Below are positions 1 through 64,000 of a stretch of 64,000 nucleotides of DNA, piece by piece. The notes below the pieces were generated by a model. It saw nothing but the letters and a program-made list of their open reading frames with translations. It was not told the origin of the DNA and searched no databases. Positions within the stretch are counted from its first letter, which is position 1. Each line of letters starts with the position of its first letter. Position numbers and translations under genes: made by a program. Origin of the DNA: Verrucomicrobiota bacterium (GTDB lineage Bacteria > Verrucomicrobiota > Verrucomicrobiia > Limisphaerales > AAA164-E04); the NCBI GenBank assembly GCA_047947115.1, contig CP170459.1:1344001-1408000 (forward strand), given 5' to 3'.

Positions 1-209
1 TTCAATGGATTGAAGAAAGTTTGGGTAAGAAAGCAATTATTGAAAACCAACCCTTCCATAAAGCGGACATGAAATCAACTTGGGCAGACATATCAAAAGC
101 TGAGTCAATGTTAGAGTGGAAGCCTGAGATCGATATTAAAGAAGGCGTTCTCAAATGTGTGGAATGGTACCAGCAAAACCATTCCTGGCTCAAAGATATC
201 AAACTGTAG
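1..209 (+). CDS. NAD-dependent epimerase/dehydratase, C-terminal part (runs off left edge)
   Basis: Frame open from window start; ..LGKKAII..ADMKSTWADISKAESMLEWKP..EGV..VEWY is the typical extended-SDR C-terminus. Confidence 0.8.
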   Translation, partial: QWIEESLGKKAIIENQPFHKADMKSTWADISKAESMLEWKPEIDIKEGVLKCVEWYQQNHSWLKDIKL

Positions 210-600
210 GTAGCCCAATATCTCAGATTCACATTCGCAGGTAGATCAGAAAAGTGTATCCCGTTGACCGCGGAATCCCTGATCCTCTGTGAAAGGTAGA
301 GCGTGACGTCCCTGTCGCGCTGGATAGATCTCCCGATAAATCGGGACTGATCCGCAATGCACCGGTAGGGATAGGCTGCTGCCTGTCCGTCGAATGCCAA
401 GCATATCCAAATTTTCAATAACCGTTCAAATACCAGAAAACATACAACACCTTTTAAGTGTGACACCTTTTGTTTTTCTTTGTAATTACGGCTGGAATTA
501 CAAAGAAAAACAAAAAACATCCTTTTTAACTCTGCAACCTCCCAACCTCTAGTGACCGCAGCTATGCTGAAAGTCCCGTGGCTGCGGGAGGTGGTGAAGA
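210..600 (+). repeat. Modular repeat unit U0 (REP cluster, hairpin E, right end)
   Basis: GGTAG hairpin modules, CTTTTAAGTG 451-460, stem 468-515, CTCTAGTGACCGC..GGTGGTGAA. Confidence 0.85.
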
Positions 601-604
601 AAAA

Positions 605-1894
605 ATGCAAAAGACAACTATCGCAATCGTAGGCCTCGGCTATGTAGGTCTTCCACTTGGACTTCAGTTCGCCCGATCCGGTGTGAATGTCATCGGCTTG
701 GATGTAGATAATTCCAAAGTGGATGCACTCAACCAAGGAAGAAGCTATATCAAGCACATCGCTGCTTCCGACATTCAGGAAGCAGTCAATAAAGGATGCT
801 TTTCTGCTTCTACTGACTTTTCTAAAGTAACGGAAGTTGAAGCCGTCCTTATATGTGTGCCGACGCCACTGGACCAACATCGTGAACCTGATATTAGTTA
901 TGTAATCAAGAGCGGAGAAGCCATCGCCCCTTTCTTAAAACCACCAGAAGGGGGAAGGAAGAAACTCATTGTTCTCGAATCGACGACCTATCCAGGAACG
1001 ACAGATACAGACCTTCGAGAAGTGCTTGAGAAAGGATCGGGATTGAAAGCTGGAGAAGATTTTCACCTGGCCTACTCGCCTGAACGAGAAGATCCAGGTC
1101 GCACTGATCATTCGGTAAAAAGCATACCAAAGGTGATGGGAGGATACACCTCCGACTGCCTGGAACGTTGCACGGAACTTTATCTGACTGCCCTTGATAA
1201 AGTGCATCCAGTCAAGTCTTGCCGCATAGCCGAAGCAACGAAATTGACCGAAAACATTTTTCGATCGGTGAACATTGCACTGGTCAACGAACTGAAATTG
1301 GTTTTTCACAAAATGGACATTGATGTGTGGGATGTCGTCGATGCAGCAGCAACCAAACCCTTTGGATACATGCCATTTTATCCAGGACCGGGATTAGGGG
1401 GACACTGCATTCCCATTGATCCATTTTACCTGACATGGAAAGCACGTGAGTACGAACAACACACCCGATTCATCGAATTGGCTGGTGAAATAAACACAGC
1501 CATGCCAGACTATGTGATATCCCGAGTGGCCGATGCTCTGAATGACGAAGGTAAATCCATCAAAGGAAGCCGGATCTTGTTGCTTGGTTTGGCCTACAAA
1601 CCCAATGTGGATGATGATCGTGAAAGCCCCAGTTACCGATTGATTGAAAAACTGGAACACAAAGGAGCCGAAGTTGCATACAACGACCCCCATGTTCCCG
1701 AAATCCGGCCGACCAGAGAATTCCCGCAATACGCAGGTCGAAAGTCGCAAGAAATTTCAGATGACTACGATTTGATCCTCCTGGCAACACACCACAAAGA
1801 ATACAAGGGATTTGATTTCAGCAATTACACGATTCCAATCGTGGACACACGCAATTGCATCACCAAACGACCCGATAAATACTACCAGGCATAG
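605..1894 (+). CDS. UDP-N-acetylhexosamine 6-dehydrogenase (WbpA/WecC-type nucleotide sugar dehydrogenase)
   Basis: GLGYVGLP, ESTTYPGTT, GHCIPIDPFYL; start taken at ATG 605 because upstream codons are repeat DNA. Confidence 0.9.
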   Translation: MQKTTIAIVGLGYVGLPLGLQFARSGVNVIGLDVDNSKVDALNQGRSYIKHIAASDIQEAVNKGCFSASTDFSKVTEVEAVLICVPTPLDQHREPDISYVIKSGEAIAPFLKPPEGGRKKLIVLESTTYPGTTDTDLREVLEKGSGLKAGEDFHLAYSPEREDPGRTDHSVKSIPKVMGGYTSDCLERCTELYLTALDKVHPVKSCRIAEATKLTENIFRSVNIALVNELKLVFHKMDIDVWDVVDAAATKPFGYMPFYPGPGLGGHCIPIDPFYLTWKAREYEQHTRFIELAGEINTAMPDYVISRVADALNDEGKSIKGSRILLLGLAYKPNVDDDRESPSYRLIEKLEHKGAEVAYNDPHVPEIRPTREFPQYAGRKSQEISDDYDLILLATHHKEYKGFDFSNYTIPIVDTRNCITKRPDKYYQA

Positions 1895-2480
1895 GTAGCT
1901 CGTAAAGTTTATCCCGTCGACTGCGGGATCCCTGTCGCGCCAGGTAGATCTCCCGATAAATCGGGACTGGTCCGCCACCATTATTTACCACCCGTTCGGC
2001 TGCGCCTCACTAGAGAACACAGAGGACACGGAGAGAAGAAAGGAAGCAGTGTTATTGTTTTGATCCGTTCATGCGAACAAATCAAAACAATAACACAAAC
2101 CGTCAGCCCCTCGGGCAAGTAAGGTAGTTCGTGACGTCCCCGTCGCGAGAAGTTATCCCATGGGCTGCAGGATTTCTACCTCGTTGCAAGGTAGATCGGA
2201 CCGTCCCTGGTCCGCACAACGTCTACTACATTCTTATTACGAAAACTATAAGGCACACGAATACTTTTAAGTGTGCTACTTTTTGATTTCTTAGGTTTTG
2301 TCCCAAACCTAAGAAATCAAAAAACCTCTGTGGTCCTCTGTGCTCTCAAGTGAGGAATCGAACGGGTGGTGAATAAAACAAAAACTCTGCGCTACCTCAT
2401 ACGAATCTCCCCATCTCAACCCCGCGGCTGCGGGAGGCGGTTAATACATCTGTGAAAATCTGTGACATCTGCGGATAAAA
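1894..2480 (+). repeat. Modular repeat unit U1 (complete)
   Basis: Left end ACCACCCGTTCG..ACTAGAG at 1987, hairpin D 2049-2096, hairpin E 2280-2323, inverted right end 2326-2374. Confidence 0.9.
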
Positions 2481-2595
2481 ACAAACCAGCAAAAGCCCAA
2501 AAGCAATGGAACACGTTCTGTTCGGCATTTCTGGGGCTCAAGATAAAATTGGGAGCTGCATATACGTTTGAAGAGTAATCATTAATTGATCCAGT

Positions 2596-2913
2596 ATGCA
2601 TAATCTTCACATTCTACCTGTTCCACTGCTGAAGGAGCTAAAGGAAGTGGCACATAATTTCGAGTCATCAGGAATTCAATTAATACTTTTCGGATCTTTC
2701 GCGACTGGAAATGCGCGATCTACATCAGATCTGGATCTGGCCTTTGATAGTCGAGCTACCTCGGGGCAAGAGATCCGACAGCTTTACGGCCGTATCGATG
2801 ATTTACACACCATTCGCTCGGTGGATTTAGTAGACCTGCAAAAAGTCGATCCTGGAGTAGCTGAGGAAATAAAAAATAACGGACGGATACTCTCCGAATG
2901 CCTTGCTGATTGA
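2596..2913 (+). CDS. Minimal nucleotidyltransferase (MNT, MntA-like antitoxin), orphan
   Basis: LILFGSFATG..STSDLDLA..VDLVD motif, 105 aa. Confidence 0.85.
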   Translation: MHNLHILPVPLLKELKEVAHNFESSGIQLILFGSFATGNARSTSDLDLAFDSRATSGQEIRQLYGRIDDLHTIRSVDLVDLQKVDPGVAEEIKNNGRILSECLAD

Positions 2914-3380
2914 TTCACCACCCGTTCGATTGCACCTCACTAGAGAACACAGAGGGCACAGAGAGGGCGGGGAGACGTTGTTTTATTTTGGGCTATTCAA
3001 TTGAACAGCCCAAAATAAAACAGCAAACCATCAGTTCCGCGACCGTGGGACAGGCTGAAAGGTAGATCGGATCATCCCTGATCCGCATAGCGCCCAGAGC
3101 ATTCAACACCCCGCTCGTATCATGAAAACAAAAAATGATTCACACCCTTTTAAGTGTGCTACCTTTTTGATTTCTTTGGTTTTTTCCGAAAACCTAAGAA
3201 ATCAAAAAACTCTGTGGCCCTCTGAAACTAGATTGTCCCGTCGACTTCGGGATGAACTCAAGTGCCAATTACTCACTACAGCGCTGAAAGTCCCGCGGCT
3301 GCGGGAGGTGGTTAATAAAAAATCCGCCTTCCAACGACATTAATAAAGATCTGCGATCATCTGCGAAATCTGCGGTTAAA
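2914..3380 (+). repeat. Modular repeat unit U2
   Basis: Left end starts immediately after the stop codon; hairpin D 2977-3024; CTTTTAAGTG 3147-3156 plus hairpin E. Confidence 0.9.
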
Positions 3381-3386
3381 CACATC

Positions 3387-4319
3387 ATGCGTATTCTAGT
3401 AACAGGAGGAGCCGGATTCCTCGGCAGCCACCTCTGCGATCGGCTCATCGAGCAGGGCCACGAAGTCATCTGCCTCGACAACTTTTTCACCGGAGATAAA
3501 CAGAACATCCGACACTTGCTCAGCCACGATCATTTCGAGTTAATCCGCCACGACGTTATTGATCCGTTCAAAGCAGAAGTAGACCAAATCTACAACTTGG
3601 CCTGTCCGGCATCACCGGTTCATTATCAACACAACCCCATTAAAACTATCAAAACATCGGTGATGGGAGCAATAAATGCGTTAGGATTGGCAAAAAGAAC
3701 CGGAGCACGAGTATTGCAAGCCTCTACATCGGAGGTCTACGGCGATCCAGAGGTGCACCCGCAAACCGAGGCATACCGTGGAAACGTCAACCCCATTGGC
3801 CCACGATCTTGTTACGACGAAGGCAAACGAGTCGCTGAAACCTTGTTCTTCGATTACCATCGGCAGAATAAAGTAAACATAAGGGTGATGCGTATCTTCA
3901 ATACCTACGGCCCCAGAATGCATCCGCATGACGGACGAGTTGTATCAAATTTCATTGTGCAGGCATTAAACAATGAGCCCATTACAGTTTATGGAGATGG
4001 ATCACAAACCCGATCCTTTTGTTATATGGATGATTTGCTGGATGGTATGATTCGATTGATGAACCACGATTCGTTAACCGGACCGGTGAACATCGGCAAT
4101 CCGGGCGAATTCACGATTCTGGAACTTGCTCAAAAAGTAATTGAAAAAACAGGCTCAAAATCAGAAATCATCCACAAAGACCTCCCAACCGACGATCCGT
4201 TACAACGTAAACCAGATATAACCTTAGCCAAAAACGAACTCGACTGGGAACCAAAAATCAACCTGGACCAAGGCCTGGACAAAACCATCACCTATTTCAG
4301 GACACTTTTAGATAGGTAG
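3387..4319 (+). CDS. UDP-glucuronic acid decarboxylase (UDP-xylose synthase family)
   Basis: [47 protein letters not shown]. Confidence 0.92.
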
Positions 4320-4843
4320 ATCGGACCGTCCCTGGTCCGCCACCATCTTAATTCACCACCCGTTCGATTCCTCACTAGAGGACACAGAGATCACAGAGAG
4401 AAGAGGTGAGATGATGATTTATTTCAGCCCGCTCTATCGAACAAACTGAAATAAATCATCAAACTGTCAGCCCAGGTAGAACGGATCGTCCCTGATCCGC
4501 TGGTAAGGTAGAGCGTAAAGTTTATCCCGTCGGCTGCGGGATCTCAGTACTGGGGGTAGAGATCCCGACCTGTCGGGACTGCCTGTCCGCAAATTCTGGA
4601 CCGCAATCACAGACGTATTCAACGAATAGAAGTCAAATAAACATACGATCACCTTTTCAGTGCGAATACTTTTGGTTTTCTTTGGAATTGCAGCTAGAAA
4701 TTCCAAAGAAAACCAAAAACCTCCCTTTACTCTCTGTGGTCCTCCCAATCTCTAGTGACCGCAGGACGCTCTCTCTTGAAGGTAAATTGCGCTGAAAGTC
4801 CCGCGACCGCGGGAGGTGGTGAACAAAAAAACTCTGCGTGAGA
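4315..4843 (+). repeat. Modular repeat unit U3
   Basis: REP 4315-4340 supplies the stop codon; left end 4352; hairpin D 4413-4460; CTTTTCAGTG plus hairpin E 4652-4718. Confidence 0.9.
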
Positions 4844-4856
4844 AAACACCTAAAAT

Positions 4857-5108
4857 ATGATACTCCAGTACATTGAGAAAGCGCTTAGCCTGGCTCATTA
4901 TGAGATCATCGATGACGAAGATCCCTATTATGGTGAAGTACCTGGATTGGATGGAGTATTGGCTAGTGGAAAAACACTTGAAGATTGTCGTTACCAATTA
5001 GCCCAAGTGGTGGAGGATTGGATACTATACAGCATCGCCAACAAATTACCCATTAATTCACTCGAAGGGATTACCGTCAAAGTACCCGAAATGGTGGCAA
5101 ATGACTGA
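4857..5108 (+). CDS. hicB: HicB-family antitoxin, orphan
   Basis: YYGEVPGLDGVLASGKTLEDCRYQL..EDWI..LP pattern. Confidence 0.8.
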   Translation: MILQYIEKALSLAHYEIIDDEDPYYGEVPGLDGVLASGKTLEDCRYQLAQVVEDWILYSIANKLPINSLEGITVKVPEMVAND

Positions 5109-5112
5109 TGGG

Positions 5113-5290
5113 ACGTTTAAATCCGTCGAATAACCATCAGTAAACGAACCCTTTTAAGTGTGCCCCCATTTGCTTTTGTTTGGAGTTTTCGAATGAGAAT
5201 CCCAAACAAAAGCAAAAATCTCCCAGTCTCAAAAAAAACTCTCACGAATCTCCCAATTTCAAGAGACCGCAGGGAACGGGTGGTGAACAA
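5113..5290 (+). repeat. Modular repeat unit U4 (right half)
   Basis: CTTTTAAGTG plus hairpin E 5151-5217; GACCGCAGGGAACGGGTGGTGAA. Confidence 0.85.
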
Positions 5291-5334
5291 AAACTGTCTC
5301 CAGACCACATCCTAAAGTGTTGCATGTAGTATAG

Positions 5335-5676
5335 ATGGAATTCATCGAAACACCCCATTTCACTAATCTGATTACCCAATACGTTCCTGATGAACACTAC
5401 CGTGCGCTACAACTCGAATTGCAAGCCAACCCTGAAAAGGGGGATCTCATTTCCGGCTCCGGTGGACTTCGGAAGATTAGGGTCGGTTTACCTGGAAGTG
5501 GGAAGCGTGGATCGGCCCGGGTGATTTATCTGTATCTCAAGATTGAAAATCTCATCTACTTTTTGTTGATCTATCGTAAATCCAAATCCGAAAACCTCAC
5601 CCGATCCCAGGTAAGCGAACTACGAGCGCTTGCCGATCAAATCAAGCAGGCCTATCGCCATGAAAGCAGAAAATAA
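5335..5676 (+). CDS. RelE/HigB-family toxin
   Basis: FIETPHF..NPEKGDLISGSGGLRKIR..GKRGSARVIY. Confidence 0.88.
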   Translation: MEFIETPHFTNLITQYVPDEHYRALQLELQANPEKGDLISGSGGLRKIRVGLPGSGKRGSARVIYLYLKIENLIYFLLIYRKSKSENLTRSQVSELRALADQIKQAYRHESRK

Positions 5677-5983
5677 AAGAGAATTACCGGAATTCAGTTT
5701 TAAGGACTTAAAACATAGCCTGGGGCAAGCATTGAGAGAGGCGAAAGATAATGGCACGTGCCGAAAGATTAAATTACCGGAACCAATCGTTGAAATCCCG
5801 CCGAAGGAGATAAGAAGAATACGCACTCAGCTTCAAGTAAGCCAATCCGTATTTGCCGCGATGCTGAATGTTCCATTGAAAACGGCCGTTAGCTGGGAAA
5901 CCGGACTACACAAGCCAACCAGAGCGGCATTACGTCTATTAGACATTGCACGGAAGCATCCAGATATTCTTTTTGAAGCTTAA
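5660..5983 (+). CDS. HTH antitoxin (HigA-like)
   Basis: IRRIRTQLQVSQSVFAAMLNV..SWETG..P..AALRLL; overlaps the toxin stop. Confidence 0.85.
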   Translation: MKAENKRELPEFSFKDLKHSLGQALREAKDNGTCRKIKLPEPIVEIPPKEIRRIRTQLQVSQSVFAAMLNVPLKTAVSWETGLHKPTRAALRLLDIARKHPDILFEA

Positions 5984-6606
5984 TTTACCACCCGCTTGGA
6001 TGTGTAAGGTAGATCGGGCCATCTCTGGTCTGCCACAATAGGTAGCCCACAATGGTAGGGATGAGTTGCTGCTCGTCCGTTCATCCGCCACCAATTATAT
6101 TCACCACCCGTCTTGCTGCGCGCGACTAGAGAACACAGAGGGCACTGAGAGAAAAGAGAAGGAAAGGGAAGGGAGGAGTTGATGTTTTTATTTCGCCCTG
6201 TTCTGTCGAACAAACCGAAATAAAACCACAAACTGTCAGCCCTGCGGGCGGCATGGTAGTCCGCGACGTCCCTGTCGTGAAGGTAGCTCTCCCGATACAT
6301 CGGGACTGGTCCGCCGTGACAGGTAGAGCGTATAGTTTATCCCGTCGACTGCGGGATCCCTGTCGTGCGGTCATTAACGCCAATCGTATCCAACAACGTT
6401 TAAATCCGTAGAATAACCATCAGTAAACGAACCCTTTTAAGTGTGCCATCTTAAGTTTTTCTTTGTTGTTTTCATCCGAAAAGACCAAAGAAAAACTTAA
6501 ACCTCTCAAGACTTAAACATCCTCTCTCGAATCTCTGTGTCCTCAATCCCGCGACTGCGGGAGGGTGGTGTAAATTAAATTCTACGTCCCTGCGACTCCG
6601 CGTGAG
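5984..6606 (+). repeat. Modular repeat unit U5
   Basis: Left end 6100; hairpin D centred 6199-6212; REP cluster; hairpin E 6434-6500. Confidence 0.9.
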
Positions 6607-6623
6607 CAAAAAACAAGCAAGCC

Positions 6624-7151
6624 ATGGACTTCAAACAAGTCGACGCACTAGCCAGCCAAGAACCCCCACTATCCTATCTGGTTATTGGTGGCTATGCAGT
6701 CGCCGCCCATGGATATTCAAGGTTAACCTTTGACATAGATATTTTAATTCGTCGAGTTGATAAAGAAGTTTGGCATGAACGATGTTTAAACATGGGATTG
6801 CGATGTATTGGCCAGTCAAACTCATTTTCTCAATATGATGGCACAGACAAAAGATTGGACCTGATGTTTGTTGATGATCAATCATTCAATAAAATGAATG
6901 CTGATTGCATCACACAAGACTACGATCAGATCCATACCAAGGTAGTAGGATTGGATCATCTAATTGCATTGAAGTTGCACGCGTTGAAAAACGCACCAGA
7001 GCACCGTGTATCAAAAGATTTCAACGACATAGAAATGTTGGCGAAAAATCACAGATTGCAGTTAAAAAGCGAGCATTACAGAGGATTTTTTCTTAAATAC
7101 GGCACCGACAAGATATACGAAACACTGCTGAGATGCCTTAAATATGATTAA
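6624..7151 (+). CDS. Nucleotidyltransferase-family protein (TA-associated type)
   Basis: YLVIGGYAVAAHGYSRLTFDIDIL..LIALKLHA..R..KD..DI. Confidence 0.8.
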   Translation: MDFKQVDALASQEPPLSYLVIGGYAVAAHGYSRLTFDIDILIRRVDKEVWHERCLNMGLRCIGQSNSFSQYDGTDKRLDLMFVDDQSFNKMNADCITQDYDQIHTKVVGLDHLIALKLHALKNAPEHRVSKDFNDIEMLAKNHRLQLKSEHYRGFFLKYGTDKIYETLLRCLKYD

Positions 7152-7341
7152 ACCTGTTCAAGAACATGCAGATTTGGAACTACCAACGGATTCACCGCCG
7201 GTTCAAGTTCCGCCTCAAATTTCCCTGGATACAATGCAGCGAAGAATTGAGGAGATTGCGAAGATGTTCCCACAGAACGTTCCCACACCCGAAGAACGAC
7301 TCAGAACCAAAATAGACGTCCTTTTCGAGTTAAAGGAATAG
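7144..7341 (+). CDS. Small hypothetical protein, probable partner of the upstream nucleotidyltransferase
   Basis: 65 aa ORF overlapping the upstream stop and ending at the repeat boundary. Confidence 0.6.
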   Translation: MIKPVQEHADLELPTDSPPVQVPPQISLDTMQRRIEEIAKMFPQNVPTPEERLRTKIDVLFELKE

Positions 7342-7906
7342 GTATACCACAATGGTAGGGATTGCGCTGCCGCGCGTCCGTTCAGCCGCCACCAATTTTA
7401 TTCACCACCCGTCTTGCTGCGCGCGACTAGAGAACACAGAGGGCACAGAGGGCACAGAGAGAAAAGAGAAGGATAGGGAAGGGAGGAGTTGATGCTTTTA
7501 TTTTGGCCTGTTCTGTCGAACAAACCGAAATAAAACCACAAACAATCAGTCCCGCGACTGCGGGACGGGCGGCATGGTAGTCCGCGACGTCCCTGTCGCG
7601 TAGGTAGCTCTCCCGATACATCGGGACTGATCCGCTGGTAAGGTAGAACGGAAAAGTGAATCCCGTCGACTGCGGGATCCCTGATCCGCCACAAGAGGTA
7701 GGCCACAATGGTAGGTAGATCGGACCGTCCCTGGTCCGCATTAACCCAGACGCATTCGACAAACGTAATCAGTGAACAAACACCAATAAATCTCCTTTAA
7801 CTCTCTGTGGCCCTCCCCACTTCTAGTGACCGCAGCTATGCTGAAAGTCCCGTGACTGCGGGAGGTGGTTTAAATTAGACTTTGTGGTCCTTGTGACTTT
7901 GTGTGA
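7341..7906 (+). repeat. Modular repeat unit U6 (hairpin E absent)
   Basis: Near copy of the U5 left half; left end 7401; hairpin D centred 7509-7522. Confidence 0.9.
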
Positions 7907-7918
7907 GCGCTAAAACAA

Positions 7919-8146
7919 ATGAAAAAAACACTGACCGCCATTATTCGAGCAGAAGATGATGTTTATGTAGCGCTTAACCCCGAACTGGACATAGCCAGTC
8001 AAGGTGCTACGACCCAACATGCGCTGAGTAATTTGCAAGAAGCTGTTGATTTGTTCCTGGAAACAGCATCAAAGGAGGAAATAGAGGAGCGATTAAGAGG
8101 TGAATCCTTGGTAACACAATTTGTGGCTGAGTATGCCCCCGCTTAA
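7919..8146 (+). CDS. hicB: HicB-family antitoxin, orphan
   Basis: LTAII..EDDVYVALNPELDIASQG.T...AL.NLQEAVDLFLE. Confidence 0.85.
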   Translation: MKKTLTAIIRAEDDVYVALNPELDIASQGATTQHALSNLQEAVDLFLETASKEEIEERLRGESLVTQFVAEYAPA

Positions 8147-8147
8147 G

Positions 8148-8511
8148 AAGTTTATCCCGCCGACTGCGGGATCCCAGTCGCGGCGGTAGGGATAGGCTGC
8201 TGCCTGTCCGCAAAGGTAGATCGGACCGTCCCTGGTCCGCATTAACCCAGACGCATTCGACAAACGTAATCAGTGAACAAACACCAATAAACATTACGTG
8301 ACCTTTTAAGTGGCGCCCCTTTACGTTTTCTTTGACGATTGAACCACAATCTTCAAAGAAAACGTAAAACCCTTAAAGTTCATTACTTACAACTACTCAC
8401 TCAAACCTCTGTGGCCTTCCCTGTCTCTAGTGACCGCAGCTATGCTGAAAGTCCAGTGACTGCGTGAGGTGGCGAACAAAAAATACTGCGTCCCTGCGAC
8501 TCTGCGTGAGA
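8148..8511 (+). repeat. Modular repeat unit U7 (right half)
   Basis: REP cluster, CTTTTAAGTG plus hairpin E 8302-8369, right end. Confidence 0.85.
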
Positions 8512-8796
8512 ATTACACCAAAAGAACAATCAATCATCCGTGAATCGATCCTGGCATTGGACCCAGAATCCTCGATCTACCTATTTGGGTCACGAGTGGA
8601 TGATCACGCGAAAGGTGGTGACATAGATCTATTGGTGATATCCGACAAACTTGAATTCCGAGATCTCTTAAAACTGAGACGGCTTATACTGGACCAGATA
8701 GGTTGGCAGCAATTGGATCTCATCATCAAAAAGTCCACTGAACTGAGTCAACCATTCGTAGAAGAAGCCATCGAAACAGGGATCTTGCTTACGTGA
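8506..8796 (+). CDS. Minimal nucleotidyltransferase (MNT antitoxin)
   Basis: IYLFGSRVDD..KGGDIDLLV; probable GTG start at 8506 inside repeat module CTCTGCGTGAG. Confidence 0.85.
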   Translation: MRITPKEQSIIRESILALDPESSIYLFGSRVDDHAKGGDIDLLVISDKLEFRDLLKLRRLILDQIGWQQLDLIIKKSTELSQPFVEEAIETGILLT

Positions 8797-8806
8797 CGCA
8801 TTAAAC

Positions 8807-9153
8807 TCACCACCCGTTCGATACCTCACTAGAGAACACAGAGGACACAGAGAGAAGAGGAGGTGTTTGAAGGTTTATTTTGTAACATTCTATCGAATAT
8901 CCCAAAATAAACCAACAAACTGTCAGTCCAGGTAGATCGGACCGTCTCTGGTCCGTCATAACCTCAAACGCACTCAACAACGCTGATCACTGACGAAGCC
9001 TTTTAAGTGTGCACCCTTTTTGAGTTCTTTGGCGTTCTGAATTAGAACTACAAAGAACTCAAAAATCTCTGTGATCCTCTAGAGACCGCAGGAAACGGGT
9101 GGTAAAACAAAAAATCTGCGACCATCTGCGTAAATCTGCGGATAAATAACAAA
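8807..9153 (+). repeat. Modular repeat unit U8 (compact, complete)
   Basis: Left end, hairpin D 8872-8913, one REP at 8931, hairpin E 8999-9065, right end. Confidence 0.9.
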
Positions 9154-9154
9154 C

Positions 9155-9607
9155 GTGAACGATCGTCCGAAAGCACTACTTCAAGCTAACCTCGATGATC
9201 TACTACGGGCCAAAAAACATTTGGATTACTCGTATAGGCAGATAATTAGCTACGATGCGGAATTCGAGGAGTATAATGAAGAACAATTGGAAACCGTGGA
9301 GGCCTTCACAAGTCGGTTTGCACGTTGTGCGGATTTACTGGTGAACAAGGTTCTGAGATCGTTGGATCGTTATGAACTGAAACCGGGAGGGACATTATTA
9401 GATGTGATCAATAGGGCAGAGAAGCGTGGGATTATCTCAAATGTCGGGGAGTTAAGAGAAATGAAAGACATTAGGAACATCATCGCACATGATTACGCGG
9501 GAATCCAAATGGAACAGGTGTTTGAATACTGCAAACAAAAGAAACCACATTTTGACGAAATTTGCCACAACCTGAAGAATTACGTGGATCGTTTGCAGAT
9601 AATTTAA
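9155..9607 (+). CDS. HEPN-domain toxin
   Basis: RNIIAHDY (R-X4-H) motif; RFAR..D; GTLLDVINRAEKRG. Confidence 0.85.
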   Translation: MNDRPKALLQANLDDLLRAKKHLDYSYRQIISYDAEFEEYNEEQLETVEAFTSRFARCADLLVNKVLRSLDRYELKPGGTLLDVINRAEKRGIISNVGELREMKDIRNIIAHDYAGIQMEQVFEYCKQKKPHFDEICHNLKNYVDRLQII

Positions 9608-9628
9608 ATCGAATCATTAATGAATTAA

Positions 9629-10218
9629 TTCACCACCCGGCTCGCTGCGCGCGACTTGAGAGCACAGAGGACACAGAGAGAGAAGGAGGGGATGATGTTT
9701 TATTTCAGCCCGTTCTATCGAACGAACTGAAATAAATCATCAAACTGTCAGCCCAGGTAGATCGGACCGTCCCTGGTCCGCCGGTAAGGTATTTGGAAAA
9801 ACACTATCCCGTCGACTGCGGGATCCCTGGCGCGTAATGGTAGCTCGGATCGTCCCTGATCCGTAAATCCCCAATCGCTGCCAACAACGCTTACAACATA
9901 GAACAAGCAGCCAAATTACGATCTCCTTTTCAGTGCGAATACTTTTGTTTTTCTTTGTTATGACGGCCAGTAATGCCAAAGAAAAACAAAACCTCTCGAT
10001 ACTCTCTGTGGCCCTCCCAATCTCTAGTGACCGCAGCAATGCTGAAAGTCCCGTGACTGCGGGAGGTGGTAAAACAAAAGTCTGCGACCATCTGCGTAAA
10101 TCTGCGGATAAATAACAAAAGCAAAAACTTCTTATAAACACTCTATGCCCCTCCTTTCCTCTAGTGACCGTAGGGAACGGGTGGTTGAACAACAAAAACT
10201 CTGCATCTCCGCGTGAGA
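9629..10218 (+). repeat. Modular repeat unit U9
   Basis: Left end, hairpin D 9694-9741, hairpin E 9925-9991, two right-end copies. Confidence 0.9.
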
Positions 10219-10229
10219 AAAGACGAAAA

Positions 10230-10442
10230 ATGAAAGAAATTATATTTGAGGTATTGGAACAACCTATGGGACAGGGGTTTGTTGCTACAGCAGTTGGGAT
10301 AGGTGTTCACACTGAGGCTGACACACTCGAAGATTTACGTCAAAATGTGCGTGAAGCCGTGGATTGCCATTTTGACGATTCAATGGATGCTCCGAAGCTC
10401 ATCCGTCTCCATTTTGTTCGGGATGAGGTATTGGCCAGATGA
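10230..10442 (+). CDS. HicB-like antitoxin
   Basis: MKEIIFEV..GFVATA..HTEADTLEDLRQNVREAVDCHF; ATGA overlap with hicA. Confidence 0.75.
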   Translation: MKEIIFEVLEQPMGQGFVATAVGIGVHTEADTLEDLRQNVREAVDCHFDDSMDAPKLIRLHFVRDEVLAR

Positions 10443-10681
10443 GAACACCACGGGATTTATCTGCGAGTGATTTGGAAAAAGCGTTAAAAGGTCTTGGATA
10501 CGAAAAAACACGAAAGAAGGGATCACACATACGATTAACAACAAATTTAGATGGTGTACATCACGAGACAATTCCGAATCATGATCCGATAAAGATTGGA
10601 ACACTGTCAGCTATTCTGAAGAGCATTGCAAATCACCATCCCATGACGGTAAGTGAATTAATGGAGCAATTAGGCTTATAA
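10439..10681 (+). CDS. hicA: HicA-family toxin
   Basis: LGYEKTRKKGSHIRL..TIPNH..IKIGTLSAIL. Confidence 0.88.
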   Translation: MRTPRDLSASDLEKALKGLGYEKTRKKGSHIRLTTNLDGVHHETIPNHDPIKIGTLSAILKSIANHHPMTVSELMEQLGL

Positions 10682-10734
10682 GCATTCGAATTCTACACTG
10701 CCCATTTAATTGAAATAATCCAAGCAGTTGGACA

Positions 10735-11305
10735 GGCGGCAAGGTAGATCTCCCGATAAATCGGGACTGATCCGCAACGAAAGGTAGATCGTAAAGTTTA
10801 TCCCGTCGACTGCAGGATCCCTGGTCCGCATTAGCTCATATGCATTCGACAAACCCGATCCTTAACGAATACCCAGTAGCATACAATGTGCATACCTTTT
10901 GTTTTTCTTTGTAATTACGACTGGAATTCCAAAGAAAAACAAAAACCTCTCATTACTCTCTGTGCCCTCCTTTTCTCTAGTGACCGCAGGGAACGGGTGG
11001 TGAACAAACCAAAACAATACTACAAACTACCAGCCCTGCGAGCAGCAAGGTAGCCCGCAACGCCTCTGTCGCGCAGGTCATTCGGAAAAGTTTACACTAA
11101 TGGGGTCCAACAACGTTCTGCGCGATTAAACGGAAATAAACACACGCACCCCTTTTAATCAGACATTTTTGACTTTCTTAGATGATTTAACCAAAATCCT
11201 CGAAGAAAGTTAAAACCTCTCTCTCTGTGATCCTCCCAATCTCAAGTGAGGAATCGAACGGGTGGTGCAAATTAACCTTTGTGGACCTTGTGACTTTGTG
11301 TGGTA
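10735..11305 (+). repeat. Modular repeat unit U10 (two partial right halves)
   Basis: REPs at 10743 and 10783; hairpin E 10895-10944 and 11151-11215; right end to about 11267. Confidence 0.85.
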
Positions 11306-11370
11306 ATAATTTGTTTCCTACGCTTGACTGAGACAGAACTTAGATAGTAATGTGGTCCGTCTACACGGTT

Positions 11371-11447
11371 GGTGGCCGTAGTTCAGTTGGTAGAGCCCCA
11401 GATTGTGGTTCTGGTTGTCGCGGGTTCGAGTCCCGTCGGTCACCCCA
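11371..11447 (+). tRNA. tRNA-His (GTG)
   Basis: G-1, acceptor stem GTGGCCG/CGGTCAC, anticodon GTG 11405-11407, GGTTCGAGTCC T-arm, encoded CCA. Confidence 0.95.
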
Positions 11448-11527
11448 TCCTTTGCCTTTCCCTCATCACAGGAGGTACGGATGTCAGGCTCACCTATAAT
11501 CTAATAAAATTTGAAACAAATATTGTT

Positions 11528-11992
11528 ATGCTAATATCAAACATTCACAGCAACACAGATCCTTTCGTTAATTCAAGGGTCATTAAACGCTGCATAGCCT
11601 GGCTTGAGGAGAACTTACTGAATTTCACAAAGTCAAGAGTAAATTTGGATGGAGACAAACTTTTCGTTATGTATCAGGAGTATGTTACAATTGCAGAAGA
11701 TGATGGTAAATTTGAAAGTCATCAACAATATATAGATTTACAATGTGTGATTGAAGGTACCGAAAGAATTGATGTTATCGGCGATCGAGTCTTGAATCCC
11801 GCAACCCAGTGGAAAGATGATTTCCGATTTTACCTCACGCCGGAAGAGGGATACACTAGCATTTACTTGGGACCATTGGACTTTTGTGTGCTTTTTCCAG
11901 GAGAAGCACATAGACCTAAACTTAAAGTCGAACAACCGGTGTCAGTTAAAAAATATGTATTTAAAATCGATAAAGCTCTAATGGACGCCTAG
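11528..11992 (+). CDS. YhcH/YjgK/YiaL-family protein (sugar-acid anomerase-like)
   Basis: FESHQQYIDLQ..G.E..FPGEAHRP..VKK.VFKI. Confidence 0.85.
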   Translation: MLISNIHSNTDPFVNSRVIKRCIAWLEENLLNFTKSRVNLDGDKLFVMYQEYVTIAEDDGKFESHQQYIDLQCVIEGTERIDVIGDRVLNPATQWKDDFRFYLTPEEGYTSIYLGPLDFCVLFPGEAHRPKLKVEQPVSVKKYVFKIDKALMDA

Positions 11993-12032
11993 GTGCCCGT
12001 TTGAAAGGATACAATTTTTCACAAAAGATAGT

Positions 12033-13545
12033 TAGTTGATCCTTAAAAACTCACGATAGGTGCAATTTTATTGGGTTTTTTGCGGTTTTTGCTTCGCCAT
12101 TTCGACCGGGGAAAAGTATAGTTATTGAAGTTCCTGGTCGATTTGCATCTATGAAATTAAAGCTCAAGCCTTCCCAACAACGATCACTCCTTTTTCCCAC
12201 ACTCTCCGAACAGTGTGATCCGCGGCAACCACTCAAAAAATTGGCCGACGCCATTCCTTGGGATAAGTTCGAAGACGCTTTTTCGGATTACTACAGCGAG
12301 GTAGGGCGGCCCGCCAAACCCATCCGTTTGATGGTGGGCTTGCTGCTATTGAAACAAATTTAAAATTTGAATGATGAGGTCGTCGTTGAAAGATGGATCC
12401 AGAATCCCTACTACCAGTATTTTTGCGGGATGACGGAATTTGAGTGGGACTTTCCCTGCAATCCATCCGACCTGGTTCATTTTCGAAATCGGATCGGTGA
12501 AGAAGGTGTGCATCTGATCTTTGCAATTACCACTGACCTTCATCGCAATCGAATTGAAAAGGAGAGTGAGATCATTGTGGATACCACGGTTCAGGAAAAG
12601 AACATAACTTTTCCAACGGATAGCAAACTACATTCACGGATTATCGGTCGATGCTGGCGCCTGGCCGACAAGTATGGAATCAAACTGCGACGGCGTTATC
12701 GCAAAGAGCTGCGAGAATGTTTGCTGAGCCAAAGATGGAGGTGTCATCCTGGAGAAGCCAAGCTTGCACGCAAGGCGCAAAAACGTATCAAGATAATCGC
12801 GGGTATCCTTCTGCGTGAACTGGATAGAAAACTGCCCAAAAAAAATTCTTAAAGCTCACCTTGAAGATTTCAAACTTTACCTTCGAGTCTTGAATCAACA
12901 GAAGAACGACAAGAATAAGGTCTACTCTTTGCATGAACCGCAGGCCTACTGCATCGCCAAGGGCAAGGAAAACAAGAAGTATGAGTATGGCAGTAAAGCA
13001 TCGGTCGCCGTAACAGCAGATACAGGCATCATTGTCAGTGTTGTTGCTCATCCTGAAAACATATATGATGGCCATACTTTACCGGAAGTCTTCGAATTAG
13101 CGGAAGCAGTCATGGGAGAACGACCGAAGAAGGCCATTGTGGATCGTGGCTATCGAGGCGAAAAACATATTGATGGAACGGACATACTTTCACCCGAGAA
13201 CGGGAAAGCTGAACAAACCAAATCAGAGAAGGCAAAGATGCGACAACGGTTTCGAAAACGAAGCGGAATCGAAGCAATCATAAGCCATCTCAAACATGAT
13301 TTCCGATTATTGAGATGTTACTTGAAAGGCAGTCTGGGAGATACAATGAATTTGTTGCTGGCTGCCTGTGCCTGGAATCTGAAGAAATGGATGGGGGCCG
13401 TTTCTTTTCGTCAAATATACCTAATTTGTAACCAGATTAAGGCACTCATGTCATCCCTCAGGGGACTTTTTTCAAATCTGACACGTTACAAAAGGTTCGT
13501 TGGATTCCGATAGGAATTCTTAATCCCTTTTTTAAGGATCAACTA
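12033..13545 (+). mobile_element. IS5-family element (type A) with transposase pseudogene
   Basis: IRs TAGTTGATCCTTAAAAA / TTTTTAAGGATCAACTA; transposase broken by a stop at 12361 and a frameshift near 12840. Confidence 0.9.
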
Positions 13546-13554
13546 GTTAATTGA

Positions 13555-14490
13555 CTCACAAAACAACAAGAACGGTTCATTACCTGTAATTAGATTCCCA
13601 AGACGCCGGCTCATCCGTTTTATTACCGACTCAATCAGGTTTTTGCTGAGTGTGGTTTTGATGTCTATGTTGAAGGGTTGTGCGCCATGTTTTGCAAGAA
13701 TTTTGGCAGTTCAGGCATTGCCCCGGAATTTATTTACGAATGATTTTTATTTGATATTCTTAAGATCTTAAAGGTCAGAAAAATATCGCATGGCAATTTT
13801 ATGACAGCCTTTGCTTGCGTGAATTTTTCTATAAGTTCCAAAGAAAGAACTCTTGCGTACAACGATTATTCGTCAACCCTTTTCTGATGATGTTTTTCAC
13901 AAAGTTTCCTTTTGGTGCTCGAACAATTCAAAGAAAAAAGTAATTGAAGGGCAAAACGTTATGAGATTGAGATCAAAAGCCTGGATCCCAACTCAGCCAT
14001 GGGCAGCTTAGCATCGTACACAAGGGCGCGGGTGAAGATCGGAAAAATTCCTGCCTTAACTTGCCAATAAATAAAATACCGAGAATCGAAGGTGTGCAGG
14101 CATTCAAGCGCATCGAAATAGGTAGAAGCATAGATTCTTAGAGAGAAGCTCATATAGGCTATCAAAACGGAATCACTAACGAACAGGCATTCCCCATCAG
14201 GCGTTGAAGAGTTGGAAGTCATAAAGGTATACGGCTGAGTCCAAAACAAAGCAAACTTGTGGAGCGAATATTTGCTAATAGGTTTAGAGTAGGAAAAGGA
14301 CGTCGAACTTGGCTCCTAAGATATAAAAAACCACCAAGATTCACACACTGAAATGCGCAGCATTCAATGTCGGGTTGCTTTTGAGGAAAATCTTTTGATT
14401 CGCGAGGGCAAAAAATTTGGAATCGAGATTCGACACAGCTTTGACATCTGTTTTATCATGGTTTTGGCGAAATGATGCCTCAGGGAGACT
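13555..14490 (+). pseudogene. Heavily decayed copy of the IS1182-like transposase
   Basis: Alignable by eye with 32633-33910 (e.g. AGATTCCCAA.ACGCCGGCTCA, CACCAAGATTCACACACTGAA); many stops and an internal deletion. Confidence 0.8.
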
Positions 14491-14504
14491 TAAAGTTGAC
14501 TTCA

Positions 14505-14550
14505 ATCGGATTTGAACCATCGGATTTGAACCATCGGATTTGAACCATCG
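14505..14550. repeat. Tandem repeat (ATCGGATTTGAACC)x3
   Basis: Three exact 14-bp copies plus a partial copy. Confidence 0.9.
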
Positions 14551-14661
14551 ATCTGTGATGCATCGGGAAATCCATGCGTAGCGATATTTGAATCACTCGG
14601 ATTTTCACATTTTGCACTAATTAAACGGGGTAGTAAGGATAATTCTTATCTGTTAATCAAA

Positions 14662-15738
14662 ATGGAACAATTGTATGTAATTAAAACTGACTGGCACGAT
14701 CAAGTTGTTCAGAGGGCGTTTGAGAAAATTGGATACTCCCCTGCTGAAGTTCATCAGGTTGTTAGAAATTGTCGCGCTGCTCTTGAGAATGGAGTGCGCA
14801 CACATAATGCGATCAAAGCAATTCATTTAGAAGCCTTGTTTGGTGTTCGGCAAGGAGGAACAACTTGTGGTGCAAACATACTAAAACAAAAGCGAAAATT
14901 TAGTGCTGTGAAATTTTGGGACGCACAAAAAAAGATTGGTCCTGCCGTCGCATATGAAGCCGTCGATGAATGTGCAGCCATGGCGGAGGACTATGGGGTG
15001 GGTGTTGTGGCCGTCGATAATGCGTGGCATTATTTTTGGGGAGGAGGTTATGTCCTAGAACTAGCGCAACGCGGATTTATTGGATTCACTATCTGTACCG
15101 CTTTACTCGCCGAAGTTGTGCCTTATGGAGGCTCCAAGCCAGTTTTAGGTACTAATCCGCATTCTTGGGGACTGCCAACGCAAGAAGTATGCGGATTTCC
15201 TGTTTTAGTTGATTGGGCTACTTCGGTAATAAGTATGGGAAAAGCACAACAACTTGCCCGTGAGGGAAAATCATTACCTTATCAATGTGCCGTCAATCAG
15301 AAGGGTAATGTGACAAATGACCCAAAACAAATCGCAGGACTTTTGCCTTTCGGGTTACACAAAGGTTATGGGCTAAGTCTGATCAACGAATTGATCGCTG
15401 GAATTATAGGTGGATGGAAGCCCACCGAAAGGGGAAGATTCGCGGAAGGATATAAAAAATCAAGTACTACCTTCCTCTTCCTCGCCCTTCATCCCGAGGC
15501 TATTGAGGGTAATTTTGTGAGTTCTGACAGAAAAGAAAACTTAAAATCGATTGTGAATGACATCCTTTGTAAAGAGAATCAAGGGGCCATTTTACCGGGG
15601 CAATTAGAATATGAAGCTCGTTGCAGATGTCAACAGGCTGGAGGCCTACTATTAACTGAAGCTGAATTTAATTCCTTCAATGAAATTGCTAAAAAAAACC
15701 AATTGGACACACACTCGCCAGTCCGATACAGATCTTGA
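14662..15738 (+). CDS. Ldh_2-family oxidoreductase (YiaK/AllD-like)
   Basis: PYGG..PVLGTNP, VDWATS, LLPFGLHKGYGLSL, LPGQLE. Confidence 0.85.
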   Translation: MEQLYVIKTDWHDQVVQRAFEKIGYSPAEVHQVVRNCRAALENGVRTHNAIKAIHLEALFGVRQGGTTCGANILKQKRKFSAVKFWDAQKKIGPAVAYEAVDECAAMAEDYGVGVVAVDNAWHYFWGGGYVLELAQRGFIGFTICTALLAEVVPYGGSKPVLGTNPHSWGLPTQEVCGFPVLVDWATSVISMGKAQQLAREGKSLPYQCAVNQKGNVTNDPKQIAGLLPFGLHKGYGLSLINELIAGIIGGWKPTERGRFAEGYKKSSTTFLFLALHPEAIEGNFVSSDRKENLKSIVNDILCKENQGAILPGQLEYEARCRCQQAGGLLLTEAEFNSFNEIAKKNQLDTHSPVRYRS

Positions 15739-15751
15739 ACTCCATATATTT

Positions 15752-16540
15752 ATGAAAAAATCGAATTTAATAAGCGTTAGGCAAAGAATTAAAGCTGGAA
15801 AACAAGTCATAGGAACCTGGCTCAATTCTGCAAGTAGTGTGATGGCAGAATTATTGGCTGAATGCGGTTACGATTTTGTTTGCATCGATGCAGAGCATTC
15901 ACCAATCGATTTGACTAATGCGCAAAGACTATTCACATCTATCACATCAGGAAATCCAGACTGTGAAGCATTTGTACGTTTGCCTGGAATAGATTACTCA
16001 TATACGAAACGTTATTTAGACGCCGGAGCGACTGGATTAATAGGCCCACTTGTAAATTCCCCTGAAGACGCCGCATTGCTAGTCAAAACAGCCAAATACC
16101 CACCCTTGGGTGATCGGGGGGTCGGTTTTTGTAGAGCTAATCAATACGGAAAAAATGTAGCAAAAGAATTCCAAAGGGCGAATGATGAAATTCTAGTTGC
16201 CGTCCAAATTGAACATATTGATGGGGCACAAAGAATTAATGAAATCCTTGCTGTTGAGGGAATTGATGCTGTATTCATAGGTCCATATGATCTATCGGCT
16301 TCAATGGGATTGACCGGGCAATTTGAAAATTCGGACTATGTATCCGTTCGTGACAGCATACTTGAAGCCTGCCGGCGACACGATGTCGCCGCCGGGATTC
16401 ACGTCGTACCAACCAATTTAAATGAATTGGAAATGAGGCTCAAGGAGGGCTATAAAATGATCGCTTATAGTTTGGATATTGAAATGGTCCGTAGACTCGG
16501 AAATGAAGGAGTTTCTCGTTTCCAGGAAATCACTCGTTAG
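15752..16540 (+). CDS. HpcH/HpaI-family pyruvate aldolase
   Basis: DFVCIDAEHS, KYPPLGDRG, QIEH, FIGPYDLSASMG. Confidence 0.9.
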   Translation: MKKSNLISVRQRIKAGKQVIGTWLNSASSVMAELLAECGYDFVCIDAEHSPIDLTNAQRLFTSITSGNPDCEAFVRLPGIDYSYTKRYLDAGATGLIGPLVNSPEDAALLVKTAKYPPLGDRGVGFCRANQYGKNVAKEFQRANDEILVAVQIEHIDGAQRINEILAVEGIDAVFIGPYDLSASMGLTGQFENSDYVSVRDSILEACRRHDVAAGIHVVPTNLNELEMRLKEGYKMIAYSLDIEMVRRLGNEGVSRFQEITR

Positions 16541-16569
16541 GTTGACTGAATACGTACGGTAGGAGAAGA

Positions 16570-17271
16570 ATGAAGAAGAAAACAGAAATATGCGCACTAT
16601 TGCCTTTGAAAGCTCACAGTGCTAGAGTACAAGGAAAGAATTTTAAAAGCTTTGCCAACAAGCCGTTGTTTCGGTGGATCCTGGATACGTTGTTGAGTAT
16701 TGATGATATTTCCAAAATTGTGATCAATACGGATGCACGCGATCTTCTCAAGAAAAACGGTTTTGAGGAAAGTGGAAAAGTTGTAATCAGAGATCGGCCA
16801 AAAGAGCTCTGTGGTGACATGGTTAGCATGAATCGAGTGATCAAGAACGATGTGGAAAATGTGCCTAGTGAATGTTACCTCATGACCCATACGACTAATC
16901 CACTGCTGACTGCGACAACGATTAAAAAAGCTCTTGCAACGTATTTTGATGGGATCGAAAGCAATTCAGGCGACAGTCTTTTTTCGGTGAATAAATACCA
17001 GACACGTTTTTATAAAAAGGACGGATCGCCGATCAATCATGATCCTGAAAACCTGATACGGACACAGGATTTGGAACCTTATTATGAAGAAAACTCAAAT
17101 CTCTATATTTTTAATGATGAGAGTTTTAATGCAACTGGGGCCCGAATAGGTAATAGACCAATTTTATTTGAAACACCTACTTTGGAATCTTTTGACATCG
17201 ATGATCAGGAGGGTTGGAATTTGGCAGAGATTATCGCTCTTTATCGCCAAATGGCGAATGTAGGAATATGA
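16570..17271 (+). CDS. Acylneuraminate/ulosonate cytidylyltransferase
   Basis: P.KAHSARVQGKN..KPL, THTTNPL, RTQDL..YEENS..Y, DID. Confidence 0.88.
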   Translation: MKKKTEICALLPLKAHSARVQGKNFKSFANKPLFRWILDTLLSIDDISKIVINTDARDLLKKNGFEESGKVVIRDRPKELCGDMVSMNRVIKNDVENVPSECYLMTHTTNPLLTATTIKKALATYFDGIESNSGDSLFSVNKYQTRFYKKDGSPINHDPENLIRTQDLEPYYEENSNLYIFNDESFNATGARIGNRPILFETPTLESFDIDDQEGWNLAEIIALYRQMANVGI

Positions 17272-17306
17272 CACTTCACGTGAGTTGGATCCTCAAGTAT
17301 TATACA

Positions 17307-17895
17307 GAACTTATCTCATAAATACCGCATTAGCATTATTGAACAGGCTAGGTTGATGAATCCGATGTAATTTACAGCAACGTATTCGTAACGTACAACT
17401 AGTCGCCTGAAGTTAAAGAGCCAAGCAAACAGACGTTCGTTTTTCCATCTTTGTTTGTATCTTCTCAGTTTACAACCGTCCTAAGTTTGATTTGACTTTT
17501 TCCGTCCTCGACGATTTGGCGCAATTATTTCAGTTACGAATATTTCCTCCTTTCCAAAGTCCAAAGAATCACTATCGTAAGCTTTATCCCCGATCAGTTT
17601 TTCAGGTGTATCCTCTACAACTCGATGCTCTATGGTATACTGTAACATCGTTACCTCAGCTGGCGAAGAACTGGCCGCACAGATGGCGACTGGAAGACCA
17701 GAGCCGTATGCTATTACCATGATCTTGCAGCCCTTGCCTCGGTTTCTTTTGCCACCGCTGTATCCCCTTTTTTGGTCGGCATGAAAGTGTTATCTATAAA
17801 ACATACACTGAGATCCAAAACGCCTCGTTCCTGAAGATCTTTGGCGATTGCCAAAAGGAGGATTTCGAGTACTCCATCCTGAACCCAGTTTTTCA
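17307..17895 (-). mobile_element. Degenerate truncated IS5-family element (type B, IS427-like)
   Basis: Reverse-complement match to the 3' two-thirds of 26761-27600, with stops. Confidence 0.8.
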
Positions 17896-18493
17896 GGGGA
17901 TGGCCAACTTGATTGGCAAGGAAGTCGGTGATTATTGCAAATTGTGGATGCACGCCTTCTTCACCAATCCGATTTCAAAATGAACTAGGTCGTATGGATT
18001 GCATGGTAATTACCAATCAAATTCTATTATACCACAAAACTAATATTAATGTAACACTTCAGCCATCTGAAGTATTTCTTGGTGGCAAGGACGGAAGTTT
18101 TCCGGTTACGAGGTATTGTTCAATGGCTTGGACGACGGTTCGAATGGGATCGTGACCGCGTTGTTTGAGCGTTCGCAATACGCTCATCAACACCGCTTGA
18201 CAATCGACGCCTTTTTCACTGCGGTTTCCGTAGCTGTTCTTTCTTATGATCACCGCGGGGCGGATCGAGCGTTCGGCGTGGTTATTGTCAAAAAGGAACG
18301 TTGTCTTGGTGGAGGAAAGTCAAAAGATCCCCCTGATGACGTCTCAAGCGTTTGATCAGCCGACGGGCGTGCTGGTTGTTCCATTCGGTTCCTATCAAAA
18401 TCTCCAAACGTTTTTCCAGTCGTTCTCGTCGTGAGGCGTATGTTTGCGCCGTGAGTTCGCTCTTTGCTTTCCACAGCCGTATGGCATCGCTAA

Positions 18494-19444
18494 GAGCCTG
18501 TCTGAAAAGTCAACCTAACCCAATGTTTAAGCGAGCCGACGCAGTTGAATTCTTAGCATAGCGATATAAATCCATGCTTTAGCACTTGATTCACTATACT
18601 CATAATCCCGAACAAGACGGCGCTGATGCATGAACCATCCGAAAGTTCGTTCAACAATCCAACGCCTTTTGAGGATATTAAATCCTTTGGCATTCTCGTC
18701 GCGTTTGACAACTTCCACTTCTAAACAAGGTTTCTTGAAGCGAACCCAGTTGGCAAAAGCTTCCCCGCTATACCCACCGTCTACCCAGATCAATTTAAGC
18801 CAGGGTAGCTTATGAAGTATACGATCCAACAAACCTTGAGCACCTTCCCGTTCCGGAGTGGATGCAGGAGTAATGAACACTCCCAGCAACATGCCTAATG
18901 TGTCCACAAGTATGTGCCTTTTACGCCCTTTGATCTTTTTACCGGCATCATAGCCAACGTCACCACCGTGACAGTTTGACTTAACGCTCTGGCTGTCAAG
19001 AATGGCTGCTGTTGGTCGTGAACGCTTGCCTACTTGTGCGCGCACCTGCGTCCTAAGTTGATCATGGATGCCCTCCCAGGTGCCATCAGTCGCCCATTTA
19101 CGGAAAACGTGATACACGGTTTTCCATTTCGGAAATGAATCGGGAAGCATCCTCCATTGTATACCACCCTTGAGAACGTAGAATATGGCGTTGATAATCA
19201 TTCGGCGATCAATTGTTGGTCGGCCTCGATTTTGTTTGAGAGGAAGCACGGGACGAATAAGGTTCCATTGTTCATCGGTAAGATCCGAAGGATATCGTAC
19301 GGTTTTTGCGATAGTCATCGCGGTACCGTGATCTTCGATAAAGATGCAACTCTCTGACTAAAGGCATGTTGTCAAGTTTTAATGAACATTTTCTTTGCAA
19401 TTTTTTACCTGTTCACACTTGTTTTCGCTTTTTCAGACAGGCTC
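18494..19444 (-). mobile_element. IS5-family (IS1031-like) element nested in IS66
   Basis: IR GAGCCTGTCTGAAAA, TSD TAA. Confidence 0.92.
18527..19318 (-). CDS. IS5-family transposase, intact
   Basis: YPSDLTDEQW, DSQSVK, GYDAGKKIKGRKRH, RWIVERTFGW. Confidence 0.92.
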   Translation of the reverse strand: MTIAKTVRYPSDLTDEQWNLIRPVLPLKQNRGRPTIDRRMIINAIFYVLKGGIQWRMLPDSFPKWKTVYHVFRKWATDGTWEGIHDQLRTQVRAQVGKRSRPTAAILDSQSVKSNCHGGDVGYDAGKKIKGRKRHILVDTLGMLLGVFITPASTPEREGAQGLLDRILHKLPWLKLIWVDGGYSGEAFANWVRFKKPCLEVEVVKRDENAKGFNILKRRWIVERTFGWFMHQRRLVRDYEYSESSAKAWIYIAMLRIQLRRLA

Positions 19445-20576
19445 TAAGGAGGCGACGGAGCTTTTTGGCAAAGGGTTCCCAATTCGCTCCAGGGGATTTG
19501 TATTTCTCGGTCTGTTCCAGTTCGCGCAGTAAATGCACAAGACAGGTCTGGCGCAACGCCGTGCTGACAGCGTTATAGGCACTCCAAAAATCGGTGACTA
19601 AGGTTCCCTGAAACTCTTGAATGAAGAATTTTTCCAGTGCCGGTGAACCTCGCGATCGGTCTATCATGTAGTAGGTCAAATCATTGCTGGCGAAACACCA
19701 CAGCCAGTGGGTTTTCCCGTTGACTCGCCAACCGGTTTCGTCGGCGTGGAGTAGCGCCGAATGCAGAGCTTCTTGCTGGATCTGCTCATACCATCCGTAG
19801 AGAATTCCTTGCAACCTTTGCCACATGGCTACCAGCCCGCCCTGGCTAAGTTTCATTTGCAGGTGAAAGTTGAAGACTTCAATGATTTGCGAAAGCGTGT
19901 TGCCCAACGCATAGTGCAGCCATGCGGACAAGACCAACACAGAATTCCCCAGGCTGCTTCCCGGTAGAGCTGAGCTTACTACCGGCTCGACTTTTTTCTG
20001 GCATTGCGGACACCAGTCACGGTGGATGGTGTGTTCGGTCACTTTGGGCTTGATGTCCGTAATGTCTTAGGTAAACCGCGTGCGAGTCTCAGAACAGGGG
20101 CGAACCTTTGTTCCACAGTCCGGACACGTCTCTGCGCGATGGTCTTGCCGATGGTCAACCCGATCCGGCTTCTCGCGGCGTTGGCCTGGATGGCCATTCT
20201 GCGCTCCCGGTTTATTCTTGCCCTTGCTTCGGGCTTTGTTCTTTGGGGAAGGCTTGAGGTAAGGAGGAACCATCCCCGATGGAGTGCTGGGATGTGTCGA
20301 TGGATTTAGCCTCTCCTGAGCTTCAGCTAATTGCTTGCGGAATTCCAAAAGGGCAAAGATCACCGCTTCTTCGCCCTGAACAAAAATTGCTCGCGCTTGA
20401 TCGCACGTCAGTTCAGGTCCAATTGGGATCTCTTCCAGGGAACGACACATACTGCCAAAGATGTTTTCCAGATACCCCCTAACATATCACACCTTCGCCT
20501 GTTTAGCGGAAATTACTTCAGATGGCTGAAGTGTTACATATTAATAAGATTTCTGGATCCATCTTTCGAGGACAAC

Positions 20577-20792
20577 TGTCACCGGGCGAATTAAATGCAG
20601 CCACTCAGGGGCGAAATGATACAGCCACCTGATTTTGCGTAACTTTTGTGGTGAGTAATCATTATTCTTTTTCTACCCAGTCCCTAACAACCGAATACAG
20701 GGATTGGGTTGAAAAACGGAAAATGAGTTACGTCGATTTCACTGGCTGCATCATTTCGCCCTTTGGTGGCTGTTTTTTAGTGCCCGCTAACA
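20577..20792. mobile_element. 216-bp non-autonomous IS21-like element (MITE)
   Basis: TGTCA..TAACA ends with reiterated CAGCCAC boxes resembling the IS21 end at 44704-44755; no transposase ORF. Confidence 0.7.
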
Positions 20793-21036
20793 TCATCACT
20801 GAAATTTTAGATTAGTTTAAGGAGCAGCAAACCCACTATCAAACGGATGGGTTTGGCGGGGTGTTCCACCTCGCTGCAGTAATCAGAAAAAGCATTTTTT
20901 AACTTATTCCAAGGAACAGCATAGGCAGATTACTTGAGTGGTTTGAGGTGGCCCCGGAAAACTGGGCCAGAGGTTAAGCTGAATTGAACGTTAGCCGGGG
21001 TTTTGTAGGATGACGCAAGTCAAAGGACAAAACCAA

Positions 21037-21351
21037 ATGAGCAAGAAGAAGAGACGACGCCATAGCGCGAAATTCAAAGCCAAGGTGGCCCTGGAGGCCG
21101 TGAAGGAAATCAAGACTGCCTCGGAGATCGGAGCCGAATACGAGGTCCATCCAGCGCAGATCAGCGACTGGAAAAGGCAACTGCTGGGCAACCTGGATTC
21201 CGCTTTCGAAAAAGGAAGTCAAAGCAAGGATCAGGAGGACTTCACCGAGGAACGCGACAAGCTGAGAGCCAAGATTGGCCAGCTAACCATGGAGGTGGAG
21301 TGGCTGCAAAAAAAGTGCGTACAGTTGGGCTTGGACATCGACGAGAAATGA
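21037..21351 (+). CDS. IS3 OrfA
   Basis: RRRHSAKFKAKVALEA..HP.QIS.WK HTH. Confidence 0.88.
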   Translation: MSKKKRRRHSAKFKAKVALEAVKEIKTASEIGAEYEVHPAQISDWKRQLLGNLDSAFEKGSQSKDQEDFTEERDKLRAKIGQLTMEVEWLQKKCVQLGLDIDEK

Positions 21352-22178
21352 TCGAGCCCAACTGCAAACAGCTAAGTCAACGGCGACAGTGCCAACTTCT
21401 GTCCATCGCCCGATCCACCGCGCAATACAAGCCCAAGGCTCCGTCGGCTGAAAAGTTGAAATTGTGTCGAAGAATCGACGAGATCCACATGATCGATCCA
21501 ACCTTTGGAGCACGACGAATGATGGCCACGCTGAAAAGGGATGGCATCCCGATTGGTCGAAAGCAGGTCAGCGGATTGATGAAGCAAATGGGCATCCAAG
21601 CCATCTACCGTAAGCCGCGTTTGAGCATCCCTAACAGGGAGAGCAAGCGTTACCCTTATTTGTTGAAGGACATTGAGATTGAACGACCAGATCAAGTCTG
21701 GTGCGCGGACATTACCTACATCCCGATGAAACATGGGCATCTGTATTTGGTGGCCGTCATGGATTGGTATTCTCGCAAAGTGCTATCCTGGAAGCTGTCC
21801 AATACGATGGATGAAAGGTTCTGTGTGGAAGCCTTGGACGAAGCGTTGTCCAAGGCCAAGAAAATGCCCGAAATCGTCAACACCGATCAGGGCTCGCAGT
21901 TCACCGGAGAGGCATGGGTTTCCACGGTCGAGGATCATGGAGTGAAGGTGAGTCAGGATGGGCGCGGACGCTGGATGGACAATGTGATGATCGAGCGACT
22001 GTGGAGAAGCGTGAAATACGAATGTGTGTTCCCATGGGGGCCGAGTGATGGCCGGCAGTTACAGGAGCGATTGGAGGACTGGTTTGAGCGTTACAACCAC
22101 TGGAGGCCGCACCAATCGCTTGGCTACAAAACTCCGGCCCAAATAGCCCGTGAGAGGGCAAACCGCAAGGTGGCCTAA
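21348..22178 (+). CDS. IS3 OrfB (rve DDE domain; probably fused to OrfA by -1 frameshift)
   Basis: WCADITYIP, NTDQGSQFT, DNVMIERLWRSVKYE. Confidence 0.9.
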   Translation: MIEPNCKQLSQRRQCQLLSIARSTAQYKPKAPSAEKLKLCRRIDEIHMIDPTFGARRMMATLKRDGIPIGRKQVSGLMKQMGIQAIYRKPRLSIPNRESKRYPYLLKDIEIERPDQVWCADITYIPMKHGHLYLVAVMDWYSRKVLSWKLSNTMDERFCVEALDEALSKAKKMPEIVNTDQGSQFTGEAWVSTVEDHGVKVSQDGRGRWMDNVMIERLWRSVKYECVFPWGPSDGRQLQERLEDWFERYNHWRPHQSLGYKTPAQIARERANRKVA

Positions 22179-22590
22179 TGGTGGCCACCAAAAAGCATGA
22201 GTCGAAGACATCAAAAAATTTTCCCCCTGGCCAGGGGGAAAGGAGCTCCGCTGTCGCGGAGAGAAGAGATTTAATCTGCTTGCCAGCAGATTAAATGAGG
22301 AATAAGAACAAAGAAACGTAGTCATCAAATGCCCCCGGTGATTAGCTTAATTCAGCCACTCCGTGGCCGAACTCCCGGGGCCACCTCAGTTATCGGGCAT
22401 CATACTGGTCGGCGAGTATAGAGAAAAGGAAAAATCGTTTTTGGGCAAAAATGAGCTTTGATTTTGTAGATTAAAATAACCAGAGTGATTTCGAAATCAC
22501 TTTTTCCTGGTCGAATAGAAAATCAGTAAATCAAAAGATTCAGTAAACAAGGTATTATCATAAGTTTTAAAAAGATAAATTAATATAAAA

Positions 22591-23874
22591 ATGTCAAATT
22601 CTGTACTGTGGTTAATTAACTTCGCATTAAAAACAACGTTTCAGCTATGCTTTATATTATTTGTATCTAAACAATTCAACGAAAACTTAGCAAATCAATT
22701 TTTATTAACCATAACAATAGTAAATCTAACATACTTATTAGACCTAGGAATAACCACATTTTACATTAAAAAGTATAACGAGTCGACCTCCCGTGATACA
22801 AAAAAAATAAGCTTGCATAAAAGTTGTTATATATATAAATACATAGGAGTTATTGCTGCAATACTACAACTTTTTTTGTCGGAAGTGTACTTTACAAATA
22901 ATTCCAATCGATATGTAGCTATAATTAACTCAGCGTTAATATTCCTCAATTTTCGACTTAAATATCTAGATGTATATCTACGTGCCATTCAAAACTATAA
23001 ATTGCTTTTTAGTGTAAATTTATTACTTAGTTACTCAGTTTTATTTTGTCTTTTCTTGATAAAGCCTGAAAAAGTTGACTATTATGTAATCTGCTACGTT
23101 ACCTGTAACCCTCTGACTTTTTTATTGTTAAAACTAGTTGTAAAGTGCGATTTAGGAAGAACAACATCATGCGGAAAAGGAGAATGTGGTGATTTAGGAA
23201 TATTCAACTGTTTAAAAATTGGAATAACTAGTATAGTAGGTGTGGGTTTAAACTACTACTTCGTGTTAAAAACAGGCAAATTATATAAAGGTATGGATCT
23301 TTTGTCCATATTATATGGAATACGTCTTGTCAACTTAATGAACGAAGCAAGTTGGTCTCCGTTTTACTCATATATTCCACAGGCTATACGAAATAAAAAG
23401 AAAACCAACAACTTAAATACATTATTAACAAGATTTAATGTAGTGTTAGTAACTTTTGTTTGTTTAGGTTTTACACTCTCTTTACTGTTGCGAGCAGTTT
23501 CAGTTGTCATAAACAAAGAACTAACGCTTAATTTAGCATGTCTCCATCTCTATCTACTATTTCGTATATTAGATCGAATGAGTGCAATGAATTATCAAAT
23601 GTTAATTATTCAGGGAAATTATGGATATTACAAAGTACAAACTACTTTATTTTTGACGGGAGTTTTAATTTGTGAATTACTCAGCTATTATCAAGTATTG
23701 AATTTAAATTACCTTTTTAGCATATTCGTCTTCATATCACTGTTTCTTATATGGATAAGTGCACTACAACTATCAAAAACATACAAAAACTTACGCATCA
23801 TAGCCAATCAAATTATTGTGGTGATTGTTGTACTAATTTTAAATTATTTAAATTATTATGTGTTTAGATTTTGA
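22591..23874 (+). CDS. wzx: Putative polysaccharide flippase
   Basis: Many hydrophobic segments, DLGI motif near N-terminus, first gene of an AT-rich glycan operon. Confidence 0.6.
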   Translation: MSNSVLWLINFALKTTFQLCFILFVSKQFNENLANQFLLTITIVNLTYLLDLGITTFYIKKYNESTSRDTKKISLHKSCYIYKYIGVIAAILQLFLSEVYFTNNSNRYVAIINSALIFLNFRLKYLDVYLRAIQNYKLLFSVNLLLSYSVLFCLFLIKPEKVDYYVICYVTCNPLTFLLLKLVVKCDLGRTTSCGKGECGDLGIFNCLKIGITSIVGVGLNYYFVLKTGKLYKGMDLLSILYGIRLVNLMNEASWSPFYSYIPQAIRNKKKTNNLNTLLTRFNVVLVTFVCLGFTLSLLLRAVSVVINKELTLNLACLHLYLLFRILDRMSAMNYQMLIIQGNYGYYKVQTTLFLTGVLICELLSYYQVLNLNYLFSIFVFISLFLIWISALQLSKTYKNLRIIANQIIVVIVVLILNYLNYYVFRF

Positions 23875-24688
23875 TGTAATACAGAGTGTCTACAGAAATG
23901 ATTGTTTAGAACATTTACAAATTTCTATAAAATCAATAATGCAAAACACGTTGTTGCCAGTTAATTACATAATAGTAATAGATGGCGAAATAAACAAAGC
24001 AATAGAAAAATATCTAAATAATCTTTCGACAAATAACTATGGGTCAAAGGTAAACTTCAAAGTAATCAAACTTAAGAATAACATCGGGCTTGGGCAAGCA
24101 ATGAACATAGCTGCCGAAGCTAGCAATAGTTCATACATTGCCAGGATGGATTCAGATGACTATTGTTGTAAAGACAGATTTCGTGCTCAGCTCAATTATC
24201 TAGAAAAAAATCCTGATACAGCTATGCTGGGTATGTACTATGACCAATACGATGCTTGTTTAAAAACCAAAATTGGAGAAAGACGGGTTCCTCGTAAGTG
24301 CGCAGACATTGCGAAGTTAGTAACCAGCAGAAATCCGATTAACCATCCTACAATTATAATGTGTAGAAAAGCTTTTTTGAATGTTGGAGGGTACCCAAAA
24401 GATTGCTACTTTTTTGAAGATTGGATGTTAGTATATAAATTTTTAAAAGCAGGTTATAAAATTTGTAATATAGAAATGGTTGGTTTGAAGGTGCGGGGTG
24501 GGAATGATTTTTATAAGCGCAGAAAAGGATATACTTATTTTCAAAATGAACTAAAATTTTTTAAAATGTTAAAAAATAATCACTACATTGGATATTACGT
24601 ATTTTCAAAAAACGTTTTGCAGCGATTTTTATTACGCGTTGTACTATATCCTTTTGTAAACTTGATATACAAAAAAGTGATGAGATGA
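23858..24688 (+). CDS. Glycosyltransferase family 2 (AmsE-like)
   Basis: SVYRND, N.GLG.A.N, IARMDSDD, RNPINHP, FEDW. Confidence 0.88.
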   Translation: MCLDFDVIQSVYRNDCLEHLQISIKSIMQNTLLPVNYIIVIDGEINKAIEKYLNNLSTNNYGSKVNFKVIKLKNNIGLGQAMNIAAEASNSSYIARMDSDDYCCKDRFRAQLNYLEKNPDTAMLGMYYDQYDACLKTKIGERRVPRKCADIAKLVTSRNPINHPTIIMCRKAFLNVGGYPKDCYFFEDWMLVYKFLKAGYKICNIEMVGLKVRGGNDFYKRRKGYTYFQNELKFFKMLKNNHYIGYYVFSKNVLQRFLLRVVLYPFVNLIYKKVMR

Positions 24689-25437
24689 TAAAAAAAACAT
24701 TAAGAAAAACTATCGGTATTATATGGTCAGAATACCTACGGCTCAAATGGAACTTAAATCAAAAAAACAATGAAAATAAAAAATTATTACATATATACAC
24801 TGATTCGAGAGGCTATTTCATAAATGGAGTTAAAAATTACAAAAACCCATATAAAACTTATATAAATAACATAGCAAATTGGTCAGTAAGTTATCAGTAT
24901 TGCTTGCATAGATCAACAACATTATTAGATTTTTTAATAGATACTGAAAATATTAAATGCGATACTATAGTTCTTCACTGTGGTATCGTAGATTGGTCTC
25001 CAAGAACGTTATCTCATTGTCAAAAAATTATTTATCGTCTTAATAAAAGTGTACATCGTATTCAAATTCCAACGTTACATCCAAATAAATTAAGTCAAAA
25101 ATACAACAACCAAGAAACTTTTAACTTATATAGCATAGACTTTTTCAAAGAAAAAATTCTACCTGTTTTGACAAAAAGAAAAAACATTATTTATATAGGC
25201 GTTAATCCTGTATTAACAAACTGGAGAGGAAATTATTTTAGAGAGAGACCTAAAAATATAAATGTAATTTTAGACTATGATAAATTGTTGACAGAAGCAA
25301 TACCTAGCATCAGGATTAGAAATTGGACAAAAAATCAAATTAAAAATTTTACTGTGGATAACATTCACCTAAGTGAAGCTGGCATGTTATTTTTAAACGA
25401 TCAGCTTAACTTACTGCTAAATAACGTCAATGATTAA
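24685..25437 (+). CDS. Hypothetical protein, possible SGNH-fold O-acetyl enzyme
   Basis: TDSRG block-I-like and DNIHLS.AG block-V-like motifs; overlaps both neighbours. Confidence 0.5.
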   Translation: MIKKTLRKTIGIIWSEYLRLKWNLNQKNNENKKLLHIYTDSRGYFINGVKNYKNPYKTYINNIANWSVSYQYCLHRSTTLLDFLIDTENIKCDTIVLHCGIVDWSPRTLSHCQKIIYRLNKSVHRIQIPTLHPNKLSQKYNNQETFNLYSIDFFKEKILPVLTKRKNIIYIGVNPVLTNWRGNYFRERPKNINVILDYDKLLTEAIPSIRIRNWTKNQIKNFTVDNIHLSEAGMLFLNDQLNLLLNNVND

Positions 25438-26704
25438 TAGTTTTAAGCTCAACCAAATCTGCTTTACCTTATTACCATTTATTTATTATTTGCATAAAAT
25501 TAACACTAATGTAGTAAGTAAATGTTTATGGTTTTTTTTGTTGTGTTTTATTTTAAGTGACACTTTAAATAAAATAAAACATTGGGAAAGTGTTAGTACT
25601 TTTCAAAACACTTTTTTTATATTTTCGTTCTTGTGTTTAGTTTACACTGTCTCATTAGCATATGATTACAGTTTGTTTAGTGCTTTTTACTCAATTTACT
25701 ATTTTTTAACTTATTTTATTCTCATTCTTAATATATATGTAACATCAAAGAGTAACGACGAGTATGCATCTCAATTTTCATCCTTTATAAATGGATTAGG
25801 ACTTTTAATAGCTGTTAACTTTATTTTATATCTGGTTGGAATTTATAACATCAATGAGGTTATAAATAACCAAAATTATGGTTCAGCTAAAGTGCTTTCT
25901 TTATTAGGTTATCAAAGCAGTCGTGTTGTCTTTTACTTTTCTAGCGGATTTAGTTCTTATGGATTGTTGTGCGTTGTTTATATCTTTTCTTCTATCCTCC
26001 GTAGAAAAAGTTCGAAAAGTAAAATTTCTTACGTTATCTGTACTTATGCCCTTTGTGCTTTGGCTTTTTTAAGCCTTTTACTAGTTGATTCAAGAAACGC
26101 TTTTATTACTTTATTAATTGCTTTTCTTACTTATAACTCATATGTTAGTAAATTAATTTTTGTAGGATTAACTCCAGTAGCTGCTTATTTGTTAGTTTAT
26201 TTAGATCAGTCAATTGTTTTGTTGAATAGTTATTTAATCAAAACCTCTAGAAGTGAAAGTCTTCTTAGTGGTCGAGAAGAAATTTGGACTAATTCTATTG
26301 AATATATTTTTCAAAATTACAAGATGTTTATAATTGGCAACGGTCTATACGGGCAAGCTACATCTGGTTTGTCTGTAGCTTGTTATGTAAATCTGTTTGC
26401 AGATTGGAACACTAGCAGACCAGAATGGGCTTCACTACATAATAACTTTCTTCAATTAGTAACCGATATTGGTATCGTGGGCGCAATAATTTTTTATTTT
26501 TTGTTAATGACTTTTGTAGTTAAAAACAAATTAAAAAAGCTTTCATGCAGTTTATTGTTGATACTTTGTGTAGGTGGTTACGTCGACGTGACAATAGGTC
26601 TTTACAACTATTTACTGTTTATATTATTCTTTTTCATTGTTCTTAACTACAATAAACATGAAAAATCGGGTACTTCGACAAAAACAGTGGAATTGAGCTT
26701 TTGA
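25430..26704 (+). CDS. wzy: O-antigen polymerase/ligase-family membrane protein; last codons run into ISL3
   Basis: Polytopic; DSRNA, SGREEIW, HNNFLQL..DIGIVG. Confidence 0.75.
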   Translation: MINSFKLNQICFTLLPFIYYLHKINTNVVSKCLWFFLLCFILSDTLNKIKHWESVSTFQNTFFIFSFLCLVYTVSLAYDYSLFSAFYSIYYFLTYFILILNIYVTSKSNDEYASQFSSFINGLGLLIAVNFILYLVGIYNINEVINNQNYGSAKVLSLLGYQSSRVVFYFSSGFSSYGLLCVVYIFSSILRRKSSKSKISYVICTYALCALAFLSLLLVDSRNAFITLLIAFLTYNSYVSKLIFVGLTPVAAYLLVYLDQSIVLLNSYLIKTSRSESLLSGREEIWTNSIEYIFQNYKMFIIGNGLYGQATSGLSVACYVNLFADWNTSRPEWASLHNNFLQLVTDIGIVGAIIFYFLLMTFVVKNKLKKLSCSLLLILCVGGYVDVTIGLYNYLLFILFFFIVLNYNKHEKSGTSTKTVELSF

Positions 26705-28857
26705 AGCCGTCGTGAGAAGATGGCACCATGAATATTGAAAAGACCATACATGGATTGTTAGAAGCCATCTCATAAATAAATATTTTACTTTTAACGATAA
26801 AGTATAGTGGTTATAGATGGGCTTGAGCGAAGTACAATGGAACATCGTTAAAGACATCTTACCAGTAGACCCTGTAAGGGAAGATCGACGCGGTCGTCCT
26901 TGGAGTGATAGACGGAAAACACTGAATGGAATCCTTAGGATTTTGCGAACTGGAGCACCATGGAAAGACATGTCTTCACGGTATGGATCGTATCAAACTG
27001 TTTATCGTCGGTTTCAAAACTGGGTTCAGGATGGAGTTCTCGAAAAACTCCTTTTGGCAATCGCCAAAGATTTGCAGGAACGCGGCGATTTGGATCTCAG
27101 TGAATGTTTCATAGACGGCACTTTCGTGCCGGCCAAAAAGGGGGTACCTCGTCGGCAAAACAAAGCGAGGCAAGGGCAACAAGATCATGGCAATTGCAGA
27201 CGGCGCTGGTCTTCCTGTCGCCATATGCGCAGCCAGTGCTTCGCCAGCTGAAGTAACGCTGGTTCAGTATACCATAGAGCACAGAGTCGTGGAGGATACA
27301 CCTGAAAAACTGATCGGGGACAAAGCCTATGATAGTGATCCATTGGATCAAGGAATTGAGAAAATATTCGGAACTGAAATGATAGCGCCAAATCATCGAG
27401 GGCGGATAAAATCCAATCAAACACAGGACGGTCGTAAACTGAGGCGATACAAACGACGATGGAAAGTCGAACGTCTGTTTGCTTGGCTCTTCAACTTCAG
27501 GCGACTGGTTGTACGTTACGAATACGATGCTGTAAATTTCATCGGGTTCATCCACCTTGCCTGTGCGATGATACTAATGAGACATTTATGTGATAGCTTC
27601 TAGGTTTTGATGAGTGTTGGGACGTTCGGGGCGTTGATTACGACTCAGAGACGGAAAAGGTTTTCATGGTCATTACCGAAACTGATAAACTCTGAGAGAA
27701 AGAAGTTGTCCCCATCAGAGCTGCAAATCAACGGGGATTACTTGTTACGATCACACCGAAACAAGGTCTTGGCGACATATGGATGTATTTGGAAAACGAT
27801 CTGAAATTCTCTGCAATGTGCCTCGCGGCAAATGCCCATCTTGTCACCGAACCTATCGGGTTAAAGTTCCCTGGGAGGGTAAAGGAAAACATTTTACTCA
27901 GGCGTTTGAGGGGTTTGCGTTGGCATTGATGAGGGAGATGCCGGTTAGTAAAGCATCAGGACTGATTGGAGAGTGTGATCAACGCATGTGGCGCATTCTT
28001 TTTGCCCATGTTGACGAAGCGTATTCCAAGTTGGATATGAGTGAAGTGGTTTGGATCGGTGCGGACGAATTGTCTGCACGCAAAGGGCATGATTACCTGA
28101 CGGTGTTTGCTGATTTGATGGAGAAGCGAGTCATTTTTGCCACCGAGGGCAAAGACGCTGAAACATTCCAACGCTTTGCTGATGCGTTATATGCGCACAA
28201 CGGACATCCAAAAGCGATCACTCAAGTTGCCATCGATATGAGTCCGGCCTATCAAAAGGGAGTAAGGGAGAATCTATGCAACGCAGAGATTGTATTCGAC
28301 AAGTATCATGCTGTGGCCATGGTCAATGACGCAGTCGATAAAGTGCGCAAAGCCGAAGCAAATCAAGGAGACAAGGATTTCAAAAAGGAGCTCATAGCAA
28401 GTCGTTGGATATTTCGTAAAAACCCCTCCAATCTAACCAAGAGTCAAACCCAGCAGCTAGAGGAATTGGATTTGAAGAATTTAGTAACCGGAATCGCCTA
28501 CCAGATGCGATTAAATTTCCAACAAGTCTATCGCAGTCGCAATGAGGTTACAGCGCGAAAAAACATGGTCAAATGGATAGGATGGGTAAAACGAAGGGCG
28601 AAAAAATCAGGGGACTTGTTGGAACCAATGGTCAAGGTGGCAAACAGTATTGAACGTCACTTGGAAGGTATACTTGCTCATTGGAAAAAGAAACTGACCA
28701 CAGCGTTCATGGAAGGATTGAATAGCGTTTTCAGCGCGGTCAAGCGGAAGGCCAGAGGTTTTCGCTCATCCGTATACATGACCACTATGCTTTACTTTGT
28801 AGCAGGCAAACTCAGAATCCCGGCTTAAGTTAATTCCACTGGAATTATCGAAGAACC
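26669..28857 (+). mobile_element. ISL3-family element copy 1, interrupted
   Basis: Ends GGTACTTCGA../..TCGAAGAACC; residual ORF 27779-28828; no TSD. Confidence 0.9.
26761..27600 (+). mobile_element. IS5-family type B (IS427-like, two ORFs) nested in ISL3
   Basis: IR GAAGCCATCTCATAA / TTATGTGATAGCTTC, TSD TA; ORFs 26817-27251 and 27187-27603 with AAAAAGGGGG at the overlap. Confidence 0.9.
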
Positions 28858-28892
28858 TCAATTATACCAATGCGGTATTCATAACATAATTT

Positions 28893-30340
28893 CACAAGCA
28901 TCCCATAGGATGACAGAAAAAAGGGCTGGTAATCTTTCTTGAACCCTGCCACTCAGCAGGGGTGAAATCAAAAAAACGAAAACCAGCCCGCAGCAGAATC
29001 ACCGTCCTTCAACAAGTTTGCAAACTCATTCCGGGTCATTTGGTCAAAAAAATTGCCAAAGAAACCGGCGCCGAATCCAAGGCCAGGACCTTTTCGTCCT
29101 GGAGCCACGTTGTCTCAATGTTGTTTGCGCAAATTACGCGCAGTATCGGGTTGAACGATGTATGTGACAGTCTGCAGATTCACTCAGGAACGCTTTCAGT
29201 TATTCGAGGGGCAACGCCGCCAAGTCGCAATGGACTCTCACATGCCAATAAATCCCGCACTGCTGATATGGCTGAAAAACTGTTCTGGACGATGACTGAT
29301 CATTTGACAAACAGCTTTCCGCAATTTGCACAAGGCAGAATGCCCCGCGGTCTTGGCCGTTTTAAAAGGAGAATTAACATCATCGATTCCACCACCATTG
29401 AACTGGTCGCCAATTGCATGGATTGGGCCAAGCACCGAAGGCGAAAGGCCGCAGCAAAAACGCACATGCGATTGGATATGGAAAGTTTGCTTCCGCGTTT
29501 TGCCATCGTCGACACCGCCAAACACAACGACAATCTCAGAGCCAGGGAACTTTGTGCGGGGCTCCTAGATGGGGAAATCGTCATATTTGACAGGGCATAC
29601 AATGATTTTGACCATCTCAAGGATCTTGATGATCGCGGAGTGCAATGGGTGGGTAGGGAGAAGAAAGGGACGGCTTGCGAAGTCATCAATACGATGGAAG
29701 TAAGCGGCGATATTGTCGCGGATGAGTGGATCGTCCTTAACAATGAAATGGTGGTCCGGAGAGTGAGGGCGTGGGTTGAGGTCGATGGAAAGCGTAAGCT
29801 GTTCTCATTTCTGAGCAACAACAGGCAATGGAGTGCCAGGAGCATCTTCGATCTCTACAAGGCGCGTTGGCAGATTGAGGTGTTCTTCAAGCAAATCAAA
29901 CAGACCCTCAAGCTGACGGACTTTTTGGGGCATTCAGCCAACGCTGTACGTTGGCAAGTTTGGACAGCACTACTGGTTTATGTCCTCCTGCGATTTTTGA
30001 GCCGCGTGAGTTCGTGGACTCACAGTTTCACACGTATCTTTGCAGTAGTACGGGCTTCTTTATGGCAGCGAATGGATTTGTTAGGCTTTTTGCAATCACT
30101 CTGTGGGACAGCAGGAGGCAGTTTTAGAAACCTTGCTCGACCCGAACAGGCATATTTCCCGGGATTCTGAAGAAATATCACTGCCACTATGGGACAGCAC
30201 AAGGGATATGATGGAGATAATCCCCGAGCAAAAAGAAAGAAACTGCAAAAAATCAAATACTGTAATTCAGTTCAAGGTCGCAAAACCTTTGGGAAATGAA
30301 GGATATTGCCGTCACAGATGACCCTTATGGGATGCTACTG
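28893..30340 (+). mobile_element. IS4-family element
   Basis: IR ..GCATCCCATA, 9-bp TSD ACATAATTT. Confidence 0.92.
28962..30170 (+). CDS. IS4-family transposase
   Basis: IDSTTI, FDRAY, YKARWQIEVFFKQIKQ. Confidence 0.92.
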   Translation: MKSKKRKPARSRITVLQQVCKLIPGHLVKKIAKETGAESKARTFSSWSHVVSMLFAQITRSIGLNDVCDSLQIHSGTLSVIRGATPPSRNGLSHANKSRTADMAEKLFWTMTDHLTNSFPQFAQGRMPRGLGRFKRRINIIDSTTIELVANCMDWAKHRRRKAAAKTHMRLDMESLLPRFAIVDTAKHNDNLRARELCAGLLDGEIVIFDRAYNDFDHLKDLDDRGVQWVGREKKGTACEVINTMEVSGDIVADEWIVLNNEMVVRRVRAWVEVDGKRKLFSFLSNNRQWSARSIFDLYKARWQIEVFFKQIKQTLKLTDFLGHSANAVRWQVWTALLVYVLLRFLSRVSSWTHSFTRIFAVVRASLWQRMDLLGFLQSLCGTAGGSFRNLARPEQAYFPGF

Positions 30341-30457
30341 ACATAATTTCTAGATTCATATGCTAAGATATTACAAATTTTTTACTTTTATAGACCGTAG
30401 CTTTAAAAACTGACCATACTGCATTTAAGTTAAACTTGGAGCAATCGTAAGTTATTA

Positions 30458-31879
30458 ATGATTTTAGCTGCTAATTTATTCAAGGCATCAAAGAAAATAA
30501 ACTTTATCCAAATGAATACTAACATAAATAAAATATTAATCTACACAAAAAATATTCTTCCTTTATACTTTGGATTTTTTCTAGCTTTTGCTATTCGGTT
30601 TGGATGGCTAAATAATATTTTAAGCTTGCACAGTGCAGTTAGTTATACAAATTACTTTGTGTCATTAAGTGTTTTTTCGGTCTTAGTTATTGTATATAGC
30701 TTTTCGGAAGTCGAGGATAAAAATAAAAACATAAATTCATACAAATACGGTTTGCCGGCACTTTATTCTGTTTACATTAAAACTTTTATACTAATATTAA
30801 TTGTTTTATTTCTCTTACGGCTGGAGCCAACTGTTTCTAGAATATTTTATATTTTAAACTTTTTATTAAGCGTCACATTTATCGGTATAACTGATAAGCT
30901 GTATAATTCTGTCAAAAATAAATATAACTTAAGGTTTTCGTCAAAAAAACTTTGCTTTATTGGACCTAAGAATGAATTTTTAAACTTAATTAACAATAGC
31001 AACATAACTAAAATACAGAACATTGATTTAATACAAGTTGAGAAAATTAATACGCAAAATGTTAGCAAATTATTCAAAAACCTGCTCAAAAAAAAGTCGC
31101 ATAATTACTCTGATAGCTTTATCTTATATGATAACTTTTTAGACAGCAAAACTTTGAATTGTATCCTTCATGAAGCGAGCCTTTACTTAAAGACAATTTA
31201 TTTATTACCCTCTAATTATACTGAGTGGAATAACTCAGTCGGGATTGTGGAAATAGGAGGTGTACAACTAATATCATATCAAGATTATGAGCTGAATCGA
31301 TCCCATAATAGAATGCTAAAACGGTGCATTGACTTCGTAGGAAGTATTGTTGGAATTCTTATTAGTATACCATTAATTTTAGTATCGGGTTTTCTTATAT
31401 TTATAGAGGATCCAGGTCCCATATTCTTTGTGCAAAAAAGAGTCGGTAAAAATGGAAAGAATTTCAATATGTTTAAGTTACGAAGTATGCGTTTAGGTAG
31501 CCAATCTCAAGACAATCATCAACAGTCTACACTAAAAAATGATCCGCGAATGCTAAAAGTCGGAAGATTTATAAGAAAATATAACATTGACGAAACACCA
31601 CAGTTTTTTAATGTATTGATGGGTCAGATGAGTCTTGTAGGTCCTAGACCCGAACGTCCATTTCATTCTAAAAAATTAAGTTCTGAAATACCTTATTACA
31701 ATCAACGTTTGAGAGTAAAACCAGGAATGACGGGTTTAGCGCAAATTAAAGGATATCGAGGCGATACTGATTTAAACGAACGTATTAGATTGGATTTATT
31801 ATATATGGAAAACTGGGCGGTTTTTGATGATATTAACATTATGTTGCGTACAATCTTTAATTTTTCGAACGCATACTAG
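30458..31879 (+). CDS. Undecaprenyl-phosphate sugar phosphotransferase (WcaJ/WbaP family); start may be 30512
   Basis: N-terminal TMs; FKLRSM, DETPQFFNVLMGQMSLVGPRPE, VKPGMTGLAQI. Confidence 0.92.
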   Translation: MILAANLFKASKKINFIQMNTNINKILIYTKNILPLYFGFFLAFAIRFGWLNNILSLHSAVSYTNYFVSLSVFSVLVIVYSFSEVEDKNKNINSYKYGLPALYSVYIKTFILILIVLFLLRLEPTVSRIFYILNFLLSVTFIGITDKLYNSVKNKYNLRFSSKKLCFIGPKNEFLNLINNSNITKIQNIDLIQVEKINTQNVSKLFKNLLKKKSHNYSDSFILYDNFLDSKTLNCILHEASLYLKTIYLLPSNYTEWNNSVGIVEIGGVQLISYQDYELNRSHNRMLKRCIDFVGSIVGILISIPLILVSGFLIFIEDPGPIFFVQKRVGKNGKNFNMFKLRSMRLGSQSQDNHQQSTLKNDPRMLKVGRFIRKYNIDETPQFFNVLMGQMSLVGPRPERPFHSKKLSSEIPYYNQRLRVKPGMTGLAQIKGYRGDTDLNERIRLDLLYMENWAVFDDINIMLRTIFNFSNAY

Positions 31880-32558
31880 TCAATCACAAAAATTGTAATA
31901 AAAGTTTATTCAATAGTTCACGTAAGTAATAGACGCTAACCTGCAGTATTTAGGTTAAGTATTACATAATTCCAAACTTTTTAGACTCTTAAATGAATTC
32001 TGGTATTTAATTTGTTTAGTTGATCCTTAAAGTGCGCCGTGAAAAGGTGCGAACCTCCAGTGGGAGAGGAAACTAAACCCACCCGGCAACTTTCGCTCCA
32101 GCCGGTAGCAGCCGAGGCAGACGTGGAAGTAATGAAGCGGCTGAAGCCCTTGGCGCAAAAGGCCCGAATTTAGTTGCGGGTCAGCGAACGAGCAGGCCGT
32201 AATGCGAATGAACACTGAGCAAGTCCCGAAACCAGACAGATGCGAATGCCGTCCTAGCTTTAAGATAGGGAAGGCTGCCATTACGTGGGAAGTGAGCGAA
32301 AACTGCACCACGCAAGTTCGCCGGGGCATTGGTGACGGCATGTCCGTGACAGGAGATTCGTTGCAACACGGGAAATCCCATTTTGTGGCCCTCACAAAGG
32401 CCAACCCTTATTCCGTGAGGAACAGAAGGGGCATCATGGGATGGCGGAAAGGTCCGTATAAGCAAAGAAGCGGTGTAATGACTGCAGAGCAAAGGGGCCT
32501 TAGTTCAAGTGAAACGCGTGAAGAGATAAAGGCCGGGAGATTGACATGAAACGTCTAG

Positions 32559-34041
32559 CAGCCCGTTAAAAAAGTCACAATTCTTCACGAAAAGATTCGT
32601 GATTGATCACATGATCAAGTAAAGTATTTGCCATGGCACTTGGCAAACGGAAAACGAAACAGCAAGAACTGTTCATTGCCTCCAATCAGATTCCCAAAAC
32701 GCCGGCTCACCCGTTTTATTCCAAACTCAATCAGGTTTTTGATGAGTGCGGATTTGATGCTTATGTCGAAGAGTTGTGCGCCCCGTTTTACAAGAATTTT
32801 GGTAGGCCAGGCATTGCGCCCGGTATTTATTTCCGGATGATTTTCATCGGATACTTTGAAGGGCTCAACAGTCAACGTGGTATCGCATGGAGATGTCATG
32901 ATAGCCTTTGCCTGCGTGAATTTCTCGGCATCAGTTTGACAGAGAAAACTCCTGTTCACGCATCGATGACAATTATCCGTCAACGCTTGTCCGATGAAGT
33001 GTTTCACAAGGTTTTCCTTTTTGTCCTTGAACAACTCAAAGAGAAAAAGCTTTTGAAGGGAAAAACTCTTGGTGTTGATGCCACCACCCTGGAAGCCAAT
33101 GCAGCCATGCGTAGCATCGTGCGCAAAGGGACGGGTGAGGATTGGAAAGAATACCTTCGTGAACTGGCCAAAGAAGAAGGCATTGAAAATCCGAGTGATG
33201 AAGACATTCAGCGCATCGACCGAGGGCGCAAGGGGAAGAAAGTTTCCAACAAAGAATGGCAAAGCAAGTCAGATCCGGACAGCCGCATTACCAAGATGAA
33301 AGATGGGCGCACACATCTTGCATATAAGGCTGAACATTCGGTGGACTTGGAAACCGAGGCAATTGTTTCTTGTCATGTCACACATGCAGATCAAGGCGAT
33401 ACAACCACGGGGCCTGAGAGCCTCATCTTGGCTGAAGCCAATCTACAATTAATCGAATCAGAAAGGACCGTTGAAGAGGCGGTGATGGACAAGGGATATC
33501 ACAGCAACGCATTGTTGGAACGGCTCACGCAGTGGGGTATCCGCACATACATACCAGAGAAGAAGCAAAAGAAGCGTAAGTGGGTGGACAAGCCGGAAAG
33601 CTACGAACACGCATTCCGTGGTAATCGACGAAGAGTTCGGAGTGTCAAGGGTAAGCGACTGAGTCGAAAACGAAGCGAACTTGTGGAGCGAACATTTGCT
33701 CATGTGTGCGAAACAGGAGCTGGACGTCGAACCTGGCTCCAGGGAATGGAAAATGTCACCAAGATTCACACACTGAAGTGCGCAGCATTCAACCTCGGAT
33801 TGCTGATGCGGAAAATCTTTGGCCTCGCCAAGCCAAGAAACTGGGAAGCGAGCCTCGCTACCGCTTTGACGGCTGCTTTTGTCATAATTTTTGGCGAATG
33901 GATGACTCAGGGGGCGATAAATATGGCTCCCGCCGTCCTTTTACTGATTTCCACCATTTTATTATGCAGCTTGATGAAATCGAAGCCGGACGAGATTCGG
34001 ATCATTCGGTTTTTCGAAATTGGCACTTATTAAACGGGCTG
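32559..34041 (+). mobile_element. IS1182-like DDE element
   Basis: IR CAGCCCGTT / AACGGGCTG, TSD CTAG. Confidence 0.88.
32633..34033 (+). CDS. DDE transposase (IS1182-like)
   Basis: GRPGIAP, VDATTLEANA, DKGY, VERTFA. Confidence 0.88.
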   Translation: MALGKRKTKQQELFIASNQIPKTPAHPFYSKLNQVFDECGFDAYVEELCAPFYKNFGRPGIAPGIYFRMIFIGYFEGLNSQRGIAWRCHDSLCLREFLGISLTEKTPVHASMTIIRQRLSDEVFHKVFLFVLEQLKEKKLLKGKTLGVDATTLEANAAMRSIVRKGTGEDWKEYLRELAKEEGIENPSDEDIQRIDRGRKGKKVSNKEWQSKSDPDSRITKMKDGRTHLAYKAEHSVDLETEAIVSCHVTHADQGDTTTGPESLILAEANLQLIESERTVEEAVMDKGYHSNALLERLTQWGIRTYIPEKKQKKRKWVDKPESYEHAFRGNRRRVRSVKGKRLSRKRSELVERTFAHVCETGAGRRTWLQGMENVTKIHTLKCAAFNLGLLMRKIFGLAKPRNWEASLATALTAAFVIIFGEWMTQGAINMAPAVLLLISTILLCSLMKSKPDEIRIIRFFEIGTY

Positions 34042-35521
34042 CTAGGAACCCCATTAAAGGTCAGAGAACTTCAGAGCGCGTTGCATGCGAAAGCGAAGGG
34101 AGATCCGGTTTTTCGGTTCTATAGCCTCTACGATAAACTAATTCGAAAAGACATCCTTTTAGATGCCTGGCGGCGTTGTCGAATCAACGATGGGGCAGCT
34201 GGAATTGATAAGGAAACATTCGAGTCGATAGAGAAGGAAGGGCTGGAGAAATGGCTGGATCTACTGGTGAAGGAGTTAAGGGAAAAGACATACCAACCCC
34301 GACCGGTAAAACGGGTTTGGATCCCGAAGCCTAACGGAAAACTTCGGCCTTTAGGTCTGCCTTGTATAAGAGATCGAGTTGCCCAAATGGCAACGGTGAT
34401 CTTGCTAGAGCCGATCTTCAAGGCCGATTTGGCAGACGAGCAATATGGTTATCGGCCAGGACGAAGTGCGCATGATGCCGTAAGGCAAATCCACCGTAGT
34501 CTTAATGAGGGACACCGTGAAGTTATTGACGCTGATCTCAGCGGATATTTCGATACGATTCCACATGCGGAATTGATGAAATGTTTGGCACGAAGAATAA
34601 GCGACGGAGCGATGTTGCACCTGCTCAAGATGTGGTTGGAAATGCCGGTCGAAGAGATTGATGAGCGTGGAAGAATCCATCGTTCTACAGATAACCGAGA
34701 TACAGGACGGGGAACACCTCAAGGTGCCCCTATCTCGCCTCTATTATCAAACCTCTACATGCGACGCTTTGTTTTGGGGTGGAAGCAACGCGGTCTTGAC
34801 CGACGATTTCAGAGTCGACTTGTCGTTTATGCGGACGACTTTGTCATCTTGTGTCGCTATCAAAGTCAAGAAGCGATGATCCAGATGAAGAAACTAATGA
34901 TATGCCTCAAACTGCAAGTCAACGAACAGAAAACAAGCATTCGGAAATTACCTGAAGAAGATATGGAATTTCTAGGTTACCGGATTGGCCAATACTATTC
35001 GGTCAAACGGAAAAGATCCTTCATTGGAACCAGTCCTTCGAAGAAGGGAGTGCAGAGCTTCTGTAAGGAGATTAGCAAAATGACGCGACGCCAGAGGTTT
35101 CACCTGGAACCAGAAGAGCTCGTAAGTCAAATAAACCGAAAACTTAGGGGGTGGGCGAATTACTTTTGTCTGGGCTCCGTGAGCCGAAGTTATCGGGTAG
35201 TGGACAATCACACCCGGCACCGGCTCCGCCAGTGGCTAAATGGAAAACGACGCAGCCAAGGTGTATATCCGGTTAGGCAGTCAGCTGCCTACCTGCATCG
35301 AAAATTAGGGCTGCTGTGCCTCGAAGGCACCACGAAACGCCTACCGTGGGCGAAGGCATGAGAACCTTGTCCGAAAGCCGGATGCGGGAAAACCGCATGT
35401 CCGGTTTGCTGAGCGGGATCTGGAAACGTATGCAAGGAAAGATTAGTGAGGCACCGTAGGTCGAAAGACTCGGTAACAGATAGATCGATCCTAAACATGG
35501 CGCGTCAGATCTCGACTCTAC

Positions 35522-36692
35522 AACTCACGATAGGTGCAATTTTATTGGATTTTTTGCGGTTTTTGCTTCGCCATTTCGACCGGGGAAAAGTATAGTTGTT
35601 GAAGTTCCTGGTCGATTTGCCTCTATGAAATCAAAGCTCAAGCCTTCCCAACAACGATCACTCATTTTTCCCACACTCTCCGAACAGTGTGATCCGTGGC
35701 AACCACTCAAAAAATTGGCCGACGCCATTCCTTGGGATAAGTTCGAAAACGCTTTTTCGGATTACTACAGCGAGGTAGGCCGGCCCGCCAAACCCATCCG
35801 TTTGATGGTGGGCTTGCTAATATTGAAACAACTTGGAAATTTGAGTGATGAGGTTGTCGTTGAAAGATGGATCCAGAATCCCTACTACCAGTATTTTTGC
35901 GGGATGACGGAATTTGAGTGGGACTTTCCCTGCAATCCATCCGACCTGGTTCATTTTCGAAATCGGATCGGTGAAGAAGGTCTGCATCTGATCTTTGCAA
36001 TTACCACTGACCTTCATCGCAATCGAATTGAAAAGGAGAGTGAGATCAATGTGGATACCACGGTTCAGGAAAAGAACATAACTGTTCTAACGGATAGCAA
36101 ACTACATTCACGGATTATCGGTCGATGCTGGCGCCTGGCCGACAAGTATGGAATCAAACTGCGACGGCGTTATCGCAAAGAGCTGCGAGAATGTTTGCTG
36201 AGCCAAAGGTGGCGGCGTCATCCAGGAAAGGCCAAGCTTGCACGCAAGGCGCAGAAACACATCAAGACAATCGCGGGTATCTTTCTGCGTGAACTGGATA
36301 GAAAATTACCAAGGCAAATCCTTAAAGCTCACCTTGAAGATTTCAAACTTTACCTTCGAGTCCTGAATCAACAGAAGAACGACAAGAATAAGGTCTACTC
36401 TTTGCATGAACCGCAGGCCTACTGCATCGCCAAGGGCAAGGAAAACAAGAAGAATGAGTATGACAGTAAAGCATCGGTCGCCGTGACAGCAGATACAGGC
36501 ATCATTGTCAGTGTTGTTGCTCATCCTGAAAACATTTATGATGGCCATACTTTACCGGAAGTCTTGGAATTAGCGGAAGCTGTCATGGGAGAACGACCGA
36601 AGAAGGGCATTGTGGATCGTGGCTATCAAGGCGAAAAACATCTTGATGGAACGGACATACTTTCACCCGAGAACGGTAAAGCTGAACAAACC
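35522..36692 (+). mobile_element. IS5 type A copy 2 (outer left end at 32017-32031), 3'-truncated
   Basis: Near-identical to about 12048-13220; ORF 35625-36767 is fused to IS1182-end sequence. Confidence 0.9.
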
Positions 36693-36768
36693 TTTATTAT
36701 GCAGCTTGATGAAATCGAAGCGGGACGAGATTTGGATCATTCTGTTTTACAAATTAGCACTTATTAAA

Positions 36769-38225
36769 CACAGCCATCCCATAGGATGACTCAAAAAAGG
36801 GCTGGTAATCTTTCTTGAACCCTGCCACTCAGCAGGGATGAAATCCAAAAAACGAAAACCAACCCGTAGCAAGATCACTGCCCTCAGTCAGATTTGCAAC
36901 CTCATTCCAGGCCATTTGGTCAAAAAACTTTCCAACGAAACTGGTGCTGAGAAAAAAGCACGCAGCTTTTCTTCGTGGAGTCATGTCGTTTCCATGCTCT
37001 ATGCTCAAATGTCTCGGAGCATCGGATTGAATGACGTGTGCGACAGTTTGCAGATTCATTCAGGGCCTCTCTCGCAAATCCGAGGTGCCAGACCACCCAG
37101 TCGCAACGGGCTTTCCCATGCCAATAAAAACCGGACGGCCAAGCTGCCGGAAAGATTGTTTTGGGAAGTCACTGACCATTTGAAGACGACCTTTCCTCAA
37201 CATGCCCAAGGAAGGCTTCCCAAAGGACTCTTCAGATTCAAGAGACAGATCCACATCATCGATTCCACAACGATTGAACTTGTGGCCAACTGCATGGATT
37301 GGGCAAAACACCGAAGGCGCAAGGCGGCGGCCAAAACACACATGCGGCTAGACATGGAAAGCATGCTTCCCCGTTTTGCCATCGTTGATACGGCCAAACA
37401 CAACGACAATTTGCGTGCCCGCGAACTGTGTGCCGGACTAAAAGCAGGCGAAATCGTCATATTTGACAGGGCTTACAACGACTTTGATCATCTCAAGGAT
37501 CTTGAAGAGCGCAATGTCCAATGGGTGGGACGACAGAAAAAGCGCACCGCATACGAAGTGATCGACCGCATGGAAACCAGCGGGGACGTCACACACGATG
37601 AACTTATTGTTCTTAACAACGGATTGGTTGTCAGAAGGGTGAGCGCATGGGTTGAAGTAGAAGGCAAACAACGCAAGTTCACTTTCTTGACCAACAATCG
37701 GAAATGGAGCGCTCAAACCATTTGCGAGCTCTACAAGGCCCGGTGGCAGATCGAAGTGTTTTTCAAACAGATCAAGCAGACACTCAAGTTGAGCGACTTT
37801 CTCGGCCATTCAGCAAACGCAGTGCGTTGGCAAATTTGGACGGCTCTCCTTGTTTATGTACTGCTCCGGTTCCTCAGTCGGATGAGTTCGTGGTCCCATA
37901 GTTTTACTCGAGTTTTTGCAGTGGTGCGTGCTGCCCTATGGGAGCGCATTGATCTGCTCGGATTTTTGAGAATGCTCTGTGGGACAGCAGACGGTGATTT
38001 TAGAAACCTGGCCCGACCAGATCAGGCATATTTCCCAGGATTTTAAGGGGAATCAGGAAAGTTCCTGGGACAGCACAATCACCAGAAAGGAGCAAATACC
38101 CCAGCAAGGAGAAAGAGGTCCGAAAAAATCAAAATCTCGAAAATGAGCATTAGCCCAACGTCATACAAATTCCTTGGGAAAATGGAACATTTTGCCATCA
38201 CCAGATGGCTTATGGGATGCTACTG
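36769..38225 (+). mobile_element. IS4-family element (diverged relative of 28893-30340)
   Basis: Same IR type, 9-bp TSD CTTATTAAA. Confidence 0.92.
36838..38046 (+). CDS. IS4-family transposase
   Basis: 402 aa, same motifs as 28962-30170. Confidence 0.92.
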   Translation: MKSKKRKPTRSKITALSQICNLIPGHLVKKLSNETGAEKKARSFSSWSHVVSMLYAQMSRSIGLNDVCDSLQIHSGPLSQIRGARPPSRNGLSHANKNRTAKLPERLFWEVTDHLKTTFPQHAQGRLPKGLFRFKRQIHIIDSTTIELVANCMDWAKHRRRKAAAKTHMRLDMESMLPRFAIVDTAKHNDNLRARELCAGLKAGEIVIFDRAYNDFDHLKDLEERNVQWVGRQKKRTAYEVIDRMETSGDVTHDELIVLNNGLVVRRVSAWVEVEGKQRKFTFLTNNRKWSAQTICELYKARWQIEVFFKQIKQTLKLSDFLGHSANAVRWQIWTALLVYVLLRFLSRMSSWSHSFTRVFAVVRAALWERIDLLGFLRMLCGTADGDFRNLARPDQAYFPGF

Positions 38226-38316
38226 CTTATTAAACGGGCTGTTAACTAGCAGCAATACGCATCATAAATCATGCTTGTAAAGAACTCAATAAAACGAAAA
38301 AACACGTAAAAGTAAA

Positions 38317-39144
38317 ATGAAGTCTACACTGTTAAATTTAATAAGGTATTTAATGCGTAAAAATATACTGAATCGAAGTATACTAGATGCAAAAATTTTT
38401 CGTGCCAAATCACCTAAAATATATAAATTGTTTCGAAAATTTAAAGGAAATCGATGTGTTATAATCGGAAATGGGCCTAGTTTAAATGAATGCGATTTAA
38501 AATTATTAGAAAACGAGTTTACCTTTGGGGTTAACGGAATATTTTATAAGACTAAAGAATGTGGATTTAGACCGACATTTTACACGGTAGAAGATAGCCA
38601 TGTAATGCGTGATAACTTAAAAGAAATTATTTCTTTTGAGGCCCCTTATAAATTTTTTCCCACAAATTATTTAAAATATTTCCGTGGTCAAAAGTGTGAC
38701 AATCTTTACTTTTTCAACATGAATAGGGGTTTTTATGAAGTTGCCGGTGATAACTATGAGAAACCTTATATAAGCACTGATTGCAGTGAAGTGGTTTACT
38801 GTGGGCAATCAGTTACAATAATAAATTTACAATTAGCACTTTATATGGGATTCTCGCAAATTTATTTGATCGGTATGGATTTTGATTATGAAATCCCCGC
38901 TTCTGCCATAGTGGAAGGTCAAGATATAACTTCGACAGACTATGACGTAAACCATTTTCATCCTGACTATTTTGGTAAAGGTAAAAAGTGGCACGATCCT
39001 AAATTACATAATGTTTTAAAATCTTACAAACACATTCAGGATGTGGCCAATAAAATGGATGTTAAGATTTTTAACGCTACTAAAGGTGGGAAATTGGAAG
39101 TTTTTGAAAGGGTAAATTATGAAAACGTCTTCAAAGCTACTTAG
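38317..39144 (+). CDS. DUF115/Maf-like protein, putative ulosonic-acid transferase
   Basis: IIGNGPSL, LQLALYMGFSQIYLIGMDF, NHFHPDY, IFNATKGGKLEVF. Confidence 0.75.
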   Translation: MKSTLLNLIRYLMRKNILNRSILDAKIFRAKSPKIYKLFRKFKGNRCVIIGNGPSLNECDLKLLENEFTFGVNGIFYKTKECGFRPTFYTVEDSHVMRDNLKEIISFEAPYKFFPTNYLKYFRGQKCDNLYFFNMNRGFYEVAGDNYEKPYISTDCSEVVYCGQSVTIINLQLALYMGFSQIYLIGMDFDYEIPASAIVEGQDITSTDYDVNHFHPDYFGKGKKWHDPKLHNVLKSYKHIQDVANKMDVKIFNATKGGKLEVFERVNYENVFKAT

Positions 39145-39973
39145 TTGTGTGTTAACTACACGAGATAAAACAAGCTTTGTTAATTGTTTTATTCAGTCCA
39201 TTGAAAAAAGTAATTTAAGTCAAAAAGTTGAGCTGATTATCATTATTCAAAGCAATTCAGGAATAACTTTTAGTCATAATCGTAACATTGAAATAAAAGA
39301 AATACATACCGGTAATCTTTCATTGAGTAAAGCTAGAAATATAGGTCTACAATATGCTAAAGGTTTAATTGTTTCATTTCCAGACGACGACTGTTTGTAT
39401 GATCGGTATTTAATTAAAAAACTTGAAGAATTGCATCAAAAGTTTTGTGATTCAAGTTTTGTAGGTATTTTAAAAACGTTGGACAACAAAGATCATCCAT
39501 TTTCTGGTAAAATAAAATTACGTAACTTGAGTAAAGTTTTAATTAGTAACTATATTGACATTACCACAAGTGTAACGGTATTCTTTAGGAATAAAAATCT
39601 ACCAAGATTTGATGAAAGATTTGGCTTAGGTGCGAATTTTCCATCTTGTGAAGAACACATATTTACTCAATCACTGCTCTACGGCCAAAAGGACTTAGTT
39701 TTTTGTAAAGAGTTAAAAGTGTTTCATCCGTTGGTTAATTATGATGAGAAGCGGTTGAGGCAAAGTAGCATAGGGCACGGTGCATTTATTGGTCTGCTGT
39801 TTCATAAGTATGGCCTTCTCAATAAATATACTATAAACGCTTTATGGGTGTATTATTTAAGAAATATCGTCGGTCTGTTGTTTTTAAAAAAAACAACACC
39901 CTTAAATTTCAGAAAGATTTTTGTCAAATACAGAATTAAAGGTTTTTGTGAGTTTTTTAAGTGCATTCGTTAG
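39119..39973 (+). CDS. Glycosyltransferase family 2
   Basis: LSKARNIGL..FPDDD, FDERFGLG..SCEE. Confidence 0.85.
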   Translation: MKTSSKLLSCVLTTRDKTSFVNCFIQSIEKSNLSQKVELIIIIQSNSGITFSHNRNIEIKEIHTGNLSLSKARNIGLQYAKGLIVSFPDDDCLYDRYLIKKLEELHQKFCDSSFVGILKTLDNKDHPFSGKIKLRNLSKVLISNYIDITTSVTVFFRNKNLPRFDERFGLGANFPSCEEHIFTQSLLYGQKDLVFCKELKVFHPLVNYDEKRLRQSSIGHGAFIGLLFHKYGLLNKYTINALWVYYLRNIVGLLFLKKTTPLNFRKIFVKYRIKGFCEFFKCIR

Positions 39974-40110
39974 CTTACTCCAAACAATTCTTTCACCAGA
40001 AAGGGCCGTATAGTTAAATATCTTTACTGTAGTTGATCCTTAACAGCCCGTTAAAAAAGTCACAATTCTTCACGAAAAGAATCGTGATTGATCACATGAT
40101 CAAGTAAAGT

Positions 40111-41458
40111 GGTTCTTCGATAATTCCAGTGGAATTAACTTAAGCCGGGATTCTGAGTTTGCCTGCTACAAAGTAAAGCATAGTGGTCATGTATACGGAT
40201 GAGCGAAAACCTCTGGCCTTCCGCTTGACCGCGCTGAAAACGCTATTCAATCCTTCCATGAACGCTGTGGTCAGTTTCTTTTTCCAATGAGCAAGTATAC
40301 CTTCCAAGTGACGTTCAATACTGTTTGCCACCTTGACCATTGGTTCCAACAAGTCCCCTGATTTTTTCGCCCTTCGTTTTACCCATCCTATCCATTTGAC
40401 CATGTTTTTTCGCGCTGTAACCTCATTGCGACTGCGATAGACTTGTTGGAAATTTAATCGCATCTGGTAGGCGATTCCGGTTACTAAATTCTTCAAATCC
40501 AATTCCTCTAGCTGCTGGGTTTGACTCTTGGTTAGATTGGAGGGGTTTTTACGAAATATCCAACGACTTGCTATGAGCTCCTTTTTGAAATCCTTGTCTC
40601 CTTGATTTGCTTCGGCTTTGCGCACTTTATCGACTGCGTCATTGACCATGGCCACAGCATGATACTTGTCGAATACAATCTCTGCGTTGCATAGATTCTC
40701 CCTTACTCCCTTTTGATAGGCCGGACTCATATCGATGGCAACTTGAGTGATCGCTTTTGGATGTCCGTTGTGCGCATATAACGCATCAGCAAAGCGTTGG
40801 AATGTTTCAGCGTCTTTGCCCTCGGTGGCAAAAATGACTCGCTTCTCCATCAAATCAGCAAACACCGTCAGGTAATCATGCCCTTTGCGTGCAGACAATT
40901 CGTCCGCACCGATCCAAACCACTTCACTCATATCCAACTTGGAATACGCTTCGTCAACATGGGCAAAAAGAATGCGCCACATGCGTTGATCACACTCTCC
41001 AATCAGTCCTGATGCTTTACTAACCGGCATCTCCCTCATCAATGCCAACGCAAACCCCTCAAACGCCTGAGTAAAATGTTTTCCTTTACCCTCCCAGGGA
41101 ACTTTAACCCGATAGGTTCGGTGACAAGATGGGCATTTGCCGCGAGGCACATTGCAGAGAATTTCAGATCGTTTTCCAAATACATCCATATGTCGCCAAG
41201 ACCTTGTTTCGGTGTGATCGTAACAGGTAATCCCAGACGATTTGCAGGTCTGATGGGGACAAACTTCTTTCTCCCAGAGTTTGTCAGTTTCAGTAATAAC
41301 CATGAAAAACTTTTCCGTCTCTGAATCGTAGTCAACGCCTCGAACTTCCCAACACTCATCAAGTCCCAGCAATCCATGAATGGTCTTCTCAATATTCATG
41401 GAGCCATCATCTCACGACAGTTCCAAATGCTCAATTCCACTGTTTTTGTCGAAGAACC
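40111..41458 (-). mobile_element. ISL3-family element copy 2, intact
   Basis: IR GGTTCTTCGA, 8-bp TSD AGTAAAGT. Confidence 0.93.
40140..41399 (-). CDS. ISL3 transposase
   Basis: Zinc finger, IGADE, IDMSPAY, FDKYH, EGLNS..KRKARGFR. Confidence 0.92.
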   Translation of the reverse strand: MNIEKTIHGLLGLDECWEVRGVDYDSETEKFFMVITETDKLWEKEVCPHQTCKSSGITCYDHTETRSWRHMDVFGKRSEILCNVPRGKCPSCHRTYRVKVPWEGKGKHFTQAFEGFALALMREMPVSKASGLIGECDQRMWRILFAHVDEAYSKLDMSEVVWIGADELSARKGHDYLTVFADLMEKRVIFATEGKDAETFQRFADALYAHNGHPKAITQVAIDMSPAYQKGVRENLCNAEIVFDKYHAVAMVNDAVDKVRKAEANQGDKDFKKELIASRWIFRKNPSNLTKSQTQQLEELDLKNLVTGIAYQMRLNFQQVYRSRNEVTARKNMVKWIGWVKRRAKKSGDLLEPMVKVANSIERHLEGILAHWKKKLTTAFMEGLNSVFSAVKRKARGFRSSVYMTTMLYFVAGKLRIPA

Positions 41459-41473
41459 AGTAAAGTATTTGCT

Positions 41474-42874
41474 ATGGCACTTGGTAAACGGAAAACGAAA
41501 CAGCAAGAACTGTTCATTGCCTCCAATCAGATTCCCAAAACGCCGGCTCACCCGTTTTACTCCAAATTCAATCAGGTTTTTGATGAGTGCGGATTTGATG
41601 CTTATGTTGAAGAGTTGTGTGCCACGTTTTACAAGAATTTTGGTAGGCCAGGCATTGCGCCCGGAATTTATTTCCGAATGATTTTCATCGGTTACTTTGA
41701 AGGGCTCAACAGTCAACGAGGTATCGCATGGAGATGTCATGACAGCCTTTGCCTGCGTGAATTTCTCGGCATCAGTTTGACGGAGAAAACTCCTGTTCAC
41801 GCATCGATGACAATTATCCGTCAACGCTTGTCCGATGAAGTGTTTCACAAGGTTTTCCATTTTGTCCTTGAACAACTCAAAGAGAAAAAGCTTTTGAAGG
41901 GAAAAACTCTTGGTGTCGATGCTACCACCCTGGAAGCCAATGCAGCCATGCGTAGCATCGTGCGCAAAGGCACAGGTGAGGATTGGAAAGAATACCTTCG
42001 TGAACTGGCCAAAGAAGAAGGCATTGAAAATCCGAGTGATGAGGACATTCAGCGCATCGCCCGAGGGCGCAAGGGGAAGAAAGTTTCCAACAAAGAATGG
42101 CAAAGCAAGTCAGATCCGGACAGCCGCATTACCAAGTTGAAAGATGGGCGCACATATCTTGCATATAAGGCTGAACATTCGGTGGACTTGGAAACCGAGG
42201 CAATTGTTTCTTGTCATGTCACTCATGCAGATCAAGGCGATACAACCACGGGGCCTGAGAGCCTCATCTTGGCTGAAGCCAATCTACAGTTAATCGAATC
42301 AGAAAGGACCGTTGAAGAAGCGGTGATGGACAAGGGATATCACAGCAACGCATTGTTGGAACGGCTCACGCAGTGGGGTATCCGCACATACATTCCAGAG
42401 AAGAAGCAAAAGAAGCGTAAGTGGGTGGACAAACCGGAATCCTACGAACACGCATTCCGCGGTAATCGACGAAGAGTTCGGAGTGACAAGGGTAAGCGAC
42501 TGAGTCGAAAACGAAGCGAACTTGTGGAGCGAACATTTGCTCATGTGTGCGAAACCGGAGCTGGACGTCGAACCTGGCTCCAGGGAATGGAAAATGTCAC
42601 CAAGATTCACACACTGAAGTGCGCAGCATTCAACCTCGGATTGCTGATACGGAAAATCTTTGGCCTCGCCAAGCCAAGAAACTGGGAAGCGAGCCTCGCT
42701 ACCGCTTTGGCGGCCGTTTTTTTCATGATTTTTGGCGAATGGATGACTCAGGGGGCGATAAGAATGGCTCCCGCCGACCTTTTACTGATTTCCACCATTT
42801 TATTATGCAGCTTGATGAAATCGAAGCGGGACGAGATTCGGATCATTCTGTTTTACAAAATTAGCACTTATTAA
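41474..42874 (+). CDS. DDE transposase (IS1182-like)
   Basis: Near-identical to 32633-34033. Confidence 0.88.
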   Translation: MALGKRKTKQQELFIASNQIPKTPAHPFYSKFNQVFDECGFDAYVEELCATFYKNFGRPGIAPGIYFRMIFIGYFEGLNSQRGIAWRCHDSLCLREFLGISLTEKTPVHASMTIIRQRLSDEVFHKVFHFVLEQLKEKKLLKGKTLGVDATTLEANAAMRSIVRKGTGEDWKEYLRELAKEEGIENPSDEDIQRIARGRKGKKVSNKEWQSKSDPDSRITKLKDGRTYLAYKAEHSVDLETEAIVSCHVTHADQGDTTTGPESLILAEANLQLIESERTVEEAVMDKGYHSNALLERLTQWGIRTYIPEKKQKKRKWVDKPESYEHAFRGNRRRVRSDKGKRLSRKRSELVERTFAHVCETGAGRRTWLQGMENVTKIHTLKCAAFNLGLLIRKIFGLAKPRNWEASLATALAAVFFMIFGEWMTQGAIRMAPADLLLISTILLCSLMKSKRDEIRIILFYKISTY

Positions 42875-42887
42875 ACGGGCTGTTAAA

Positions 42888-43249
42888 GTGTGCCGTGAAA
42901 AGGTGCGAACCTCCAGTGGGAGAGGAAACTAATCTCCCCCGGCAACTTTCGCTCCAACCGGTAGCAGTCGAGGCAGACGTGGAAGCAATGAAGCGGCTGA
43001 AGCCCTGGGTGTAAAAGGCCCGAATTTAGTTGTGGGTCAGCGAGCGAGCAGGCCGTAGTACGAATGAACACTGAGCAAGTCCCAAATCCAGACAGATGCG
43101 AATGCCGACCTAGCTTTAAGATAGGGAAGGTTGCCATTGCGTGGGAAGTGAGCGAAAACCGCACCACGCAAGTTCGCCGGGGCATTGGTGACGGCATGTT
43201 CGTGAAAGGAGATTCGTCGCAACACGGGACGTCCCATTATGTGGCCCTA
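42888..43249 (+). mobile_element. 5' fragment of a second group II intron copy (a few more nt at 44092-44098)
   Basis: GTGTG start, close match to 32032-32393. Confidence 0.88.
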
Positions 43250-44089
43250 GAAGCCATCTCATAAATAAATATTGTACTTATAACGATAAAGTATAGTGGT
43301 TATGGATGGACTTGAGCGAAGTACAATGGAACATCGTTAAAGACATCTTACCAGTAGACCCTGTAAGGGAAGATCGACGCTGTCGTCCTTGGAGTGACAG
43401 ACGGAAAATACTGAATGGAATCCTTTGGATTTTGTGAACCGGTGCGCCATGGAAAGACATGCCTCCACGGTATAGAACTTATCAAACCGTTCATCGTCGG
43501 TTTCAAAACTGGGTTCAGGATGGAGTCCTCGAAAAACTCCTTTTTGCCATCGCCAAAGATCTGCAGGAACGAGGCGGTTTGGATCTCAGTGAATGTTTCA
43601 AAGACGGCACTTTCGTGCCGGCCAAAAAGGGGGTACCTCGTCGGCAAAACAAAGCGAGGCAAGGGCAGCAAGATCATGGCAATTGCAGACGGCGCTGGTC
43701 TTCCTGTCGCCATATGCGCAGCCAGTGCTTCGCCAGCTGAAGTAACGCTGGTTCAGTATACCATAGAGCATAGAGTCGTAGAGGATACACCTGAAAAACT
43801 GATCGGGGACAAAACCTATGATAGTGATCCATTGGATCAAGGAATTGAGGAAATATTCGGAACTGAAATGATAGCGCCAAATCGTCGAGGGCGGAAAAAA
43901 TCCAATCAAACACAGGACGGTCGTAAACTGAGGCGATACAAACGACGATGGAAAGTCGAACGTCTGTTTGCTTGGCTCTTCAACTTCAGGCGACTGGTTG
44001 TACGTTACGAATACGATGCTGTAGATTTCATCGGGTTCATCCACCTTGCCTGTGCGATGATACTAATGAGGCATTTATGAGATAGCTTC
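43250..44089 (+). mobile_element. IS5 type B copy, frameshifted
   Basis: Same IRs as 26761-27600, TSD TA. Confidence 0.9.
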
Positions 44090-44099
44090 TAACAAAGGA

Positions 44100-44755
44100 C
44101 CACCCTCCAAAGTGTCGGAACGCATTTTCCAGACATCGGATGAAAGCATCAGTAATCTGTCGCCACACATCTTTACTGTATGCCTTTCTGGAATGACTGA
44201 GAACAATCCGGAACAGGTGAGGACGCTTTCGCTTTCCTTCGACATAAGTCCAGGCACCCTGCCCAAAATCCACCTGAGCTTCCTCTCTCGGGTCGCATTC
44301 CATGCGCCGGAACGGCAGCTCTGTGGTTTGGTTAAGGCGTTGGACAAAGCGTTTAACCGAATCATAACTCCCCTGGAAAGCATGTTCACTGACCAAGTCC
44401 TGGTAAATCCTCTGTGCCTTCAGGCCTTGCTTTAACCATTGGAGGATCTGTTCACCAAAGGGTTCACACTCACTACGGCGACCTGTTGAGCCGTGGGGCG
44501 AAATGGCTGCATTTGGAGGAGGCGAAGCCAGATAACGGCTGACGGTTCCTCGGTCGATCTCCAATTTACGGGCAATCTCCCGCATGGAGAGGCCCTGTTC
44601 ATGTAATACGCGTATGGAATGTTGCTTGTGAACTTTGAGTTGATTCATCGCCCTCTGGAAAACCTTTGTGGCCCTCCAAAAGCAACGATTTTATCACCTC
44701 AAAGTGGCTGCATTTGATTCGTCCCTAGGTGGCTGTATTTGACCGCCCGCTGACA
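44100..44755 (-). mobile_element. istA: IS21-family left end plus istA 5' fragment
   Basis: TGTCAGCGGG end at 44755; HTH GLSMREIARKL, EAQVDFG, LSHSRK. Confidence 0.85.
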
Positions 44756-45135
44756 CCACGACTGCAGCAGCTGGATTTGGACCGCTAAGAATAGCGGCAG
44801 TGAAGGAATCAGGGTGAGCATCAAAACCGATCACCCGAGAAGTATTTATTGCATCATTGATCATAGTCAGTGAGAGTATGCAGGCAGACTGAAAGCTGGC
44901 AGGCGAATACATGCACTCAGGTATGCGGGGCGGTCCCCATGTAGGTGCTTTTCGCCATCACTCATTCTCAGAAACGGAGATAAAACTCCAAGCGAACTCT
45001 ACGAGTGTATCCAGCACGGCCACCTGCGGTTTAGCCTACCAACAGGTCCTGAGGGTGCCAGTCTTTCAGTCTTACTTGCAACTATTGTTGCTATCCGAGT
45101 GTGCAGGGCGCCCCGATGACAAACAACATACCCTC
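44756..45135 (-). mobile_element. IS110-family remnant: non-coding left end plus about 36 codons of recombinase (ATG 44864)
   Basis: MINDAINTSRVIGFDAHPDSFTAAIL resembles the IS110 N-terminal (I/V)GxDxH motif; truncated by IS21. Confidence 0.6.
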
Positions 45136-45470
45136 ACAGAGAGGAAGCAGGGGAGTTGATGGTTTATTTTGAACAGTTCTGTCGAACCGCTCAAAATAAA
45201 CTATCAAACTATCAGTCCCGCAGGGGCAATGCTGCTTCTTAGCGATTACGTTCGCCCTTACTGAGGGTTTAATCGAATGCGTATGTTTTGCTCTCCGTAA
45301 ATTCAGTTAACTTTCGAAACATTTTCAGTGGGGGGGCTTTTGATTTCTTTGCTATTTCACGGAAATCGTAAAGAAATCAAAAACTCCTTTCTCCTCTGTG
45401 GCCCTCTGTGCTCTCAAGTGAGGGACCGAACGGGTGGTGGAAAAACGTATCAGTGACGATCCGTTCTACC
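45134..45470 (+). repeat. Modular repeat unit U11 (left end replaced by the IS110 remnant)
   Basis: TCACAGAGAG, hairpin D 45157-45206, hairpin E to 45383, right end to 45440. Confidence 0.88.
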
Positions 45471-47569
45471 TATTGATCTCCCGCGGTCACCATTTTGATC
45501 GCGCAGAGGATCACGAAGAGGTGCATGATGGATACGACTTGTAGAGGAAAATCGAATAGGGCGTGGAGGAGGCAGCCTGCGATGGCGAGGTTGAGACCGA
45601 TGCGGAGCCAGCCGGCGCTTATCAATCCGGTCTGAGATTTTAAAGGCAGCAGGGTTAATCCCACTAGCATTAGGCCAGGGATGGCTCCGAACAGGCCGAA
45701 AGTGATCCAGTATTCGAGCCAGTCACAGTGAACCCAGGCATCCCATACTTCGTCTGCGTCATGATAAAGGAAATAGACGGTGGACCAGGCACCGGATCCG
45801 CAGCCCAGCCACCGGAAGTCTTTAGCCATGCGCCAGGAATCTTCGTAGATGCGGTCGCGGGAGCTTGACAGTGATGCGAGTGCGGTCAAACTCCATTTTC
45901 TCGTTAAATCAATTGTGACGGTTTGTTGAGAGATCTTAGATTCACTTTCCTTATTAGCGATAGGTTGTATGCTGAATAAGCGGCCTTCGAGGTCCGGTTC
46001 GCCGGTCTTGATGGTCGCTGTTTTGTTTACATAGACCTCGTTGGGGATGATGGGGTGATCCCATGTGGGGGGAGTTGGGCCTGATCTTTTTTCGATGCCT
46101 TCAAGTGTTGTATCATTTACTTGGACCGATAAGCCTTCTGCTCCACGTACTACCTTCAGGTTTAGAAACCCCGTTTCGAGATACTCGATCAAGTTAGTGA
46201 ACGTGGTGTTGACGTGGCTTTTTGTTTTGGCGTTGTAGAGTAGGATCCTCAGATTTCCATTCTTGTAAAGGATTGAGTTTAGATATCCTTTTCGGAACTT
46301 GCCGTTTTGAGAATCTGTGATGAGGAATAGTTGAAGGTTTCGATCATAGGGAGGAGGTGGCAGTTGGCATTCACAGGTGATAGTTTCGGCGGTGCTCGCT
46401 TGTTCTATCTGTGTTTCGTGCCATGGATTCTGGGAATTTAATCGTTTTAAGAGTGGTTCCCAGCCAATGTAATAGGATAAACCAATTCCTGCTACCATGA
46501 GGACGGCAAATCCCATGCGTTGGCGTCCTTTGAGGAGGTGGGGTTTGATCAGGATGAGGGCGATGCCTGCGGCCAGTAAGAATCCCAGTATGACAAATCC
46601 GCCACGACTTAGGGAAACGAAAGGAGCCGCTACCATCATGCAGACGGCGGGGATCAGGGTGAAATGTGATTCGCTTCCTTTGCTTCCGGTTTGCATGCGG
46701 ATGGAGCGTGCTCTCTGGATGGCCCACATCAGGAAACCAATACAGATCGGCAGAACCATGTTGAGGTAGGTGGCCCCATTGCCTCGGTAACCAAAGGGGC
46801 CAAAGCTTTGTGTGGAAGTGCCAAATCGCGGACGTTCATAGAGCCAGAGGAGCTTTGGGGTGCCGTCCAGGCGCTGAACGATGCCAATCAGTGCGAGACA
46901 TCCACCGCTGATGCACAGAAGCCAGAGTAGCCGGTTCAGGCGGATAGGGATGGATGGAGCTGAAAGGTCTTTATCAAAATACGGATTTGATTCTTCGTCC
47001 GGTTCACTTGAGTCCGTGCGTTCTTTCCTGGTTTTACCGAGGAGCCAATCCCGGAAACCCCAAAAGCAGCAGGCCAATCCCAGAAAATTCAGAAAACTCT
47101 GGATGGTGGCGGATTTGTCGTAGGTGTGGGGGAGCCATTGGATGTAGTTTTCATTGTAGTTTTCGAAAAAATTGAATTCGTGGTTGAAGGTGGCTCGGAC
47201 GTTTAGAATGGATATGAGGATGTAGCCTAACATGTAAATTGTCAGTGCGGCGACGGCCTTGGTGCGCCAGTCTCTCTTTTGAGGGTGGGTGGTGCTTTGG
47301 CCGTTTTTTTGTGTCGTCCAGCGGGGTGGGTAGTAGCCGGTTGTATAGCGGATAGCCCATTTGGTCAGGAGGAGTGCACCTATTCCGTAGTTAGCAAGGT
47401 TCATCGTCAGGATGGCCCAGTCGTGGACGGTGCCGAATGCCCAGGGGCCCCAGAGGATGGTGAAATAGATCAGTGCTTCTGTGGCAATGTCCGCCCAGCG
47501 GTAGAGTTTGGGGGTGCGGCTGTGTGTGCGGTGCGGGCGCTTTTTGGAACCTGTGTTGGAAATGTTCAT
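45470..47569 (-). CDS. O-antigen ligase-family membrane protein with a large soluble insertion
   Basis: FGPFGYRGN, SLSRGG, WLGCGSG, HCDWLE..FGLFG, LHALFDFPLQ. Confidence 0.8.
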   Translation of the reverse strand: MNISNTGSKKRPHRTHSRTPKLYRWADIATEALIYFTILWGPWAFGTVHDWAILTMNLANYGIGALLLTKWAIRYTTGYYPPRWTTQKNGQSTTHPQKRDWRTKAVAALTIYMLGYILISILNVRATFNHEFNFFENYNENYIQWLPHTYDKSATIQSFLNFLGLACCFWGFRDWLLGKTRKERTDSSEPDEESNPYFDKDLSAPSIPIRLNRLLWLLCISGGCLALIGIVQRLDGTPKLLWLYERPRFGTSTQSFGPFGYRGNGATYLNMVLPICIGFLMWAIQRARSIRMQTGSKGSESHFTLIPAVCMMVAAPFVSLSRGGFVILGFLLAAGIALILIKPHLLKGRQRMGFAVLMVAGIGLSYYIGWEPLLKRLNSQNPWHETQIEQASTAETITCECQLPPPPYDRNLQLFLITDSQNGKFRKGYLNSILYKNGNLRILLYNAKTKSHVNTTFTNLIEYLETGFLNLKVVRGAEGLSVQVNDTTLEGIEKRSGPTPPTWDHPIIPNEVYVNKTATIKTGEPDLEGRLFSIQPIANKESESKISQQTVTIDLTRKWSLTALASLSSSRDRIYEDSWRMAKDFRWLGCGSGAWSTVYFLYHDADEVWDAWVHCDWLEYWITFGLFGAIPGLMLVGLTLLPLKSQTGLISAGWLRIGLNLAIAGCLLHALFDFPLQVVSIMHLFVILCAIKMVTAGDQ

Positions 47570-47581
47570 GAGGTTTGCTTA

Positions 47582-48236
47582 TTCACCACCCGTCCCGCAT
47601 TCGCGGGACTAGAGGACACAGAGGTTCGAGAGAGGTTAAAGAAGTAAGTTAGGGCAAGAGTTGATGGTTTTATTACGGGATGTTCAACAGAACATCCCGT
47701 AATAAAACCACAAGCTACCAATCCTGCGGAGAGTAGGTCCTTATAGGAGTATGCTGTGGTAAATGCGGGAGGCATTGTTATTGTTTGGTTGAGCATGTGC
47801 CGTGTTTGTTTTGGTGATCTGTTTCCGAGTATCATCTTGGTCGTGATTGAAATGTCAATCTTCTGTGGATGTGAGTTTATTAACCACCCGTCTTGCTGCG
47901 CGCGACTTGAGGACACAGAGATGGAGGAGAGGAGTTGAAGAATCATTTCAGCGCGTTCTCCAAACGAACTGAAATGATTCTTCAAACCATCGGCCTTGCA
48001 GGCGGCAATAATGATTCACAACCGGTATGATAATTTTATGTGAAAGAAATGTCTTGAAGACTCCCAATGCCCTCTGAAACGAGTGTAACCCCATCAGCAA
48101 TCGAATTCTTTTAAGTGTGATACTTTTTGGTTTACTTTGTTATGACGATCATGAATAGCCAAGAAAACCAAAAGCCTTTTCTTAAATCTCTTTGGCCCTC
48201 TGTGTTCTCAAGTGAGGGACCGAACGGGTGGTGAAA
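47582..48236 (+). repeat. Modular repeat unit U12 (two left halves plus a right half)
   Basis: Left ends 47582 and 47883; hairpin D 47666-47709 and 47935-47985; hairpin E 48108-48175. Confidence 0.9.
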
Positions 48237-48336
48237 AATGAACGAGCACGCCGTCTCCACGAGTCTGACGTGATGTAAATGGTCTGAAACGAGTCTTGAG
48301 GCATGTCGGCCTTCTGGCATAGCATCTTGAGTGACA

Positions 48337-50475
48337 ATGTTACAAATTCTGCAGAACATAAAGACTGGTGAAACGATGTTGGCCGAGGTGCCTGCGCCTA
48401 TGGTGCGGTCGGGGTCTCTTTTGATCGCCACGCATTCCAGTCTTGTTTCTGCTGGGACGGAGCGGATGTTGGTGGATTTCGGTAAGTCGGGGTGGATTCA
48501 GAAGGCTCGGAGTCAACCCGATAAGGTCCGGGCGGTGATTGATAAGATCAAGGTAGATGGGCTGAAGCCGACTCTTCAAGCGGTTCAGTCCAAGTTGGAT
48601 CAACCTTTACCAATGGGGTATTGTAATGTCGGATCTGTCCTTGAGGTGGGGAATGGTGTTCCACCGGCCGAGTTTGCTGTGGGGGATCGGGTGGTTTCGA
48701 ATGGGCATCATGCGGAGATGGTTTGTGTTCCCAAAAACCTCTGTTGCAAGGTGCCTGATGGTGTCAGTGATGAAGAGGCCGCTTTTACGGTTGTTGGGGC
48801 GATCGGATTGCAGGGCATTCGATTGTTGCAGCCCACTTTGGGGGAGTCGGTGGTTGTCACTGGATTGGGATTGATCGGATTGCTTTGTGTTCAGATGCTG
48901 CGCGCCAATGGGTGTCGGGTGCTTGGAATTGATTTTGATTCTTCAAAGTGTGCCTTGGCGCAGGCTTTTGGAGCTGAAACGGTGGATTTGTCAAAGGGGG
49001 AAGATCCTGTGTCCAAAGCAATGACCTGGACTCGGGGGAGAGGGGTGGATGGAGTTTTGATCACCGCTTCCACAAAAAGTAATGATCCGGTGCATCAGGC
49101 CGCTTTGATGTCCCGTAAACGTGGGCGGATCATTTTGGTCGGAGTGGTTGGATTGGAGCTTTCCCGTGCTGATTTTTATGAGAAGGAACTGAGTTTTCAG
49201 GTAAGTTGCAGTTACGGCCCTGGTCGATATGACGCTCAGTATGAAGAACAAGGGATTGATTACCCTCTGCCCTTTGTTCGTTGGACCGAGCAGCGGAATT
49301 TTGAAGCGTTTCTGGATTTGCTGACTCAAAAGGCTTTGGATCTATCCCCGTTGATCACGCATCGTTTTGAACTGAAGGATGCCTTAAGGGCGTATGAAAC
49401 TGTGGGCAACAAAGAGGGAATTGGTATTGTCATTCAGTACCCTGGAGACAACCGCAAATTGGCGTCCACCAGTCTTGCTCGGTCAATTGACCTGAAAACC
49501 GAGAAGCGTTCGTCCGTTGGCAAGGTTGGTTGTAGTGTCATTGGGGCTGGCAATTTCACGCGCCAAACGTTGTTGCCTGCCTTGGCGCAAACTTCAGCAA
49601 GGCTCCGGACTATTGTTTCAAGCGGAGGGGTGACCGCATCGGATTTGGGTCGTAAATTTAAATTCGAACGCGCCGCCACGGATACCAAGGAAGTGTTCAA
49701 GGATGACGCCACGAACTTGCTGGTCGTCACCACCCGTCATAATACTCACGCGTGTTTTGTGAAGGATGCCATTCAGCTCAACAAGGCTGTATTTGTCGAA
49801 AAACCGTTGTGTTTGAAACGCTCCGAGCTTGAATCAATTGTGGGAGATTACCAAGCGGCAAAAAGTCCCTTCGTCATGGTGGGGTTCAATCGACGCTTCG
49901 CTTCGCTCATCACGTCCATGGCATTACTGATTCAGGCCAGGAGTGAGCCAAAGTCGTTTATTTATACCGTGAACGCCGGGTGCATTCCTCCCGATCATTG
50001 GACACAAGATCCGGAGGTTGGTGGAGGCAGGTTGTTGGGTGAGGGATGCCACTTTATTGATTTGTTAAGATTTTTGGCGGGTAGCAGCATTGGTTCTGCC
50101 AAAGTGTCTTACACCACACCAAATGGGCTGGATACGCAGGATACTTTTTCCATTCAGATATCTTTCGCGGATGGAAGTATTGGAACTGTTCACTACTTTG
50201 CAAATGGATCCAAAAGTTTCCCAAAGGAACGTCTGGAGGTGTTTTGCGGAGGGGGCGTGCTGCAGTTGGATAATTTCCGGACACTGCAGGGGTTTGGTTG
50301 GAAGGGGTTCTCCAAGCAGAAATCTGGAGGTCAGGACAAGGGGCACAACGCTGAATTGAAGGCAGTGGTGGATGCCCTGGAGCAGGGTAAGCAGGCTCCC
50401 ATACCGTTCGATGAGATTGTGGAGGTGACGGATGTTTCCTTGGCGTTGGTGGAGGTAGGGGAATACTTTAGGTAG
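48337..50475 (+). CDS. Bi-domain oxidoreductase (Zn-ADH plus Gfo/Idh/MocA) of polysaccharide loci
   Basis: SAGTE, GLGLIG, SCSYGPGRYD, IGAGNF, VEKP, GFNRRF, GEGCHFID. Confidence 0.9.
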   Translation: MLQILQNIKTGETMLAEVPAPMVRSGSLLIATHSSLVSAGTERMLVDFGKSGWIQKARSQPDKVRAVIDKIKVDGLKPTLQAVQSKLDQPLPMGYCNVGSVLEVGNGVPPAEFAVGDRVVSNGHHAEMVCVPKNLCCKVPDGVSDEEAAFTVVGAIGLQGIRLLQPTLGESVVVTGLGLIGLLCVQMLRANGCRVLGIDFDSSKCALAQAFGAETVDLSKGEDPVSKAMTWTRGRGVDGVLITASTKSNDPVHQAALMSRKRGRIILVGVVGLELSRADFYEKELSFQVSCSYGPGRYDAQYEEQGIDYPLPFVRWTEQRNFEAFLDLLTQKALDLSPLITHRFELKDALRAYETVGNKEGIGIVIQYPGDNRKLASTSLARSIDLKTEKRSSVGKVGCSVIGAGNFTRQTLLPALAQTSARLRTIVSSGGVTASDLGRKFKFERAATDTKEVFKDDATNLLVVTTRHNTHACFVKDAIQLNKAVFVEKPLCLKRSELESIVGDYQAAKSPFVMVGFNRRFASLITSMALLIQARSEPKSFIYTVNAGCIPPDHWTQDPEVGGGRLLGEGCHFIDLLRFLAGSSIGSAKVSYTTPNGLDTQDTFSIQISFADGSIGTVHYFANGSKSFPKERLEVFCGGGVLQLDNFRTLQGFGWKGFSKQKSGGQDKGHNAELKAVVDALEQGKQAPIPFDEIVEVTDVSLALVEVGEYFR

Positions 50476-50665
50476 TTTGGATCGCCCCTGATACATGTTT
50501 CACCACCCGTCTTGCTGCGCGCGACTAGAGGACACAGAGATCACAGAGTTTTTTGGGGGGAGGGGAGTTGAGGTTTTATTTTGGGATGTTCGATCGAACA
50601 TCCCAAAATAAAACCTCAAAGTCTCAGCCCTGCGGGCAAGGTAGCTCCGATAGTCTCTGATCGGA
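50471..50665 (+). repeat. Modular repeat unit U13 (left half)
   Basis: Left end 50499; perfect 52-bp palindrome 50568-50619. Confidence 0.9.
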
Positions 50666-50737
50666 AGGTCTCCAATAGCCTAGTGTTTTCTTGAAACAAA
50701 TGGAGGGTGTTCTAGCCTGACTTGGTAAGCTCATTTT

Positions 50738-51007
50738 ATGAAACACAGTCACATGACCAAGAAGAAACATTCGGGGCATGCAGAAAAAGAGAAGACCTAC
50801 GAGACGTCTTTTCGCAGCCATCACGATGTATTATTTGCCAAGCCGGAACATGTGGCGGCAAGTATGCCAACCAAACCATCCAAGCGACTATTGGGGGTGG
50901 ACGAAGGATTGGTGCATTTCTCTGAGGATTGGGATTCAGCTGAGACCAATCAGGAAATTGCCCGGATGTTTGGATTGGATCACTTGGATGATGCCCATAC
51001 CCTGTGA
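50738..51007 (+). CDS. Probable orphan or degenerate VapB/DUF2281-like antitoxin
   Basis: KRLLGVDEGLVHFSEDWD resembles the R..G...G.....DF motif; start uncertain. Confidence 0.45.
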   Translation: MKHSHMTKKKHSGHAEKEKTYETSFRSHHDVLFAKPEHVAASMPTKPSKRLLGVDEGLVHFSEDWDSAETNQEIARMFGLDHLDDAHTL

Positions 51008-51607
51008 ATCCTTATGAATTTGCAATGGAAGAGCAACAGGCAATTAAACTCTCAAGGCTTCCCGCGTTCCGGGTTTCTTGCTTAGGGAAGTTTTTAGGTT
51101 GAAGTATGGGTACGGGGTGGCACCCGTCCCTCCGGTTTTGTTACTACAGCAATTAGAATATGTCATTAATTGATATCATCGCAGGGGCCAGACCCAATTT
51201 CATGAAGATTGCACCGATTATTCGGGCGATCAAGCATTCTCAATCGTTGGGTGGAACGTTAGAGTATCGCCTCGTTCATACGGGGCAGCATTACGATGAG
51301 CGGATGTCGGCGAGTTTTTTCAAGCAGTTGGGAATTCCTGATCCGGATATCAATCTCGAGGTGGGATCCGGGACTCAGGCCGAGCAGACGGCGAAGATCA
51401 TGATGCGTTATGAGGCATTGCTTTTGGAGAAGCCATCCAAGCTTTGCCTGGTGGTGGGGGATGTGACGAGCACCATGGCGTGTGCGATAGCGGCTCAAAA
51501 GTTGTGTGTTCCGGTGGCGCATGTGGAGGCGGGGATTCGGTCGGGTGATTGGTCCATGCCCGAGGAAATCAACCGGATGGTGACGGATTCGATCACCAAT
51601 TACTTTT

Positions 51608-53139
51608 GCCTCTTCTTCAGAATCTGTGGGTAAATTTAGGTTCGGGTAGTTCACCCATTGTGTGAAAAAGGGCTATTTTAAGCACTTCAAAGCTACGATA
51701 GCCGTAGGCTTTTCTGGTAGTCAGATTTATTTTGCGGTTCAAACCCTCAACAACTCCCGACGAAATAGTCTTTTTGGCCCTGAACCAATTCAGGATCAGC
51801 GGCTGATGTTTTCGTAGGCTGCTGGCAAATTTCTTGATGGGTTCCAGACGTGAGCGCATAGCTCTGGTGCACCACTTGTTCAAATACCACTCAGCCCAAT
51901 ATGGGCTAGTGTAATTCCAAAAGAACTCAAATGCTTCTTTGAGCAAAAATGCCCGAACACTTTTCAGATCATACTGGAGGACTTCCTCCAGCTTAATCTT
52001 TTGATTGGGCGTGAGGTTCTCACGACGTTTGAGAAAGCAGTATTTGGTGTGTTTAAGCACTTCCTGGTATCCGTCCTGACGCATCTTACGCGCTTCGACC
52101 GCCCTGACTTCATTGATTGCTTTGTTCAGATTGGCTACGATATGGAAGCGATCCAACACGTGGAGGGCGTGTTCGAGTTTTTCCTTAATCACATTGAGAT
52201 AAGGTTTCCACATGTCCGAACAAACAAATTGAATGGACTCAAGTTGCTTTTGAGTGAGGATCTTAAAAAAATCCCGAAGGGATTGCTCGGTTCTCTCCTT
52301 GGTGACGCTTAACAATCGGCGCGTGCCTTGATCTATCTGGTAAACCACCGTCAGATACTTTTGCCCCTTTCCAAAATGCACCTCATCAACTCCGATGGCA
52401 TTAATATCGTCCAAACTCCTGTGCTTCAAGCCGTATTCAACAATGGAAGCAACGGACCGATACACCGATTGCCAACTGACTTCAAAGGTCTGGGCAACTT
52501 CTTTCCATGAAAGTTTCCGAGCCCACTGTGCAAGGAAGTGTTCCATGACACAGGTTATCCGGCTTTTTCCTTTGGCCCAAGGAACCGATTCGATGACAAC
52601 ACCGTCATTGGGGCAGTTAACTCTTCGCATCCGGTATTCAAGAAACACCGGCCACCCCCATAAGGGGATGAATCGAAACTTTCGTTTTCCAGGACGATGG
52701 TCATAGGTGGAAGCACTACGATTGCACTTTGAACATACTGGGCGGCTGTTTTGCCGTGGTTCAACGCTTACGACAATAGCTTCGACTCCTTCAACTTCCT
52801 GGAAGCATGCTTGGCGATAGACAAAGGATTTGAATTTATGGCAACGATTGAGCAAGGTTTTCAACAGCATCGGCAATCTTTGACGAGGTTTGTTTTGGCG
52901 ACGCCATGTTGAGGAGATTGCCGATGCTTTTCGAATAAAAATCCTCTGGGTTTTTCTTGGAGAAAAACCACACCACCCGTAGGCCCTCTCGCGTCGTGGA
53001 AGTCCAGGAAAACATCATATAAGTGCCGAAGGCCGACTCCGCGTCAGCGGGGGAGTTATGCTGATGTTTTACTGGACTGGAACAGAGCGATAGGGCATCC
53101 CGACGTGCTCAATTTACCCACTCTTTTTTGAGAAGACCC
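51608..53139 (-). mobile_element. ISL3-family element (second type)
   Basis: 8-bp TSD TTACTTTT. Confidence 0.9.
51617..52876 (-). CDS. ISL3 transposase
   Basis: IGVDE, SDMWKPY, DRFH, EGLN. Confidence 0.92.
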   Translation of the reverse strand: MPMLLKTLLNRCHKFKSFVYRQACFQEVEGVEAIVVSVEPRQNSRPVCSKCNRSASTYDHRPGKRKFRFIPLWGWPVFLEYRMRRVNCPNDGVVIESVPWAKGKSRITCVMEHFLAQWARKLSWKEVAQTFEVSWQSVYRSVASIVEYGLKHRSLDDINAIGVDEVHFGKGQKYLTVVYQIDQGTRRLLSVTKERTEQSLRDFFKILTQKQLESIQFVCSDMWKPYLNVIKEKLEHALHVLDRFHIVANLNKAINEVRAVEARKMRQDGYQEVLKHTKYCFLKRRENLTPNQKIKLEEVLQYDLKSVRAFLLKEAFEFFWNYTSPYWAEWYLNKWCTRAMRSRLEPIKKFASSLRKHQPLILNWFRAKKTISSGVVEGLNRKINLTTRKAYGYRSFEVLKIALFHTMGELPEPKFTHRF

Positions 53140-53813
53140 TTACTTTTTTACCACCAGCCAATACGCGAATAAAAATCTCAAGTCCGCTGGTATTTCTGAT
53201 GACAGGATCTTTTTTGTCGGAAATACCATGATTGATACGTTGTTGCATGAGATGGATCGGTTTTCGGCTCCGGATTGCTTTGAGTCTTTGGGGTTGGTTC
53301 AGGGGAATTACATCGTCCTGACTCTGCATCGTCCCGCCAACGTGGATGCAGAACAGCACTTGACCAAAACTCTGGAAGCGATCATGCAGCATGCGGGTGA
53401 TCTGCCGGTTGTTTTTCCGGTTCATCCACGGACTGCAAAGCAGTTGGAACATATTCATACGGCATGGGATAACCTGCATTGTGTGGAGCCATTGCCGTAT
53501 CTGCAGTTCAATTATTTGGTCAAACACGCGAAAGCGGTCATCACGGATTCGGGTGGCATCACCGAGGAGACGACGGTGATGGGGATTCCTTGCATGACTT
53601 TGCGTGATTCCACGGAGCGACCGGAAACGGTGGATGTTGGGACGAACGAGTTGATTGGGACCAATCCTGAACGCATCCCGCCGGCCATGGAACGGCTGCT
53701 TACAGGCCAGTGGAAGAAGGGGGCAATCCCCGAAAAGTGGGATGGCAAGGCCGCGGAGCGGATTGTGGAAGTGCTGGAGAGGTGTGTTTGAGTGTGGAGT
53801 TTTTTTAATTCTC

Positions 53814-53985
53814 ATCCCGCGAGGCGGGACGGGGGCGCCGAGTTTTTTCACCACCCGTTCGATTCCTCACTTGAGGGCACAGAGATCACAGAGAGTGGAG
53901 GGGAGTTGGGGTTATATTTCAGCTCGTTTTGACAAACGAGCTGAAATATAACCCCAAAACTATCAGCCCTGCGGGCGGCAACAAT
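53814..53985 (+). repeat. Modular repeat unit U14 (left half)
   Basis: Left end 53847; hairpin D 53906-53957. Confidence 0.9.
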
Positions 53986-54063
53986 GATTCGTCACGGAAA
54001 TGTTCATCGAGCATGTTCGGGAGTGCGGCGGCTTTTAGATTGGTATCCAATGGAAAGTGATTC

Positions 54064-54369
54064 TTAATCTCGCGCCAGTCGTTTACGCCACTTTTTGGGG
54101 TCTTGTGAGCAATGAAACACTGCGTAAACGACGATTCCGTCTTCTAAAGGTTCGTAAAAAATTTCGAATGGAAAGCGTTGAATTGTAGCGTGGCGAAATT
54201 CATCAATAGCAACCGGAAACAGGTGGGGGTGGTCTTTTATGATGGTAAGGCCCTTTTCCACAGATTGTAGAAAATCCTCGCCAAGTCCCTCCTCCCGACT
54301 CTCATACCAATCAAATGCATCAGAGACGTCCTGCTCAGCTTCTGGAATAAAGATGATCCTGCTAATCAT
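54064..54369 (-). CDS. ParE/RelE-family toxin
   Basis: EAEQDVSDAFDWYE..GLGEDF..RFPF.IFY..AVFH..DP..W. Confidence 0.88.
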   Translation of the reverse strand: MISRIIFIPEAEQDVSDAFDWYESREEGLGEDFLQSVEKGLTIIKDHPHLFPVAIDEFRHATIQRFPFEIFYEPLEDGIVVYAVFHCSQDPKKWRKRLARD

Positions 54370-54583
54370 GTTTATTGCGTATACTCTCTTTGACTTGAGA
54401 CCAGAGTCGTCCTGAAGAGGGTTGGGCAAGGAAACCTTCTTTTCTATTTCTCAACACATCTTGTTTTGCTTCCGAGACAGGCAGCTCGGATTCTTCTCGA
54501 GCGATGCTATCCCATAGATCTTCAACTAGCTGAATCCGTTCTCCTCGAGGGAGCTTTAGAAGATGCTCTAATGTCGTATCCAT
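54362..54583 (-). CDS. Addiction-module antitoxin component
   Basis: LP..ERIQLVEDLWDSI..L..R..W..VK. Confidence 0.85.
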   Translation of the reverse strand: MDTTLEHLLKLPRGERIQLVEDLWDSIAREESELPVSEAKQDVLRNRKEGFLAQPSSGRLWSQVKESIRNKHD

Positions 54584-54681
54584 GCTGAGTAATGTATATC
54601 GAGAACGTTCGGTCTTCAAGATGGACTTTCAATGTCTGCTTTTGAGTTTTTGGACGACATTCAATATCCGAACACCTTTTC

Positions 54682-55070
54682 TTCACCACCCGTCTTGCTG
54701 CGCGCGACTAGAGGGCACAGAGTTCACAGAGAGGTAGAGGGGAGTTGGGGTTATATTTCAGCTCGTTTTGACAAACGAGCTGAAATATAACCCCAAAAAG
54801 ATCAGCCTTGCAGGCGGCGATTACGTCCGCTCTCTTACTGAGTTCTAAATTGAATAGGTATGAACTCCCGTGGTTTTGGCCCACGCAAATCCAGATAACT
54901 TTCGAATCCTTTTAAGTGCAGTAACTTTTTGATTTCTTTGCTATTTCATGGAAATCGTTATGAAATCAAAATTTCCTCCGTGCTCTCTGTGTTCTCAAGT
55001 GAGGAATCGAACGGGTGGTTAACAAAACAGATCCCTCGGTCGACGCGATAAACTTTCCGTTCTACCTATT
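54682..55070 (+). repeat. Modular repeat unit U15
   Basis: Hairpin D 54745-54796 identical to U14; hairpin E 54909-54972; right end to 55020. Confidence 0.9.
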
Positions 55071-55206
55071 GCCTTACTGTCATCACGGGGCAAGCCGTGG
55101 ATTTAACAGCGGTTCTTACTTGATTTGGAGGTCCTGGACCTTGTTAATCGTTGGGTAGACACTAGGGGTTGACGCATTGGGCGTTGGTTCGAGTCAAATA
55201 TCCATC

Positions 55207-56025
55207 ATGAATCAGGGATTAAATCAGAAACAGTTGGGGCAGGCGCTCAAAGTGGCTGAGGTTGCTGCGAGTGCTGCCGGTGACTTGATGCGTCATTTTT
55301 TGAGCAAACCCAAGAAGCGCAACGAGGAGTCTCAGCATGACATCAAACTAGAACTCGATGTCCGATGCCAGAAGACCATCGAATTGGAGCTAAGTCGCTT
55401 CAACTCATCCATTCCGGTTTTGGGGGAAGAGGGTTATTCGGGGGACATCAGTGAGTCATTGCGATGGATTGTTGATCCGATTGATGGGACGGTGAATTTT
55501 ACATACGGACTGCCTCATGCTTGTGTCAGCATCGCTCTTCAGGAGCACAACCCCTCCAAACGCGGCAAGGATAAATATGAAACCGTGCTGGGATTGGTAT
55601 ATGATCCATTTTTGGATGAAATGTGGACGGCCATCAAAGGCAAGCCCGCGCGTATGAACGGCAAAGTAATCCGACCCAACTGGCACGGCAAACTAGAGGA
55701 AACCATGTTGGCCATCGGTTTTTCCAAATCAAAAGAAGCCCTGGACGAAATGTTGCCTGCTTTCAATCACTTGGTTTACAAAGTCAGAAAGGTGCGCATC
55801 ATGGGAGCCGCAGCCCTGTCGCTGGCCTGGATAGCTAATGGCCGATTGGACGCTTTTATGGAAAAGGGAGTGCGCATATGGGATATTGTTGCTGGCGGAT
55901 TCATACTCGAACAGGCCGGGGGCGATTTTTATCACAAAGCCATCGACGACGAGTATCGCTATGCCATGGTCGCCAACAATGGTCGTTTGCGCAAAAAACT
56001 CCTTCCATACATGCCTAAAAGCTAA
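55207..56025 (+). CDS. suhB: Inositol monophosphatase family protein
   Basis: LGEE, WIVDPIDGTVNF, WDIVAG. Confidence 0.85.
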   Translation: MNQGLNQKQLGQALKVAEVAASAAGDLMRHFLSKPKKRNEESQHDIKLELDVRCQKTIELELSRFNSSIPVLGEEGYSGDISESLRWIVDPIDGTVNFTYGLPHACVSIALQEHNPSKRGKDKYETVLGLVYDPFLDEMWTAIKGKPARMNGKVIRPNWHGKLEETMLAIGFSKSKEALDEMLPAFNHLVYKVRKVRIMGAAALSLAWIANGRLDAFMEKGVRIWDIVAGGFILEQAGGDFYHKAIDDEYRYAMVANNGRLRKKLLPYMPKS

Positions 56026-56061
56026 GCCTGATTTATTTAACACTTTCAAATTGCTCAATTC

Positions 56062-57486
56062 ATGGAATACGAACCCATCATCGGACTGGAAACCCACGTC
56101 CAGCTGAAAACTAAATCCAAGATGTGGTGCGGGTGCGCCAACCAGTATGGAGCCGACCCGAACACGCAGGTGTGTCCCGTGTGTCTTGGCATGCCGGGTG
56201 TTTTGCCGGTCGCCAACGAGGAGGCCCTGCGATTGACCGTCCTGACGGGCTATCTGCTCAATTGTGACTTGCCACGGCATGCCCGTTTTGATCGGAAGAA
56301 TTATTTTTATCCAGACGTAGCCAAGAATTATCAGATCACTCAGTTGGCGCTTCCTTCCACCCTGAATGGACACGTTGATTTTGAACTCAACGGTCGTACC
56401 GAACGGGTTCGACTCACGCGGGCGCATCTGGAGGAGGATGTTGGCAAAAGCTTCCATTTCGATCGGCAAAGTGGCGTGGATTTCAATCGTGGTGGTGTGC
56501 CCTTGCTGGAAATTGTCACCGAACCCGACATCACCAGCGCGGACATGGCGTATGCATACCTCAATGCTTTGAAGGATATTTTGACTTATGCCGGCATCAG
56601 TGATTGCGACATGGAAAAGGGCATGGTGCGATGCGATGTCAACATCAGTGTGCGTCCGAAGGGGAGTCAGGAACTGGGGGCCAAGGTTGAGATTAAAAAC
56701 ATGAACAGCTTCAGTGGCGTGCGACGTGCGGTGCTTTATGAAGTTCCACGTCAGATCGAAGCCTTGAAGAATGGTGAAACAATCGTTCAGGAGACACGCC
56801 GCTGGGATGATATCGCCGGTATTACCGAAAGCATGCGAACCAAGGAGGATGCGCATGACTACCGGTATTTTCCCGATCCCGATCTCATGCCGTTCGAACC
56901 TTCAGAAGCGTGGTTTGAAGAAGTGCGACAGGGGGTGGTGGAATTGCCATTGGCACGCAAGCATCGGTTTGTTGAACAATACCAACTTCCGGAAGGGGAC
57001 GCAGAGGTATTCGTGAATGATGTGCCGTTGGGGGATTATTTTGAACAGGTCGCGGGTAAAGCCAAACAGCCCAAAGCCATCGCGAATTGGGTGATCAACA
57101 ACCTGCGGGCCAAGCTTGTTGAAAGCGAATCCAATCTTGAGGATCTGAATTTTGAGCCCGCGTCCCTGCTGGAATTGGTTCAACTGGTGGAGTCTGGCAA
57201 GATCAGCAGCAAGATTGCGCAAACTGTTTTCGGTGAAATGTTCAATAGCGGCAAGGCGCCTGGTGCCATCGTCGAAGAAAAGGGTTTGGTACAGGTGTCT
57301 GATACGGGGGCGATTGAACAGTTTTGTGATCAAGCCATCGAAGCGAATCCCGGTCCGGCCGATGATTACCGAAATGGAAAGGAAGCGGCTCTTAATTTTC
57401 TCAAGGGCCAGGTCATGAAATTGAGCCGTGGCAAGGCGAATCCTGCCTTGGTGGGTGAGATGCTTCAGAAGAAGTTGAAGGGGTGA
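56062..57486 (+). CDS. gatB: Asp/Glu-tRNA amidotransferase subunit B
   Basis: IGLETHVQL, RKNYFYPD, VEIKNMNSF, DYRYFPDPDL. Confidence 0.97.
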   Translation: MEYEPIIGLETHVQLKTKSKMWCGCANQYGADPNTQVCPVCLGMPGVLPVANEEALRLTVLTGYLLNCDLPRHARFDRKNYFYPDVAKNYQITQLALPSTLNGHVDFELNGRTERVRLTRAHLEEDVGKSFHFDRQSGVDFNRGGVPLLEIVTEPDITSADMAYAYLNALKDILTYAGISDCDMEKGMVRCDVNISVRPKGSQELGAKVEIKNMNSFSGVRRAVLYEVPRQIEALKNGETIVQETRRWDDIAGITESMRTKEDAHDYRYFPDPDLMPFEPSEAWFEEVRQGVVELPLARKHRFVEQYQLPEGDAEVFVNDVPLGDYFEQVAGKAKQPKAIANWVINNLRAKLVESESNLEDLNFEPASLLELVQLVESGKISSKIAQTVFGEMFNSGKAPGAIVEEKGLVQVSDTGAIEQFCDQAIEANPGPADDYRNGKEAALNFLKGQVMKLSRGKANPALVGEMLQKKLKG

Positions 57487-58004
57487 TTTTTTTCACGCGG
57501 AGACGCAGAGGTTTTTTATTGAAAGGATCTGTAAATTCAAACGAGCAACCATCCGAGAAAAAGCGGATTGATCATGCTGTGAAAAATGCCAAACCAGATT
57601 TTGCCAAACGCAGAGCCGACCTCTGGGGAGATCGGGTTTTTAGCTTTGAAGAAATTGAGTCTATGCGCCTGAATGAGCTGGAGGGAGTTGAACGTGAATC
57701 TTTTCCCTTATGCATCTGATTCATTGCTTGGGCGTTCTTATGGGAATAAGGGACCTGATTGTTGCAATGAAGGAGAGATGCTTTAACGGAGACATTTTGT
57801 GTGAAAATAACAAAGCATATCAAAGGGCAATTACCGGATATCAAGGAACGTAGTCATGCCGAGGGAACTGTCACCTATCTCAAAACACAAGGAGATTTTG
57901 ATGAACAAGTAATGCGGTCTGTCGTTGGCAGAGGGGCTTTGGCTGAAATTGGATCAACCAAAGATCTGATTGATGAATTTCGAGGGCCGGTAGAATTGCC
58001 ATGA
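57483..58004 (+). pseudogene. Two degenerate antitoxin-like fragments (57483-57719, 57801-58004)
   Basis: KPDFAKRR..LWG and MKIT..KGQ resemble Phd- and AbrB-type antitoxins; preceded by repeat module TCACGCGGAGACGCAGAG. Confidence 0.3.
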
Positions 58005-58038
58005 CATCGACCGTCGATTCTCCTGCATTGATTTCAAT

Positions 58039-58611
58039 CTACCTATTCCGACTAATTTCCTCAAATAACCACGCCCGGGCGTAGGCCCAGTTGCGTTTGG
58101 CGGTGCGTTCGGACATGTTGAGGATTTTGGCGGCCTGTACGTTTGGCAAACCGACAAAAAACCTCAGTTTGATCAGTTCGGCGCTTTCCGGGTCTTCTTC
58201 TTCCAGTTTGGCCAGAGCCTCGTTGACCAGGATCAGTTGGTCATCGTTTGCGGTGACGGCGACGTCGAGGCCGTTTAAATCGACTCGCTGCCATTCTCCC
58301 CCGTGCCGGATGCGTTGTTTGCGGCGTGCATTTTCCACCAGAATCCGGCGCATGGCTTCGGCTGCCGCCGAGAAAAAGTGGCGACGGTTTTCCCACTGTT
58401 GCTCTCCCCCTCCTACCAGGCGCAGGTAAGCTTCATGAACCAGCGCGGTGGGTTGCAGCGTGTGATTCGAGTTTTCCTTCGCCATCTGGCGCGCAGCTTG
58501 TTGGCGTAGCTCTTTGTAGACCAGCGGCAGTAGCTGCTCGGAAGCCTTTTCATCCCCGCTTTCGATGTCGTGCAGGATGCGGGTGATATCAATGGACTTG
58601 GTCGTGCTCAA
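58039..58611 (-). CDS. ECF sigma factor (TIGR02999-like)
   Basis: LLPLVYKELR..A, TLQPTALVHEAYLRL, AAAEAMRRILV. Confidence 0.9.
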   Translation of the reverse strand: MSTTKSIDITRILHDIESGDEKASEQLLPLVYKELRQQAARQMAKENSNHTLQPTALVHEAYLRLVGGGEQQWENRRHFFSAAAEAMRRILVENARRKQRIRHGGEWQRVDLNGLDVAVTANDDQLILVNEALAKLEEEDPESAELIKLRFFVGLPNVQAAKILNMSERTAKRNWAYARAWLFEEISRNR

Positions 58612-58612
58612 A

Positions 58613-59500
58613 TCAACCCAGTGCCTTGGTAACCATGTCTTCGAACACCTTACGTTGTTCCGTCAGAGCCTTGATTTTATCCTCCGGATTCGTGCGGGCT
58701 TCCAAGAGGATCCAGCCATCGTAATGGGTTTTGACAAACAGATTAATCAAGTCCTGGTAGGGATAATCTCCCATGTTCAATTCGCGAACATGGACCGTTG
58801 ACCCGAATCGTTCACGGACACTGTTGAAATTTGCTTCCAAGCCTTCGCCGTTCAAATCGACATCATTTGAGTTCCAGCAAACCCCCACGTTCGGATGATT
58901 GGCGACATCGAAAATGGCTTTCATCACGGGCAGTTCGCTGGTGCCTTTTCCATGGACTTCCACGCGAATTTCCTGACCCCAGTCGTCCGCATAGGCGGCA
59001 ACCTCATTGAGGGCGCGTCCGATTTGCAAAATGGTTTGTTCCTGGGACAGGCCTTTAGGGAAACCGTTAGGTTTGACTTTGACGCCACTGCCCCCGCAAT
59101 CATGCATGAGCCGCACGTATTGTTTGGTGAGTTCGATGTTGGCTTTTACTTTGGCGGGATCGTCTTCATGATATTGGGCATTGGATCCATACCCAACCAA
59201 TTCCACTGAACTGTCCGCAAATCGTTTCTTGACCTCGGCGCGTTCGGCTTTCGACAGGGATGGTTCGACTCCGTGTGCATGTTCGGTTCGTGTTTCCACT
59301 CCGTGAAGGCCAGACGCTTCGCAGGCATGGATCAGTTCGGGAAGTTTCATGTCTTTCCCCCACAGATAAGTCACCAGACCGAATTTCATTTTGGACTTCG
59401 CTTGAGCGGCGGTGGCCTGGAACAAGCCGGAAGCCAAAGCGGCTGAAAGGATGGAGCTGTTCCCGATGAACGATCTGCGCGTTTGCTTTGGAGAATTCAT
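58613..59500 (-). CDS. Sugar-phosphate isomerase/epimerase TIM barrel with Tat signal
   Basis: TRRSFI signal; VEVHG, VCWN, VHVRE, ILLE. Confidence 0.8.
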   Translation of the reverse strand: MNSPKQTRRSFIGNSSILSAALASGLFQATAAQAKSKMKFGLVTYLWGKDMKLPELIHACEASGLHGVETRTEHAHGVEPSLSKAERAEVKKRFADSSVELVGYGSNAQYHEDDPAKVKANIELTKQYVRLMHDCGGSGVKVKPNGFPKGLSQEQTILQIGRALNEVAAYADDWGQEIRVEVHGKGTSELPVMKAIFDVANHPNVGVCWNSNDVDLNGEGLEANFNSVRERFGSTVHVRELNMGDYPYQDLINLFVKTHYDGWILLEARTNPEDKIKALTEQRKVFEDMVTKALG

Positions 59501-59619
59501 GACCTGAAGCATAGGACAGGCAGGGGAATTCTGACAAGAACGATCCATACATGTTACAAAGGTGGGGCGATTTGAAAAAAGGTTTGCAATAAACCGATTT
59601 CCATCAAACATCAGCTCGC

Positions 59620-60081
59620 ATGAACAAACCGAATATTCTGATACTTTGCACAGGAAATTCCTGCCGTAGTCATATGGCCGAGGGCATACTGCGGCATGCG
59701 GTGGGTGATACCGTCGAAGTCCATAGCGCCGGATCCGACCCGACGGGCAAGGTGCATCCGATGGCCATTGAAGCGTTGAAGGAGATTGGCATCGATATCT
59801 CCCAGCACACTTCCAAGCACATGAACGATTTTCTGAAAAAGGACATAGCAGTGGTGATCACCGTTTGTGACAACGCGGACCAGGCTTGTCCGGTTTTCCC
59901 TGGACAGGCTGTCCGTTATCATTGGCCTTTTCCGGATCCGGCCAAAGTGGAAGGTCCGGATGATCAGGTGATGCAGGTGTTTCGTCAGGTGCGGGATCAG
60001 ATTCGCTTGATCTTCGACATGTACGCCGCCGGACTGGTGGATGGTTCCAAATTGTTTCAACCTGCAAAATCATCCGAATAA
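59620..60081 (+). CDS. arsC: Arsenate reductase (LMW-PTP type)
   Basis: CTGNSCRS, ITVCD..ACP, HWPFPDPA. Confidence 0.9.
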   Translation: MNKPNILILCTGNSCRSHMAEGILRHAVGDTVEVHSAGSDPTGKVHPMAIEALKEIGIDISQHTSKHMNDFLKKDIAVVITVCDNADQACPVFPGQAVRYHWPFPDPAKVEGPDDQVMQVFRQVRDQIRLIFDMYAAGLVDGSKLFQPAKSSE

Positions 60082-60082
60082 C

Positions 60083-60874
60083 ATGATCCCAAGATGGGCG
60101 CTCGGCGAGATCGTCGGGACATTTTTACTGATATTCTTTGGGTGTGGTGCCGTGGCGGGAGCGGTGGCTTTCGGTGCTTTTCAGGGGGTGTTTCAGGTGG
60201 CCATGGTATGGGGTATGGGACTGACGGTAGCGATTTATATGACACAAGGCCATAGTCAGGCACATTTCAATCCAGCCATCACCTGGGCGATGTTTCTCTT
60301 TCGAAAGATGGAGGGGAAGCAGGCGATTGGATATGTGGTATGCCAATTTCTAGGAGCTTTCATTGCTGCAGCCTGTTTGTTTCTTATTTTTCGGGAGGCG
60401 CTCGCCGTGCATGAGAGTGCGCTTGGGATCGTGCGTGGTGAGAGTGGGAGTGAAGCCACCGCCATGGTCTTTGGGGAATATTTCCCCAACCCGGGAGGCA
60501 AGCCGCTTGCTGAAGATGCTTCAAAAAAACTTTCACTCGGTAGCGCCTTTATAGCTGAAGTTTTGGGAACGGGTCTGTTGGCGTTTGCTGTGTTTGGTTT
60601 CACCTCGCCAGCGATCGGTCCGAGATTGGGCCCTGCTGTTCCCTTGGCGATCGGAGCCACTTTGATGGTGCTCATTTGTCTGTTTGGTCCGGTCACGATG
60701 GCTTGTTTCAATCCTGCGCGCGATTTGAGTCCGCGGTTGTTTTCTGCTTTGGCTGGGTGGGGGACTTTGCCTTTTCATGTGAACGGGCATGGGTGGTGGT
60801 TGGTGTATATCTTTGCACCTATTTGTGGGAGTTCTGTCGGGGGGTGGTTGAGTACGCGGATGTGGGGCGATTGA
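60083..60874 (+). CDS. MIP-family aquaglyceroporin
   Basis: Two NPA motifs (HFNPAIT, FNPARD). Confidence 0.9.
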   Translation: MIPRWALGEIVGTFLLIFFGCGAVAGAVAFGAFQGVFQVAMVWGMGLTVAIYMTQGHSQAHFNPAITWAMFLFRKMEGKQAIGYVVCQFLGAFIAAACLFLIFREALAVHESALGIVRGESGSEATAMVFGEYFPNPGGKPLAEDASKKLSLGSAFIAEVLGTGLLAFAVFGFTSPAIGPRLGPAVPLAIGATLMVLICLFGPVTMACFNPARDLSPRLFSALAGWGTLPFHVNGHGWWLVYIFAPICGSSVGGWLSTRMWGD

Positions 60875-61014
60875 ATGGTGAATAGTGAATTTAGAATAGT
60901 GAATTTTGACTGCAGGGTGAGTCGGTGAGTTCATCAACAGGGTTGCGCGTCAAGACGACACACGCTATCTGCGGGCCGATCGATCCCATTCACCATTCAC
61001 TATTTTCAATTCAC
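60872..61014. repeat. Inverted heptamer arrays between convergent genes, possible terminator
   Basis: TGAATGGTGAATAGTGAAT.. versus ATTCACCATTCACTATT.. Confidence 0.6.
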
Positions 61015-61036
61015 CCTTTTAAAGGGGCGCCACGCT

Positions 61037-64000
61037 CTACCGTTGGCAGCCGGCGCAAACAGCCGGGTCATGCATGATCAGGCCGGATGCCAGCGGTGAT
61101 TGCTCCCAGTAAAACGGTTTTCTGATTCGGGGATGGTTGCCGATTTCGTTCATGGTTTTGGCTTCGAACATCCGTCCGTTGGCGATTACCCATTCGATGT
61201 TTTGTGACTGTCGAATGTCTTTTGTTGGGTCGGCATCTTCCTCAAAGATGATCAGGTCAGCCAGCTTGCCGGTTTCGATCGTACCCAAATCCTTATCCAG
61301 CCCCAGATATAGAGCGCCGTGGAGGGTTCCTGATCGCAGGGCTTCCAATGGCGTCATACCTCCCTGCACAAAACTCCACATTTCCCAGTGGGTGCAGATG
61401 CCGTTCAATTGGCCGTGCCCGCCGGCTTGAACCAGACCGCCGTTGTCGATCAGTCGTTTCGTGATCCGTGCCTGCCGGATGTGATTGTAATCTTCAATCG
61501 GCGCCGTAGTACGTCGACGCGCGCGGGGAATGACTTTGTGTGGGGGATTAAACGCCATTACGCGGTCGTTGCGCCATACTTCATCCACATCATACCAATA
61601 ATTCTCCCCACCTAATCCTCCGTATGCCACACTCAACGTTGGGGTATATCCCACCGGAACATTCCTCCACAGATCCAATACGTCTCCATAGATCATTTCC
61701 ACTGGAACGGTGTGTTCAATTCCAGTGTGACCATCCACGATCATGGTCAGATTGTGCATGAAAGTGGCCCCGCCTTCAGGAACCACCATCATGTTCAGAT
61801 CCCTGGCTGCCTCGATGACCTGTTGACGTTGATCGCGGCGTGGTTGATTGTAGCTTTTCACACTGAAAGCCCCGATGGCTTTCATTCTGCGCAGGTGGAA
61901 GGCGGCGTCTTCCAGTGAATCAATCTCCGCTTTGAAACTTCCGGCAGCTCCATAAAGGATACGCCCGGTTGAAAAGGTGCGTGGCGCGGTGATCAATCCT
62001 GCTTTGGTCAATTCATTGGCGGCAAAAATCGCTTCCGTGTCGTTGGATGGATCGTGCACGGTGGTGACACCAAATCCGAGGCGCGCGTAATCCACCCAGT
62101 TCTGTTGGGGTGTGATACCAGAACTGGCTTGTTGTCCGTGAGCGTGTGTGTCGATGAATCCGGGCATGATCAAACGACCGTTCAGTTTGACGATGTGGGC
62201 GTTCTTGGGAATTGCGACCGCGCCATCAGGTCCTATGTCCACGATGCGATTGTGCTGGATGATGATGGTGGTGTTTTCGTCGATAAAAGGTCCCGCCATC
62301 GAAAGCATGCGTCCTCCGGTCAGGGCAATAATTCCGGAAGGCTTGTCGTGGGGGATTTCAAATCCAATGGTGGTTTGAGTAGGTTCGGAAGGTTCATCTT
62401 CCTTCGAGCGGGTCATTGCATCCATGGAAACCGGCAGTGTGAAAAGGTCCGGGCCGAGCGACCAGTGCAGCGAAGTTCCATCCTTCGAAAAATGAATCCA
62501 ATCACCTGCTTCCTCGCTCGCCTTCATCATAGGGATTCCTTTTTGATCAGGTCCAAGGCTGATGGTTTTGCCTGTCTGGACAAAGGGGGCCACATAGACA
62601 TGAAAACGTTCGATGAAGGCGATCCATTTTCCGTCGGGTGAAACCCTGTAGTCGGTGGCCCAGGTGCTGGAAAAGTGTTCTTGTTCTTCTTTGCCATCGA
62701 GTCCGATGGAGAAAAGTTTACGGTTGTCCGCGTTGGATTCGGATTGGTTGCGTTGAAGGAAAATGCGTTCGCTGGAAGCGCCAAATTGAGGGCGTGATCC
62801 ACGGTCGGTGACTTTGGACATCTCTCCCCCGTCGATCGAAGCAGCGTAGATCCCCAAATCCCGGGACCAAAGCGGACTGGTCAACCACCCCCCGCCTATT
62901 TTCTGGAATACGATGGTATTGCCGTCGGGTGAAAAGACGGGATCGATGTAGTGCCCTGGTTTGGTGGTGATGACTTTGCTGTCCGCATTAGGTTCATTCG
63001 TAACCGGTGCCACTCTGATCTCGCCCAGGTGTTCATCGTGCCAGGTGGTGTAAACGATCTGCTTTCCATCCGCTGAAAAACCGGGGTGAAACTCGAAATG
63101 CTCATTTTGCTCCGTTAACCGTCTGGGAGTGCCATCGGGAAGATCCTTGATATAGATGTGCCCGAGGGCCTGGTAAGCGACTCGATCACCTTGTGGTGAA
63201 ACTTGAACCCATTGGAGCATTTTGACCGGGAATGTTTCCGGCGCGACATCCATCGAAAACCGAACCGGTTCCGAGACGTCGCGTGTATCGCGAATATGAA
63301 ACGGAATTTCTGTTACAGATTGATCTGAAAGATTGAGTTGTTTGATCTTGCCCCTTGCCCAGAACACGATGGATCTGCCGTCCGGTGTCCATGAGTAGCC
63401 TGGATACACTCCGTGGATCGCCCAGGTTTCCTGCATGTCTCGCTCAAGATCATTATAGACCATTTGCACCGCTCCAGATGCGACATCCATCAAATGGAGA
63501 GCTGATTTTCCATCGTGTCTGCGCACAAACGAGATGGTTTTTCCATCCGGAGAGGGAGCTGGCCGGCAGGCTCCGCCTGGTCCGTCGATGAAGGTTTCGC
63601 GTTCGCCGGTTTTCAGTTTCAATCGATGTACGACATAGATTTGTCCATTGGAATCTTTGTCGTATTCAAAGCTTCCTCCGGGTGTGGCGTCTTCAGAATA
63701 GTAAAGGTATTCTCCGTCGGGTGAAAAAACAGGTTCGTTGACATCCTTTTGTTCGTTGTTTTTGGAGGTCAACTGAACCCCCGCGTGCGCTCCTCCTTCG
63801 ACACCTGACTTGTGGAACATCCACATTTCCCCTGCGCCCAGCGAGCGTCGACTGGTGAAATGTTTTCGGGCGACGATGTATTCCCCATCCGGTGACCAGT
63901 CGGGGTTGTTGAACAGCCGAAATGTTTCCTGAGTGATTTGATGGAGTATTCCGGATTCGATGTCGATGGTCCAGATGTTGTCTCCACCGCGTTCGTTTTT
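61037..64000 (-). CDS. Amidohydrolase with N-terminal PD40/TolB repeats (runs off right edge)
   Basis: SPDG repeats; PGFIDTHAH, GKLADL; frame stays open beyond 63826. Confidence 0.9.
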   Translation of the reverse strand, partial: KNERGGDNIWTIDIESGILHQITQETFRLFNNPDWSPDGEYIVARKHFTSRRSLGAGEMWMFHKSGVEGGAHAGVQLTSKNNEQKDVNEPVFSPDGEYLYYSEDATPGGSFEYDKDSNGQIYVVHRLKLKTGERETFIDGPGGACRPAPSPDGKTISFVRRHDGKSALHLMDVASGAVQMVYNDLERDMQETWAIHGVYPGYSWTPDGRSIVFWARGKIKQLNLSDQSVTEIPFHIRDTRDVSEPVRFSMDVAPETFPVKMLQWVQVSPQGDRVAYQALGHIYIKDLPDGTPRRLTEQNEHFEFHPGFSADGKQIVYTTWHDEHLGEIRVAPVTNEPNADSKVITTKPGHYIDPVFSPDGNTIVFQKIGGGWLTSPLWSRDLGIYAASIDGGEMSKVTDRGSRPQFGASSERIFLQRNQSESNADNRKLFSIGLDGKEEQEHFSSTWATDYRVSPDGKWIAFIERFHVYVAPFVQTGKTISLGPDQKGIPMMKASEEAGDWIHFSKDGTSLHWSLGPDLFTLPVSMDAMTRSKEDEPSEPTQTTIGFEIPHDKPSGIIALTGGRMLSMAGPFIDENTTIIIQHNRIVDIGPDGAVAIPKNAHIVKLNGRLIMPGFIDTHAHGQQASSGITPQQNWVDYARLGFGVTTVHDPSNDTEAIFAANELTKAGLITAPRTFSTGRILYGAAGSFKAEIDSLEDAAFHLRRMKAIGAFSVKSYNQPRRDQRQQVIEAARDLNMMVVPEGGATFMHNLTMIVDGHTGIEHTVPVEMIYGDVLDLWRNVPVGYTPTLSVAYGGLGGENYWYDVDEVWRNDRVMAFNPPHKVIPRARRRTTAPIEDYNHIRQARITKRLIDNGGLVQAGGHGQLNGICTHWEMWSFVQGGMTPLEALRSGTLHGALYLGLDKDLGTIETGKLADLIIFEEDADPTKDIRQSQNIEWVIANGRMFEAKTMNEIGNHPRIRKPFYWEQSPLASGLIMHDPAVCAGCQR

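Follow-up and report, generated by a model that had tools for sequence, protein, structure and literature searches.

The window, that is, the whole stretch of 64,000 nucleotides that was analysed, carries a surface-polysaccharide cluster that behaves as a gene-shuffling array: toxin-antitoxin (TA) and sugar genes lie between repeats, and their order varies among related strains. The repeat is a non-coding composite element with terminal inverted repeats, in which arms of GxxExxY cassettes form the ends and GTAG REPs lie inside (Table 1). The window holds 18 full or partial copies, 8 of them complete, all in one orientation, and two further complete copies lie just upstream. By our reading of the sequence, 12 full or partial copies and 3 stubs fall at 210-11305; another 6 copies are found at 45134-55070. 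Between the epimerase stop codon (209) and the tRNA (11372), parts of the element occupy each of the 11 gaps that separate genes or gene pairs; none lies in the central, IS-rich section of the cluster (about 11.4-45 kb). A preliminary description of this DNA had proposed a fixed module order, an element in nearly every gap and about 16 copies in a single orientation, all of which was borne out.

Table 1. Elements and genes of the array, with their positions in the window
Feature	Position	Strand	Remark
Partial element (GTAG REP cluster, linker, C box, hairpin E, right arm)	209..600	+	
UDP-glucose/GDP-mannose dehydrogenase family gene	605..1894	+	
REP cluster, complete element 1983-2372, right-arm stub, CAGAT-type outer arm	1894..2475	+	
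HEPN/HI0074-family gene remnant	2463..2578	+	~290 bp missing at 2522-2529 vs L097, L109, L114
MNT nucleotidyltransferase (orphan antitoxin)	2596..2913	+	
Complete element, CAGAT outer arm	2913..3380	+	
NAD-dependent epimerase/dehydratase	3387..4319	+	Presumably UDP-glucuronate decarboxylase-like
Complete element	4315..4850	+	
UPF0150/HicB-like antitoxin	4857..5108	+	hicA partner lost at junction into element linker; pair intact in L082, L090, L115
Partial element (linker, C, E, right arm)	5110..5286	+	
RelE/HigB toxin and HTH antitoxin pair	5335..5983	+	
Left-arm stub, REPs, complete element 6099-6573	5985..6620	+	
AbiEii-like nucleotidyltransferase and 65-aa partner	6624..7341	+	
Element without C and E	7341..7915	+	
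HicB-like gene (DUF7387 match), then hicA stub	7919..8150	+	Stub ends in REP at common 6-mer; homologous pairs intact in L082, L085, L108
Partial element (REPs, linker, C, E, right arm)	8150..8505	+	
MntA-like nucleotidyltransferase	8506..8796	+	
Complete element, CAGAT outer arm	8805..9154	+	Splits MNT-HEPN pair overlapping in L089, L107
HepT-like HEPN toxin	9155..9607	+	
Complete element, CAGAT outer arm, right-arm stub	9628..10229	+	
HicB-HicA pair	10230..10681	+	
Two tandem partial elements, CACAAAG-type outer arm	10743..11305	+	Before tRNA gene (11372-11444)
Element with truncated left arm	45134..45445	+	At 3' end of O-antigen ligase gene
Half element (left arm, D) and complete element, tandem	47581..48235	+	
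Half element (left arm, D, REP)	50471..50680	+	Before antitoxin fragment and wecB
Half element (left arm, D)	53845..53980	+	C-E-right arm missing at 6-bp microhomology relative to L118
ParE toxin and addiction-module antitoxin	54064..54619	-	
Complete element	54681..55022	+	

Several of the apparent cassettes are orphan antitoxins whose toxin has been deleted, and the toxin genes decay by microhomology deletions. The gene labels first given to the cargo hold, the two lone HicB-like assignments resting mainly on intact hicA partners in relatives. The proposed TA enrichment stands in so far as TA genes are dense in the locus, but it is independent of the element: of the 33 toxin-family matches elsewhere in the genome, 1, 0 and 2 lie within 1.5 kb of the REP and heptamer repeats tested, which is at chance.

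Orientation and folding of the element

The 11 copies with both ends measure 303-475 bp. Hairpins D and E are AT-rich, and their profiles gave 0 matches outside the locus in the whole genome (6.08 Mb). Inside it, all matches are on the + strand, even beside the minus-strand waaL gene and ParE pair, and within contigs the D and E matches were concordant in 152 cases and discordant in 0, so that the copies are not randomly oriented. Likewise, over the 18 gap regions counted, GGTAG occurs 40 times on the + strand and 6 times on the - strand. Whole element copies fold with z-scores of -7.2 and -12.4, and hairpin D shows two-sided changes at 15 of 19 pairs (21 copies), a value matched by 0 of 500 shuffles, while slid controls gave 4-7. 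These results indicate that the structure does not arise by chance and agree with the earlier view that it is kept over sequence. A literature search found no published description of the element. Pairing in D could also persist without selection via template-switch repair of palindromes.

Origin of the ends and of the inner repeats

The ends are inverted arms that start TTCACCAC and carry heptamers of the CACAGAG type, as do those that bracket GxxExxY genes. This origin of the ends was missing from the preliminary description. In 123 of the 124 arm matches of the array data set, an insert follows ACCAC; the genome's sole GxxExxY gene, which has CGCAGAG-type arms, carries an insert at the same position. 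Elhai and colleagues reportedly described small dispersed repeats in cyanobacteria, which we take to be a possible analogue of these arm inserts. Both arms were present at 44 of the 74 scorable GxxExxY loci, from many phyla, and at least one arm at 59 of 74 (controls, 1/58 windows per side). The outward arrangement, right arm-gene-left arm, is seen at 5 of the 74 in other phyla, and GxxExxY is itself such cargo in some relatives (L083, L086, L104 and L021). It directly precedes a left arm in L119, a cut contig, and stands next to the same arms in the unrelated L094. In 9 of 300 other genomes, a pattern search across the phylum returned 1-2 matches, near the reversed-pattern control, so that only inspected loci are counted.

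The function of GxxExxY (TIGR04256, PDDEXK_3/PF13366) is listed as unknown in a passage of PMC3424549, and a sequence search found no solved structure. We consider possible, though unlikely, a dedicated cassette system in which this PD-(D/E)XK nuclease would recognise the heptamer arms and cut CAC^AGAG, a gene flanked by a right arm and the left arm that follows it being excised, captured or re-inserted. The single insert position in the arms, shared with the genome's own GxxExxY gene, the arm-bounded GxxExxY cargo of relatives and the outward arrangement in other phyla are consistent with it, as are GxxExxY matches in 4/4 element-bearing genomes of the genus vs 1/4 of the others, a correlation that covers eight related genomes, seven of them drafts. 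The protein is confidently predicted to adopt a minimal nuclease fold (pLDDT 96), and in an alignment of 43 sequences (41 of 80 loci plus L083 and L224; two loci with stop codons in frame and another seven rows were left out) D67 and E77 are invariant and K79 nearly so. However, the fold matches are weak and do not indicate a substrate (Foldseek best E 0.009; best structural match Cas4 SSO0001, VIA Z 7.9, rmsd 5.0 over 101 residues), the window locus is without GxxExxY, the sole copy being 2.4 Mb off, the G004 copy is broken, and crossovers are not concentrated at the arm. It is similarly doubtful that this widespread nuclease, cutting the arms at a fixed position, and the polar multi-hairpin site form an integrase-free gene-cassette system, domesticated in this lineage for the capture and reordering of surface-polysaccharide genes. 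What the orphan family gains here is a candidate substrate together with a candidate cut position.

The middle of the element holds two GTAG REP families, G1 and G4 (GTAG 5' of a short hairpin), with 17 and 30 copies, respectively, outside the locus. There, G1 flanks a RAYT-like gene at C1:1508067-1508501 and G4 another at C1:5390959-5391420, in two REPtron-like loci; the genes match NF047646 with E 1.6e-17 and 5.2e-16, under the curated cut-off of 80 bits. Both were found via their REP neighbourhoods, as a PF01797 search missed them, and the five PF01797 matches in genome G000 have neither the element nor G1 or G4 in the flanks examined. Two REP families are in this way paired with candidate RAYTs, and the tie between GTAG hairpins and RAYT that had been supposed is supported by these RAYT-like genes elsewhere in the genome. 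The whole element is not a REPIN, its REPs being tandem and not an inverted doublet, nor is the linker a relic of a G1 REPIN spacer (0 of 52 linkers scored).

The hairpins could also act at the RNA level, by processing or stabilising a long polysaccharide mRNA, or the GGTAG words, which we take to resemble ops/JUMPstart sites, could serve in antitermination; both are very improbable in our view. Strict co-orientation with most sugar genes and the GGTAG bias to the sense strand would fit, and parts of PMC3733652 read REP arrays around EPS genes of Thauera as regulatory. Yet G.T oppositions on the sense strand are in no excess over A.C (46 vs 58, among 135 distinct D and E hairpins), and the orientation of G1 elsewhere tracks the replichore in 15 of 15 clusters, not the flanking genes. 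Rfam has no match for the element either: at gathering score it gave only group II intron parts and tRNA over the whole window, and at E<=1 only sub-threshold hairpin noise in 1-11400.

Gene order and crossovers among relatives

We found the element in three congeners and in 35 metagenome contigs, where both the cargo and the order of the genes differ. The gene after MNT1 is uxs (window, L109) or a DegT-like gene (L097, L120), that after HEPN2 is HicB3 or, in L110, ugd, and that after wecB is ParE, an AAA gene (L118) or GxxExxY (L021); in this comparison the HEPN1 reference is out of frame and serves as a label only. A ugd query, aimed at an orthologous locus in congeners without the element, gave no match at E<=1e-40 in 5 draft genomes. 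Cassette content thus varies between strains, and the proposal of a gene-capture and shuffling system is upheld for reordering between strains and congeners but not for de novo capture by a dedicated enzyme.

Among element pairs with a common upstream flank, the downstream flank differs in 9 of the 16 with both flanks measurable and hairpin E in 10 of 20, and the right arm differs in 16 of 40 pairs with a common downstream flank; these pairs are not independent, and they come from short-read contigs of strain mixtures, with possible chimeras at repeats. Recombinants occur at all six module boundaries. Identical stretches of 25-78 bases are common to 40 of 153 gap-region pairs. Two cassette losses map to such repeats, one of 78 bp in L096 and one of 39 bp, seen in L111 and, in runs X1 and X4, at the joint 9153-10141 (the four runs, RNA included, offer contigs only, and several joints have short sides at 90% likeness). 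No excised circle was seen. For hairpin D, 24 of 29 copies have their nearest neighbour within the same genome, against a mean of 10.6 after shuffling, and for hairpin E 18 of 26 do, against 11.0. Tandem gene-less copies are present in L086, L087 and L104.

Could an integrase be at work? The genome encodes a full-length integron integrase (TIGR02249, 435 bits, cut-off 265) about 600 kb from the locus, and its integron has its own attC family of roughly 124 bp with ACC/GGT cores. If the lineage's IntI uses GGT/ACC cores, the termini TTCACC...GGTGAA might act as a giant attC in a solitary array, and the left termini, often close after a stop codon, match RYYYACC in 9 of 14 cases and the right ones GGTRRRY in 5 of 18, with cargo that is small and TA-rich. 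But GxxExxY arms of many phyla generally end in this same terminus, and the canonical core RYYYAAC...GTTRRRY is found at 0/14 left and 1/18 right termini. The element exceeds the 57-141 bp that a section of PMC5371416 gives for attC, and 3-9 Watson-Crick pairs lie directly inward of its core (11 copies), where the genome's true attC, as read from its sequence, has an unpaired spacer (the MFE fold of its top strand is not the recombinogenic form and was unused). The 8 strong matches of the true attC family all lie elsewhere, and so do the tyrosine-recombinase matches (n=14) and four-helix-bundle genes (n=2), the flanks inspected being those at the integron only. Since hairpin E varies behind a common upstream flank, the site does not travel whole with the upstream gene, and crossovers are spread over all modules. 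The attC array was accordingly rejected, and as a mechanism the integron analogy first offered, which we hold to be highly unlikely, is not supported.

A neutral accumulation of TA modules and selfish mini-elements at a hot spot that tolerates insertions, with a MITE-like insert and incidental rearrangements, appears rather improbable, if less so. The element splits a gene pair that adjoins elsewhere, nested inserts, half copies and gene-less tandem copies resemble decay, IS-like repeats abound in the locus, and the rest of the genome has many TA genes as well (27 PIN matches, none in the locus). On the other hand, a trans-mobilised MITE is expected to be dispersed and in both orientations, and D and E are neither; D pairing is near-perfect across three species despite divergence, and the cluster's IS-rich middle lacks the element.

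The explanation we prefer, to which we give about an even chance, is that the elements act in the manner of NIMEs, as anchors for homologous recombination by which genes are shuffled. The anatomy of the element, the origin of its ends and REPs, its confinement and single orientation, the variable gene order and the spread of crossovers are established by the results above. The element is accordingly read as a gene-less GxxExxY-cassette derivative, each inverted CACAGAG arm with a short hairpin in its first heptamer, whose interior holds the AT-rich hairpins D and E and captured GTAG REPs of the RAYT type. Copies lying head to tail and punctuating the polysaccharide locus would serve as anchors, and a crossover anywhere within two copies may delete, duplicate or swap the intervening gene, exchange with the DNA of related strains being possible too. 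Crossovers between head-to-tail copies would leave all copies co-oriented. TA pairs landing in the locus would be passengers that then lose the toxin by microhomology deletion. The engine would be RecA-type or slippage recombination, and nicking or cutting by GxxExxY or RAYT may be the trigger. The array may benefit its host, and variation of the surface at this locus is probably important for evading phage. Homologous recombination does not account for the first entry of the element between MNT2 and HEPN2, two genes that overlap in both L089 and L107, for the arm-insert swaps beside the terminus (the 16 of 40 pairs above) or for the role of hairpins D and E. The G4 REPs, lagging-oriented elsewhere in 13 of 14 clusters and leading in the locus, also count against our explanation, which does not account for them.

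Comparison with known systems

The GxxExxY heptamer-arm element shares with the array an identical terminus, heptamer arms, gene-less copies and, in relatives, the gene itself within the array. It differs in that the array's arms have hairpin inserts at a fixed position, these arms enclose a polar D-REP-C-E cargo, and the copies make up one co-oriented array. MITEs are non-coding and have terminal inverted repeats, as does the element, for which a filled and an empty site are known at MNT2-HEPN2. Unlike MITEs, its copies are not dispersed and keep one orientation, which speaks against this identity, and there is no convincing target duplication: 6 bp are repeated around 8797-9152, 4 of them needed by stop and start codons, and only 4 are kept in L084 and L110. 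No transposase with the same ends as the element was found.

With GTAG REP/REPIN/BIME systems and RAYT, as portrayed in portions of PMC3733652, PMC6006769 and PMC3116915, the array has in common inner modules that are GTAG-plus-hairpin REPs and RAYT-like genes in REPtron arrangement, and the REP arrays at EPS genes of Thauera (PMC3733652, in part) are a further likeness; here, however, the REPs are head-to-tail passengers of a larger element whose ends are unrelated to them. Integron cassette arrays and CALINs (attC/IntI), in the portion of PMC5371416 at hand, also have co-oriented structured sites that part small, TA-rich, reshuffled genes. The present element is 3-4 times too long and without an unpaired spacer at the core, crossovers are dispersed, core sugar genes are shuffled too, and the genome's own integron site is different. 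An integron-like outcome, a co-oriented and reorderable small-gene array, is thus reached with unrelated parts, namely REP hairpins and the ends of nuclease cassettes.

NIME arrays with dRS3/NTS repeats, which excerpts of PMC1797815 describe as seemingly specific to Neisseria, are likewise mosaic intergenic repeats by surface-structure genes, vary between strains and have been proposed to promote exchange of flanking genes; in NIME/NTS-Ssn, according to a part of PMC11893778, a cognate small nuclease (SsnA) is flanked by its own repeat. Compared with what these excerpts give, the sequences are unrelated (SRM matches, 0 in -2400..11400 and 21 in the genome), one locus is involved and not the whole genome, one fixed polar unit stands between nearly every gene, whole genes are reordered, and the candidate nuclease is PD-(D/E)XK, not GIY-YIG. 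For the GIY-YIG gene of the G002 locus, G000 offers only weak homologues. The array can be regarded as a functional analogue of NIME in a distant, environmental lineage.

Structure and setting of the element

The genome of the window (contig C1) consists of a single contig of 6.08 Mb. Cumulative GC skew placed its origin near 1.117 Mb and its terminus near 3.988 Mb, so that plus is the leading strand in the window. The window holds a surface-polysaccharide cluster with genes for nucleotide-sugar enzymes, glycosyltransferases and O-antigen ligases together with wecB, and sequencing runs holding this sequence were mostly from salt marsh or estuary (word share 0.28-0.38). We recovered the repeated element of the preliminary description, its modules being, from left to right, the left arm, hairpin D, AAAC..TCAGCCC, GTAG REP cluster, A/C-rich linker, CTTTT(A/C)AGTG, hairpin E and right arm. 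Twelve full or partial copies lie at 210-11305 and six at 45134-55070, eight being complete, and two further complete copies were found upstream of the window. The middle of the cluster (11400-45100) is devoid of the element and dense in IS-like repeats. At 51617-53090, a minus-strand transposase-like gene splits wecB, which is intact in the compared contig L118. Upstream of the window, at C1:1339821-1340620, an MNT-HEPN pair without D or E was detected, the HEPN frame of which ends early, at about -3492 relative to the window start.

When folded, the copies form a branched stem that pairing of the arms closes (z -7.2 and -12.4 for two copies). Among 21 copies from three genomes, two-sided changes were found at 15 of the 19 pairs of hairpin D; hairpin E, the alignment of which is poorer, showed them at 11 of 18. 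No sense-strand excess of G.T was seen among non-canonical oppositions (46 G.T vs 58 A.C). This points to pairing in D and E that would stem from symmetry at the DNA level or from the repair of palindromes, not from an RNA fold, and we regard RNA control by the element as very improbable. The D and E profiles gave no match in this genome beyond the locus.

Positions of related features in the genome of the window
Feature	Position	Remarks
Group II intron with RT	33706-35361 (window)	In element-free cluster middle
Integron, ACC/GGT-core attC	C1:739000-742223	
attC cluster without integrase	C1:4321150-4323428	Carries HicA and ParE matches
Single attC site	C1:5848097-5848168	By integrase fragment
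Two REPtron-like loci	C1:1507700-1508800 and C1:5390700-5391660	G1 leading, G4 lagging: opposite replichore polarity

Related repeats and the GxxExxY gene

The two GTAG hairpin families of the element, G1 and G4, are also dispersed in the genome. Outside the locus, G1 (17 copies) forms clusters that are all leading (15 of 15), whatever the neighbouring genes, and G4 (30 copies) forms clusters that are lagging in 13 of 14 cases. Each family flanks a RAYT-like gene elsewhere in the genome. These two short genes matched NF047646 with E-values of 1.6e-17 and 5.2e-16, both under its cut-off, and both were missed when the genome was searched with PF01797.

As for the ends, the sole GxxExxY gene of the genome sits between heptamer arms whose first heptamer holds a short hairpin, just as it does in the element. 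Eighty GxxExxY loci were collected, and the 74 with enough flank were scored: both inverted arms were present at 44 and at least one at 59, with an arm in 1 of 58 control windows per side. In the array data set, an insert, nearly always of 16-23 nt, follows ACCAC in 123 of 124 arm matches; at all 74 GxxExxY loci, which are from other phyla, such an insert was absent within 400 bp. The function of GxxExxY is given as unknown in the accessible part of PMC3424549, and a structure model with a fold search identified a minimal PD-(D/E)XK nuclease. The constancy of the insert position suggests that the arm has been cut repeatedly. Together with this fold, it makes a dedicated nuclease-driven system, with putative GxxExxY cutting of the arms, the boldest candidate, one that we consider unlikely.

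In one Waddliaceae genome, five GxxExxY loci, each on its own contig (L179, L180, L184, L185 and L194), have identical flanks, which suggests that a complete cassette bounded by arms spread recently. Beyond the locus, the genome of the window holds 39 CGCAGAT-type heptamer-pair matches, which often form inverted pairs with a spacing of about 120 bp, and some of which bear an insert at CGC^AGAT; their orientation was unbiased, 18 of the 39 being leading. In contigs L109, L097 and L114, the HEPN1 frame (window 2463-2520) begins within the CAGAT outer arm; the start of a cargo gene may therefore be furnished by arm sequence.

Gene order and exchange between copies

A pattern scan yielded 40 metagenome loci, 35 of which contained D or E. 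Orientation of D and E within contigs agreed in 152 cases and disagreed in none, the profiles being partly trained on these copies. Two exceptions were seen at a larger scale: the uxs block with its right arm is inverted in congener G002, and, with respect to priA, the copy of congener G004 points the opposite way to those of G002 and a third congener, G007. Genes mostly 90-100% identical to those of the window had variable neighbours. MNT1 is followed by uxs or a DegT-like gene, by strain; HEPN2 adjoins HicB3 or ugd, the NTase pair HicB2 or MNT2, and wecB either ParE, an AAA gene or, in G002, GxxExxY, which adjoins elements there and in 4 of 35 contigs. MNT2 and HEPN2, separated by a full element in the window, overlap without one in L089 and L107 (proteins about 65-76% identical). 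Of four runs, two or three shared each of four joints that skip parts of the array. Loss of toxins was seen repeatedly: a HEPN gene lacks about 290 bp at 2522-2529, both lone HicB genes have lost their toxin partners, and 103 bp of hicA3 are lost in L085 and L108. Contigs built from short reads of mixed strains can be chimeras joined at repeats, but the pattern recurred in more than one assembly and also in three further species, which speaks for its being real.

Element pairs identical in one module and different in the next were seen at all six boundaries (106 records, the pairs not being independent), and in 9 of 16 likewise non-independent pairs with the same upstream flank the downstream flank differed. 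Stretches of 25-78 identical bases were common to 40 of 153 copy pairs, and two cassette losses fall on such shared repeats. Copies were also nearer to others of their own genome than chance predicts. Crossovers at all boundaries, taken with the shared repeats, fit an exchange that would be homology-driven rather than a single site-specific crossover. A full integron integrase is encoded about 600 kb from the locus, and the attC family of this genome gave 8 strong matches, none of them in the polysaccharide locus. The variant ACC/GGT core of those sites fits the left terminus of the element in 9 of 14 cases and the right terminus in 5 of 18, but as an attC site the element was rejected, its length and spacer geometry lying outside the attC criteria in the accessible text of PMC5371416; for this reason we rate IntI use as highly doubtful. 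The proposal of a shuffling array was supported, order and cargo differing between strains, and that of an attC-like site with a dedicated enzyme remained a conjecture.

All three MNT matches of the genome are within the locus. Elsewhere, 27 PIN, 4 ParE and 2 of 3 HicA matches were found, and these lay near the dispersed repeats no more often than chance predicts. Near typA and priA, more TA pairs without a D or E module were observed in G007 (L026:432-11503) and G004 (L028), so the region draws TA genes independently of the element. That the array is a neutral pile-up seems quite unlikely to us.

Distribution and comparison with known arrays

A DNA search gave matches in 6 of 41 genomes, clear only for that of the window and for G002, G004 and G007; the D model matched 2 of 151 genomes in the order, and within the family it matched 5 of 22, one of these weakly. 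Arms that bear inserts but enclose other interiors were seen in a different family of the phylum (L229, L238 and L230), where they are placed between rml genes and next to MNT-HEPN pairs. In an unrelated organism (L094), such an arm precedes a GxxExxY gene within an EPS locus rich in TA genes. Judged from these matches, the full element appears genus-limited among the genomes searched, and the design of arms in a polysaccharide locus appears wider. In the accessible part of PMC3090145, a primer near BF2782 of the Bacteroides fragilis large-capsule locus holds the arm word, with an invertible promoter region adjacent, hinting that arms of this type may be present at a studied capsule switch. 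This primer was the sole occurrence of the arm word in the full texts searched, a literature largely outside subscription journals, in which neither the element nor the heptamer arms were described.

The likeliest reading, to which we give about an even chance, is that element copies act as recombination anchors. Exchange between direct copies would remove, duplicate or import one gene with one element, and would keep the polarity of the array. Exchange of this kind was proposed for the NIME arrays of Neisseria (accessible text of PMC1797815). The class, mosaic intergenic repeat arrays, is already known, and the present variant is new.
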